From the NCBI GenBank assembly GCA_050115495.1, contig JASFQK010000047.1, positions 1 to 43,927 of the forward strand: 43,927 nucleotides of DNA, given 5' to 3'. This DNA is from Phycisphaerae bacterium. GTDB taxonomy: Bacteria > Planctomycetota > Phycisphaerae > UBA1845 > Fen-1342. The position numbers were made by a program, and so were the translations under genes. Below are positions 1 through 43,927 of this stretch, piece by piece. The notes beneath the pieces were generated by a model, which saw nothing but the letters and a program-made list of their open reading frames with translations, did no database searches and was not told the origin of the DNA. Position 1 is the first letter of the stretch, and each line of letters begins with the position of its first letter.

Positions 1-237
1 CACCGGGGAGGACGTGATCGCTATGTCGATACGCGACGCCAATACACGAAAACGAACACCCAAAACAACGAAAAAGCGTACGATTGCACCCTTGACAACC
101 AAAGCGCCTTTCATGAATAGGGCGGGCGGATTCTGGTGGGGATTGGGCGGGATGTGGTGGGGGGGCGGCGCCGAGGCCCGCGTTTCGGTGCGGGGCCTTG
201 GTCCTGTGCTGACTGCTACTGGCGGAGCGCTTGGCGG

Positions 238-2124
238 TTACAGCTCGTCCGCCACGGCGTCCCAGAAGACGCCCTGCGGCGTGTCGCCGTAGTATTCGGC
301 AAGTTCCGCGGCCACTTCGACCACAAAGGACAACTGGTCTTCGCCCAAGTAGCTCTGGAAGAGGGCCGCCGTCGTCTCGGCGTTGAGCCCGCTGCCGCCA
401 CCTTCGCCAAGCGCCAGGCACGGATCGCAGTCGGGGTATGCGCCGGCGTATGCCGGGGGATTGGTCAACCGCAGCATGAACGGAGCAATGTCGAAGTTGT
501 CAAAGTACCCGTCGCAGTTCATGTCGCCGTGGTACACCATGCTGCCCAGCAGGCCAGGGAAAGCCTGTTCGTAATCGCCGCCGGGGTTTGGGTCCCCGAG
601 GGCCAAGATGAACGGGCTGATGTCGAAGTTGTTGGTCAGGCCGTCGTTGTTCATGTCGCCCTTGCAGGCGGTGATCTCCCACAGGTGCAGGTCCGGCGTG
701 TTCCCGTAGTACATATCTTCGCCCACGCCAATCACGCCGCCCGATACCCAAGTGTCGGCTGCGTCCCAGCCGTCGTAATCGACGGCGACGAAGGGCCCAC
801 CTACGCTGAGATCGACCGTGCCCTCGATGTAGATGCCGGCCTCCGCAGTCAGCGAACCGTCGACGACGATGTGGCCACCACTCAGATCCCCGTAGGGATC
901 CGCCAGGTCGCCGCCGATGCTAATCTCGCCGTCCAAGTCACCGTCGATCAGGATCTCGCCGTCCAGGTCATCGCCGATCAGGACCTCGCCCTGCATCCCG
1001 GCGGTGCGAAGCGTTCCGCTCATGTTGTGCAGGACCTTGATTGTCCCGGTGAAGTCCTCGTCGCCCTCCTGGTTGATGGTGATATCACCGGAGACACTCC
1101 CAACTTTCAGCTCGCCGGGCATCTCGCCAGACTCGGTCCAGAACGCATACGCCAGGTTCCCGCCGATGACGATGCCGCCCCCTTGTTCATTCCCCACGGC
1201 GATCTTGCTTGTCGCGTCACCGTCGACATTGACTTGACCGGTGGAAACCACCGAACCCCAGATCTCGAGCCCGCCAGCCGAGGCGGGACCGCCGAGTACG
1301 CCGCCGATGTGCACCCTACCGCCCAGGTCGCCACCGATGCTCACGATCTGGGTGACGTCGCCGGCGATGTCCAGCGTCCCGCCGGCAGGCAGGTGGTCGC
1401 GCAGGTCCACGGCGCCGGCATCACCACCGACGACAATCTCGCCCAACAGGTCACCCAGATAGTGTTCGCCGATGGTCAGGTAATGTAGACTGCCCGTAAT
1501 CTCGATGGTGCCCGACATATCGCCCCAGATCCTGATCCAGCCTTGGCCAGACTCGGGAGAGGTGGAGCCAGACACGTAAATCGACCGGTCATAGGGGCCG
1601 CGGACCAGCAAGTTCCCTTGATGAACGACGGACGACGAGGCGGCCGTGAAGTCTTGCATCGCGTCGCAACTGAAGTCGCCGTCGAACGTGGCGATGTGAA
1701 CATCGTTCAGGACGGTGCCGCCGACACTCACCGGGCCGTTGATGTAGTCGACGACAACGTCGCCGTCTTCGGCGAGGTCGCCGGTGATGTCTAATTCCAT
1801 GAGCCGTGAGCTCCATGCCCCGGACAGGTCGAGGAGCTTGACGTCGACCGCCCCCGCCCCGCCGCTTTCCCGGGCGACGTAGAGGTAGACAGTGCCGTTC
1901 ACACCGCTGGCGACGGTGATCGACTTGATCTCGCCCAGACCTTCTCCATCGGTAGCCTCGAACTTGAACGTGCCGGAAGCTATGATCAGAACAGTCCGCT
2001 CCACTTGGTCTATCTGACACCCCTGCGGGTCACCTGCCCAAAGCCGGATGAAGTTCTCTGCAACAGACACGTCCGATAACAGTGCAACGATGCAGACAGT
2101 CAACAGGCCCCGTACTCCCGACAT
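238..2124 (-). CDS. Secreted Gly/Asp/Ile-rich repeat (probable beta-solenoid) protein with C-terminal dockerin-like (paired EF-hand) domain, 628 aa
   Basis: Start moved to ATG 2124 (GGGAGG RBS upstream). Signal peptide MSGVRGLLTVCIVALLSDVSVA. Repeated GD(L/V)xGxIxIxG units. Two dockerin-like repeats GDMNNDGLTNNFDISPF and GDMNCDGYFDNFDIAPF. Confidence 0.8.
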   Translation of the reverse strand: MSGVRGLLTVCIVALLSDVSVAENFIRLWAGDPQGCQIDQVERTVLIIASGTFKFEATDGEGLGEIKSITVASGVNGTVYLYVARESGGAGAVDVKLLDLSGAWSSRLMELDITGDLAEDGDVVVDYINGPVSVGGTVLNDVHIATFDGDFSCDAMQDFTAASSSVVHQGNLLVRGPYDRSIYVSGSTSPESGQGWIRIWGDMSGTIEITGSLHYLTIGEHYLGDLLGEIVVGGDAGAVDLRDHLPAGGTLDIAGDVTQIVSIGGDLGGRVHIGGVLGGPASAGGLEIWGSVVSTGQVNVDGDATSKIAVGNEQGGGIVIGGNLAYAFWTESGEMPGELKVGSVSGDITINQEGDEDFTGTIKVLHNMSGTLRTAGMQGEVLIGDDLDGEILIDGDLDGEISIGGDLADPYGDLSGGHIVVDGSLTAEAGIYIEGTVDLSVGGPFVAVDYDGWDAADTWVSGGVIGVGEDMYYGNTPDLHLWEITACKGDMNNDGLTNNFDISPFILALGDPNPGGDYEQAFPGLLGSMVYHGDMNCDGYFDNFDIAPFMLRLTNPPAYAGAYPDCDPCLALGEGGGSGLNAETTAALFQSYLGEDQLSFVVEVAAELAEYYGDTPQGVFWDAVADEL

Positions 2125-2153
2125 GACAGTCCTCCCGTAAGAGAGAAACGTGT

Positions 2154-2837
2154 TCAGCGCTGCCTGCCACCGTGGCAAACGAGCGCCCCTAGTACCAACA
2201 CGAAGCTGGACGGCTCTGGTATGACGCCAAAGCGGAAGTAGTCCCAGCCGCTTGTTGAACTCGCGCCCTGCACACCTGCACCCCAAGCGACGAAGGAGTC
2301 CAACGGCGTGACCGTCCAGAACTGGCCAACGTAGCTGAGCTGACCGTCGATGTATAGCTCGTACCCTTCCATGTCCCATGACTGGAAGCGATACTCGTGG
2401 AATTGACCAGGCGTGATCGGAATCAGCACGTCTTCGTTCTTGAGTAGCAAGTAACCATTCAGCAGTGTCATCGCGACGTCCCCCGGTACGCCATCGCGTG
2501 CGATGACGACCGTGCCATCAAAGAGCCCGGAGTGCAGGTCGAGCATGACACGCCACTCGGCCACGAACAACTCGCCGGACCCGGGGTTGATCTGCCGGTC
2601 GATCTCGTAGTATTCCCATAGCAGCGGGTTGCGCGACGTGTCCACCCACAGCACGCCGTCATCGAGCCAGCGATCGGGCTCATCCTGCGGGGGGACGTGC
2701 ACGCCGTCGCCGTATGCCCGATTCCACCCGCAGTTCTCCGGGTAGTCGTCGCCCTCGTAGGCGATCCAGTACGGCTCGGCCTGCGCCGCCGCCACCAGCA
2801 AGGCCACCACGCCAAGAATGCACAAGCACCGTCTCAT
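2154..2837 (-). CDS. PEP-CTERM sorting-signal protein (exosortase substrate)
   Basis: Signal peptide MRRCLCILGVVALLVAAAQA. C-terminal VIPEPSSFVLVLGALV..GRQR (PEP + hydrophobic stretch + basic tail). GGAGGG RBS. Confidence 0.85.
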   Translation of the reverse strand: MRRCLCILGVVALLVAAAQAEPYWIAYEGDDYPENCGWNRAYGDGVHVPPQDEPDRWLDDGVLWVDTSRNPLLWEYYEIDRQINPGSGELFVAEWRVMLDLHSGLFDGTVVIARDGVPGDVAMTLLNGYLLLKNEDVLIPITPGQFHEYRFQSWDMEGYELYIDGQLSYVGQFWTVTPLDSFVAWGAGVQGASSTSGWDYFRFGVIPEPSSFVLVLGALVCHGGRQR

Positions 2838-2881
2838 CGGTTCACCCTCCGGCCAGCGATCCCGCCGGCCATCTGTCGCAG

Positions 2882-3003
2882 GCCATCAGCCGTCAGCTAC
2901 AGGCCGTGAGCCGGAGGCTGCGATTCGGCACGCCGGCACTGGTGGGCAAGCCACCAGTGGCACCCGCCGTTCCGGCACTGGTGGGCGAGCCACCAGTGGC
3001 ACC
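2882..3003. repeat. Heptamer run (GCCRTCA-like) plus two tandem copies of palindromic REP-like unit GGCACTGGTGGGC(A/G)AGCCACCAGTGGCACC
   Basis: Units at 2935-2964 and 2974-3003. Same unit at 3582-3611, 9111-9140 and, inverted, 27266-27294. Confidence 0.85.
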
Positions 3004-3368
3004 GGGGCGGAGGACCCGCTCGCTACCGCTCGGGGCTCGGACAAATGGCGCGCCGGGACATCGGACGTCTGCCCGTACCGGCCGCGTGCGGCCTGTCTAC
3101 TCTCTACTCACAACCCTCAACTCTCTCGCGCAGCGTGCGGCTCACCTCCGGGGCCCGGTGCTCCGTCCGCACGCTCTACTACACTTATAGCCGGATGGTG
3201 GCCGGTTCGCGCTCGGGTATTTGCCCTAAATGGGGTCCTAATATGCGCGAGGGTGGCGTTCGTTAGGGCTCACGGGGCGAGATTCGCCGAAGACGGCCGG
3301 GCGCGCCGGCGCGCCGGGTTGTGGTTTGGCGAGCGGTTCCGTCGCCCGCCACGCGGGCTGCAGAGGAG

Positions 3369-3423
3369 AGGAGTCAGAAGACGGGAGTCAGGAGTCAGGA
3401 GTCAGGAGACAGAAGTCAGGAGA
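3369..3423. repeat. Short tandem heptamer array (GGAGTCA)n, degenerate
   Basis: gagtcagaagacgggagtcaggagtcaggagtcaggagacagaagtcagg read directly. Confidence 0.85.
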
Positions 3424-3714
3424 TGGCGGGGCGGGAGTGGGGTGGGGGTCGTGGGGTTGCGCCGCGGCGGAGGGGAACACAGGCCATTGGCCTATGCCAC
3501 ACCAGCGGCCGCGCGGCATCGCGAGAAATCAGGCGGGTTCAACAGGCGAAGAGACAGTGGCGGGCGAGGGCGGGTTGTGCCGGCACTGGTGAGCAAGCCA
3601 CCGGTGGCACCTGGCGATGCGCGAGAGAGGAGAGCGGGAGTGAGTAGAGAGTAGAGCGAAAGACATGCTGGCGCCTAAGGCTTCAGCATGCCACACTCCG
3701 GCTCATGGCCCGAA

Positions 3715-3904
3715 GCTGATAGCTGATGGCTGACGGCTGATGGCTCGCCGAAGACGGCCGGCACGGAGACCGGCCGCTACGAAGACGTCGGCCACGGGGG
3801 GCCGACGCTACGACGACGGCCGGTGCGGAGATTCGGACGCTACGCGCGCGTGACGACGCACCGGATGCAATCCGATGCCACAGTGTACGGAGACCGGACG
3901 CTAC
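3715..3904. repeat. Heptamer run (GCTGAYR)x4 followed by a tandem cluster of GTAG-type REP palindromes
   Basis: GACGGCCGGCACGGAGACCGGCCGCTAC 3753-3780; GACGTCGGCCACGGGGGGCCGACGCTAC 3784-3811; variant 3815-3843; half unit ending at the trpA stop. All end in CTAC (GTAG on the minus strand). Confidence 0.85.
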
Positions 3905-4710
3905 GGGCTCAATTGGGCGCAGAGGTTCGCGATGGTTGCCGACACGGCGTCGGCGACGTCGTTCGGGCCGCCGCCGGCGTCGATCGCCGTCGTCATTCGC
4001 CGGACGATGCCGCTGCCGACGATCGCCCCGTCCGCCACGGCGCAGACGGCCGCGACCTGCTCCGGCCGTGAGATGCCGAATCCTACACAGACCGGCTTCC
4101 CGCTGGCGGCTCGCAGGCTCTGAACCTGCTGCACCAAGTCCGGCGGCAGGGCGTCCCGCTCGCCGGTCGTCCCGGCGACGGACTGGTAGTAGATGAACGG
4201 TGCCGACAGGTCGGCGATCCGCCGCCGCCGGTCATCGTCGCTCGTCGGGGCCACCATCATCACCAGCGGGCAATCCGCCCGCTCGCCGATCTCCGCCAGC
4301 CCCTCCGCCTCCTCGATGGCCAGGTCCGGCACGATCAGCCCGTCGAAGCCGGTGGCCCGAGCCCGCTCCACGAACGCCCCCGGCCCCCGGCGATACACGA
4401 TCGAGTAGCTGACCATCGCCAGCACCGGCGTGGCGATCTCGGCCCGATGCTCCGCGAGCGTCGCAAACAGCTCATCAAGCTGGAACCCCGCCGCCAGCGC
4501 CCGCGAAAACGAAGCCTGAATCACCGGCCCGTCGGCGATAGGATCAGAAAACGGGATGCCGAGTTCGACGCACCGGCAGTCCCGCGGATCGAGGCGCCGC
4601 AGAATCGCCGCGGTCGTCGCCAGGTCCGGGTAGCCCGCGGTAACGTAGGGCAGCAGCCGGGGCCGGCGAGCGGCGGTGCGTCCGTCGAATTCGGCCCGCA
4701 GCGGGTTCAT
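3901..4710 (-). CDS. trpA: Tryptophan synthase alpha chain
   Basis: Motifs PYVTAGYPD, ELGIPFSDPIADGPVIQ, GLIVPDL, VGFGIS, ADGAIVGS. Start set at ATG 4710. Confidence 0.95.
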   Translation of the reverse strand: MNPLRAEFDGRTAARRPRLLPYVTAGYPDLATTAAILRRLDPRDCRCVELGIPFSDPIADGPVIQASFSRALAAGFQLDELFATLAEHRAEIATPVLAMVSYSIVYRRGPGAFVERARATGFDGLIVPDLAIEEAEGLAEIGERADCPLVMMVAPTSDDDRRRRIADLSAPFIYYQSVAGTTGERDALPPDLVQQVQSLRAASGKPVCVGFGISRPEQVAAVCAVADGAIVGSGIVRRMTTAIDAGGGPNDVADAVSATIANLCAQLSP

Positions 4711-4777
4711 GCGGCGAAGTCTATCCGCCGCCCGTCCCGCTGGCCAATGGCCGTACGGACCGGCCGGCGGGAGCGCT

Positions 4778-4806
4778 TTGTCGGTCGGCTGACCGTCTCG
4801 TATAAT
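4778..4806 (+). promoter_or_regulatory. Sigma70-type promoter for the pilB operon
   Basis: TTGTCG (4778-4783), 17-nt spacer, TATAAT (4801-4806), 37 nt before the pilB ATG. Confidence 0.65.
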
Positions 4807-4843
4807 GCGGCGGGAATTCGACGCCGCCAGCGGAGAGCAGTGC

Positions 4844-6598
4844 ATGGCAAGCGACGGGATGCCGCCGATCTCACAACTTAAGGGTCGTCCGCTGGGGCGG
4901 ATCCTGATCAAGATGGGCAAGCTCACGCGTGCCCAGGTTTCGGAGGCGCTGGATCTCCAGAAGAAGAAGCGCGGCCCCCTGGGCCAGTTGCTGATCGAGA
5001 TGGGCTACGTCGAGGAGGCCGACGTCCACCGGGCCCTGGCTGCCCAGGTCGGCATGGAGTCGATCGTCCTGGCCGACATCGACGTCGACAAGAAGGTCAT
5101 CGACCTCATCCCCTCCCAGATGGCCCGCAGCTACCGCATCATCCCCACGGACTACGAGTCCGAGACCAACACGCTGGCGGTCGTGCTCGACAGCCCGGAC
5201 AACTTCCAGGCCACCGACGACCTCAAGACGTTGATGAACTTCAACGTCATCGCCCGCATCACGACCAAAGAGGATATGACGGACGCCCTCAACCGGTACT
5301 ACCCGGAGGAGGCCGCCGAGACCCTGAACGACCTCATCGGCGAGATCGACAGCGACGACGAATTGGCCAAATTCGCCGGCCGCGGCGAGAGCATCGACCT
5401 CGACGAATTGCGGGAAATGGCCGAGAGCAACCCGGTCAAGAAGCTCGTCAACCTCGTGCTGCTCCAGGCCATTCGCGATAAGGCCTCCGACATTCACTTC
5501 GAGCCGTTCGAGGACGAGTTCAAGATGCGCTACCGCATCGACGGCGTCCTCTTCGAGATGGTTCCCCCGCATAAGCACGTGGCCATGGCCATTTCCTCGC
5601 GTATCAAGGTCATGGCCAATCTCGACATCGCCGAGCGGCGGCTGCCTCAGGACGGCCGCATCGAGCTCATGATCGAGAAACGCCCGGTGGACTTGCGCGT
5701 GAGCGTGCTGCCGACGATGTTCGGCGAAAGCGTCGTGCTGCGTGTTCTGGACCGGGCCCAGGTGAACCTGGACCTGGAGCAGATCGGGCTGCGTGAGGAC
5801 GAGTTGGGGACCATGCGCCAGCTCATCCACAAGCCGCACGGCATCATCATCGTTACCGGACCTACTGGCTCGGGTAAAACGACGACCCTCTATTCCGCCC
5901 TGCGCGAGCTGAATACGCCGGACGTGAAGATTCTCACCTCCGAGGATCCGGTCGAATACGACATCGACGGCATGGTTCAGTGCCAAATCAAGGCGGATAT
6001 CGGACTTACGTTCGCCCGCTGCCTGAGGAGCTTCCTGCGGCAGGACCCCGATATCATCCTCGTCGGCGAGGTTCGCGACCTGGAGACGGCGCAGATCTCG
6101 GTGCAGGCGTCGCTGACGGGTCACTTGGTCTTCAGCACGCTGCACACGAACGACGCTCCGAGCTCGATCGCCCGTCTGCTGGATCTGGGTTTGGAGCCGT
6201 TCCTCGTGACGGCGACGCTGGAAGCCATTGTCGCACAAAGACTTGTGCGCCGAATCTGCCAGAACTGCAAAGAAGAGTATCATCCCAGTGAGCGCGAGCT
6301 GCTCCAGCTCCAGCTCACGCCGGAGGATCTTAGCGGCCGCGTGCTGTACTACGGGCGTGGTTGCGACTACTGCAATAACACGGGTTACCGAGGCCGCGTC
6401 GGGCTGTTCGAGGTCATGCTTCTGGATGAGGAAATGAAGGAACTGATCATGAAGCACGCTTCGGCGGCGGTCTTGCGGCGGGAGTCTCGCAAGCGGGGCA
6501 TGCGCACGCTTCGTGAGTCGGGCCTGCTGACGCTGTACGATGGCGTCACGACGATCGACGAGGTGGTGAAAGAGACGCTGGCCGAAGAAACCGTGTAA
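4844..6598 (+). CDS. pilB: PilB/GspE family assembly ATPase with N-terminal MshEN-like domain
   Basis: ASDIHFEP, ERRLPQDGRI, Walker A GPTGSGKT, EDPVEY, RQDPDIILVGE, tetracysteine CQNC..CDYC. ATG 4844 follows GGAGAG. Confidence 0.92.
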   Translation: MASDGMPPISQLKGRPLGRILIKMGKLTRAQVSEALDLQKKKRGPLGQLLIEMGYVEEADVHRALAAQVGMESIVLADIDVDKKVIDLIPSQMARSYRIIPTDYESETNTLAVVLDSPDNFQATDDLKTLMNFNVIARITTKEDMTDALNRYYPEEAAETLNDLIGEIDSDDELAKFAGRGESIDLDELREMAESNPVKKLVNLVLLQAIRDKASDIHFEPFEDEFKMRYRIDGVLFEMVPPHKHVAMAISSRIKVMANLDIAERRLPQDGRIELMIEKRPVDLRVSVLPTMFGESVVLRVLDRAQVNLDLEQIGLREDELGTMRQLIHKPHGIIIVTGPTGSGKTTTLYSALRELNTPDVKILTSEDPVEYDIDGMVQCQIKADIGLTFARCLRSFLRQDPDIILVGEVRDLETAQISVQASLTGHLVFSTLHTNDAPSSIARLLDLGLEPFLVTATLEAIVAQRLVRRICQNCKEEYHPSERELLQLQLTPEDLSGRVLYYGRGCDYCNNTGYRGRVGLFEVMLLDEEMKELIMKHASAAVLRRESRKRGMRTLRESGLLTLYDGVTTIDEVVKETLAEETV

Positions 6599-6770
6599 GG
6601 ATTGCGACTGTTGTTGTCCGATAATCACACCCTCTCGTGCCGAGTCACTTGGTGTGCGAGATAATGGGGGCGTGAGAGGGCCCGTATAGAGGATCCTGTC
6701 CGGCTGGGATGGGCCTCGCGGGTGACCCGGACTAGAGACGTTGCAGGCGGACGCTGTATGGAGCCATGCC

Positions 6771-8048
6771 ATGGCGCTATTCCAGTATGAAGCGCTGAAC
6801 CCCTCCGGCCAGGAGGTCAAAGACACCGTCGAGGCCCCGACCAAGGAAGAGGCCGTCGCCAAGGTGCGCGGCTTGGGCTACTTCCCGACGAAGGTCGTGG
6901 AGAAGGCGGACAAGAAGAGGATCGCCGCGGCCAAGGGTGGTGGCGGGCCGTCTCGGAAGAAGGCGGCTGGGACCGGTTTCGGCGGCGTCGGCATCAAGAA
7001 GCTGACGTCGTTCACGCGTCAGCTTTCGACGCTTCAGGACGCCGGCCTGCCCATCCTGCGCAGCATCAAGATCCTCGAAGAGCAGCAGCAGCCCGGTATG
7101 CTCCGTAAGGTGCTCCGCGAGGTGCACGAGGATATCGAGGGCGGTGCGACGCTCTCGGAGGCGATGAGCCGCCACCCGAAGGCCTTCGACCGCCTGTACT
7201 GCAACATGGTGGCCGCGGGCGAGGCCGGCGGTGTGCTCGACGTTATTCTCCAGCGTCTGGCCGAGTTCATGGAGAAGGCCCAGAAGCTCCGCCGCAAGAT
7301 CATCGGTGCCTGCATTTACCCGGCGGTGGTGATCACGATCGCGGCGGCGATTGTGACGTTCATCATGGTGATGGTGGTGCCGAAGTTCCGCGACATTTTT
7401 GCGGACTTCGACGCGAAGATGCCGGGCATGACGGAGTTTCTCATCGCGGTGTCGAACTGGTTCGCCCAGGGCGTGCCGCCGGGCTGGCTGGTGGTGCTGG
7501 GGTCGCCGCTGCTTATCTTCGGGATATTCAAGCTGATCCGGCAGGCCCGGATCGGCCGGGTGGCGCTGGACATGGCCCTGTTGCAGGTGCCGGTGGCCGG
7601 GCAGATCGCGGCGAAATCGGGCGTGGCCCGCTTCACCCGTACGCTGGGCACGTTGATCGCGGCCGGTGTGCCCATCCTCGAAGCGATCACCATCACGCGC
7701 GATACCACGGGTAACGAAATCTACACATCCATGCTCGAGAAGGTGCACGACTCGATCCGCGAGGGCGACACGTTCGCCAATCCGCTGCGGGCGTCGAAGT
7801 GCGTCGACTCGATCGTGGTGAACATGGTGGACGTCGGCGAGGAGACCGGCGAACTGGACAAGATGCTGATGAAGGTCGCCGACAACTACGACGACGAGGT
7901 CGACACGCTGGTCGCATCGCTGGTCAGCCTGCTCGAGCCGATCATGGTTGTCTGCCTCGGCGTGATCGTCGGCTTCATCGTGATCTCGCTGTTCCTGCCG
8001 CTGGTGTCGCTCATCCAGAGCCTCCAGGGCGGCGGCGATGACTATTGA
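6771..8048 (+). CDS. pilC: PilC/GspF inner-membrane platform protein
   Basis: FTRQLSTLQDAGLPIL, MVAAGEAGGVLD, VGEETGELD, LLEPIM, LFLPL. Three hydrophobic segments. Confidence 0.92.
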   Translation: MALFQYEALNPSGQEVKDTVEAPTKEEAVAKVRGLGYFPTKVVEKADKKRIAAAKGGGGPSRKKAAGTGFGGVGIKKLTSFTRQLSTLQDAGLPILRSIKILEEQQQPGMLRKVLREVHEDIEGGATLSEAMSRHPKAFDRLYCNMVAAGEAGGVLDVILQRLAEFMEKAQKLRRKIIGACIYPAVVITIAAAIVTFIMVMVVPKFRDIFADFDAKMPGMTEFLIAVSNWFAQGVPPGWLVVLGSPLLIFGIFKLIRQARIGRVALDMALLQVPVAGQIAAKSGVARFTRTLGTLIAAGVPILEAITITRDTTGNEIYTSMLEKVHDSIREGDTFANPLRASKCVDSIVVNMVDVGEETGELDKMLMKVADNYDDEVDTLVASLVSLLEPIMVVCLGVIVGFIVISLFLPLVSLIQSLQGGGDDY

Positions 8049-8094
8049 TCGCCGGCCGGCGGAGCAGCCGGCGTGGCGGCGTATGAGGTGTGCC

Positions 8095-9084
8095 ATGCAC
8101 GTGACGTCTCGGAACAGCAAAGCGGCATTCACCCTGATCGAGCTGCTGGCGGTCGTGGGCATCATCTCGCTGCTCATCGGCATCCTGGTGCCGGCCGTCG
8201 CCGCTGCCCGCTACCAGGCCAAGGCCGCGGCCACGCGCAGCAAGCTGTCGTCCATCAACAGCGGCTGCGAGATGTTCAACGGCGAGACGAATCGCTATCC
8301 TGTCTCGCAGGGCTGGAACCCGTTCGAGCAGACGCAAGACGTGGCCCTGTCCGGGGCCCAGTGGCTGGTCCTGCAGGTCAGCGGCCCGGATTTCATGGGC
8401 TACGTCAAGCCGATCACCGACAACGACAGTGACCCCCCGGACGGCATAATCAACTATGAGGACTGGCGTGACTGGTACAGCACGACGCCGGGGGCGGATT
8501 ACAGCCGCTCTGGGCCGTACGTGACCGCCGACGGCAACTTCGCCCAGACGCCTACGCAGTACAAGAAGTCACACGGCTTCGTCGCCCAAATCCCGAACCA
8601 ACTGACGCTGGGCAGCTCCGATTGGGACAACCAGTCGCTGCCATTCTTCGTCGACAACTTCGGCTACCCGATCCTCTACTACGCGGCCTCGGCGTATGCC
8701 AAGGAGCCGGTCAGCACCGGTACCGACACGAACCTCGTCATTGGCTGCTACGATCAGTCGGACAACGCGGCCTTCACCGGCGGCCAGGGCGGCAACGGCT
8801 TCCTGGCAGGGGCGCAGGATGGCTGGGACCTGGGTAGCGGGCCCGATGCCAGCGTTCCGCCGTACTTCCACCCGTTGGCGATGCTCGGCTATAACGCCGC
8901 CGATCCGGCGGATCTGCCGCCGAAGCAGTCGTTCATGCACGCCATCTACGACCGCAACCTGTACGAGTCGACGGACAAGGGCTCAGGCGGTCGCGTGTGG
9001 CCGTTGCGGGCGAAGACGTTCTTGCTGGTTTCTCCCGGGCGGGACGCTCGCTACGGGACGATGGATGACATCTGGAATTTCTGA
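8095..9084 (+). CDS. Enlarged prepilin/pseudopilin (GspG-like)
   Basis: KAA|FTLIELLAVVGII N-methylation motif. GspG-like DNFGYPILYY and FLLVSPGRDARYGTMDDIWNF. Confidence 0.88.
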   Translation: MHVTSRNSKAAFTLIELLAVVGIISLLIGILVPAVAAARYQAKAAATRSKLSSINSGCEMFNGETNRYPVSQGWNPFEQTQDVALSGAQWLVLQVSGPDFMGYVKPITDNDSDPPDGIINYEDWRDWYSTTPGADYSRSGPYVTADGNFAQTPTQYKKSHGFVAQIPNQLTLGSSDWDNQSLPFFVDNFGYPILYYAASAYAKEPVSTGTDTNLVIGCYDQSDNAAFTGGQGGNGFLAGAQDGWDLGSGPDASVPPYFHPLAMLGYNAADPADLPPKQSFMHAIYDRNLYESTDKGSGGRVWPLRAKTFLLVSPGRDARYGTMDDIWNF

Positions 9085-9110
9085 CGGGCTGGTGGTTGCT
9101 GCACGTCGAG

Positions 9111-9140
9111 GGCACTGGTGGACGAGCCACCAGTGGCACC
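9111..9140. repeat. REP-like palindrome between pilin genes
   Basis: GGCACTGGTGGACGAGCCACCAGTGGCACC, same family as 2935/2974/3582/27266. Confidence 0.85.
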
Positions 9141-9218
9141 CGATGCAGCGGCCGACCTTCGGGTTGACCGTCGACCGCCGCGAGATGCCTGAGACGGCAG
9201 TAAGCAGGAGTGCGAACC

Positions 9219-10271
9219 ATGACGATTCGAGCCGGCGAACAAGGCAGACGCTGCACGCGACGCCGGGGCTTCACGCTGGTTGAGTTGATGGTGGTGATCG
9301 CCATCATCGCCTTGCTGGTGGGAATCCTGGTTCCGGCGGTTGCCGCCGTACGCACGATGGCCCACAGGGCAGCCTCCGAGGCGGCACTCGGCTCTATCAG
9401 CACCGGGCTCGAGGCGTACAAGGCCGAGTCCCGGACCGGCGGCGACTACCCGCCGTCCTGGTCGGACCAGCTCCCGAGCAGCGGCGATTTCGGGCAGGTG
9501 AACAGCCCATACACCGGTCTTCCGGGCTGGAGCAGCCCGCCGGGGTACATGGACATCTCGGGCGCGGGGCTGCTGGTATGGGCGCTGGCCGGGGCGGACC
9601 AATTGGGCACGCCCGGCTTCAGGTCGTTTCGAAGCAGCAACAGTAGTCGTCTCTGGTCGAACGATAGCGACGACGACAACACGAACAATGATCCCACGCA
9701 GAGCGGGGCGTATGCGTTGTCCTCAAGCGACCAGCGGCCGCTCCAGCCGCGCTCCGGCCCGTACGTGGACATGTCCAAGATGGCCATCAGTAAATGGAAC
9801 AAGGCTGGCAAGTTCGCCATCCCCGCCGAGGAGGAGGTTAAGCTCAGCAATCACCACCCGGATCGCCGGTACCCCATGTTCCTTGATGGCTTCGGCTTCC
9901 CGATCCTGTACTGGCGGGCGGACGCGGCCGGCGTGCGCATGGCCGACCAGACGATCGTGGGCCTGAGCAGTTCGGACCGCGGCATTTATCACTGGGAGGA
10001 CAACAAGGCCCTGGTGCGGAACAACAGCACTGACGTGCTCGTTCTCCGGCCCGGCGCCGACGAGCACAAGCTGGCGTGGCAGGACCTGAGCGGCCTCAGT
10101 CCGTCCAACCCCCCGGACCTCGAGACGTTCCCGCGCTACATCATGGACGACGGCGTGCAGGTCAAGCTCGCTCCGCAGCGGGCGGACTCGTTTCTGTTGG
10201 TCAGTCCCGGGCCGGATGGTGTGTACGGGACCGCGGACGACGTCACCAACTTCAAGCATCACGGGCGATAG
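9219..10271 (+). CDS. Enlarged prepilin/pseudopilin (GspG-like), paralog of 8095-9084
   Basis: RRG|FTLVELMVVIAII; DGFGFPILYW; FLLVSPGPDGVYGTADDVTNF; shares the RSGPYV block with the upstream pilin. AGGAG RBS. Confidence 0.9.
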   Translation: MTIRAGEQGRRCTRRRGFTLVELMVVIAIIALLVGILVPAVAAVRTMAHRAASEAALGSISTGLEAYKAESRTGGDYPPSWSDQLPSSGDFGQVNSPYTGLPGWSSPPGYMDISGAGLLVWALAGADQLGTPGFRSFRSSNSSRLWSNDSDDDNTNNDPTQSGAYALSSSDQRPLQPRSGPYVDMSKMAISKWNKAGKFAIPAEEEVKLSNHHPDRRYPMFLDGFGFPILYWRADAAGVRMADQTIVGLSSSDRGIYHWEDNKALVRNNSTDVLVLRPGADEHKLAWQDLSGLSPSNPPDLETFPRYIMDDGVQVKLAPQRADSFLLVSPGPDGVYGTADDVTNFKHHGR

Positions 10272-11288
10272 ATGATCCAGCGCATGCCGTCAACCTGTTC
10301 ACCGCTGCCGGACGCCGCCCGTCGGACGCTGCGACCTTGCCGTGCCGCCTTCACGCTGGTCGAACTGCTGGTGGTGATCGTGGTGATCGGCCTGCTGGCG
10401 ACGGTGCTGGTGAGCGTGGCCGTCAAGGTGCACGCCGGCCAAAAGGTCAACACCACGCAGAACACGATGCGGCTGATCCGGATGGCCATCGACCAGTTCG
10501 CCGAAGAGAACCCACTTCAGAACCGCTACGATAATCCGCGGGCTCGCGATTCGTACGGCAACGTCATCGGCAAGACCTTCGGGCCGTTTCCGCCGTACCA
10601 GCTTGCGCGATATCCGTTCGGCAGCAACACGGTCTCGTACACCGTCGAGCCGAACCCGCCGACGTCGAACTCGCTGTCCCAACGGTTGTACCACGATCTG
10701 GGGAACGGGACGGGGAGCGTGGCCGACTGGGTCAGCCTGAGCCAGACTGCCGACCAGGTCGAATACAACGACAACCGCGCCTTGTACGCGTACCTCGCCG
10801 CGTTCAGCCCCGGCGTGCTGAGCCAGATCCCGGACACCGCGAAGAGAGCCCTTGCTCCCGGCGTGATCGAGTGCATCAATCCGGTTGGTGCCGGGACAGG
10901 GCCGAACGCTGCCGGGCGTGTGGACGTGCTTGGCTTCGTGGATACATGGGACGTGCCGTTTGATTACTTCCTCCAGGTTAAGCTGGAGTATGGCATCACG
11001 GCCAGCGGCGGGCCGGGCTGGCGGGTGACCGATCGTGTGCCGGTGCTCCGCTCACGCGGCGTGGCCAAGGATGTGGTCGATGCAGAGACAGGGACGCCGC
11101 AGGACTGGCTGTTCAGCGAACCACTGCCGCAGCCGACGGCCGCCGCCAATCTGTTCACTGGGCTTCTGCCCGGCAGTCCCTCGGGCACCGGCGCCAACGG
11201 CTGGGTGCGGGCGGTGGCCGGCTGGGGCTCCGGGCAGGACGATCAGGACAATTATCGGTACATTCCGGATTACACCACCTGGCCCTGA
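10272..11288 (+). CDS. Prepilin-type N-methylation protein
   Basis: RAA|FTLVELLVVIVVIGLL; DTWDVPFDY resembles the GspG DxWGxPY box. Start is adjacent to the previous stop. Confidence 0.88.
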   Translation: MIQRMPSTCSPLPDAARRTLRPCRAAFTLVELLVVIVVIGLLATVLVSVAVKVHAGQKVNTTQNTMRLIRMAIDQFAEENPLQNRYDNPRARDSYGNVIGKTFGPFPPYQLARYPFGSNTVSYTVEPNPPTSNSLSQRLYHDLGNGTGSVADWVSLSQTADQVEYNDNRALYAYLAAFSPGVLSQIPDTAKRALAPGVIECINPVGAGTGPNAAGRVDVLGFVDTWDVPFDYFLQVKLEYGITASGGPGWRVTDRVPVLRSRGVAKDVVDAETGTPQDWLFSEPLPQPTAAANLFTGLLPGSPSGTGANGWVRAVAGWGSGQDDQDNYRYIPDYTTWP

Positions 11289-11352
11289 TCCGGCGACGGA
11301 CAGGTGGCGGACCGTACGATGCTGACGCTGGGCTCGCTTTTGGAGATTCGGA

Positions 11353-12228
11353 TTGCTCCGGTGTGTGCGACGACAAGCTGACGCTTTCACGCTCGTCGAG
11401 CTGATCGTGGTGATCACCGTGATCGTGCTGATCCTGGCGATCGCCATTCCCGGACTCAGCGCGATGAACCAGCAGTCGCGGCTCAGCGCCGCCACGCAGA
11501 CGATCAACGGGGCGATGACCCGGGCGTACTACGGGGCGCTGGCCGACGTGAACATGACCGCCGTCCGCTTTCTGCCGGGCGAGTGGGATTACAACGAGGC
11601 CAAGGAGGCCCAGCGTCCCACCGGCCGCACGCACCTGCTCACGTACAGCTACGTCTCCACGACTTCGGCGGACCCGAACGACGTCACCGACATTGCCCTG
11701 GGCGAGTACTTCCAGCGGCGGGAGGGGACGGACAGTGTGCAGTTACCGGACGATATCGGCATCGCCCCCATCGAGGCTCTGAGCAGCGACTCGGGGTATG
11801 TGCGGGTTGGTCCGGACTCTAGCGGCGCGTTCAGCATGTGGTCCTTGGGGAACGTGGGGAAGGACTTCGTTCTGACGGGCACGCCCGGGGAGTTCAAGCT
11901 GGATGCCGGCGACACCGGCACGAACTTCCTCCAGGCCGACGACTTCCTGGTCGTGTTCGATTCGCAGACGGGGCTCCGCGGCGGCGTGCCGACGCCGACC
12001 CGGATCAAAGCGTACGATCCGGACCAGAACCTGGACACGGATCGCAACGGCAATGTGTATTATCAAAGGTACAACTTCTCGGGGATCGTCATTTATCCCC
12101 GCCGGGCGTTCCTCGCGCTGGGGAATGACCCGCAAACGCGGCAGGACTGGTTGCGAGCCAACGGTCGGCCGTATCTCGTGCACCGCCTCGGCGGTGGGCT
12201 GGTGATGGGCACACAAGGCGTTGAGTGA
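11353..12228 (+). CDS. Minor (pseudo)pilin, GspH/FimT-like position
   Basis: TTG start after GGAG; DA|FTLVELIVVITVIVLILAIAIPGL, then SRLSAATQTINGAMTRA. Confidence 0.82.
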   Translation: MLRCVRRQADAFTLVELIVVITVIVLILAIAIPGLSAMNQQSRLSAATQTINGAMTRAYYGALADVNMTAVRFLPGEWDYNEAKEAQRPTGRTHLLTYSYVSTTSADPNDVTDIALGEYFQRREGTDSVQLPDDIGIAPIEALSSDSGYVRVGPDSSGAFSMWSLGNVGKDFVLTGTPGEFKLDAGDTGTNFLQADDFLVVFDSQTGLRGGVPTPTRIKAYDPDQNLDTDRNGNVYYQRYNFSGIVIYPRRAFLALGNDPQTRQDWLRANGRPYLVHRLGGGLVMGTQGVE

Positions 12229-12237
12229 GGATTGGCT

Positions 12238-13731
12238 ATGACCAGGCAGGCACGCTATAGACCACCCGTGGGGCGGCGGTCTGCACGCGCCTTCAGCCTG
12301 GCCGAGATGATGATCGCCCTGATCATCCTCGGCTTCGGGCTACTGGTGGTGGGGGCCGCGTTGCCGGTCGGCTACAGGTATACGCAGCAGACGGTGGACC
12401 GCGCTACGGGCGATGCCGCCGTGGAGTACGCTCTGGATACCATCGAGCAGCGCGTCCGGCTGAGCCAGCGGCCGGCGTGGTACGACGCGGCGAGTTATCT
12501 ACACGTGCGGCCGGCCGACATCTTCCAGCCGCGCGTGGATCAGCCAACTGCCCCGACGCTGCACGGAACGCTGAAGAAGGAGGATGGCTCAGGTCGGCTG
12601 TGGGAGCCGCTGGTCAAGGTCCGTCCGCTGCTTGCCCGCAGCATCAACGTCACTCCCGGCTTTCAGTACGCGCAAACTGACGCTCAGAGAGACATCGAAG
12701 TACGCATCGATAGCTGGCTCTCCTCGGTTCTCAGCCCCGCCACGAATCCGGTGCGGCTGGAGTATGAAGACTACACGGTCCCGCTGCCGCAGACGTGGCT
12801 GGCTGCCTCGCTGCCCTGCACGTGCAACGTCTATCCGCCGATCGGTGACGGCTACGAGGGCACCACGGGTGGTCGCGGCTATACAGTCGACAAGTTCTTC
12901 GCCAACAAGTACTTCCCGTGGCCCGCGGACAACAACAGCGCCGAGCTCCGGCGGGCCGTGGACCGGCAGGTCGGCTGGGTGGCTTTCTATCGCCGCGTCT
13001 CCTATGCCGATGACGCCGACCCGAATTTCTACGAGTTCATCGTGGTGGCCACGCGCCTGCCGTCGTCTGAGCACCGCTATCCGATGTTCGACACGAACGT
13101 CGCTTTCACCACGTTGGCGGCGAGGCGCACGGGACCGCCGCTGCCGCCCGCGGCGGTGCCTCGCACCGGCGCCGCAGCGCCCTACGGCAGCTGGGACGTC
13201 TCCGTGCCCGTGCCGTGGCTGGTCGGCTTCCAGGAACTGCCCCCCGGGCCGACCTGGCAGTATGTCGGCGCCGGCGACCGCGTCATCAGCGATCCGAACT
13301 GGGTGGATCCGCCGACGCTGCGTTTCCTGGCCTCACCGGAAGTCGCCGACCTCATGCCGCCGGGCAGCGTTTTCATCCCGGCCCTCAACGATGACGACCC
13401 GAGTCTGTTGAACAATGGCGGCCCGACCCCGAACCCTTGGCCCAACCGGATGGCCGGCTTCGTCCCGCATGCCCCGCAGGTGCTGCCCATCTACGAGGTT
13501 GAGCGGATCGAGCCGATCAACTCCACGACGACCGCCGTCATCGTGAAGAACAACGGCTTCTACCCGTGGACGGCCCTCGGCACCGGTGCCGACGGCGCCG
13601 CGCTCTGGCCGGTCTGGGTGGTCCCGCCGGCGTTCAAGCAGTTGTCGTCCGTGGGCTGTCCGGTCTACGAGAAACGCTCGCCGGTCGTGAGCGTGGGGCG
13701 GCGGTTCGTTCACGTGCGGGAGGTCCCGTGA
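12238..13731 (+). CDS. Minor (pseudo)pilin, GspI/PilV-like position, enlarged
   Basis: RA|FSLAEMMIALIILGFGLL..LPVG, a PilV/GspI-like N-terminus. Confidence 0.82.
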   Translation: MTRQARYRPPVGRRSARAFSLAEMMIALIILGFGLLVVGAALPVGYRYTQQTVDRATGDAAVEYALDTIEQRVRLSQRPAWYDAASYLHVRPADIFQPRVDQPTAPTLHGTLKKEDGSGRLWEPLVKVRPLLARSINVTPGFQYAQTDAQRDIEVRIDSWLSSVLSPATNPVRLEYEDYTVPLPQTWLAASLPCTCNVYPPIGDGYEGTTGGRGYTVDKFFANKYFPWPADNNSAELRRAVDRQVGWVAFYRRVSYADDADPNFYEFIVVATRLPSSEHRYPMFDTNVAFTTLAARRTGPPLPPAAVPRTGAAAPYGSWDVSVPVPWLVGFQELPPGPTWQYVGAGDRVISDPNWVDPPTLRFLASPEVADLMPPGSVFIPALNDDDPSLLNNGGPTPNPWPNRMAGFVPHAPQVLPIYEVERIEPINSTTTAVIVKNNGFYPWTALGTGADGAALWPVWVVPPAFKQLSSVGCPVYEKRSPVVSVGRRFVHVREVP

Positions 13732-15209
13732 TCCGCACCGCAGTACAACCCGTCGCCCGCCGCCACCAGCCGCGACACGGCTTTACGCTGGTCGAAATGC
13801 TCGTCTCGCTGGCGGTGCTGACGGTGGCCCTGACCATCATCGGCGTGGTCTTCTCGGTCGCGACGAAGACGACCCGCCAGGCGGCGGCGTACTCCGAGGC
13901 GAACAACTGGGTTCGCCAGTTCATGCAGCAGATCGAGGAAGACCTGCGGCAGTGCGAACCGTCGCAGAGCGTGCTGGTGCTCGTCGGCCGGACGCAGGCT
14001 GCGGCCCTGACCCCCGATTTGCTCAAGGCGGGTCGCTTCCATCGCGTGCAAGTGGGCAAGACGCAGATGTCGCCCGAGGCCGCGGAATTGACCGCCGCAC
14101 CGCCGGACGGCTACAGCGACCCGCGGGCCGATCTCCTCATGTTCTTCACGAACCGGGCCATGGCCTCGCAGGCGCCGCCCGCGGATCCGAATCCGGTCTC
14201 GGACCCCTTCGGCTATGCCTGTCGTAACGGGGCCCGTTTCTCGCCGATCGAGGTCGTCTACGGCCACGCGGCGCTGGACGAGCCGGCGTTCAACCCCGGC
14301 AGTCCGCCGAAATACGACTGGCCGGCGTTCGGCGACGAACGCCACATCGAGGAGACGGTCGACGGTTCCGACAACCCGCAGCGCCTGAGCATCATCCCGG
14401 CGAACCACTGGCATCTCGGCCGCCGGGCGACGATCCTGCGCGGTCCAACGAACCGACCGCCCGACGTCAATGACGCGGAGTACCACGTCGGCGTTACCCC
14501 GTACCTCGCCCGATGCCAGCCGTATGAGGACGGCGGGCACATGCCCGGCGACGGGGCCCTCTTCAGCCTGCCCATGTTCCTCCGTCTTCTGGGGCCGGAG
14601 TCGCCGAACTTCGTCGGCGGCAATGCTTCGGCCATCTGCCGGCCATATTACTTCCCGGGCGGCAATCCCACCTGGGATGGCGATGTGGTTGACGCCATCA
14701 ACTCGCTGCTCTACGCCAACGGCGGTGAGAGTCTCCACCACGTGGCGACGGTGTTCGAGAATCCGCCGCCCGAGCTCGAAACCAACCTGGGCGTGCACAT
14801 GCTGCCCGGCTGTGCGTGGTTCCAAGTCGAGTTTCTCATGCCCGAGGATCCACGCAACAGCGTGGACTACGCCCCGGATAGCCAGTGGACCGGGACCTTC
14901 AGTAAGCGATATGACCTGCCGCTCTGGACCCAGGTCGAGCCGGACCAAACGTACGTCTTCGTCCCCGACACGCAGGCCAACCGGACCCGGATCGCGTCCG
15001 AGTTGATTTCGCTTGGCGGCAACGGCTACCGCATCGACGACTTTGCCGGCGTGGTCCCGTTCAGCCCCGGGGATCCGCGTTGGGACACGGTCGCCAATCG
15101 CCGGATTCGCCTCTGGCCGTATGCGATACGGATCACGGTGCACGTGTTCGATCCCGACGGCCGCCTCGAGCAGCCGATCGTGCGGAGCCTCGTGCATCGC
15201 TTTGACTAG
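13728..15209 (+). CDS. Minor (pseudo)pilin, GspJ/PilW-like position, enlarged
   Basis: GTG start overlaps the previous stop (GTGA). HG|FTLVEMLVSLAVL, QIEEDL, and C-terminal WPYAIRITVHVFD typical of J/W-type pilins. Confidence 0.85.
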   Translation: MIRTAVQPVARRHQPRHGFTLVEMLVSLAVLTVALTIIGVVFSVATKTTRQAAAYSEANNWVRQFMQQIEEDLRQCEPSQSVLVLVGRTQAAALTPDLLKAGRFHRVQVGKTQMSPEAAELTAAPPDGYSDPRADLLMFFTNRAMASQAPPADPNPVSDPFGYACRNGARFSPIEVVYGHAALDEPAFNPGSPPKYDWPAFGDERHIEETVDGSDNPQRLSIIPANHWHLGRRATILRGPTNRPPDVNDAEYHVGVTPYLARCQPYEDGGHMPGDGALFSLPMFLRLLGPESPNFVGGNASAICRPYYFPGGNPTWDGDVVDAINSLLYANGGESLHHVATVFENPPPELETNLGVHMLPGCAWFQVEFLMPEDPRNSVDYAPDSQWTGTFSKRYDLPLWTQVEPDQTYVFVPDTQANRTRIASELISLGGNGYRIDDFAGVVPFSPGDPRWDTVANRRIRLWPYAIRITVHVFDPDGRLEQPIVRSLVHRFD

Positions 15210-15472
15210 CTCGCCGGGTGCGCGGCGGCGCTGGTGATAATCCTGGACGTTGCCCCGGCGGCTATCGGCCGTGGTGGGGCGTGTGCGGCATGGAAGCGAG
15301 CGGCGGTATCCCACGGCGACCCGATTGGGTCCTGGCCAGGTGGAATGATAACTCGATTTCTTACCAGACGTTCCAGCCGGTCGTGGGAAACCTGGGGGCT
15401 TTGACGCTCGCCGGACAATGGAAACGGGACGAGCGGATGACCGATGGCCATCCATAAGTGTGTAGGTGCTGG

Positions 15473-18400
15473 ATGAAACGAGTACGAAGACATCCCCGGC
15501 GAGCGACGGTGCTGGTCATGATCGTCGGCCTGTTGGCGACGCTCTTCCTGATCGTCACGGCCTACATCACCCTGGCCCGCTTCGACAAGCTCACTGCCGC
15601 GAGCTTCAAGCGCAGCCAGACGGCCGAGGACGTCCTCGATAACGTCAACACGTTTGTCCTCTCGAGGATGCGGCAGGCCTGGGCCGACGCCAACGGCAAC
15701 CTGCTGGCCGGCGGCCGCGAAGACCCCGACAACCTCAGCGGTACCGGCCCCGGCAGCGTCCTCGACAGCTATATGCAGCCCGCGGTCCCCGGCTATCGCG
15801 GCTCGCGCTGGCTCGCCGGCAGCGAGGCGGTGCGTGACTGCAATCTGCCGGCTCCGGCCGACCGGTTTGAGCAGCTTCGCCTGTATCGCCAGACGGTTTC
15901 GTCCTTCGCGGCGGCGGACGTGCCGGCCCAGAACATGCCCCTGGCGGGCTGGGGGATGGGGGCGACCGGCTGGCCGATTCCCGGCGGACAGCCGCGCGTA
16001 CCCGGGCTGATTCTCGAAGATCCGAACGACGGCGATAACTACGCGCTCTCCGGCGACGATCTCGTGCGCTTCGTCCGCAATCCGACCATGGATGCGGACG
16101 GCTCGGGTATGCCCGACACGAACCTGACCGCCATGGCGCCGACCATCGAGCTGGCCAACGCCGTGGCCGACGTGCCGGTGCACGTGCCCGTCCGGCTCGA
16201 TCCGCTGACGTCCAACACGCTCTACTTCGATTCGAGCGCGATCGGCGACCCGGACAACGACATCTTCGCCGCCCAGTATCAGCGCTACGCCGACCAGGTC
16301 CGGTACGAGCCGGCGGTGAAGGTCATCTCCAACGGCGGCTTCGTGCCGCTGACCTCGCCGGGCCGGTATATCAACCCGGGCGATGTGTGGAACCGCCAGT
16401 TCGTGGTGGGGATGTTCAACTGGTGCCGGTACCTGGGGAGCCCCGCTGATCTGCAGATGGACGAGTCCACGGACAACGCCCTGCTGAACGGGCTGTGGGC
16501 GGCGGCCGATGAGGTCGAGCCGCTCCTGCGCTACCGCGGCGGGCTGCTGGCGAACTACACCGACGAGCGGCTGGGCTCGGTGCCCGAGGTGCTTACCGAC
16601 CTGCGCGACCGCTTCCACCGCACGTTCCGCGTGTACTACGACGACAAGCTCAATACGAAGCTCGACGACAGCCAGCGCTTCAACCTGGCGTCGGCGCGCA
16701 CGGACTGGACCGGCCCGTACGAGTGGGACGCCTACCGCGCCGGCGGCACGCTCGATCCGGACGCGTACAACTACGCCCTCGGTCAGCCAACGGCCAACCC
16801 GCTCCAGTACTACGTTCAGCGCCGGCTCTTCACGACCATCAGCAACAGCGACGACTTGGCCCGCGACGTGACGCCGGAGTACCCGAAACCGGCCCTGCTT
16901 CCGCCGACCATCCCCGGCAGGGACCCGGATATGGGCATCTATCCCGGGCAGCTCAAGTTCTACCTCGGTGATCTCGAGAAGGCGTTCGCCGTCGACGGCC
17001 GTTACATTGTCAACGACCATGTCCAAGTCGGCTCGGTGGCCGTGCCGGTCGGCAGCAAGATCGTTCGCCGGCTGGCAAACTACTACTACGAGATGCTCGC
17101 GGACTACAGGGGCTGGGACGGCCAGGCGAATGCCACCGAAGCGGTGACTCGGCGCGAGCAGGCCTTCATGCTCGCCGTGAACACGCTGGCCTTCATCGCT
17201 CCGCGCGTCCAGAATCCGGACAATGGCACGCCGGGCTTCATCGATGCGGTCTGGTACATCGACTACTTCGACGGCAGCGGCATCGCCAGGACCTACGTCG
17301 GCACCGCCCCGCAGCCGTTCTTCTCCGAGGCGGTTCTCTACTGCGACGACGGTGCGGATCTCGCCCTCGGTCTGGAGCTGTTCAACCCGTACGACTCGCT
17401 CCCCTCGGGCGGCAACCCGGGGAACGACAAGTTCTGCAAGGTGCAGACGGACCCGTACGCGCTGGATCTCTCCCAGTTCGTGTTCCGCGTGACCTTCAAC
17501 GACGACCCTACGGTCATCCTGCAGCGGTCGCTCAACCAGATCGAGTTGCGGACGGGCGGCTGGGCGGAGCGTTTGGTCGGGCGCAACTTCCTGTCCGTCT
17601 CGCTGGACACCGGGACCAACACCGACCTGCGGGACAACTGCGATGGCCTGCTCTCTCTCCAACCTGCCGAAGAGGTCGACCCGCCGACCGGGACCGCGCG
17701 GATCGTCAAGCTATGGCTCTACCGCAAGGGCAGTGACCACAACCTGTACCTGGTCGACAGCATGGTTCTTGGCGATCCAGGCTCGGACGTCATATTGCCG
17801 CAGTTCAATTCGGACCGGTGGGTCGTGGACGTGTACCGCGACAGCATGTCGTACGAGCCGGCCTTCGCCTGGGATACGGACGGAGCGGTCGGCGCCCTGC
17901 CGACCGCCACGGACCGTCCGGCCCGCTGGGGTATGGCGACCAACCTGCGCCGCGGGGACCAGGAAGAGGACGTTTCGGTGCCCGGGCAGCCCGGGACGCA
18001 GTCGTTCTCGATCTCGGGTTACGCGAACAACCTGGGAATTCCCGACGCGGGTGGCGGATCGTCACAGCACTTCGCCCCGAGCGCACCGCTGTACACGATG
18101 AACGCCGACCTGGGTGGCTACTACCAGAACGATTACATCGTACACGGTGCCCGACGGCCAAAATCGCTGCCCACGGTCGGGTTCCTCCTATTCGTGCCGC
18201 GCTTCGCGACGGTGAGCCCGGCGTCGGACGGCAACGTGAAGTGCATGAGTGACGTCCTGGCCGAGCAGTGGGAGATCGGCGACAGTATCAAGCGCCCGCT
18301 GTACAAGCTCGAATCCTCGTTGGATAACGAGGGCTATCCGGCCGACTTCGGGCACATGTGGATCTTCGACAACAACCAGGAAGTCAGTTCGAATTCGCTC

Positions 18401-19414
18401 TTCGACGACGAGCGTGCCGGGCAGCTCCCGTGGGGTCTGCTGGTCTTCGACTACTTCACGACGGTCTCGCCCTACGAGGACGTGGACAACGACGGCCGGG
18501 CTGATATCGATCCGCTCCGCATCGCCGGACGCATCAACATCAACACCGCCCCGTGGTATGTTCTGGCCGGCCTGCCTGTGTTGAATCCGGACAGCGCGCT
18601 GGGCCTGACGGTGAACATTGATGGTTCGGCCTCGCCGGCTTTCTGGAGCGCCGAGTCGGGCGTCCTGGTGGGGAACGTGATGCTGCCGAACACGGCGGCG
18701 ACCATCGCGCGCTTCGTCGATACGACGAATCCGACGCCCCTGTACCGCGACACGAGCGCCAATTGGCTGCGTCTCGGCCCGTACCTGGCCCAGGCTGCAG
18801 CGTCCTACCGCGACCGCGTCCGGTACGTTTCCCCCGCCTACACCGCAGCGGCCTACGTTGGGGCCGAGCAGCGCAGCGGCTTCCGGCCGTTCGCCATCTA
18901 CGGCGAGATGCGCAACAGCCATACCGCCGGCGGCAAGACCTTGAGCCACCGCGGCTTCCTGAGCCTCGGCGAACTGGCGAACGTCGTCGGCTTCGACCTG
19001 CGCGATCCGCTGGGCGGCACCGGTTACAAGCCGCTCACCACAAAGCTGATCATCAACGGCCAGTGGCAGGCCCGGCCCGACTTCTTCAAGGCCGTCAGCC
19101 TCATCGCGCTGCTGGATACGCATTTCCTCACCACCAGCAGCAACACGTTCACCGTGTACGCTTCGGTGATGGACAAGCTCAATCCGCAGGCCAGCATCCG
19201 CGAGCAGTTGACGGTCGACCGCAGCAACATGCTGCCTCGGCTGGTGCTCTACGACGCCGACGGCGACGGCATCAAGGAAACGCCGCTGCTCCAGGATACG
19301 GATGGCGACCTCGCGCACATCCCCGACGCTCCCGTACTGATCGAGAGCGACGCGCTGCCCGAGATCGTCACCCAGCGCCGTATCGGCTACTTCAACACGA
19401 AGTTTGACCAGTAG
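15473..19414 (+). CDS. Giant GspK/PilX-like pilus-tip protein, 1313 aa
   Basis: Basic leader plus hydrophobic helix lacking E5 (RRATVLVMIVGLL). GspK-like RININTAP..VL, GFLSLGELANV, LTTSSNTFTV. Several DxDxDG Ca-binding-like motifs. Last gene of the pilin operon. Confidence 0.75.
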   Translation: MKRVRRHPRRATVLVMIVGLLATLFLIVTAYITLARFDKLTAASFKRSQTAEDVLDNVNTFVLSRMRQAWADANGNLLAGGREDPDNLSGTGPGSVLDSYMQPAVPGYRGSRWLAGSEAVRDCNLPAPADRFEQLRLYRQTVSSFAAADVPAQNMPLAGWGMGATGWPIPGGQPRVPGLILEDPNDGDNYALSGDDLVRFVRNPTMDADGSGMPDTNLTAMAPTIELANAVADVPVHVPVRLDPLTSNTLYFDSSAIGDPDNDIFAAQYQRYADQVRYEPAVKVISNGGFVPLTSPGRYINPGDVWNRQFVVGMFNWCRYLGSPADLQMDESTDNALLNGLWAAADEVEPLLRYRGGLLANYTDERLGSVPEVLTDLRDRFHRTFRVYYDDKLNTKLDDSQRFNLASARTDWTGPYEWDAYRAGGTLDPDAYNYALGQPTANPLQYYVQRRLFTTISNSDDLARDVTPEYPKPALLPPTIPGRDPDMGIYPGQLKFYLGDLEKAFAVDGRYIVNDHVQVGSVAVPVGSKIVRRLANYYYEMLADYRGWDGQANATEAVTRREQAFMLAVNTLAFIAPRVQNPDNGTPGFIDAVWYIDYFDGSGIARTYVGTAPQPFFSEAVLYCDDGADLALGLELFNPYDSLPSGGNPGNDKFCKVQTDPYALDLSQFVFRVTFNDDPTVILQRSLNQIELRTGGWAERLVGRNFLSVSLDTGTNTDLRDNCDGLLSLQPAEEVDPPTGTARIVKLWLYRKGSDHNLYLVDSMVLGDPGSDVILPQFNSDRWVVDVYRDSMSYEPAFAWDTDGAVGALPTATDRPARWGMATNLRRGDQEEDVSVPGQPGTQSFSISGYANNLGIPDAGGGSSQHFAPSAPLYTMNADLGGYYQNDYIVHGARRPKSLPTVGFLLFVPRFATVSPASDGNVKCMSDVLAEQWEIGDSIKRPLYKLESSLDNEGYPADFGHMWIFDNNQEVSSNSLFDDERAGQLPWGLLVFDYFTTVSPYEDVDNDGRADIDPLRIAGRININTAPWYVLAGLPVLNPDSALGLTVNIDGSASPAFWSAESGVLVGNVMLPNTAATIARFVDTTNPTPLYRDTSANWLRLGPYLAQAAASYRDRVRYVSPAYTAAAYVGAEQRSGFRPFAIYGEMRNSHTAGGKTLSHRGFLSLGELANVVGFDLRDPLGGTGYKPLTTKLIINGQWQARPDFFKAVSLIALLDTHFLTTSSNTFTVYASVMDKLNPQASIREQLTVDRSNMLPRLVLYDADGDGIKETPLLQDTDGDLAHIPDAPVLIESDALPEIVTQRRIGYFNTKFDQ

Positions 19415-19794
19415 CGACGGCAGTAGCGTCCAGGCTCCGTACCGGAAGTCCCGTAGCGTCGGCCCCCCGTGGCCGACGTCGATTGCCGAATGCGCCTCGT
19501 CCGGCGACGGCGGCAGCGTCCAACCTCCGCGTCGGACCTCACATGCCGACAGACACACGAGTGTGCCACTGCTCTTGAGCAGTGCAGTTGAACACCTCAG
19601 GGTACGTCCGATCCTCGGTGCCATCGCGGCCTCTGGCACGCCGAGGGGGGGGCGATCATCAGCAAACGCATCGGTCCCCGGTTGGCACGCACGACGGCCC
19701 GTGCGCCCCGCCAGACACTGCTCAAGAGCAGTGGCACACCGCAGCGGCGCCGGCGGACGCAGGTGGGGAGGCGGTAGGGCGGGTTTCACCCGCT
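19411..19794. repeat. Intergenic REP cluster (several families)
   Basis: GTAGCGTCCAGGCTCCGTACCGGAAGTC 19423-19450; GTAGCGTCGGCCCCCCGTGGCCGACGTC 19453-19480; inverted pair GTGTGCCACTGCTCTTGAGCAGTG 19561-19584 / 19716-19739; GTAGGGCGGGTTTCACCCGC from 19774. Confidence 0.88.
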
Positions 19795-19855
19795 GCTTCG
19801 TCCGACGCGTGGGGGCCACGTGGCCGAGCGTCTTCCGGCGCTGTATCCTGACCGC

Positions 19856-20719
19856 ATGAACGGACCCAACAAAGCCAAGATCATGGACGGCCAGGCGCTC
19901 GCCCAGCGGTTGCTGGACCGCGCCGCCCAGAGCGTCCACCGTATACGTACCACCGCCGGCGTCACGCCAGCCCTGGCCACGGTCATCGTCGGTGACGACC
20001 CCGCGTCGCGGACCTACGTTCGCATGAAACGCCGCCGCTGCGAAGCCGTCGGCATGAAGTCCCTCGCCGTCGAGATGCCGCTCGGCACCACGACCGAGGA
20101 GCTCGTCGCTGAAATCACCAAGCTCGGGGCGGATCCGGAGGTGCACGGCATCCTCGTCCAGCACCCCGTGCCCAACCCCATCGACCGGCGGGCCGCCTTC
20201 GAGGCCATCCCCCTGGAGAAGGACGTCGACGGCGTGACCTCCGCCACGCTCGGCCGCGTCATCCTGGGCATGCCGGCGTTCATCCCCTGCACGCCGGCGG
20301 GGATCATGCGCCTGCTCGAGGAATACCACGTGCCGCTGGACGGGGCCCACGCCGTCGTGATCGGCCGCAGTCCGATCCTGGGCCGCCCGATGGCCTCGCT
20401 GCTCATCAACGCCCACGCCACGGTGACGCTGTGCCACTCACGGACGCGCTCGCTGGCGAGCCTCGTCCGCAACGCGGACGTGGTGATCGCCGCCGTCGGC
20501 CGCCCGAGGTTCGTGCAGGGTGGCTGGATCAAGGTTGGTGCCGTGATCATCGATGGCGGCTACAACGAAGGTAACGTCGGCGACGTCGACTTCGACAACG
20601 CCATCGAGCCCGCCTCGCTGATTACCCCCGTTCCCGGCGGCGTCGGGCCGATGACCATCGCCATGCTCATCGACCACACCGTCACCGCCGCCGCCAGCCA
20701 GCTCCACGTTGAGCTGTGA
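19856..20719 (+). CDS. folD: Bifunctional methylenetetrahydrofolate dehydrogenase/cyclohydrolase
   Basis: VGDDPASRTYV, VHGILVQHP, KDVDG, PCTPAGI, VIGRSPILGRP, ITPVPGGVGPMTIAML. Confidence 0.96.
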   Translation: MNGPNKAKIMDGQALAQRLLDRAAQSVHRIRTTAGVTPALATVIVGDDPASRTYVRMKRRRCEAVGMKSLAVEMPLGTTTEELVAEITKLGADPEVHGILVQHPVPNPIDRRAAFEAIPLEKDVDGVTSATLGRVILGMPAFIPCTPAGIMRLLEEYHVPLDGAHAVVIGRSPILGRPMASLLINAHATVTLCHSRTRSLASLVRNADVVIAAVGRPRFVQGGWIKVGAVIIDGGYNEGNVGDVDFDNAIEPASLITPVPGGVGPMTIAMLIDHTVTAAASQLHVEL

Positions 20720-20721
20720 CT

Positions 20722-20746
20722 GGCGGGCGAGACGCCCGCTCCACCC
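20722..20746. repeat. REP-like palindrome between convergent folD and ROK genes
   Basis: GGCGGGCGAGACGCCCGCTCCACCC. Family also at 27163, 27215, 32097, 32146. Confidence 0.75.
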
Positions 20747-20776
20747 AGGGGTGAATCACCTGCTTCCGCGGAGCGG

Positions 20777-21736
20777 CTATCCTTCCCAGGCCAGGGCCGC
20801 GGCGCCGATGGTGCCGGCTTCGGGACCGAGCTTGGCCAGGGTGATCTCCGGCGGCCGCGTGCTGATCCGCCAGCGCAGACGCAGATACTGCTCGCGCACC
20901 GGCTCCAGCAGCCGCGCGCCGGCGTGCGTGAGCCCGCCGGCGAGCACGATCAAATTCGGGCTGAGCGTGTGCTCCACGCTGATGCAGCCGAGGGCGAGGT
21001 AGTAGCAGGTCTCGTCCCAGATCCGTGTCGCCAGGGCGTCGCCCGCGTCCGCCGCCTGGAGGACGTGTCGGGCGTCGAGCGGCTGACCGGCGCCGTGTAC
21101 GGCCGCCAGCGAGGACGGCTCGCCGGCCGCCAGCGCTTCGATCAGTCGTTCCCCGACGGCGTTGGCCGAACCGTAGCGTTCGAAACAGCCGGCCTGACCG
21201 CACGGGCACAGCCGGCCGCCGGGCACGACGACGATGTGGCCGATCTCGGCGGCGGCGTCGTCCACGCCGCGCCAGAGCTTGCCGTCCAGCACGATCCCGC
21301 CGCCGATGCCCGTGCCCAGCGTGAGCATGACCATGCTGCCCGCATTACGGCCGGCGCCGGCGAGGTACTCGCCGAAGGCGGCGGCGTTGCCGTCGTTCTC
21401 CAGCACGACCGGCAGGTGGATCGCCGCCGAGAACAGGTCGCGCAAGGGGATGTTGATCCAGCCGGGCAGGTTCGGGGCGCGGTAGATGATGCCGTCCTTG
21501 TGGGACAGGGGGCCGGGCGAGCCGACGCCGACGGCGTGGATGTCCTCGCGACTGAGACCGGCTTCATCCAGCAGTGTGTCGACCACGCCGGCCATGCGGC
21601 CCATCACGTGGTCGAAGCCGCGGTCGGCCTCGGTGTCGACGGAGCGCATGGCCCGCAGCGTGCCGTCGCGCCCGCAGAGCCCACCCTTGATGTTCGTGCC
21701 GCCCAGGTCCAGCCCGATCGTGCAACTCGTCGCCAT
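20777..21736 (-). CDS. ROK family sugar kinase (glucokinase-like)
   Basis: GLDLGGTNIK, VGSPG, ENDGNAAAFGE, TLGTGIGGG, AEIGH, Zn motif CPCGQAGCFE. Confidence 0.92.
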   Translation of the reverse strand: MATSCTIGLDLGGTNIKGGLCGRDGTLRAMRSVDTEADRGFDHVMGRMAGVVDTLLDEAGLSREDIHAVGVGSPGPLSHKDGIIYRAPNLPGWINIPLRDLFSAAIHLPVVLENDGNAAAFGEYLAGAGRNAGSMVMLTLGTGIGGGIVLDGKLWRGVDDAAAEIGHIVVVPGGRLCPCGQAGCFERYGSANAVGERLIEALAAGEPSSLAAVHGAGQPLDARHVLQAADAGDALATRIWDETCYYLALGCISVEHTLSPNLIVLAGGLTHAGARLLEPVREQYLRLRWRISTRPPEITLAKLGPEAGTIGAAALAWEG

Positions 21737-21868
21737 ACTACGCACCGTTTCTCACTCAGGTCTCATTTGTGTGCCGCTGCCTACGTAGAGCGGGCTCGGC
21801 CCGCCGCTTGCGCGTCCCGCGTGTCCGCCACGTGCGGCAGCAACCGTTCGCCGGACGGAGCGGCCGCT

Positions 21869-22034
21869 GTGTGCCACTGCTCTTGAGCAGTGTCTTCCGG
21901 GGCGTGGCGTTTTCAGCGTTCGACGTCGGCCACGGGGGGCCGACGCTACGAGGACGGTCGACACGGGATGGACATGCCGGCGCTGCGCTTCGGCATGCCA
22001 CACGAAGACGTCCGGTACGGAGCCCGGCCGCTGC
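21869..22034. repeat. Intergenic REP cluster
   Basis: GTGTGCCACTGCTCTTGAGCAGTG 21869-21892; GACGTCGGCCACGGGGGGCCGACGCTAC 21922-21949; GACGTCCGGTACGGAGCCCGGCCGCTGC 22007-22034. Confidence 0.88.
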
Positions 22035-22046
22035 AGTCCGCCATTG

Positions 22047-23666
22047 TCACTCGGTCAGGTGCACCTCGCCACCGACGACACAGCCGGCGATGCCGACGTG
22101 CGGCAGAATCTCCGGCGGCGCCGCGAGCGGGTCATCCCGCCAGATCGTCAAGTCCGCCAGTGCTCCCGGGGCCAGCGTGCCCGCTGGCGGACCCTGACCG
22201 ACCGAGGCGGCGGCCCCAACCGTGAATGCCCGCAGTGCTTCCTCCACCGTCAGCTTCTGCCCGCGGAACCAGCCGCCGCCGGGCCGTCCGGCCAGATCCG
22301 TCCGGCACACCGCCGCGAAGAGGCCCAGACGCGGATCAAGCTGCTCGATGGGCACGTCGGAGCCGGCGGCGAGCGTCACACCGTAGGCCAGCATTCGGCG
22401 AAATGCGTACGTGTTCCGCCGAGCGCGCGGCCAATGGCGATCCGCCGTCGGAATATCGCCGATGAGGTGGCTCGGCTGGACCGAGGCGGCGATACCCAGC
22501 CGAGCCATGCGTCGCAGGTCGGTCGGTCGGGCGCACTGCACGTGTTCGATCCGATGGGGCAGGGGGCGCGGCTCGACCCGACGAGCGGCGGCGATGGCGG
22601 CGACGGTGTCGTGCACCGCGCGGTCACCGATGGCGTGCACCCACACCGGCCAGCCCTGGCGAGCGATGCGTACCACGGTCTCCCGCAGTTCCTCACCGAC
22701 CAGCACGGGCACGCCGTGGAAGCCCGGTCGCCCGGGATACGCGTCGTACATATACGCCGTCTGCGAGCCGAGCGACCCGTCCGTGAAGATCTTCGCCGCG
22801 CCCAGCCGCAGCCAGTCGTCACCCAGACCGGCGGCGAGGCCGAGCTCTTCGGCGTGCGCGATTGCGCCCAGCGGAATGCTGTGCACGAAGCGGATGCCCA
22901 GCCGTCCCGCGTGCCGTTGCCGCTGCAAGTGCCAGAGCGCCACGCCGTCATCCACGCAGTGGACGCGGACGAGGCCCCGCGACCAGGCGACCGCGTACGC
23001 GTCGGCCAGAGCGCGATCGATGCGCCGCAACGTGCTGGCGTCACGACGGCAGGCGAGATCACGCACAGGATTGGGCAGGCCCGCCACCGCGGCTTCCTGG
23101 AGGATGCCCGTCGGTTGCCCACGCGTATCGCGCAAAATTCGCCCGCCCTTCGGGTCAGGGGTTCGCGCCGTGATGCCCACGCTGCGCAGCCCCGCGCTGT
23201 TCAGCCATACCGTGTGCCAGTCACGGCTGCGCACCATCACCGGACGTGCAGAAACGGCCCGGTCCAGGTCGCGCGCCGTCGGGAAGTCCCCACCCCACGC
23301 GTTGTAGTTGAAGCCGTCGGCGATGACCCAGTCGCCCACCGTCTTCCGCGGCGCCTCGGTCCGAATGCGGTCGAGCGCCCCGTCCTTCGTCTGCATGCCA
23401 GCGACGTTGATGACCAGCGCTCGTTCGAGCGCCCAGTAGAAGAAGTGCGTGTGGCTGTCGACCAGTCCCGGCGTGAGCACGCACGAGCCCAGGTCCACGA
23501 CGCGCGTGCGCCGCGTGGCTTCTCGCCGTAGCCGGCTGCGCGGACCGACGCGCACGATTCGCCCGCCGGTAATAACCACGGCGTCCGGCCGTCCCGCGTG
23601 TGGACACAGCGGATGGCATCGGCGGGCCAGCAGAATGAGATCGGGCTCAGCGGGTCCGAAACGCAT
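22047..23666 (-). CDS. Amidohydrolase family 3 (YtcJ-like) protein
   Basis: PGLVDSHTH, KIFTDGSLGSQTA, HAIGDRA, HRIEHVQ, SVQPSH, GSDVPI, GALADL. Confidence 0.9.
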   Translation of the reverse strand: MRFGPAEPDLILLARRCHPLCPHAGRPDAVVITGGRIVRVGPRSRLRREATRRTRVVDLGSCVLTPGLVDSHTHFFYWALERALVINVAGMQTKDGALDRIRTEAPRKTVGDWVIADGFNYNAWGGDFPTARDLDRAVSARPVMVRSRDWHTVWLNSAGLRSVGITARTPDPKGGRILRDTRGQPTGILQEAAVAGLPNPVRDLACRRDASTLRRIDRALADAYAVAWSRGLVRVHCVDDGVALWHLQRQRHAGRLGIRFVHSIPLGAIAHAEELGLAAGLGDDWLRLGAAKIFTDGSLGSQTAYMYDAYPGRPGFHGVPVLVGEELRETVVRIARQGWPVWVHAIGDRAVHDTVAAIAAARRVEPRPLPHRIEHVQCARPTDLRRMARLGIAASVQPSHLIGDIPTADRHWPRARRNTYAFRRMLAYGVTLAAGSDVPIEQLDPRLGLFAAVCRTDLAGRPGGGWFRGQKLTVEEALRAFTVGAAASVGQGPPAGTLAPGALADLTIWRDDPLAAPPEILPHVGIAGCVVGGEVHLTE

Positions 23667-23729
23667 GGCGGCGATTATGGAGTGGTCAGGATGCGGCGAC
23701 AACAGGCAGGTGTTGCTGTCGGCCCGCGC

Positions 23730-23825
23730 AAAAAAATAGAGCGGGGCAGGCTAGCGACGACCGGGGTGTTCGGGCCGAAGGGAGGGGGAGGTCGCCGCTT
23801 GAGTAGCCTGCTCCGCCACCAATCG
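23730..23825 (-). ncRNA. Candidate ~95-nt small RNA or attenuator leader: long hairpin with C-rich loop and U-tract
   Basis: Minus-strand extended -10 TGATATAAT at 23840-23832. Stems GCGGAGCAGGCTA/TAGCCTGCCCCGC and GCGGCGACC/GGTCGTCGC. Loop contains CCTCCCCCTCCC. T7 tract at 23736-23730. Confidence 0.5.
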
Positions 23826-23988
23826 CTTTGGATTATATCAGGGAACGGTTCTAGATGGTAGGGGATTCGCAATTGTCGATTTTTGTTTTTCCCGGGACTG
23901 GTGTCTCGGGGGAGGAGGCACCCCCCTGGAGGCGGGTCCGTCCGGCTTATCGGCGGGAGAAACGGGCACGGAAATCGCCGCGGGGTCC

Positions 23989-24017
23989 TTGATTCGTTGG
24001 CTGGCGGCGCCTACCTT
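23989..24017 (+). promoter_or_regulatory. Sigma70-type promoter for tRNA-Thr
   Basis: TTGATT, 17-nt spacer, TACCTT, 30 nt before the tRNA. Confidence 0.5.
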
Positions 24018-24047
24018 GTCTTTGGGTGGCTTGCGGTATGTCACCAC

Positions 24048-24119
24048 GCCGATGTAGCTCAACGGTAGAGCACGGCTTTCGTAAAGCCGGGGTTGAGGGT
24101 TCAAATCCCTCCATCGGCT
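24048..24119 (+). tRNA. tRNA-Thr (anticodon CGT), CCA not encoded
   Basis: Cloverleaf: acceptor GCCGATG/CATCGGC, D-arm GCTC/GAGC, anticodon arm CGGCT-TTCGTAA-AGCCG, T-arm GAGGG-TTCAAAT-CCCTC. Confidence 0.97.
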
Positions 24120-24376
24120 TTTTCTATTGCGCCGGCGAGGGCTGGTCGGCGCGGGGGCGGGTTGGGGGTAAGGAATTCCTGATAACATAGATAGTCTAGA
24201 ATATATTGTCGCTGGGGCAGGGCGGCCGGTCGCGCGGCGCGCGTTGTCGGCCCTCGCCGCGAGCGCACCTCGCGAAAAAGAATTTTGCAAAAAGTTTCCG
24301 GCGCTGCTGCAAACTCGGGCCGAGAATGCTATACATGTACGTGTGGCCCGCGCTTTCGAGCGCGCGTGGCCCGGAT

Positions 24377-24423
24377 GATGGAAGGTCGGAAGTGCGCCAC
24401 GGCCGGACCTTCCATCTTTTTTT
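24377..24423 (+). terminator. Intrinsic terminator 72 nt upstream of the 24496 gene
   Basis: Perfect 11-bp stem GATGGAAGGTC (24377-24387) / GACCTTCCATC (24406-24416), followed by T7. Confidence 0.75.
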
Positions 24424-24495
24424 GCGCGCCGGGGTCGCCTGCCGGTCGACATACAATGAGGGGCGTTCAGGTCTCCAGGGCACGAAAGCTGCGGG

Positions 24496-26454
24496 ATGAT
24501 CATGAAATCCGCCTACCCGACGATCGGCGTGCTCCTGATGTTGCTGGCCGCGACCGGCCTGGTCCGTGCCGAGCGCACCATCACCGCCGCCGATTTCGCC
24601 GACAAACTTCACGGCATGTGGCTCGGTCAGCTTATCGGCGTGTCGGCCGGGGCGGCGACGGAGGGGCAGTACAGCGGCGCCGATCCCAATCCCGCCGACA
24701 GCGTGCCCTGGGTGCTGCTGCCGGTGTGGGTGGCCGACGACGACACGGACATCGAGTACCTCGTGCAGCACGTGTACCTGACGTACGGCTTCGCGCCGAC
24801 GCCGAGCGAGCTGCGTGACGAGTGGCTCGCCCACGTCCCGCTGACGACCGTGTGGATCGCCAACCGCCAGGCGCGCTACTGGATGGGCCACGGGCTCTCG
24901 CCGCCGGAGACGGGGGCTTACGACCGCAACGTGAACTGGTGGGGCATCGACCCGCAGCTCACGACTGAGTCGATCGGCGCGATCTCGCCTGGCCAGCGGC
25001 AATGGGCCATCGAGCACGTCGCCGACTGGGCCCGCATCACGACCGAGGGCCATCCGGTCCACGCCGCTCAGTTCTACGGGGCGATGTTCGCCGCCGGCGC
25101 TTTCGAGGACGACGTGCCGGCGCTGATCGAGGCAGGGTTGGCGGCGATTCCGCAGTCATCGCGCACGGCGGCGGTCGTCCGCGACGTCATCGCCTGGCAC
25201 GCCGCCGACCTGGCCGACGGCACGCCTGACTGGCGGGCCACGCGCCAGCAGCTCTACGACCACTACCAGGGCGGCGCCTCGTTCGGCCGCTGGCAGCACT
25301 GGGTCGAGTCCACCATCAACGTCGGGGCAACGACGCTCGCGCTCCTCTACGGCGACGGCTCGTTCGAGGACACCGTGCAGATCGCGGTGCTGGCCGGCTG
25401 GGACTGCGACTGCAACGGGGCGACGGCCGGCGGTTTGCTCGGCATGATCCACGGCTACAGCGGGCTGCCCGTCGATCTCACCGCCCAGTGCGGCGACGTT
25501 TTCCGTAACGCCACGCGGCCGGATCTGCCCGTCGCCGGCGTGGCCCTGCCGCAGGACGATTCGATCCTCGCGATCTGTCAGCGCTGGCAGATGCTGACCG
25601 AGGCGGCGCTGCTCGAGACCGGCGGCTGGATCACGGGTGAGGGTGTGGACCGCACGTACCACATTGCCGACGAGACGCCGCTCGTGCCTGAGCCGGAGCT
25701 GTGGGATCCTGCTGATGCGGCCGGCCTGGTCGGCGAGCTGCGCAGCGAAGGGGCGGAGGTCATCGTTTCCGCCAGCGTCGAGGCGCACGCGCCGCAGTAC
25801 GACCGCTATGACCTCGAAGGTGTCGCCGACGGCGTCGTGGACGTGCGCTACAACGGGCACAAGCCGTACTGGACACGCGACGGCGACCCTTCGCCGCCAC
25901 CTGCCGGGGAATTCTACGCGTTCACGTTCCCGCGTATGGTTCGCGTCGACCGCGTCGTCTTCTATGAGGGCGATCTCGTCTACGCCGCCGTCAACCAGGA
26001 CCCGTACACGGTGCAGTACTACGGCGGCTACTTCACGTCGTTGGCCGTCGAGGTGTGCCGCGGCGGGCAGTGGTTTGAGCCTCCGGCACTCGCGGCGAGC
26101 GAGCCGCTCGACCAATACCGTCCGCATCAGGTGATCGCGTTCGACTTCGCCCCGCAATGGTGCACGGCCGTGCGCATCCGCGGCGACGCCGGCGGCACCG
26201 AGCATTTCACGACGATTCTCGAACTGGAGGCGTGGGGGGCCGCGCCACCGCCGCCGACGCGGGGTGATCTCAACGGCGACGGGGCCGTCGACAACTTCGA
26301 CATCAGCCCCTTCGTGCTCGCCCTGGTCGACCCCGCGGCGTTCGTGGCCGCTTACCCCGACGTCAATCCGTACATCGCCGGCGACATCAATGAAGACGGG
26401 GCGGTCGACAACTTCGACATCGCCCCGTTCGTGCACCTTCTGCTCGGTGGCTGA
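24496..26454 (+). CDS. Secreted ADP-ribosylglycohydrolase-family protein with discoidin/F5-8-like domain and dockerin-like tail
   Basis: Signal peptide; DKLHGMWLGQLIG, ADDDTDIE, GWDCDCNGATAGGLLG; VRIRG..TILELEAW; GDLNGDGAVDNFDISPF / GDINEDGAVDNFDIAPF. Confidence 0.82.
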   Translation: MIMKSAYPTIGVLLMLLAATGLVRAERTITAADFADKLHGMWLGQLIGVSAGAATEGQYSGADPNPADSVPWVLLPVWVADDDTDIEYLVQHVYLTYGFAPTPSELRDEWLAHVPLTTVWIANRQARYWMGHGLSPPETGAYDRNVNWWGIDPQLTTESIGAISPGQRQWAIEHVADWARITTEGHPVHAAQFYGAMFAAGAFEDDVPALIEAGLAAIPQSSRTAAVVRDVIAWHAADLADGTPDWRATRQQLYDHYQGGASFGRWQHWVESTINVGATTLALLYGDGSFEDTVQIAVLAGWDCDCNGATAGGLLGMIHGYSGLPVDLTAQCGDVFRNATRPDLPVAGVALPQDDSILAICQRWQMLTEAALLETGGWITGEGVDRTYHIADETPLVPEPELWDPADAAGLVGELRSEGAEVIVSASVEAHAPQYDRYDLEGVADGVVDVRYNGHKPYWTRDGDPSPPPAGEFYAFTFPRMVRVDRVVFYEGDLVYAAVNQDPYTVQYYGGYFTSLAVEVCRGGQWFEPPALAASEPLDQYRPHQVIAFDFAPQWCTAVRIRGDAGGTEHFTTILELEAWGAAPPPPTRGDLNGDGAVDNFDISPFVLALVDPAAFVAAYPDVNPYIAGDINEDGAVDNFDIAPFVHLLLGG

Positions 26455-26468
26455 GCCCGCCTGCCGCG

Positions 26469-27128
26469 TCAGATCATCTTCAGGATGTGCTCGACCAGCT
26501 TGCGGATGCCCTCGTGCACGGCCGCCGGTCCCGGACCGAGCATGTACGCCGGCGTCGAGACGAGCTTGTGCTCCTCGTCGACGGTGATCTCGGTGGTGGG
26601 GCGGTCTTCGTGGACGCAGCCGGTGGTGGCGATGGCTTGGGCGACGCCGGCGTCGTTGCCGATGGTGACCCGAGCCTTGACGCCGCGAGCGCCGGCGACG
26701 CGGGCCAGCAGGGCGGGGGCGATGCAGATGGCCCCGATGGGCTTCTTCGCCGCCAACATGTCACCGATGAGCTTCTCCACCGCCGGATCGACCTTGCCTT
26801 TGGGCCCGTCGTCGGCGATGGTCGAGCAGTTCTTCGCCACGCCGAAACCGCCGGGAAGGATGAGGGCGTCGAGGTCGGCGGCGCGGACGTTCGCGACGTC
26901 CTGGATCTCGCAGCGGGCGATGCGGGCCGCCTCGTGCAGCACGTTCCGTTTCTCGCCGGTGGGCTCCTTCGTGAGGTGGTCCACGACGGCGGCCTGGGGG
27001 ATATCCGGGGCGCAGCAGACGATGGTCGCCCCGTGCTGATCCAGCGTCAGCAGCGTGAACACCGCCTCATGAATCTCGGCCCCGTCGAGAAATCCGCATC
27101 CCGAGAGCAACACGCCGACCTTGGGCAT
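26469..27128 (-). CDS. elbB: ElbB / ES1-type DJ-1/PfpI glyoxalase
   Basis: VLLSGCGFLDGAEIHEAV, EAARIAR, PGGFGVAKN, GAICIAP, KLVSTPAYM. AGGAGG RBS. Confidence 0.93.
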   Translation of the reverse strand: MPKVGVLLSGCGFLDGAEIHEAVFTLLTLDQHGATIVCCAPDIPQAAVVDHLTKEPTGEKRNVLHEAARIARCEIQDVANVRAADLDALILPGGFGVAKNCSTIADDGPKGKVDPAVEKLIGDMLAAKKPIGAICIAPALLARVAGARGVKARVTIGNDAGVAQAIATTGCVHEDRPTTEITVDEEHKLVSTPAYMLGPGPAAVHEGIRKLVEHILKMI

Positions 27129-27162
27129 CACAACCTCCTGTTCGCCGCTGAATCAAGTCTCT

Positions 27163-27420
27163 GGGTGGGGCGGGCGTCTCGCCCGCCGCTTTGGCTCTGC
27201 AATCCGAGTTCGTCGGGCGGGACGCCCGACCCACCCGAGACTAATGTACAGGCTCGGCCGCTACGGGTGCCACTGGTGGCTTGTCCACCAGTGCTTGGCC
27301 TTCTCCCCAGGCGACGTCGGCCACGGGGGGCCGGCGCTACCAGAGCCGGCGAGCCGACGCACAAGCGCCGGCGGGCCCGCGCTAGCAGCGCAGGCGGGCC
27401 GACGCTACTGGGGCCGCTAC
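27163..27420. repeat. Intergenic REP cluster (3-4 families)
   Basis: Inverted pair 27163-27187 / 27215-27236; GGTGCCACTGGTGGCTTGTCCACCAGTGC 27266-27294; GACGTCGGCCACGGGGGGCCGGCGCTAC 27313-27340; half units ending GCTAC up to 27420. Confidence 0.85.
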
Positions 27421-29591
27421 GGCCTGAATTCCGGCGGCAGTTCGTCCGACCGGTTCAGCCGCTCGTACGTCACGGCCAGCTCCCGCTTGAAGCGCATCAG
27501 GTCCATGAACTCGACGTGCCCGTCAAGGAAGAGCACCCACGTTCCCGTATCGTCCCGCACGCGCTCGTACGCCTGGATGTTCCGCCAGTCGTCCCTGCCG
27601 CTCTGACCGCCGATGAGGATGTACGGCTCCGGGTCGTCCGGAGCCAGCGGCGAGGCCAGCACTTCGTGGGTCAGTATGCCCTCGTCGATGAGCTGCTCCA
27701 GATTGTCGGGGTAGTGCTCGTCGTGGTCGTTGGACCAGATGTGGCAGCCCGTGCCGATCTGTTTGAGATGGGCGGCGCTGGTCACGGCCTTGGCCTGGTG
27801 GCGGGCATCCGCGAGCGCGGGCAGCATGACCGACGATCCCACGGCCGCGGCGCCGATCAGCGCCGTCAGCGGTATGCCGTGGCCCACGTTCGCGCAGAGG
27901 ATGCCGTCCTTGTCCGTGCTCGACGTACCCACGTAGTTGCCAACCTTGGCGAGCTGCGCCGGCAGCGGCGGCATGACCTCCAGGTCCATCTCGATCCCGC
28001 ACTTCGCCAGCATCGAGACGCCCATGGTCTGCAGGGCGGTCACGATCGGGTAGAGGCACCGGGCGTAGTACTTCGAATCGGCGTAGCCGATACCGAGCAC
28101 GTCCTTGGGCAGGTGCGCCCGGGCGGCCTTGAAGGACGGGTTGTCGAGGATGCTCGGGCCGCGCGTCTTCGGGTTGATCTGCTGCAGCGCCGCGGCCACC
28201 GTCTGCGGATAGAGCGCCAGCACGAAGCGACCTTCGGTGAAGCACCAGGCTGGAGCGACCGGCGAGGGCAGGCCCGGCAGCAGCACGTAGTGGATCGTCA
28301 CGCCGTCGCACTGCATCGTGCACTGCTTGACGGTGTAATCCTCTTCCTCTTCCAGGAAGTTGCTGAACAACGTGATGGACCGCGAGAGGATGTCCTGCAG
28401 CGCCTTCGCGTCGCGCACGTCGACGGCCAGCACCGTGCCGGTGCCCAGCAATCCGCCGTGCGCCGGGGCGTCGTACAAGGCCCACGTGTCGCCGAACACA
28501 GGCAGCAGGTCTTCCGTCGGTGAGAAGCCCACGACCTCCTTGGCCATGGCCATCGCCCCGTCCACCATGCTGCCGGCCTCGGGGACGAGCGTGGTGACGA
28601 CGCGCATCGTCTCCATCCAGCACTTGTGCAGATCGAAGTTGTTGACCTGGAGGCAGTAGGCATCCTGCGGCACGATCTTCAGATCGTCGTCGGTGAGCAG
28701 CTCCTGCTCCCACAGCGTGAGCAGCCCGGTGCGCGGGCCGACCACGTGGGCGAAGATCATCGTCCGCGGCATGTTGTCGATGTCGTCGATGTGCAGGTAC
28801 TTCGAGCGGACGGAGCTGATCCCCGTCTCGTCGAGCACCTGCTGCACCATGGGCGGTAGCTCGCCCATCATGGCCGTCGCGAACGCCTTGCCGCGCTCGA
28901 CCGTGCGCTCCACGTTTCCGAACAGGCAGAAGTGATACTTGTCGAACTTCGCCCCCACCTTCCGCCGGTCGAAGCGCAGCTCTTCCGAATCGGCCAGCGT
29001 CGGCGCCGTGCCGTTCAGGCAGGCGATGACCTTACCGGCCGCCTCCTCGCCGAAGGTCAGGATGAAGTGATTGCGATGCAGGCCCCACAGGAACGCGTCC
29101 GGGGCGTGGGGCGGCTGCAACCTCTTCAGTGACACGCCCGCCACCGAGGCCGGCTCGACGTCGTCCTCGGCATTGACCGTCTCCAGGAACGTGGCGATGG
29201 CGTTCGTATATCCGCTGACCTGGTCGCCGGCCTTGGCCACCAGGGCCACCTGGAAACAGGGCTCGTTGTCAATCACGGACACGTCCAGCAGGCCGAGGCC
29301 CACCGAGCCCGTGTACGCCGGCACCAATGCCTTCAGCAGAGCGGTCACCAGCTCGGCGGCCTCGTCGTCGTCGAGCAGTTCCTCGAGTTCGTCCATCTTG
29401 TCGGCCAGTTGGCGGACCATGCGGATGTCCGGCGAATCCACCGCGTACCAGTCAGACCAGCCGATGTACAGCAGCGTGTCTGCCGGCATGGCCGCGGCCA
29501 TATCCTTCGGTTCCGCCCCCTGGGCCAGGGGACAGGCGGCCAGCAGCAACACCGCCCCGATCAGTGGCCACGTTTTCCAGCCGTACCGCAT
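27417..29591 (-). CDS. Large exported protein (DUF3352-like body) with C-terminal pilin-like/DUF1559-type module
   Basis: AAGGAGG RBS; Sec signal MRYGWKTWPLIGAVLLLAACPLAQG; C-terminal MLPALADARHQAKAVTSAAHLKQIG..YP and VLFLDGHVE. Confidence 0.72.
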   Translation of the reverse strand: MRYGWKTWPLIGAVLLLAACPLAQGAEPKDMAAAMPADTLLYIGWSDWYAVDSPDIRMVRQLADKMDELEELLDDDEAAELVTALLKALVPAYTGSVGLGLLDVSVIDNEPCFQVALVAKAGDQVSGYTNAIATFLETVNAEDDVEPASVAGVSLKRLQPPHAPDAFLWGLHRNHFILTFGEEAAGKVIACLNGTAPTLADSEELRFDRRKVGAKFDKYHFCLFGNVERTVERGKAFATAMMGELPPMVQQVLDETGISSVRSKYLHIDDIDNMPRTMIFAHVVGPRTGLLTLWEQELLTDDDLKIVPQDAYCLQVNNFDLHKCWMETMRVVTTLVPEAGSMVDGAMAMAKEVVGFSPTEDLLPVFGDTWALYDAPAHGGLLGTGTVLAVDVRDAKALQDILSRSITLFSNFLEEEEDYTVKQCTMQCDGVTIHYVLLPGLPSPVAPAWCFTEGRFVLALYPQTVAAALQQINPKTRGPSILDNPSFKAARAHLPKDVLGIGYADSKYYARCLYPIVTALQTMGVSMLAKCGIEMDLEVMPPLPAQLAKVGNYVGTSSTDKDGILCANVGHGIPLTALIGAAAVGSSVMLPALADARHQAKAVTSAAHLKQIGTGCHIWSNDHDEHYPDNLEQLIDEGILTHEVLASPLAPDDPEPYILIGGQSGRDDWRNIQAYERVRDDTGTWVLFLDGHVEFMDLMRFKRELAVTYERLNRSDELPPEFRP

Positions 29592-29762
29592 CGCCGTCCT
29601 CCTTCGTGTCTTGAAGCCCGGGGCAGTCATACCAGGACCGCCACCCTCTGTTTCACTCTTTTTGAAACTCCGGAAACGACTGATAGTTGCTCTGGGTATC
29701 CGAACCCGTGGGCATTATATTCGCTGCCGGCAACCGGCAACACCGCTGTGAAGGGCCGTTCC

Positions 29763-30587
29763 ATGGCGTGGCAGCTTGGCGTCGTGTCGTTTCTGAACTC
29801 CCGGCCGCTCATCGACGGGCTCGACGAAGACCCGGATGTTCGCTGCCTGTTCGACGTGCCCGCCGCCCTGGCCGCCCGGCTGGCCGCGGGTGAGGTCGAT
29901 GCGGCCCTCATCCCGATCGTGGACGTGCTCCGCGCCGCCGGCCGCTACCAAGTCGTCTCCGACGCCTGCATCGGCTCCGACGGCGAGACGATGACCGTTC
30001 GCGTTTTCTCACGCGTCCCGCCCGAAGAGCTCACCACGCTCTGGGTTGACCCCGACTCGCATACGTCCGTGGCCCTAGCCCGCGTGTTGTGGCAGGAGCG
30101 CTTCGGCCGCCAACTGACGTTACAGCCGCTGTCGCCACTCAGCGCCGGCCTCGCCGGCGTCGAGGCGGCCCTGCTCATCGGCGACAAGGTCGTCGATCCC
30201 TCGCGCGAGCGCTTCCCCCACGAAATCGACTTGGGCGACACCTGGCGACAGCACACCGGTTTGCCCTTCGTCTTCGCCGTCTGGGCCGTCCGCGCCGGGG
30301 ACGACACTCCCGGCGAGTCGCTCGCCACGTTGCTGTCCGAGGCCCGCGACCGCGGCGTCCGCCGGGCGGGCGAGCTCGCCGCCGCCTTCGGGCCGCAGCG
30401 CGGCTGGCCGGTCGACCTCGCCGTCCGCTACCTCAGGCAGTGCCTGACCTTCACGCTCGACGCGCGCCACGTCGCCGGCGCTGAACGCTTCGCCCGCTCC
30501 TGCGCCGCACTCGACCTCGTGCCGGCGCGCGCCGAGATCCCCTGGTCCGGACACGTTTCGGCCGCGGGGCCCGTCCGAACGCCATGA
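29763..30587 (+). CDS. mqnA: Chorismate dehydratase (futalosine pathway)
   Basis: LGVVSFLNSRPL, DVPAAL, ACIGSDG, SHTSVAL, LLIGD, DLGDTW..TGLPFVFAVW. Overlaps mqnC (ATGA). Confidence 0.92.
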   Translation: MAWQLGVVSFLNSRPLIDGLDEDPDVRCLFDVPAALAARLAAGEVDAALIPIVDVLRAAGRYQVVSDACIGSDGETMTVRVFSRVPPEELTTLWVDPDSHTSVALARVLWQERFGRQLTLQPLSPLSAGLAGVEAALLIGDKVVDPSRERFPHEIDLGDTWRQHTGLPFVFAVWAVRAGDDTPGESLATLLSEARDRGVRRAGELAAAFGPQRGWPVDLAVRYLRQCLTFTLDARHVAGAERFARSCAALDLVPARAEIPWSGHVSAAGPVRTP

Positions 30588-31924
30588 GCACGACCGACCG
30601 CACGTCGACCCCTCGCCTTACGGATGAGCAGGCCCTGCACCTGTACCGCGCGGCCTCGCTGCACGAACTCGGCCGCCGCGCCGCCGCTCGCACCGCCGAA
30701 TTGCATCCCGAGCCCTATCGCACGTACGTCGTCGATCGCAACATCAACTACGCGAATGTCTGCACCGCCCGCTGCCTGTTCTGCAACTTCTCCCGCCAAC
30801 CGGGCGACGATGCGGCGTACGTGCTCAGCTTTGTGGAGATCGGCCGCAAGATCGAAGAGCTGCTCGCCATCGGCGGCACGCAGATTCTCATGCAGGGCGG
30901 GCTCGTGCCGGGCGAGGATCACCCCAGCGGACAGGGCCGTCCCTTCTCGTGGTATCTCGAGCTGCTGCGCTTCGTCAAAACGCACTACCCGACGATCCAC
31001 ATTCACGCGTTCAGCCCGCCGGAGATCTGGGCGTTTCATCGTATGTTCGACATTCCGCTCGCCGACGTGCTCCGCCGACTGCAGGACGCCGGCCTGGACA
31101 CGATTCCGGGCGGTGGGGGGGAGATCCTCGTCGATCGCGTGCGGCGGAAGATCGGCCGCGGCAAGGCGATGACGGACGAATGGCTCGGCGTCATGCGGGC
31201 CGCGCATCAGATTGGCATGAAGACAAGCTGCACGATGATGTTCGGGCACATCGAGACGATCCCCGAACGCATCGAGCATCTCCGCCGACTGCGCGACCTC
31301 CAGGACGAAACCGGCGGCTTCACCGCGTTCATCCACTGGCCCTTCCAGCCCGAAGGCACGCCGTTGGGTCGATGGTCCCAGGCGCCGGCGGCCGACACGG
31401 AGGTCGGCCGTTGCGAGGGGAGTCGTGAGTCTGTTGGCGACCGACGTCGGCCACGGGGGGCCGACGCTACAAAGACGGCCGGCACGGAGACCGGCCGCTA
31501 CGAGGTGGCCGATCGGAACGACGCACCCGGTGTGCCACTGCTCTTGAGCAGTGCAGACTCCAGTGATTCTGCCGCTCTCGCCGCCACCCTCCGCCCCGAA
31601 CCCGATGGCGAGCGCCTCTTCCTCGCCGACGCCGATGCATACTTGCGATTGCTGGCGGTCGCTCGTCTCTATCTCGACAACATCCCGAACATCCAGTCGA
31701 GCTGGGTGACGATGGGGCCGAAGATCGGCCAACTGGCCCTGCTCTTCGGGGCGAACGACATGGGCTCAGTGATGATGGAGGAGAACGTCGTCTCTTCTGC
31801 CGGCACGACCTTCCGCCTCAACGAGGAGCAGATCCGCCGACTGATCACCGACGCCGGCTGGACGCCTCGTCGGCGGGACCAGTACTACCGCCCGCTCGAC
31901 GACCCGCCGACGGCGTCCGGCTGA
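30584..31924 (+). CDS. mqnC: Cyclic dehypoxanthinyl futalosine synthase (radical SAM) carrying an in-frame REP-derived insertion
   Basis: RTYVVDRNINYANVCTARCLFCNF (CxxxCxxC), ILMQGG, PGGGGEIL, TMMFGHIE, NIQSSWVTMG, GANDMGSVMMEENVVS. Confidence 0.9.
   Translation: MSTTDRTSTPRLTDEQALHLYRAASLHELGRRAAARTAELHPEPYRTYVVDRNINYANVCTARCLFCNFSRQPGDDAAYVLSFVEIGRKIEELLAIGGTQILMQGGLVPGEDHPSGQGRPFSWYLELLRFVKTHYPTIHIHAFSPPEIWAFHRMFDIPLADVLRRLQDAGLDTIPGGGGEILVDRVRRKIGRGKAMTDEWLGVMRAAHQIGMKTSCTMMFGHIETIPERIEHLRRLRDLQDETGGFTAFIHWPFQPEGTPLGRWSQAPAADTEVGRCEGSRESVGDRRRPRGADATKTAGTETGRYEVADRNDAPGVPLLLSSADSSDSAALAATLRPEPDGERLFLADADAYLRLLAVARLYLDNIPNIQSSWVTMGPKIGQLALLFGANDMGSVMMEENVVSSAGTTFRLNEEQIRRLITDAGWTPRRRDQYYRPLDDPPTASG
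31387..31553. repeat. Four REP-like palindromes inside the mqnC reading frame
   Basis: 31387-31414 (degenerate); 31443-31470 identical to 3784 and 21922; 31474-31501 identical to 3753; 31530-31553 identical to 19561 and 21869. Confidence 0.92.
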
Positions 31925-32170
31925 AAACGGGGACTGGCTCCGCGCGCAGCATCGTCAGTTCTCGGCGTCACCCCGCACCGCGGTGCCTGTCCCCTTTTTC
32001 AGCGCCAGGTTCGCCAGACCGCGCTACCCCTCGAAGCCGGTCCGCCCTTTTTCCGCCGACGATGCCGATAGGGTGGGTGAGCTTGTGAATCAACCGGGGT
32101 GGGTCGGGCGTCTCGCCCGACATTCGTTGACTTCAGGGCGAGAATGGCAGGCGAGACGCCTGCCCCACCC
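31924..32170. repeat. Two inverted-repeat pairs (REPIN-like)
   Basis: AAAACGGGGACTGGCTCCGCG (31924-31944) vs CGCGGTGCCTGTCCCCTTTTT (31979-31999); GGGTGGGTCGGGCGTCTCGCCCGAC (32097-32121) vs GGCAGGCGAGACGCCTGCCCCACCC (32146-32170). Confidence 0.75.
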
Positions 32171-32248
32171 GGAGTTGAGGATTGTCTCACAGGCTCAGCA
32201 GCCCGCGCTATACCTGACTGGGCGGGCCGAGACTTATCGGACGACGCA

Positions 32249-33526
32249 ATGTCCCTGCCCGAACACGACCAACCCTTCGCCGCCATCCGGCCCTCGACCG
32301 CCGGCGCGTTGCTGCTGACGGTGCTGCTCATCGGCACGACGATTCGCTTCGCGGTCGTGCACCCGGTCCGCAACTACCTTGAAGACTTCCGTGCTTACTA
32401 CGCCGCCGGCTGGGCCCTGACGCACGACGTCAACCCGTACGACATTGACACGATCCACGAGCGGCTGTTGCTGCCGGGCAAGCAGCCGGTGTACTACTAC
32501 CCGTATCCGCCGCCGTCGCTGATCGTGCCGGCTCCGTTCAGCCTGGTGCCGTATCCGCTGGCACAGTTGCCGTGGTGCCTGTTCGCGATGGCCCTGGCCG
32601 TCATTTCGTTCTCGCTGCTGTGCCGCGCCGCCGAGCTGCCGCTAAGCTCGCCGGCGGGAGTGTTGCTCGGCTTCGCATTCTTCAGCAGCAGTTCTGTGTT
32701 CGAGCTGTTCCGCTGGGGGCAGTTCGACATGGTCGTGCTGGTGCTGCTGGCGCTGGCGGTGCTCGCCGCCACGCGGGCTCGTGTAGCTTTCGCGGGCGTG
32801 GCGGTCGCCCTGGCCGCACTCGCGAAAGTGACGCCGTGCGTGTACCTGGGCGTGTTCGTCCTCCGCCGACAGTGGCGGGCATTGTGGGCCGGCCTTGTCG
32901 CGATCGTTGCTCTGATGCTCGGCTCGTGGGCGGTCGTCGGCACCGACGGCTTCGCGAAGTGGCTGCACTGGCTCACCTGCAAGCTCGGCGGGATCGAGCA
33001 CACCATCAGCCCGGAGAACATGAGCCTGCACGGCTACGTTTATCGGGCTTTCGTCGACCACCCCAGCCTGCATGGCCCGTCCATCCCCTGGGTCAATCTC
33101 GGCTCGGCCGCTGCCGCCATCGCCACCTACGGCGCCATCGCCGTTTTCGGCCTCATCACCGCCGCCTGGATCCTGCACCAGCGACGGGAACTGAACTCGG
33201 CGGAGGCGATCGCCGCGTGCGTGCCGGTCGTGCTGCTGATTGCTCCGATAACCTGGACGCACCACACCGTGACGCTGCTCATCCCGCTGGCACTGATCGT
33301 CGGCCGGCTGGCTCGCGTGCGGCGGGCGTGGCTGGACACGCTCTGGGTCGGGCTGATCCTGCTGCTCTGGACGGTCTGGCCGGTGCAGCGGTTCAACCTC
33401 GAACTGCCCGACACCGTCCGGCACCTGTTCGCCCCGACGGTCACGTACGCCATCGGGCTGACGTGGCTGTTCATGATGTGCCGGTACGCCGGCCTGCGTC
33501 GGCGGGGGACCGTCGTCGACGCGTGA
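32249..33526 (+). CDS. GT87/DUF2029-family membrane (GT-C) glycosyltransferase
   Basis: DFRAYYAAG..NPY, YPYPP, WGQFD, ALAKVTP, ENMSL, APITWTHH; about 10 hydrophobic segments. Confidence 0.85.
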   Translation: MSLPEHDQPFAAIRPSTAGALLLTVLLIGTTIRFAVVHPVRNYLEDFRAYYAAGWALTHDVNPYDIDTIHERLLLPGKQPVYYYPYPPPSLIVPAPFSLVPYPLAQLPWCLFAMALAVISFSLLCRAAELPLSSPAGVLLGFAFFSSSSVFELFRWGQFDMVVLVLLALAVLAATRARVAFAGVAVALAALAKVTPCVYLGVFVLRRQWRALWAGLVAIVALMLGSWAVVGTDGFAKWLHWLTCKLGGIEHTISPENMSLHGYVYRAFVDHPSLHGPSIPWVNLGSAAAAIATYGAIAVFGLITAAWILHQRRELNSAEAIAACVPVVLLIAPITWTHHTVTLLIPLALIVGRLARVRRAWLDTLWVGLILLLWTVWPVQRFNLELPDTVRHLFAPTVTYAIGLTWLFMMCRYAGLRRRGTVVDA

Positions 33527-33630
33527 CCGTCGCCGCCGGTGCCGCCGGGCACTTGTTATCAGACCACGCCTGCCGCCCGTAATTCTCAGACCTTACTCAC
33601 GCCCCGCCGCGCACGGCCCGATACACCGGC

Positions 33631-34530
33631 ATGTCTGCGTCTGAATCGGCGTCCGTGGTGATCCCCCCGGCGTCTGCGGCGGCGCATGCCCGCCCGCTGA
33701 CCCGCGCTGAAGCTGCGGAATTTGCCTGCGCGCTCGGCGTCCGGCCGGAGGCGATTCGTGCGCTCGAACGCGACCCCGCCGGCCCGCTCCCGCCGGAGAT
33801 CGAGAACTACGACCAGCTCATCAGCGACCCGCTGAAGACGCGTCTGACGCTAAGCCCGGACTTCTTCGCCCGCATCAAGGCCGATCTCGCCCGGAAGATC
33901 GTCGCCCGGCACCTGCCGGACCGCGACGCCGGCACGCTGCGCGTTTTGGACGTCGGCTGCGGTACGGGCGCGCTCATGCGCTGCCTCGCGGAGGAGTATG
34001 GCGAGGTCCACGGCTGCGACCCGTCGTCGGCGATGGTGAGCCGCGCCGGCGACTGGGCCCGGCGGATGCCCGCGCCGACCGAGATCCCATTTCCGACGGG
34101 CACGTTCGACGTCGCGGTGTGCGCGTGCGTCTACCACCACATTGAGCCGCGCCTCCGGGCGCGCCATTTGGCGGAGATTCAGCGCGTTCTGCGCCCGGGT
34201 GGCGTGTTTCTCGTCTTCGAGCACAACCCGCTGAACCCGCTTACCCGGCGGATCGTCCGCCGTTGCCCGCTCGACGAAGGCGCCCGCCTCCTGCCGGCGT
34301 GGGAGACGAAGTCGCTCCTCCGCCGGGCTGGGTACCAGCACGTGCGCAACCGCTACTACCTGTTCCTGCCCGAGGTGCTCTACCGGCGAGTGGGTATCCT
34401 GGAGAGCCTGCTCAGCTTGACGGCGTTGGGCGGCCAATACTGCACGTCCGCCGTCGCCCCCGGCGTCATCCCCATCCCCAGCCGCTTCATCCCCGACCTC
34501 CGCCTCGCCGCCGCCGGCAGCGGGCGGTAG
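33631..34530 (+). CDS. Class I SAM-dependent methyltransferase
   Basis: VLDVGCGTG, PFPTGTFDVAV..VYHHI, RVLRPGG, EHNPLNPLT. Confidence 0.88.
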   Translation: MSASESASVVIPPASAAAHARPLTRAEAAEFACALGVRPEAIRALERDPAGPLPPEIENYDQLISDPLKTRLTLSPDFFARIKADLARKIVARHLPDRDAGTLRVLDVGCGTGALMRCLAEEYGEVHGCDPSSAMVSRAGDWARRMPAPTEIPFPTGTFDVAVCACVYHHIEPRLRARHLAEIQRVLRPGGVFLVFEHNPLNPLTRRIVRRCPLDEGARLLPAWETKSLLRRAGYQHVRNRYYLFLPEVLYRRVGILESLLSLTALGGQYCTSAVAPGVIPIPSRFIPDLRLAAAGSGR

Positions 34531-34557
34531 CGTCCCGCCGTCATCGCCTCCATCCGC

Positions 34558-34578
34558 GTAGGGCGGGTTTCACGCGCC
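34558..34578. repeat. GTAG REP (GTAGGGCGGGTTTCAC-CGCC family)
   Basis: Copies at 19774, 34558, 42289, 43270, 43788. Confidence 0.8.
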
Positions 34579-34830
34579 GGCTCGTCGTGCGCCGCAATCG
34601 CTCGGGGCACAATTCACGCCGCCGATCGTGGCCTGCAGGCTGCGCGGCTCCACATGGCAAACAGCACGCGACACACGATGTGGTCTTAGACAGTTCGTCA
34701 CAGCACGGAGGCTGTCAGCCAAACCACATCTTCGCGGAGACTTCACCAGGTACTGTCTCCGTGTTCATTTTCAGGAGTCATAATACTGAAGTCAGAACGC
34801 GCCACGGCAAGCCAAACAAGGAGTCACATC

Positions 34831-35643
34831 ATGTACGTGGCCGACGCTATTCTGGTGATGCTTGTCCTCCTGTTCCTGCTGGTCGTGGCAGCCGTCACGA
34901 AGGTTTCGGCTCGCTTCCGTGTGTTCTTCCGCGAGCAGGTTGGGCGACTCATGCCCAGGCACGCTCGGGACGGGATCCTCCAGGCGTTCGAGGACTACGA
35001 GGAAGACTACGGCGCGAGCCCGCTGAGCAGCTACATCTGGCTGGTGTTCTCAGCGATCGGCTCCTATCTATGGGAGCGAGCGCATAACCACTACAAGTAT
35101 GGGTTCTTCGCTGTCGTCCTGGCCGCCACCGTTGTGATGACGATTTGTTCGGCGATGTTCGCCGTACGCTCGGCGACCGCGTGGTACGCGCAGGTGTGGA
35201 TCCCGGCCGGCATCTTCATGGCGATAACGGTGCGCTGGCCGGCGTATGGTGTTCTGCTGGCGATCGCAAGCGCGTGGATCTGTGGGGTGGTCCAGCCGAG
35301 TGTCTGGCACGCGACGTGGGTGCTGCCGAATCTCGTGCAGGCCGTCTTTCTCGTGTGGTTGTATCACTACCTGGGCTGGCGCATCCGCGACATCACGCCT
35401 CTGAATATTGCGCGTTTCGCGTTCATGGTGCTAATCGCATCGATGGTTGGCGGGTTGTGTGGGGCATGGGCGGGGACCATCCATGACCTGCTGACCGGTG
35501 GGGTGTGCATCGGGACCGGGTTCGAGGCATGGGCGCAATGGACATGGAGCGATTTGGTCGGGACCCTGCTGGCCGCGCCCTTTGTCTTCGCGGGCTACCC
35601 GTGCGGGACCGAACGTGACGTAGATCAGCCGAAGCGCTCGTGA
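34831..35643 (+). CDS. Stand-alone MASE1-like membrane sensor protein
   Basis: AAGGAG RBS; VWIPAGI, PNLVQA, WAQWTWSDLVGTLLAAP match the MASE1 pattern; no output domain. Confidence 0.7.
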   Translation: MYVADAILVMLVLLFLLVVAAVTKVSARFRVFFREQVGRLMPRHARDGILQAFEDYEEDYGASPLSSYIWLVFSAIGSYLWERAHNHYKYGFFAVVLAATVVMTICSAMFAVRSATAWYAQVWIPAGIFMAITVRWPAYGVLLAIASAWICGVVQPSVWHATWVLPNLVQAVFLVWLYHYLGWRIRDITPLNIARFAFMVLIASMVGGLCGAWAGTIHDLLTGGVCIGTGFEAWAQWTWSDLVGTLLAAPFVFAGYPCGTERDVDQPKRS

Positions 35644-35719
35644 GACACGGGCAAGAGGCCCACTCGCCGGAGCATGCTGATGCCCGGCGAGGTCGTAGCG
35701 AAGGAGCTGGAGACAACGC

Positions 35720-36067
35720 ATGACGCTAACACATAAAATGTTCCTGGTCTTGAGTGAAGTATCTGTTGAGGAGGGTCGGCACGCCTACGCCATACACAAG
35801 GCATTGAACCGAGAACATCTTCCCGCATGGCTACGCCGGTCGTTTCTGGCGCCGGCAATCGGCAGCACGTACGGGGCCATCGAGGAACTGCTGCATCGAA
35901 GGCTGATTTACACCAGGTCGAGGTTGATCCGTGGAAACGCCCGCAACGTGTACTTCATGACGGCGGAAGGGCGGCGCGTGTTGTCGCAACTCTGGGCGTA
36001 CCTGGAGGAGCACAAACCCGGCAGACTGTTCAAGGGAAGACATGGCGCAACGGAGGCAGGGGGATAG
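35720..36067 (+). CDS. PadR-family winged-helix transcriptional regulator
   Basis: HAYAIHK..GSTYGAIEELLHRRLI..RNVYFMTAEGRRVL follows the PadR pattern (HGY..GtlYp.L.rLe..GlI..RkyY.lT..Gr..L). GGAG RBS. Confidence 0.8.
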   Translation: MTLTHKMFLVLSEVSVEEGRHAYAIHKALNREHLPAWLRRSFLAPAIGSTYGAIEELLHRRLIYTRSRLIRGNARNVYFMTAEGRRVLSQLWAYLEEHKPGRLFKGRHGATEAGG

Positions 36068-36090
36068 GACAACGGCGGGCGGTGGAATCA

Positions 36091-36490
36091 AGCCCCGGGT
36101 GAGCGGATGGACGCTTGGCGGCCCTTCGCGAAACCCGGGGACATGCCCCGCCCCCAGCGCCAAGCCTGCGCAATGGGCCGTGCTGCGTTCCGTCGCCCGC
36201 TGCGCGGGCTGAAGAGGGGGGCATGATGCGCCTGACCCCGGGTTCCGTCCGCCGGTGACGGTGCATTGGGGATGCGGTCGTTGTTGCCGGCTGGTGATCG
36301 GTTGCGCATAGTGTGCCCGTTCGACGGCGGACTCCACCCGGGGCTACATTCCGGGGCCCTTCGGGACCATAAGTGGGACACGCATCGGCACGGCCGGGTA
36401 CCAGTCCCGGCGGGACGGCTGAGTGTAGCCCGGCACGCAGTGCTGGGACCGCGCGACCGCTCTTTCCTTCAAGTCCCGGCGGGATGACTG
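36091..36490. repeat. MITE/REPIN-like intergenic repeat block
   Basis: Inverted AGCCCCGGGTG (36091-36101) / CACCCGGGGCT (36335-36345); direct AGTCCCGGCGGGAYGRCTG at 36403 and 36472. Confidence 0.6.
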
Positions 36491-36548
36491 AGCCCATTGC
36501 CTCGGCATCACACCGTTTCGCTGGCGTTCCGCACGCCTTGCACATTCC

Positions 36549-38135
36549 TCATCCGTCCCAGTCCGGACAGCGCACGTCGCACACGCGACAACCGGCGTCG
36601 CACCACTTCTGTTCTGCCGCCAGCGCCTGGGCTTCGCGCTGCACTTTTCCCAAATACACATACACGAGCGTAGCCATGAACAGAAGGACGAACGCCGGCG
36701 CCGTACCGAAGATCGACATGGCGACGAGCGTTGCGACCTGATTCGACTGGCCCATGAGGCTGGATGTTGGTAACGCCGTGCCCGGAGCGGACGCGGTGAT
36801 GCCGGCTGTGAGAAGCGATAGCATGGCGGGCCAGAGCGGAATGAGTTGCGCGCCGGCGAAGAGCAGGCCGCAAAAGGTCAGCTCCTGCATAACGGCTCCC
36901 CATCGTTCTGTCGGTACACGCCGAAGGAGCGTGCTGCAGTACCAGCAGAGCGCCGCCAACAACGGCCACGCGAGGCACTGCCACGTCAACGCTACGATGC
37001 ACTGCCAACTGCCTTCGGCCAGCAGCGCCCAGCTGCAGACCGGCAGCAGGCAAGCCCGGCGTGTCAGGCGTCTGGACCAGTGATCGGCGGCGAGCCCGCG
37101 CAGGTCAGGCTCACGCCAGGTGAAGACGTAGGTGCCCGCGAACAGGAGGGTCAGTGCGCACGCTGCGGACACGGCCGCCGTTGTCAGCGTGGCCATGCCA
37201 GCGGATTGCGTTGCACCGTCCAGCACCAGACTGGCCCAGCCAATCCCGGTGAAGACTACGGGGACCAGCGACGCCAAGCCGGCGGCCAGCAGGAGGAGGC
37301 AGCCGACCCGAAGCCGCCGGAGCCAGCGCGCGTCGGCCAGGGCGAGACGCTGTCCACCGAGCGCGCGTTTCACCGGCGTACCGCACTCCGGGCAACGCTC
37401 CGCCAGCCGGTGGCCGCGCAGGTCGTAATCACACGCCACGCAGCGGATGCCGATGAGGTTGCCACTGTGCAGGGCGACCCGTAGCGCGGAGCCATCGGCC
37501 AGTTCTGGCGGCGTGGTCTCGGGCGCGCGGTATGCGACGTCAAGAAGAGGCGCGATCAGGCGAATGATGGGGTTGCGACCACAGTGTTGGTGGACGGCCA
37601 CCGCGATCTGCTCTGCGATGTGTTCGGGCGACTCGTAATAGATGTCCTCGATGAGCCGATGTCGGCCCTTGCCGGAGTTGCTGGTCTTACCGAGGGTGCG
37701 GGTGACCTCGTTGCCGTCGCGCTTCTCTGATGGACGCAGAAGCAGCCGGATTCCGCGGTGCCCGGCACGGCGCCAGAGGCCTTTCCTGGCGGATCTCAGC
37801 ATTGAGGTCAGGCGAATCTCGATTTCCTCAATGTCCGCCAGATTGGTGCTCTGCAGTGTTCCCCAGCGGGAACGCACGTGAAGCTCTTTGGACTGGATAG
37901 CGACGTGTCGCGGAAGCAGGTAACAGCAGATGAAGCTGGCGATGAGGAGTAACGGGAGCACGCACAAAACACAGAGCCAGGCAGACACAACCGGGCCATC
38001 GAAGAGCAGCGATACGGACAGCACCAACGCCAGTGGGGTGGTCGCCAGGGTTGCTTGCGTGAAGGCGGCCACCGCCTTGCCTGTGCTGACACGTGCGATC
38101 ACGCGTTCGGTTTCGTTCGGATCCGTACCACCCAT
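36549..38135 (-). CDS. Multi-pass membrane protein with central zinc ribbon, 528 aa
   Basis: Two N-terminal TM segments, a soluble PH-like stretch, CVACDYDLRG..RCPECG, about 5-6 further TM segments, Cys-rich tail CDAGCRVCDVRCP. Start at ATG 38135 is uncertain. Confidence 0.7.
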   Translation of the reverse strand: MGGTDPNETERVIARVSTGKAVAAFTQATLATTPLALVLSVSLLFDGPVVSAWLCVLCVLPLLLIASFICCYLLPRHVAIQSKELHVRSRWGTLQSTNLADIEEIEIRLTSMLRSARKGLWRRAGHRGIRLLLRPSEKRDGNEVTRTLGKTSNSGKGRHRLIEDIYYESPEHIAEQIAVAVHQHCGRNPIIRLIAPLLDVAYRAPETTPPELADGSALRVALHSGNLIGIRCVACDYDLRGHRLAERCPECGTPVKRALGGQRLALADARWLRRLRVGCLLLLAAGLASLVPVVFTGIGWASLVLDGATQSAGMATLTTAAVSAACALTLLFAGTYVFTWREPDLRGLAADHWSRRLTRRACLLPVCSWALLAEGSWQCIVALTWQCLAWPLLAALCWYCSTLLRRVPTERWGAVMQELTFCGLLFAGAQLIPLWPAMLSLLTAGITASAPGTALPTSSLMGQSNQVATLVAMSIFGTAPAFVLLFMATLVYVYLGKVQREAQALAAEQKWCDAGCRVCDVRCPDWDG

Positions 38136-38334
38136 CACTTCGCCCCGCGGGGTGCTCAGCGTGCGTGCCGCCGGCGGCGTGCGGGGCCGAAGCCCCTCGA
38201 CACTCCCGGGCGCGCCGCCGACGCATGGTACCGCATTGCTGCTCCGGCGGGGTAGTCTCCTTCCGGCGGAGGGTACGGACTGCTGGGCGCGGCCCGGACA
38301 CGCGGTTTCCGGCCCAGGGCTCACGGCTGACGGC

Positions 38335-38485
38335 GAGGCGAAGACGTCTGGTGTCCCGGCGCACCGGGAGACGCTGTGGAGACGTCGGCCACAGGGGGCC
38401 GGCGCTACAAGACGTCCGGTGCGGAGCCCGGACGCTACCGGCTGATGGCTAGGCGAAGACGTCCGGTGCAGAGCCCGGACGCTAC
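38335..38485. repeat. REP cluster in the divergent intergenic region
   Basis: GACGTCGGCCACAGGGGGCCGGCGCTAC 38381-38408; GACGTCCGGTGCRGAGCCCGGACGCTAC 38411-38438 and 38458-38485. Confidence 0.85.
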
Positions 38486-38611
38486 GTATTGGCGACGCGA
38501 CCGGGCGGGGGGCTGGCCGGGCGGGTATGATAGGGTGGGACGTGGGGCAGGGCCGGCGGCGTGGACGCCGCGCGGGGGGCGGTCGTTGGGGCAGGGTTCT
38601 GCGGTCGGACG

Positions 38612-38992
38612 ATGGCGAGGAAGATCAGAGTCAAGCAATCGTCGGTGGCGGTGTCGGTCGTCGTGGCCGTGTTGACGTTCCCCATCTTCTGCGCCGAACT
38701 GGGCTTCCTGGCGACGGTGGCGGGCGCGGGTATCGACAGTGTGCTCGACGACGTCGGCATCCACCTCGGTGCGGTGGGATGGAACATCGTCATCCTGGTT
38801 CTCAGCGTCGCCGTGCTGGCGTCCGCGGGATTGCTGTCGCGGCACGTGTACGTCACGATGCGCTGGAAGAACGCCGAAATCGGCGGGCGATATTGTGTGC
38901 AGTGCCAGTATGACCTGACCGGCAACGTCAGCGGACGCTGCCCGGAGTGCGGATTGGAACTGACGGATGACGGCGGGGCGGAGAGGAGCTGA
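38612..38992 (+). CDS. Small membrane zinc-ribbon protein, paralog 1 (126 aa)
   Basis: MARKIRVK, hydrophobic core, YVTMRW, GGRYCVQCQYDLTGNVSGRCPECG. Confidence 0.85.
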   Translation: MARKIRVKQSSVAVSVVVAVLTFPIFCAELGFLATVAGAGIDSVLDDVGIHLGAVGWNIVILVLSVAVLASAGLLSRHVYVTMRWKNAEIGGRYCVQCQYDLTGNVSGRCPECGLELTDDGGAERS

Positions 38993-39056
38993 GTGGGGCG
39001 GGCCGAGCGGCTCGAGCCGGTTCCAGATGTTCTTGGGCAAGTCGGTGATCAGGACA

Positions 39057-39437
39057 ATGCCGAGGACGGTCAGGGTTAGGTATTCATCTGTGTTGGCGTC
39101 GCTCCTTGTCGCCGCGATGGTGTTCCTGTGCGTCGGTGCGGCGACGTTCTACGTGATTGCCCTGGTGACGTTCACGATTGCCGAGCGGTTCGGCCTGATC
39201 AATCTCTATGCCTACCGGACACTGACGGTGATGCTTGCGGGCACATTATGGAGTGTGTCGCTCGTGTTCGCCGGTTTGCTGGCACGGCGCGCCTACGCCC
39301 TGATGCGCTGGCAGGACGCCGAGCTCGGTGGGCGGTATTGCGTGCAGTGCCGGTACGACCTGACCGGCAACGTCAGCGGACGATGCCCGGAGTGTGGGTT
39401 GGACCTGACGGACGACGAGGATCCGGGAAGAGCATGA
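39057..39437 (+). CDS. Small membrane zinc-ribbon protein, paralog 2 (126 aa)
   Basis: MPRTVRVR, hydrophobic core, YALMRW, GGRYCVQCRYDLTGNVSGRCPECG. Confidence 0.85.
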   Translation: MPRTVRVRYSSVLASLLVAAMVFLCVGAATFYVIALVTFTIAERFGLINLYAYRTLTVMLAGTLWSVSLVFAGLLARRAYALMRWQDAELGGRYCVQCRYDLTGNVSGRCPECGLDLTDDEDPGRA

Positions 39438-39603
39438 ATACGGCGGCGTCTTGGCGCATTGCACATGTCCGCCGCACACCGGCCTGCTGGAAGGGACCAA
39501 TAACAGAATCAAGGTCATCAAACGAATCGTGTACGGCTACCGTGACGACGAGTACTTCTTCCTCGTAATCCGAGCCGCCTTCCCCGGAAAAGCCGGATGA
39601 ACC
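39430..39603 (+). mobile_element. ISL3-family remnant: transposase C-terminus plus right end
   Basis: Frame 39439-39600 reads YGGVLAHCTCPPHTGLLEGTNNRIKVIKRIVYGYRDDEYFFLVIRAAFPGKAG*, matching the ISL3 EGxNNxIKxIKRxxYGxR motif. Ends GGATGAACC, like an ISL3 terminal IR. No start codon or N-terminal part. Confidence 0.85.
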
Positions 39604-39626
39604 TGGTATCCAGGCGACGCGCCCGA

Positions 39627-39656
39627 TTGACCCGCCAGCTTCCGGTGCCGTACTAT
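39627..39656 (+). promoter_or_regulatory. Sigma70-type promoter of the riboswitch-metE transcript
   Basis: TTGACC, 18-nt spacer, TACTAT, immediately before the riboswitch. Confidence 0.6.
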
Positions 39657-39659
39657 ACA

Positions 39660-39840
39660 GCCTCGTTGGCTGCGGGAAACGGAAGCCGGTGAGAATCCGG
39701 CGCAGTCGCGCTACTGTGATCGGGATGCCAATCGGGGCAGACCACTGAGATATCCGCGAGTTCTCGCCCTGAGGACCTGCGGCAAAAATCTTGGGAAGGC
39801 CACCCGCTGAGAAACCCGAAAGCCAGGAGACGCCCCGTAG
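39660..39840 (+). ncRNA. Cobalamin riboswitch
   Basis: GGAAGCCGGTGAGAATCCGGCGCAGTCGCGCTACTGTGA (39681-39719), CCACTG (39742), GGGAAGG (39793), B12 box AGCCAGGAGAC (39821-39831). Lies upstream of metE. Confidence 0.9.
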
Positions 39841-39981
39841 CTGGTTCGGTCACGGCCTCGCGTGAAGGCTGCGAACGGCTCGGGCGTCCGCCATCCCGGC
39901 TCCCCCAACCCTTCGCAACTCGGTGACGCAGGCCCGTCCTGGTTGGCTTCCGCGCGATACGGAAGCGGAAAGGCATGCGAC

Positions 39982-42258
39982 ATGCTTACGCACACGCTCG
40001 GTTTTCCCCGCATCGGTACACAGCGTGAACTCAAACGAACGCTTGAAGGCTACTGGGCCGGCACAAAGGACCTGGGGTACCTGCAGTCGATCACCCGCGA
40101 CTTGCGGCAGGAGCACTGGCGCCTTCAGCGCGACGCCGGCGTCGATCTCATCCCCGTTGGCGATTTCTCGCTCTACGACCACGTCCTGGACGTGACCGCC
40201 ATGCTCGGCGCCGTGCCGGCGCGCTTCGAGTGGAAGGGGGATCGCGTCGATCCGGCCACGTACTTTCGGATGGCGCGCGGCGGAGACAATGTGCCAGCCA
40301 TGGAAATGACCAAGTGGTTCGACACCAACTACCACTACATCGTCCCCGAACTACATCCCGGCCAGTCCATGCGATTGGCATCGATGCAACTCCTGGAACA
40401 GACGGAAGAGGCGATGGCAGCCGGCTTCCGAGCAAAGCCCGTACTCCTGGGGCCGTTTACATATCTCAAGCTCAGCAAGCCGATGGTCGCTGGTTTCAGC
40501 GCATTGGATCAACTGGATGTGATTCTGCCCATCTATCAGCAGATGCTGCGCGCCCTCGGCAAGCGGGTCGAATGGATCCAGATCGATGAACCGGCCCTGG
40601 TGCAGGACCTTTCCGAGAAGGAGCAACTCGTATTCCGGCTTGCGATCGAACAACTGACTCGCGCCGCTGGTCAGGCCCGGATTCTGTTGGCCACATATTT
40701 CGGGGCGTTGGGCGCGAACACGACATTGGCCTGTATGCCTCAGGTGGGGGCTGTGCATGTTGACCTCGCCCGTGCGCCCGAACAGCTCGACGAAGTGCTG
40801 AAGCACCTGGCCGACGATCAGGCACTTTCCCTGGGTATCGTGGACGGGCGCAATATCTGGCGCGTTGACGCCGATATGGCGCTGACGCAGATTCAACGTG
40901 CCGTCGATGCGCTCGGAATCGATCGCGTCATGCTGGGTTCTTCGTGCTCTCTGCTGCACGTGCCGATTGATCTCGGCACGGAGTCGCGGTTGGACGCCGA
41001 AGTCAGATCGTGGCTGGCGTTCGCCAAGCAGAAGTGCGGTGAATTACGAATGCTCGCGGACATGGCCATTGGGCAGGATGTTGGCGCTGCGTTGGAACGG
41101 AATCGGGCGGCATGGCAATCCCGGCGCAGCAGCACGCGCGTTACCAATCCAGCGGTTCGCGAGCGACTGGCGAACTTGAGCAGTGACATGTTCTGTCGGC
41201 GATCGCCGGTCGAGAAGCGGAAGCCCGTCCAGCAGAAGCGACTGGGCCTGCCGCTGCTTCCCACGACGACGATCGGCTCGTTCCCCCAAACACGGGAGAT
41301 TCGGGTGACGCGGCGGCAGTTCAAAGCGAACGAGATTTCGGCGGATCAATACACCGCCGCAATGCACGGCTTCATTCGCGACTGCGTCGAACAGCAACAT
41401 CAGCTCGGCCTTGACGTTCTGGTGCATGGCGAGCCGGAGCGCAACGACATGGTGGAGTACTTCGGTGAGCAGCTCGACGGGTTCTGCTTCACGTCGAACG
41501 GCTGGGTGCAGAGCTACGGCAGCCGCTGCGTCAAGCCGCCGATCATCTTCGGCGACGTGCAGCGCCCACGGCCGATGACCGTCGATTGGATCAAGCACGC
41601 CCAGTCGCTGACGGACAAACCCATGAAGGGCATGCTCACCGGTCCGGTGACGATTCTCTGCTGGAGTTTCGTGCGCGACGACCAGCCGCGGCGCGACACC
41701 TGCATGCAGCTCGCGCTGGCCATTCGCGACGAAGTGTTGGACTTGGAGCGGGCCGGCGTACAGATCATCCAGGTCGACGAAGCGGCCCTGCGCGAGGGCC
41801 TGCCGCTACGGCGATCCGATTGGAACGAATACCTGACGTGGGCCGTGGATGCATTCCGCCTGGCGACGACCGGCGTGCGGGACGAGACCCAGCTTCACAC
41901 GCACATGTGCTACAGCGAATTCAACCAGATTGTGGGCTGGATCGCCAAAATGGACGCCGACGTAATCAGCATCGAATCCAGCCGCAGCAAGATGGAGCTG
42001 CTTCAGGCTTTCCGGCAATTCGAATACCCGAACGACATCGGGCCGGGCGTCTACGACATTCACAGCCCACGTGTGCCATCCGTAGAGGAAATCGCATCGT
42101 TGCTCTCGGCCGCAGCGCAAGTCATCCGGCCAGAGCGGTTGTGGGTCAATCCGGATTGCGGCCTGAAGACCCGCGGCTGGCCGGAAGCGATTGCATCGAT
42201 TCAGAATATGGTGGCGGCTGCCAGAGCTGTTCGGCATGAATTCCAGAAAGTGTCGTGA
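39982..42258 (+). CDS. metE: Cobalamin-independent methionine synthase
   Basis: LGFPRIG, MTKWFDTNYHY, TTTIGSFPQT, HGEPERNDMVEYF, HTHMCYS, WVNPDCGLKTR. Confidence 0.98.
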   Translation: MLTHTLGFPRIGTQRELKRTLEGYWAGTKDLGYLQSITRDLRQEHWRLQRDAGVDLIPVGDFSLYDHVLDVTAMLGAVPARFEWKGDRVDPATYFRMARGGDNVPAMEMTKWFDTNYHYIVPELHPGQSMRLASMQLLEQTEEAMAAGFRAKPVLLGPFTYLKLSKPMVAGFSALDQLDVILPIYQQMLRALGKRVEWIQIDEPALVQDLSEKEQLVFRLAIEQLTRAAGQARILLATYFGALGANTTLACMPQVGAVHVDLARAPEQLDEVLKHLADDQALSLGIVDGRNIWRVDADMALTQIQRAVDALGIDRVMLGSSCSLLHVPIDLGTESRLDAEVRSWLAFAKQKCGELRMLADMAIGQDVGAALERNRAAWQSRRSSTRVTNPAVRERLANLSSDMFCRRSPVEKRKPVQQKRLGLPLLPTTTIGSFPQTREIRVTRRQFKANEISADQYTAAMHGFIRDCVEQQHQLGLDVLVHGEPERNDMVEYFGEQLDGFCFTSNGWVQSYGSRCVKPPIIFGDVQRPRPMTVDWIKHAQSLTDKPMKGMLTGPVTILCWSFVRDDQPRRDTCMQLALAIRDEVLDLERAGVQIIQVDEAALREGLPLRRSDWNEYLTWAVDAFRLATTGVRDETQLHTHMCYSEFNQIVGWIAKMDADVISIESSRSKMELLQAFRQFEYPNDIGPGVYDIHSPRVPSVEEIASLLSAAAQVIRPERLWVNPDCGLKTRGWPEAIASIQNMVAAARAVRHEFQKVS

Positions 42259-42414
42259 ACAGCCTCCACGCGGGGGGAAGCAAACGCCGTAGGGCGGGTT
42301 TCACCGCCGATTCGCACGAGCAGCGGGCACCGCCGGACGGATCGAGTCAGCGTAGCGGACGATCGGCGGGCCGAGCCCGTCACACATGCGGACGTGCATC
42401 GTCACGGTGGGATG

Positions 42415-42807
42415 ATGGCGAGGAAGTACAGGGTCAAGCGGGCATCGGTAGTGACGTCACTGGCCGTGGCCGTGCTGGTCTTTCCGTTTGCGTTCATTGC
42501 CGTCGGCGGGCTGTTGCTCGGCATTGGCGCCCTTGTGCTGCCGGTGATGTTGAACACGGGCATCCAGGGCAACGGGTCGTTGGCCGACATCATCATTTGC
42601 GTCGCGGGCGGGCTGCCGCTTCTGGTGGCCGGGCTGGTGTCCTGGTGGATGTACGTCACGATGCGCTGGGAGGATGCCGAGGTCGGTGGGCGCTATTGTG
42701 TTCAGTGCGGCTATGACCTGACCGGCAACGTCAGCGGGCGCTGTCCGGAGTGCGGGCTTGCTCGGGCCGGCGACAGCCGGGCGGCGGACGGGCAGCCGCC
42801 GGGTTGA
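42415..42807 (+). CDS. Small membrane zinc-ribbon protein, paralog 3 (130 aa)
   Basis: MARKYRVK, hydrophobic core, YVTMRW, GGRYCVQCGYDLTGNVSGRCPECG. Confidence 0.85.
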   Translation: MARKYRVKRASVVTSLAVAVLVFPFAFIAVGGLLLGIGALVLPVMLNTGIQGNGSLADIIICVAGGLPLLVAGLVSWWMYVTMRWEDAEVGGRYCVQCGYDLTGNVSGRCPECGLARAGDSRAADGQPPG

Positions 42808-42847
42808 ACCCGCGCCGCCGGTGCCCGTACGGGTTGATGGTGAGACG

Positions 42848-43255
42848 ATGGCCAGGAGGATCAGAGTCCAGGGTGCATCCGTGCTGGCGTCGCTTGCCGT
42901 GGCTGCGCTGGTGTTTCCGTTCTTCGCTGGACTGACGTACTACGTGATGGCGCAGGTGGTCAACAGCTTCGCGGACAGGCTCTTCCCCCCCAGGTGGTCG
43001 CCTCCTGATTGGGTCGGAATGATCCTGGTCGGCGTTGTTCTGGGCCTGCCACTGCTGCTGGCCTACCTCGGATCGCGATGGGTATACAGCATCATGCGCT
43101 GGAAGGACGTCGTAATCGGCGGGCGATACTGCGTTCAGTGTGGCTACGATCTTACGGGCAATGTCAGTGGACGATGTCCCGAGTGCGGCTTGGACCTGAC
43201 GGACGGCGAGACCGCGCCGAACGGAGCGACCGGCGAAGTTGAGGCTGACGGATAG
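42848..43255 (+). CDS. Small membrane zinc-ribbon protein, paralog 4 (135 aa)
   Basis: MARRIRVQ, hydrophobic core, YSIMRW, GGRYCVQCGYDLTGNVSGRCPECG. Confidence 0.85.
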   Translation: MARRIRVQGASVLASLAVAALVFPFFAGLTYYVMAQVVNSFADRLFPPRWSPPDWVGMILVGVVLGLPLLLAYLGSRWVYSIMRWKDVVIGGRYCVQCGYDLTGNVSGRCPECGLDLTDGETAPNGATGEVEADG

Positions 43256-43389
43256 GCAATGCCGAGACTGTAGGGCGGGTTTCACCCGCCGGTTCGTGCG
43301 ATGGGCCGTTGCCGCCGACTGTGCCGAACCGGCGTGACGAACGATCGGCGGGCGAAGCCCGCCCGCGTGTCCGGCCGATTGGTGAGGCG

Positions 43390-43785
43390 ATGCCGAGGAA
43401 GATCAAAATCGCGCGGACGCCGGCGATTGTGGCGCTCGGCTTGGCGGTGCTCGCCTTTCCGTTCGCGTGCGCTGCGGCGGGCGTGCTCACGATTCCGATC
43501 GTCCTGGCCGTCGCGCCGGTGGTGATGGCCATCGGCTTCTTCGCCGGCGCGGCCCCGGACGAGGTTCTCTATTACACGATCGGGGGTGCGATGTTGCTGG
43601 CGGCGGCGCTGATGTCGTGGCGCGTGTACGCTGACCTGCGCTGGGAGACCATCGACAACACCGGGCGTTATTGCCTGCGGTGCGGCTATGACCTGACGGG
43701 TAACGTCAGCGGGCGATGTCCGGAGTGCGGGCGGGAGCTGACGGACGACGAAGGCGCAGCGAATGGGTCGCGCGTCGGGTCGTAG
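43390..43785 (+). CDS. Small membrane zinc-ribbon protein, paralog 5 (131 aa)
   Basis: MPRKIKIA, hydrophobic core, YADLRW, TGRYCLRCGYDLTGNVSGRCPECG. Confidence 0.85.
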   Translation: MPRKIKIARTPAIVALGLAVLAFPFACAAAGVLTIPIVLAVAPVVMAIGFFAGAAPDEVLYYTIGGAMLLAAALMSWRVYADLRWETIDNTGRYCLRCGYDLTGNVSGRCPECGRELTDDEGAANGSRVGS

Positions 43786-43804
43786 CGGTAGGGCGGGTTT
43801 CACC

Positions 43805-43927
43805 CAATGGTACTAACCTTGGTCTTGACAGAATAGAGTCCTCGCTGATCTAAGTTGGTTATTGAGCAAGACTTAGTCAGGAGGACTCGCCGATGTTCAC
43901 GGATGAACACAGACGTATCGTATGGGA
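43805..43927 (+). mobile_element. Probable left end of an insertion sequence (possibly IS4-like), with the start of an ORF at 43893 (MFTDEHRRIVW..., cut by the window edge)
   Basis: The REP at 43788 is cut at ..TTTCACC|CAATGG. Abrupt shift to lower GC, TTGACA, and a hairpin at 43836-43888 that covers the AGGAGG RBS. The transposase itself is not visible. Confidence 0.45.

Follow-up and report, generated by a model that had tools for sequence, protein, structure and literature searches.

Organization of the locus

The window analyzed here, a 43,927-nt stretch of a Phycisphaerae genome, carries near its end five paralogous genes on the forward strand, at positions 38612..38992 (paralog 1, 126 aa), 39057..39437 (paralog 2, 126 aa), 42415..42807 (paralog 3, 130 aa), 42848..43255 (paralog 4, 135 aa) and 43390..43785 (paralog 5, 131 aa); the product of the first is predicted to be a two-transmembrane (2-TM) hairpin with a cytoplasmic C4 zinc ribbon. 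Although the original prediction treated them as one continuous array, they are split 2+3, genes 2 and 3 being separated by three forward-strand features: a C-terminal remnant of an ISL3 transposase (39439..39597; Pfam PF01610, 33.8 bits, cut-off 23), present in the genome as a single copy, a cobalamin riboswitch (39626..39852; Rfam RF00174, 72.7 bits) and metE, coding for cobalamin-independent methionine synthase (39982..42258; PF08267 and PF01717). On the reverse strand, a divergently oriented gene (36549..38135) codes for a 528-aa protein combining an N-terminal 2-TM/PH-like part, an internal ribbon of the same superfamily as the array ribbons, and a multi-TM C-terminal part; the PH-like assignment comes from an Atlas structural lead that falls under the Atlas naming bar. 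Near the array, the window also has a PadR-like gene and one for a PH-like protein.

An intergenic REP-like 20-mer, repeated throughout the genome, is present on the forward strand at 42286..42305, 43267-43286 and 43785-43804. We rejected it as a cassette end or array boundary, given that its 17-nt core has 60 genome copies and lies near the stop codon of just 2 of the 82 ribbon ORFs described below. The contig stops about 140 nt past gene 5, within the end of a multi-copy element (43803..43927, forward strand) with 11 identical matches; every one of them, its own included, is at a contig end, and the element is probably an IS. In 4/4 congeners examined, the array is absent behind the conserved flanking genes. 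Scanning for promoters and terminators yielded chance-level results, and paralog expression is represented by one 213-nt RNA-library contig.

Conservation and divergence of the five paralogs

As expected from the original prediction, the five ORFs give a gap-free alignment as far as residue 123, and the residues said to be fixed (R3, F23, Y80, R84, W85, G92-Y94, C95, C98 and Y100-G114) indeed are, with 30 columns invariant across the five. Pairwise identity is 86-100% in residues 92-113, 25-71% in residues 1-24 and 12-31% in residues 25-75. The middle can nevertheless be aligned in part: L69, A72 and L74 are invariant in all five copies. Over codons 25-64, genes 2/4 and genes 3/5 retain in-register similarity (57/120 and 61/120 nt, respectively; shuffle p printed as 0.0000 in 5000 shuffles), while among the remaining pairs four of the ten behave as shuffled sequence, one is borderline (p 0.08) and three are weakly similar (p 0.02-0.04). 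The common start context is likewise partial: the upstream GGT at -9 is found in four genes, but is absent from gene 2.

The cytoplasmic end is under strong purifying selection and the membrane core has diverged far more (pN 0.04 in the ribbon versus 0.63 in the middle); a uniform dN/dS along the gene was looked for and not found, and the ribbon DNA differences are, as anticipated, mostly synonymous (mean pS 0.60, pN 0.04). In codons 25-64, pN (0.63) is no lower than pS (0.56), which also fits diversifying selection, indistinguishable here from drift since the sites are saturated; synonymous sites are near saturation, and near the codon-usage expectation, in every segment.

Two further properties assigned to the array did not survive comparison with homologs. 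Strict length is contradicted by the F23-W85 spacing, which ranges from 36 to 71 in 71 homolog modules and equals 62 in only 7/71, an outcome that the original prediction itself named as refuting it. Equal length in five copies drawn independently from the homologs would have a chance of 2e-4, but the five genes, being related copies, are not independent. Nor is the variability specific to the locus: in the middle, the five share 17% identity and 26 outside homologs share 15%. The genes arose by tandem duplication long ago and belong to one accessory subfamily of a large Phycisphaerae membrane-protein superfamily that has no name. The homolog tree, built by a quick method, gives no strong support for a clade of the five window genes.

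Predicted structure and topology

The AlphaFold2 model of paralog 4 (pLDDT 94.6) contains, in order, a strand (4-8), two helices (12-45 and 54-84), a strand (85-89) and the zinc ribbon. Each paralog is thus predicted to be an inner-membrane two-helix hairpin with a short outer loop, in which the N-terminal strand and the RW strand would form a clasp beside the 20-residue C4 ribbon (consensus CxxCxY[DN]LxGNxSGxCPECG). The ribbon probably faces the cytoplasm, because basic residues precede it, and probably binds zinc, because it has four cysteines, C95, C98, C110 and C113, which are invariant in 70/70 subfamily members. Its two CxxC knuckles and compact ribbon in the models place it in the C4 zinc ribbon fold class. 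A Foldseek structure search returned no match at E<=0.001, and VIA-align found its best match for the paralog model among unrelated helical hairpins (Z 7.4). The ribbon alone reached Z<=2.4, its weak matches being to other C4 ribbons or zinc fingers. C2H2 arrays retrieved by a sequence search of solved structures matched via repeated Cys words and were taken as spurious. For the five paralogs, no Pfam or NCBIfam family scored above cut-off, and the 70 subfamily members matched generic ribbons only weakly.

A portable ribbon

The same genome contains 82 membrane ORFs with 84 ribbons, and in about 80 of its proteins the ribbon adjoins a membrane helix. A hydrophobic window is present in 82/82 of the ORFs versus 34/125 control genes, a contrast helped by the fact that the former were taken as stop-to-stop frames and the latter trimmed to their starts. 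Among GN-type ribbons, 27/30 come no more than 40 aa after a helix, and the mean net charge before the ribbon is +3.2. Tightly packed tandem arrays accommodate 35/82 of these ORFs and 29/78 outside loci; they often mix subfamilies, with genes co-oriented, close and often overlapping, and many proteins carry two to four ribbons.

The ribbon is also grafted onto larger proteins: fusions among the 120 matches listed include CstA (7), MFS-type carriers (4) and DUF7544 (4), and there are others with DUF2339, RDD, Clp_N, GT9, RHS, Rce1-like and HEAT sequences. In the 7 CstA proteins the ribbon is a loop insertion; the loop is ribbon-free in all 14 CstA loci with the anchor motif, and none of 30 CstA ORFs of relatives has a ribbon. 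Of 121 longer proteins, 70 have the ribbon no more than 40 aa from the end and 47 have it internally, the pattern not being found in 4, and several families of the same genome have it at the N-terminus. By its sequence distribution, the ribbon is a portable module on unrelated membrane proteins, transporters included.

A near-identical peptide in unrelated genes, CstA insertion included, and identical DNA runs of up to 32 nt between some ribbon copies are what a selfish DNA repeat or recombination site inserting in frame might leave behind. This reading is barely credible and already largely refuted. Ribbon codons follow host usage (codon identity 0.58 versus 0.56 expected, in 29 ribbons of the same genome) and GC (GC3 tracks locus GC, rho 0.51, 131 ribbons), and ribbons are confined to proteins with hydrophobic segments. 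Moreover, 82 nucleotide-profile matches resolve into 70 known in-frame ribbons, 7 further or decayed ones and 5 chance-like matches. Judged from codons, the ribbon is conserved at the protein level and not at the DNA level, and, as its copies are in frame and its codons follow genome usage, we rejected its DNA as a recombination site.

The ribbon might instead sense metals or redox state, or cap helix ends in a purely structural role, the paralogs being weakly constrained accessory membrane proteins, in keeping with weak matches to rubredoxin-like models and to those of generic ribbons and with the relaxed look of the middle. We regard this as highly unlikely: residue conservation beyond the cysteines exceeds metal-binding needs, and the CstA loop insertion serves no structural need. 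In 91 ribbons, a set chosen by a motif that itself fixes several of the scored residues, the non-cysteine positions Y, L, T, G, N, S, G, P and E either never vary or are conserved to at least 90%, and the same holds for 70 hairpin homologs.

Taxonomic distribution

Ribbons occur in 13/13 genomes of the same order, at 4-55 copies each, and in none of 115 Planctomycetota genomes from other classes. By family their presence is mostly all-or-none (6/6 and 11/13 versus 0/13, 0/10 and 0/9), with intermediate values of 2/13 and 3/4. Some genomes have only one or two strict copies; low-copy genomes retain a membrane protein of ~245 aa whose ribbon is N-terminal and whose gene surroundings are unrelated. 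The body without the ribbon was found in 3/60 relatives, once each. Profile matches comprise 10,959 clusters at 50% identity (E<=0.001), the weak tail of which may include other ribbons, and the nearest Atlas clusters are unnamed and from Planctomycetota. Our literature search, covering listings and abstract openings, found no description of the family, which is very large and has neither a model nor a name.

Is the array a diversifying repertoire?

The original prediction proposed a repertoire of receptors or immunity proteins, diversified by selection and recombining between conserved ends. Besides pN no lower than pS in codons 25-64, it could draw on the patchy, accessory nature of the subfamily with adjoining IS traces, on the frequency of packed tandem arrays with mixed subfamilies, and on a middle tree that differs from that of the flanks when the boundary is set at 25-64 (ILD p 0.02 and 0.007; AU p 0.012 against the flank tree for the middle). 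However, with the boundary originally proposed ILD gives p 0.35 and 0.75, the value after scan correction is 0.46, and one tree is rejected by neither segment. With incongruence lost upon correction and ribbon codons at genome usage, shuffling via conserved DNA blocks could not be upheld. Three other runs yielded pieces that match the window exactly, among them 151 nt across gene 5's variable core, and no same-strand ribbon-to-ribbon joint was seen in the source run, in a comparison that probably covers one population at low depth. Codon-usage-level synonymous sites in all segments and the variable spacing among homologs also speak against such a repertoire.

Dedicated diversification machinery was not detected. 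No integron integrase scores above the TIGR02249 cut-off in this genome, which is 92% complete, a repeat comparison showed no repeat common to all five gene boundaries, and no middle has a second copy that could act as a DGR template beyond weak 20-51 nt matches. Adenine is involved in 240/732 differences among the five, with no adenine-focused change, and of three reverse transcriptase matches in the genome none is on the array contig. Since homolog spacing varies, homolog middles are equally variable, synonymous sites are near saturation and none of the recombination, template and integron signals withstood testing, fixed length with a variable middle is no indication of an active diversifier.

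The proposed immunity or anti-phage role fared no better, with no match to defence or phage families: 0/8 proteins matched PADLOC and 0/6 matched PHROGs, and no toxin family was seen among 11 scanned locus proteins on this contig, which ends soon after gene 5. Among 50,697 phage records none links to the ribbon family, and viral contigs yielded one member. Immunity, moreover, does not explain the tag on CstA and MFS carriers. Taken together, we consider a diversifying repertoire rather unlikely.

A putative docking tag

The suggestion of one common downstream partner was strengthened, because the same ribbon is found on 82 membrane ORFs and unrelated transporters. The explanation we favor, if by a modest measure of confidence, is that a partner protein recognizes the ribbon as a portable docking tag on the cytoplasmic side, with variety arising by ordinary duplication. 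The tag would be recognized by one lineage-specific cytoplasmic partner, such as sorting, clustering or turnover machinery, while the helices and loop, outside the tag constraint, would have drifted or been selected so that every paralog came to have a particular intramembrane client or external cue. Each paralog would then be an adaptor between a membrane partner or signal and the common reader, and plain duplication with long divergence would suffice as the source of variety, with no dedicated diversifying mechanism.

Ribbon genes have no recurring system-like neighbor; the recurrent ones are large secreted proteins and housekeeping genes, with no consistent link. The lack of a dedicated partner gene would suit ribbons that bind each other, in which case tagged proteins would co-assemble as membrane clusters or hetero-oligomers and need no separate reader, as would the many proteins with two to four ribbons and the co-oriented, closely packed, often overlapping genes. 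We think self-binding unlikely, as genomes with one or two strict copies would have little to cluster, and a fixed external partner accounts at least equally well for a ribbon that is nearly invariant in hundreds of unrelated proteins.

Extending the docking-tag explanation, several Phycisphaerae lineages might possess a genome-wide membrane-protein address label, which could be attached to the termini or cytoplasmic loops of any membrane protein, housekeeping transporters included, and would be read by one lineage-specific machine for sorting, clustering or turnover, likened in its manner of recognition to eukaryotic sorting signals or NZF fingers. This is a tentative idea, which we hold to be doubtful on balance; if it were true, the tandem arrays would be an expanding, variable adaptor repertoire of the reader machine. 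By itself the array is an ordinary paralog expansion, but it exposes a large ribbon family lacking model or name. A near-invariant portable cytoplasmic tag points to a common partner, which a 20-residue bait makes testable. Planctomycete membranes are unusual, and such a partner could bear on their organization.

Comparison with known systems

Polymorphic toxin/immunity arrays, integron cassettes and DGR targets are, like the array, built of variable modules in tandem that have a constant part in common; the array differs from them in that a toxin neighbor, integron integrase, template repeat and adenine bias were not found. PEP-CTERM-like sorting signals have a motif, helix and basic cluster that are strictly C-terminal, whereas the ribbon is internal in 47/121 longer proteins and N-terminal in several families. 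RPE-like coding palindromic or mobile repeats show DNA-level conservation and non-coding copies; the ribbon has neither DNA-level conservation nor conserved non-coding copies. Similarity to RanBP2/NZF-type fingers is an analogy only, the isolated ribbon model scoring Z 2.1-2.2, at noise level, against Nup153 ZnF1 and ZRANB2.

The PSP envelope-stress network is reported to have zinc-ribbon partners, such as B. subtilis YdjG and a band-7-ZnR protein, and ZnR-PspC, and sub-membrane zinc ribbons of its small membrane proteins are proposed to aid complex assembly (PMC11237479). The network resembles the array in having small membrane proteins with sub-membrane ribbons, and PadR-like and PH-like genes lie near the array. 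We rejected a PSP/YdjGHI system, there being no PspA or band-7 in the same genome at E<=1e-8. Among 33 genomes neither co-occurs with the tag: PspA is present in 1/17 tag-bearing genomes (not this one) versus 2/16 tag-free ones, and Band_7_1 in 6/17 versus 5/16. CdpC of Haloferax volcanii is reported to use a zinc ribbon as a membrane protein-docking module that binds FtsZ1 (10.64898/2026.07.16.738847); it is a precedent for a membrane docking ribbon by analogy only, no sequence relationship to the array ribbon having been seen.

There is also a likeness to generic C4 ribbons of membrane proteins (Pfam DZR PF12773, Zn_Ribbon_1 PF13240 and Zn_ribbon_3 PF13248; haloarchaeal CPxCG), which share two CxxC knuckles in a short ribbon and also serve as a portable module on membrane bodies such as RDD. 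None of the five paralogs reaches a curated cut-off of the generic Pfam ribbons (best 21.4 versus 27.3 bits), and DZR matches 16/70 subfamily members at E<=0.001 (best E 3e-5). The array ribbon is set apart from the generic ones by its near-invariant Y[DN]LTGNxSG linker and by its restriction to part of one class, where it is present in dozens of copies.

The five-gene cluster and its surroundings

Five small membrane-protein ORFs are present on the forward strand at the starts originally assigned to them (38612, 39057, 42415, 42848 and 43390), coding for 126, 126, 130, 135 and 131 aa, respectively. As had been claimed, their alignment is gap-free up to and including the ribbon, an approximately 20-residue C4 zinc-ribbon motif (CxxCxY[DN]LxGNxSGxCPECG) near the C-terminus, with all of the residues listed earlier in register and 30 invariant columns. 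Pairwise identity is 86-100% over residues 92-113, 25-71% over residues 1-24, and 12-31% over residues 25-75. The middle, described as “almost unalignable”, keeps L69, A72 and L74 in all five; over codons 25-64, gene pairs 2/4 and 3/5 show clear in-register nucleotide similarity, and 4/10 pairs score like shuffled sequence. The similar start context extends to an upstream GGT in four genes, but not in the remaining one. The R3 codon is the rare AGG (2% of Arg codons) in all five.

The array, drawn as a single unit at 38612-43785, does contain the five genes, but is broken into groups of two and three. Between the groups lie the remnant of an ISL3 transposase (39439-39597) and, directly after it, a cobalamin riboswitch (39626-39852) and metE (39982-42258). 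The GC content of this 39439-42258 block is 0.615-0.625, versus 0.665 in the first 34 kb of the window, and the block looks inserted into the array.

Elsewhere in the window, a gene cluster at 4805-19411 codes for proteins with N-termini that look type II secretion- or pilin-like in sequence. Positions 34831-36067 (GC 0.614) hold the gene of a membrane protein (34831-35643, presumably MASE1-like) that weakly matches the N-terminal part of a diguanylate cyclase model, and after it a PadR-like gene. Two further features look like intergenic repeat families: an Rfam Acido-Lenti-1 match (36403-36447) and, at 38319-38485, a 30-nt repeat in tandem that has 53 copies in the genome. We take the intergenic repeats within the array to be REP-like.

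Predicted structure

An AlphaFold2 model built on a 70-sequence alignment was confident (pLDDT 94.6, pTM 0.73), and consists of a strand (residues 4-8), two helices (12-45 and 54-84), a second strand (85-89) and, last, the ribbon. Helix positions excepted, all conserved residues are predicted to lie at one end of the hairpin, which is probably cytoplasmic given the basic N-terminus; the variable part would then be the core within the membrane plus a short loop on the outside. For the paralogs, no family of Pfam, NCBIfam, PADLOC or PHROGs passed, solved-structure searches yielded nothing beyond generic hairpins and ribbons, and searches of the openly accessible literature yielded no description of the ribbon family.

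Age and divergence of the paralogs

The original prediction saw in the array a candidate diversified receptor or immunity repertoire. Mean pS/pN among the five is 0.43/0.31 over codons 2-24, 0.56/0.63 over 25-64, 0.48/0.37 over 65-91 and 0.60/0.04 over 92-114; at such divergence, the middle pN/pS near 1 is compatible with relaxed and positive selection alike. Codon agreement at identical amino acids (0.51-0.57) is near that expected from genome codon usage (0.45-0.54), which points to old copies without homogenisation of their ends. Length is not fixed outside the locus: among 100 outside homolog modules, the 71 with both F23 and W85 aligned (29 were dropped) have F23-W85 spacings of 36-71, with a mode of 58 (13/71), and 62 in 7/71. 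In a quick tree with weak support, three of five outside members on the nearest branch also have spacing 62, and the common length therefore looks inherited. Nor is hypervariability specific to the locus, with middle identity at 17% among the five versus 15% for the 26 best outside homologs.

Evidence for recombination between segments is mixed. With a 25-64 boundary, picked after data inspection, ILD p values were 0.019 and 0.007, and for the middle segment the AU test rejected the tree of the flanks (p 0.012); with the boundary first proposed they were 0.35 and 0.75, scan correction gave 0.46, and one tree was rejected by neither segment. Features of RPE, PEP-CTERM, DGR and integron systems served for comparison: paralog variation showed no template repeat or adenine focus, and no reverse transcriptase on the window’s contig or integron integrase over the cut-off was found. 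Three reverse transcriptase matches occur elsewhere in the genome (contigs C34:42026-42706, C79:3492-3974 and C8:79323-79811). Wherever contigs from three other runs, at low depth and possibly sampling one population, cover the window in long pieces, they are identical to it; one stretch so covered is 43434-43584 in gene 5. One RNA-library contig, possibly DNA carry-over, spans 43178-43390.

Overall, we regard the locus as an old cluster of paralogs and a diversifying repertoire as rather unlikely; the original observation is largely right and its interpretation half right.

The ribbon in the genome and in relatives

The source genome contains 54 ribbon copies by strict pattern and 84, in 82 ORFs, by profile. 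All 82 ORFs have a hydrophobic window, versus 34/125 control genes, and 27 of 30 GN-type ribbons lie within 40 residues after a helix, behind a basic stretch. A ribbon neighbour lies on the same strand within 1.5 kb in 35/82 own ribbon ORFs, and tandem ribbon genes occur at 29/78 outside loci. A second single-family array, on contig C7 (L015:4848-12660), resembles the five-gene array but is larger, with eight tandem paralogs of ~300 aa in which the N-terminal ribbon is constant (position 28 in seven) and the helices variable. Two other loci (L019:4150-15166, on contig C16, and L025:3819-6776) repeat a two-gene unit, in which a multi-helix protein of 464-480 aa, its ribbon internal, adjoins a 476-509 aa protein without a Pfam family.

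Codons of the 29 own ribbons compared agree at 0.58, versus 0.56 expected, ribbon GC3 tracks host GC, and no pool of non-coding ribbon copies was found; constraint on the ribbon acts on the peptide, and that it is a selfish coding repeat is highly implausible.

The strict motif is present in 13/13 same-order genomes (4-55 copies each) and 23/87 others of the class, mostly all-or-none by family, and in 0/115 Planctomycetota genomes of other classes. Named matches are mostly Phycisphaerae or Planctomycetota, with a few records labelled otherwise. At E<=0.001 the whole-protein profile retrieved 10,959 clusters, of which 263 reached 1e-10. The ribbon-free hairpin body turned up in 3/60 relatives, one copy each, among ribbon genes with other bodies, and the array is absent behind conserved genes 29763-31924 (presumably of the menaquinone pathway) in the four congeners examined (of six); we therefore see the array as having expanded locally, within an accessory region that terminates at a multi-copy element, probably an IS. 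Few-copy genomes keep a membrane protein of ~245 aa whose ribbon is N-terminal (L157:5050-5805, L159:5681-6409, L160:5732-6463, L161:5596-6318), which may be the ancestral core member. One viral contig has a ribbon membrane gene (L154:2973-3494) on the strand opposite to genes whose sequences look like phage terminase subunits.

Among 120 longer proteins listed, the ribbon is carried by CstA (7), MFS-type carriers (4) and DUF7544 (4); other carriers are DUF2339, RDD, Rce1-like, HEAT, Clp_N, GT9 and RHS-bearing proteins. Some attachments may have arisen by read-through between adjacent genes, but the CstA ribbon is an internal insertion. In the CstA clade concerned (P0219, P0237, P0247, P0251, P0254, P0263, P0270), it occupies a loop that follows the conserved motif TTLD. 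Other CstA proteins of the order have this loop without a ribbon, as seen at 14/14 loci where TTLD was found (16 had a different motif), and 0/30 CstA ORFs of relatives contain a ribbon.

A candidate docking tag

Because the ribbon is near-invariant, portable and membrane-adjacent on dozens of unrelated proteins, we favour reading it as a docking tag that a single shared, presumably cytoplasmic partner recognises, with the variable helices and loop of each hairpin supplying its own client or cue; we put this at a little better than even. The tag would bind zinc and face the cytoplasm. In the partner search, neighbours of ribbon genes did not recur as a system, and PspA (1/17 tag-bearing versus 2/16 other genomes) and Band_7_1 (6/17 versus 5/16) do not track the tag. 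As rival readings, self-association of ribbons is unlikely, and a sensing or structural role quite improbable. The locus matters as a view onto this unnamed, class-restricted, portable tag.

By the tests run, the ribbon family is not a member of the PSP-linked, SPFH-ribbon or CdpC systems. Its proposed mode of action nevertheless has parallels there: sub-membrane zinc ribbons work likewise in PSP-linked proteins (PMC11237479), SPFH-ribbon proteins (PMC10936438) and the FtsZ1 anchor CdpC (10.64898/2026.07.16.738847).
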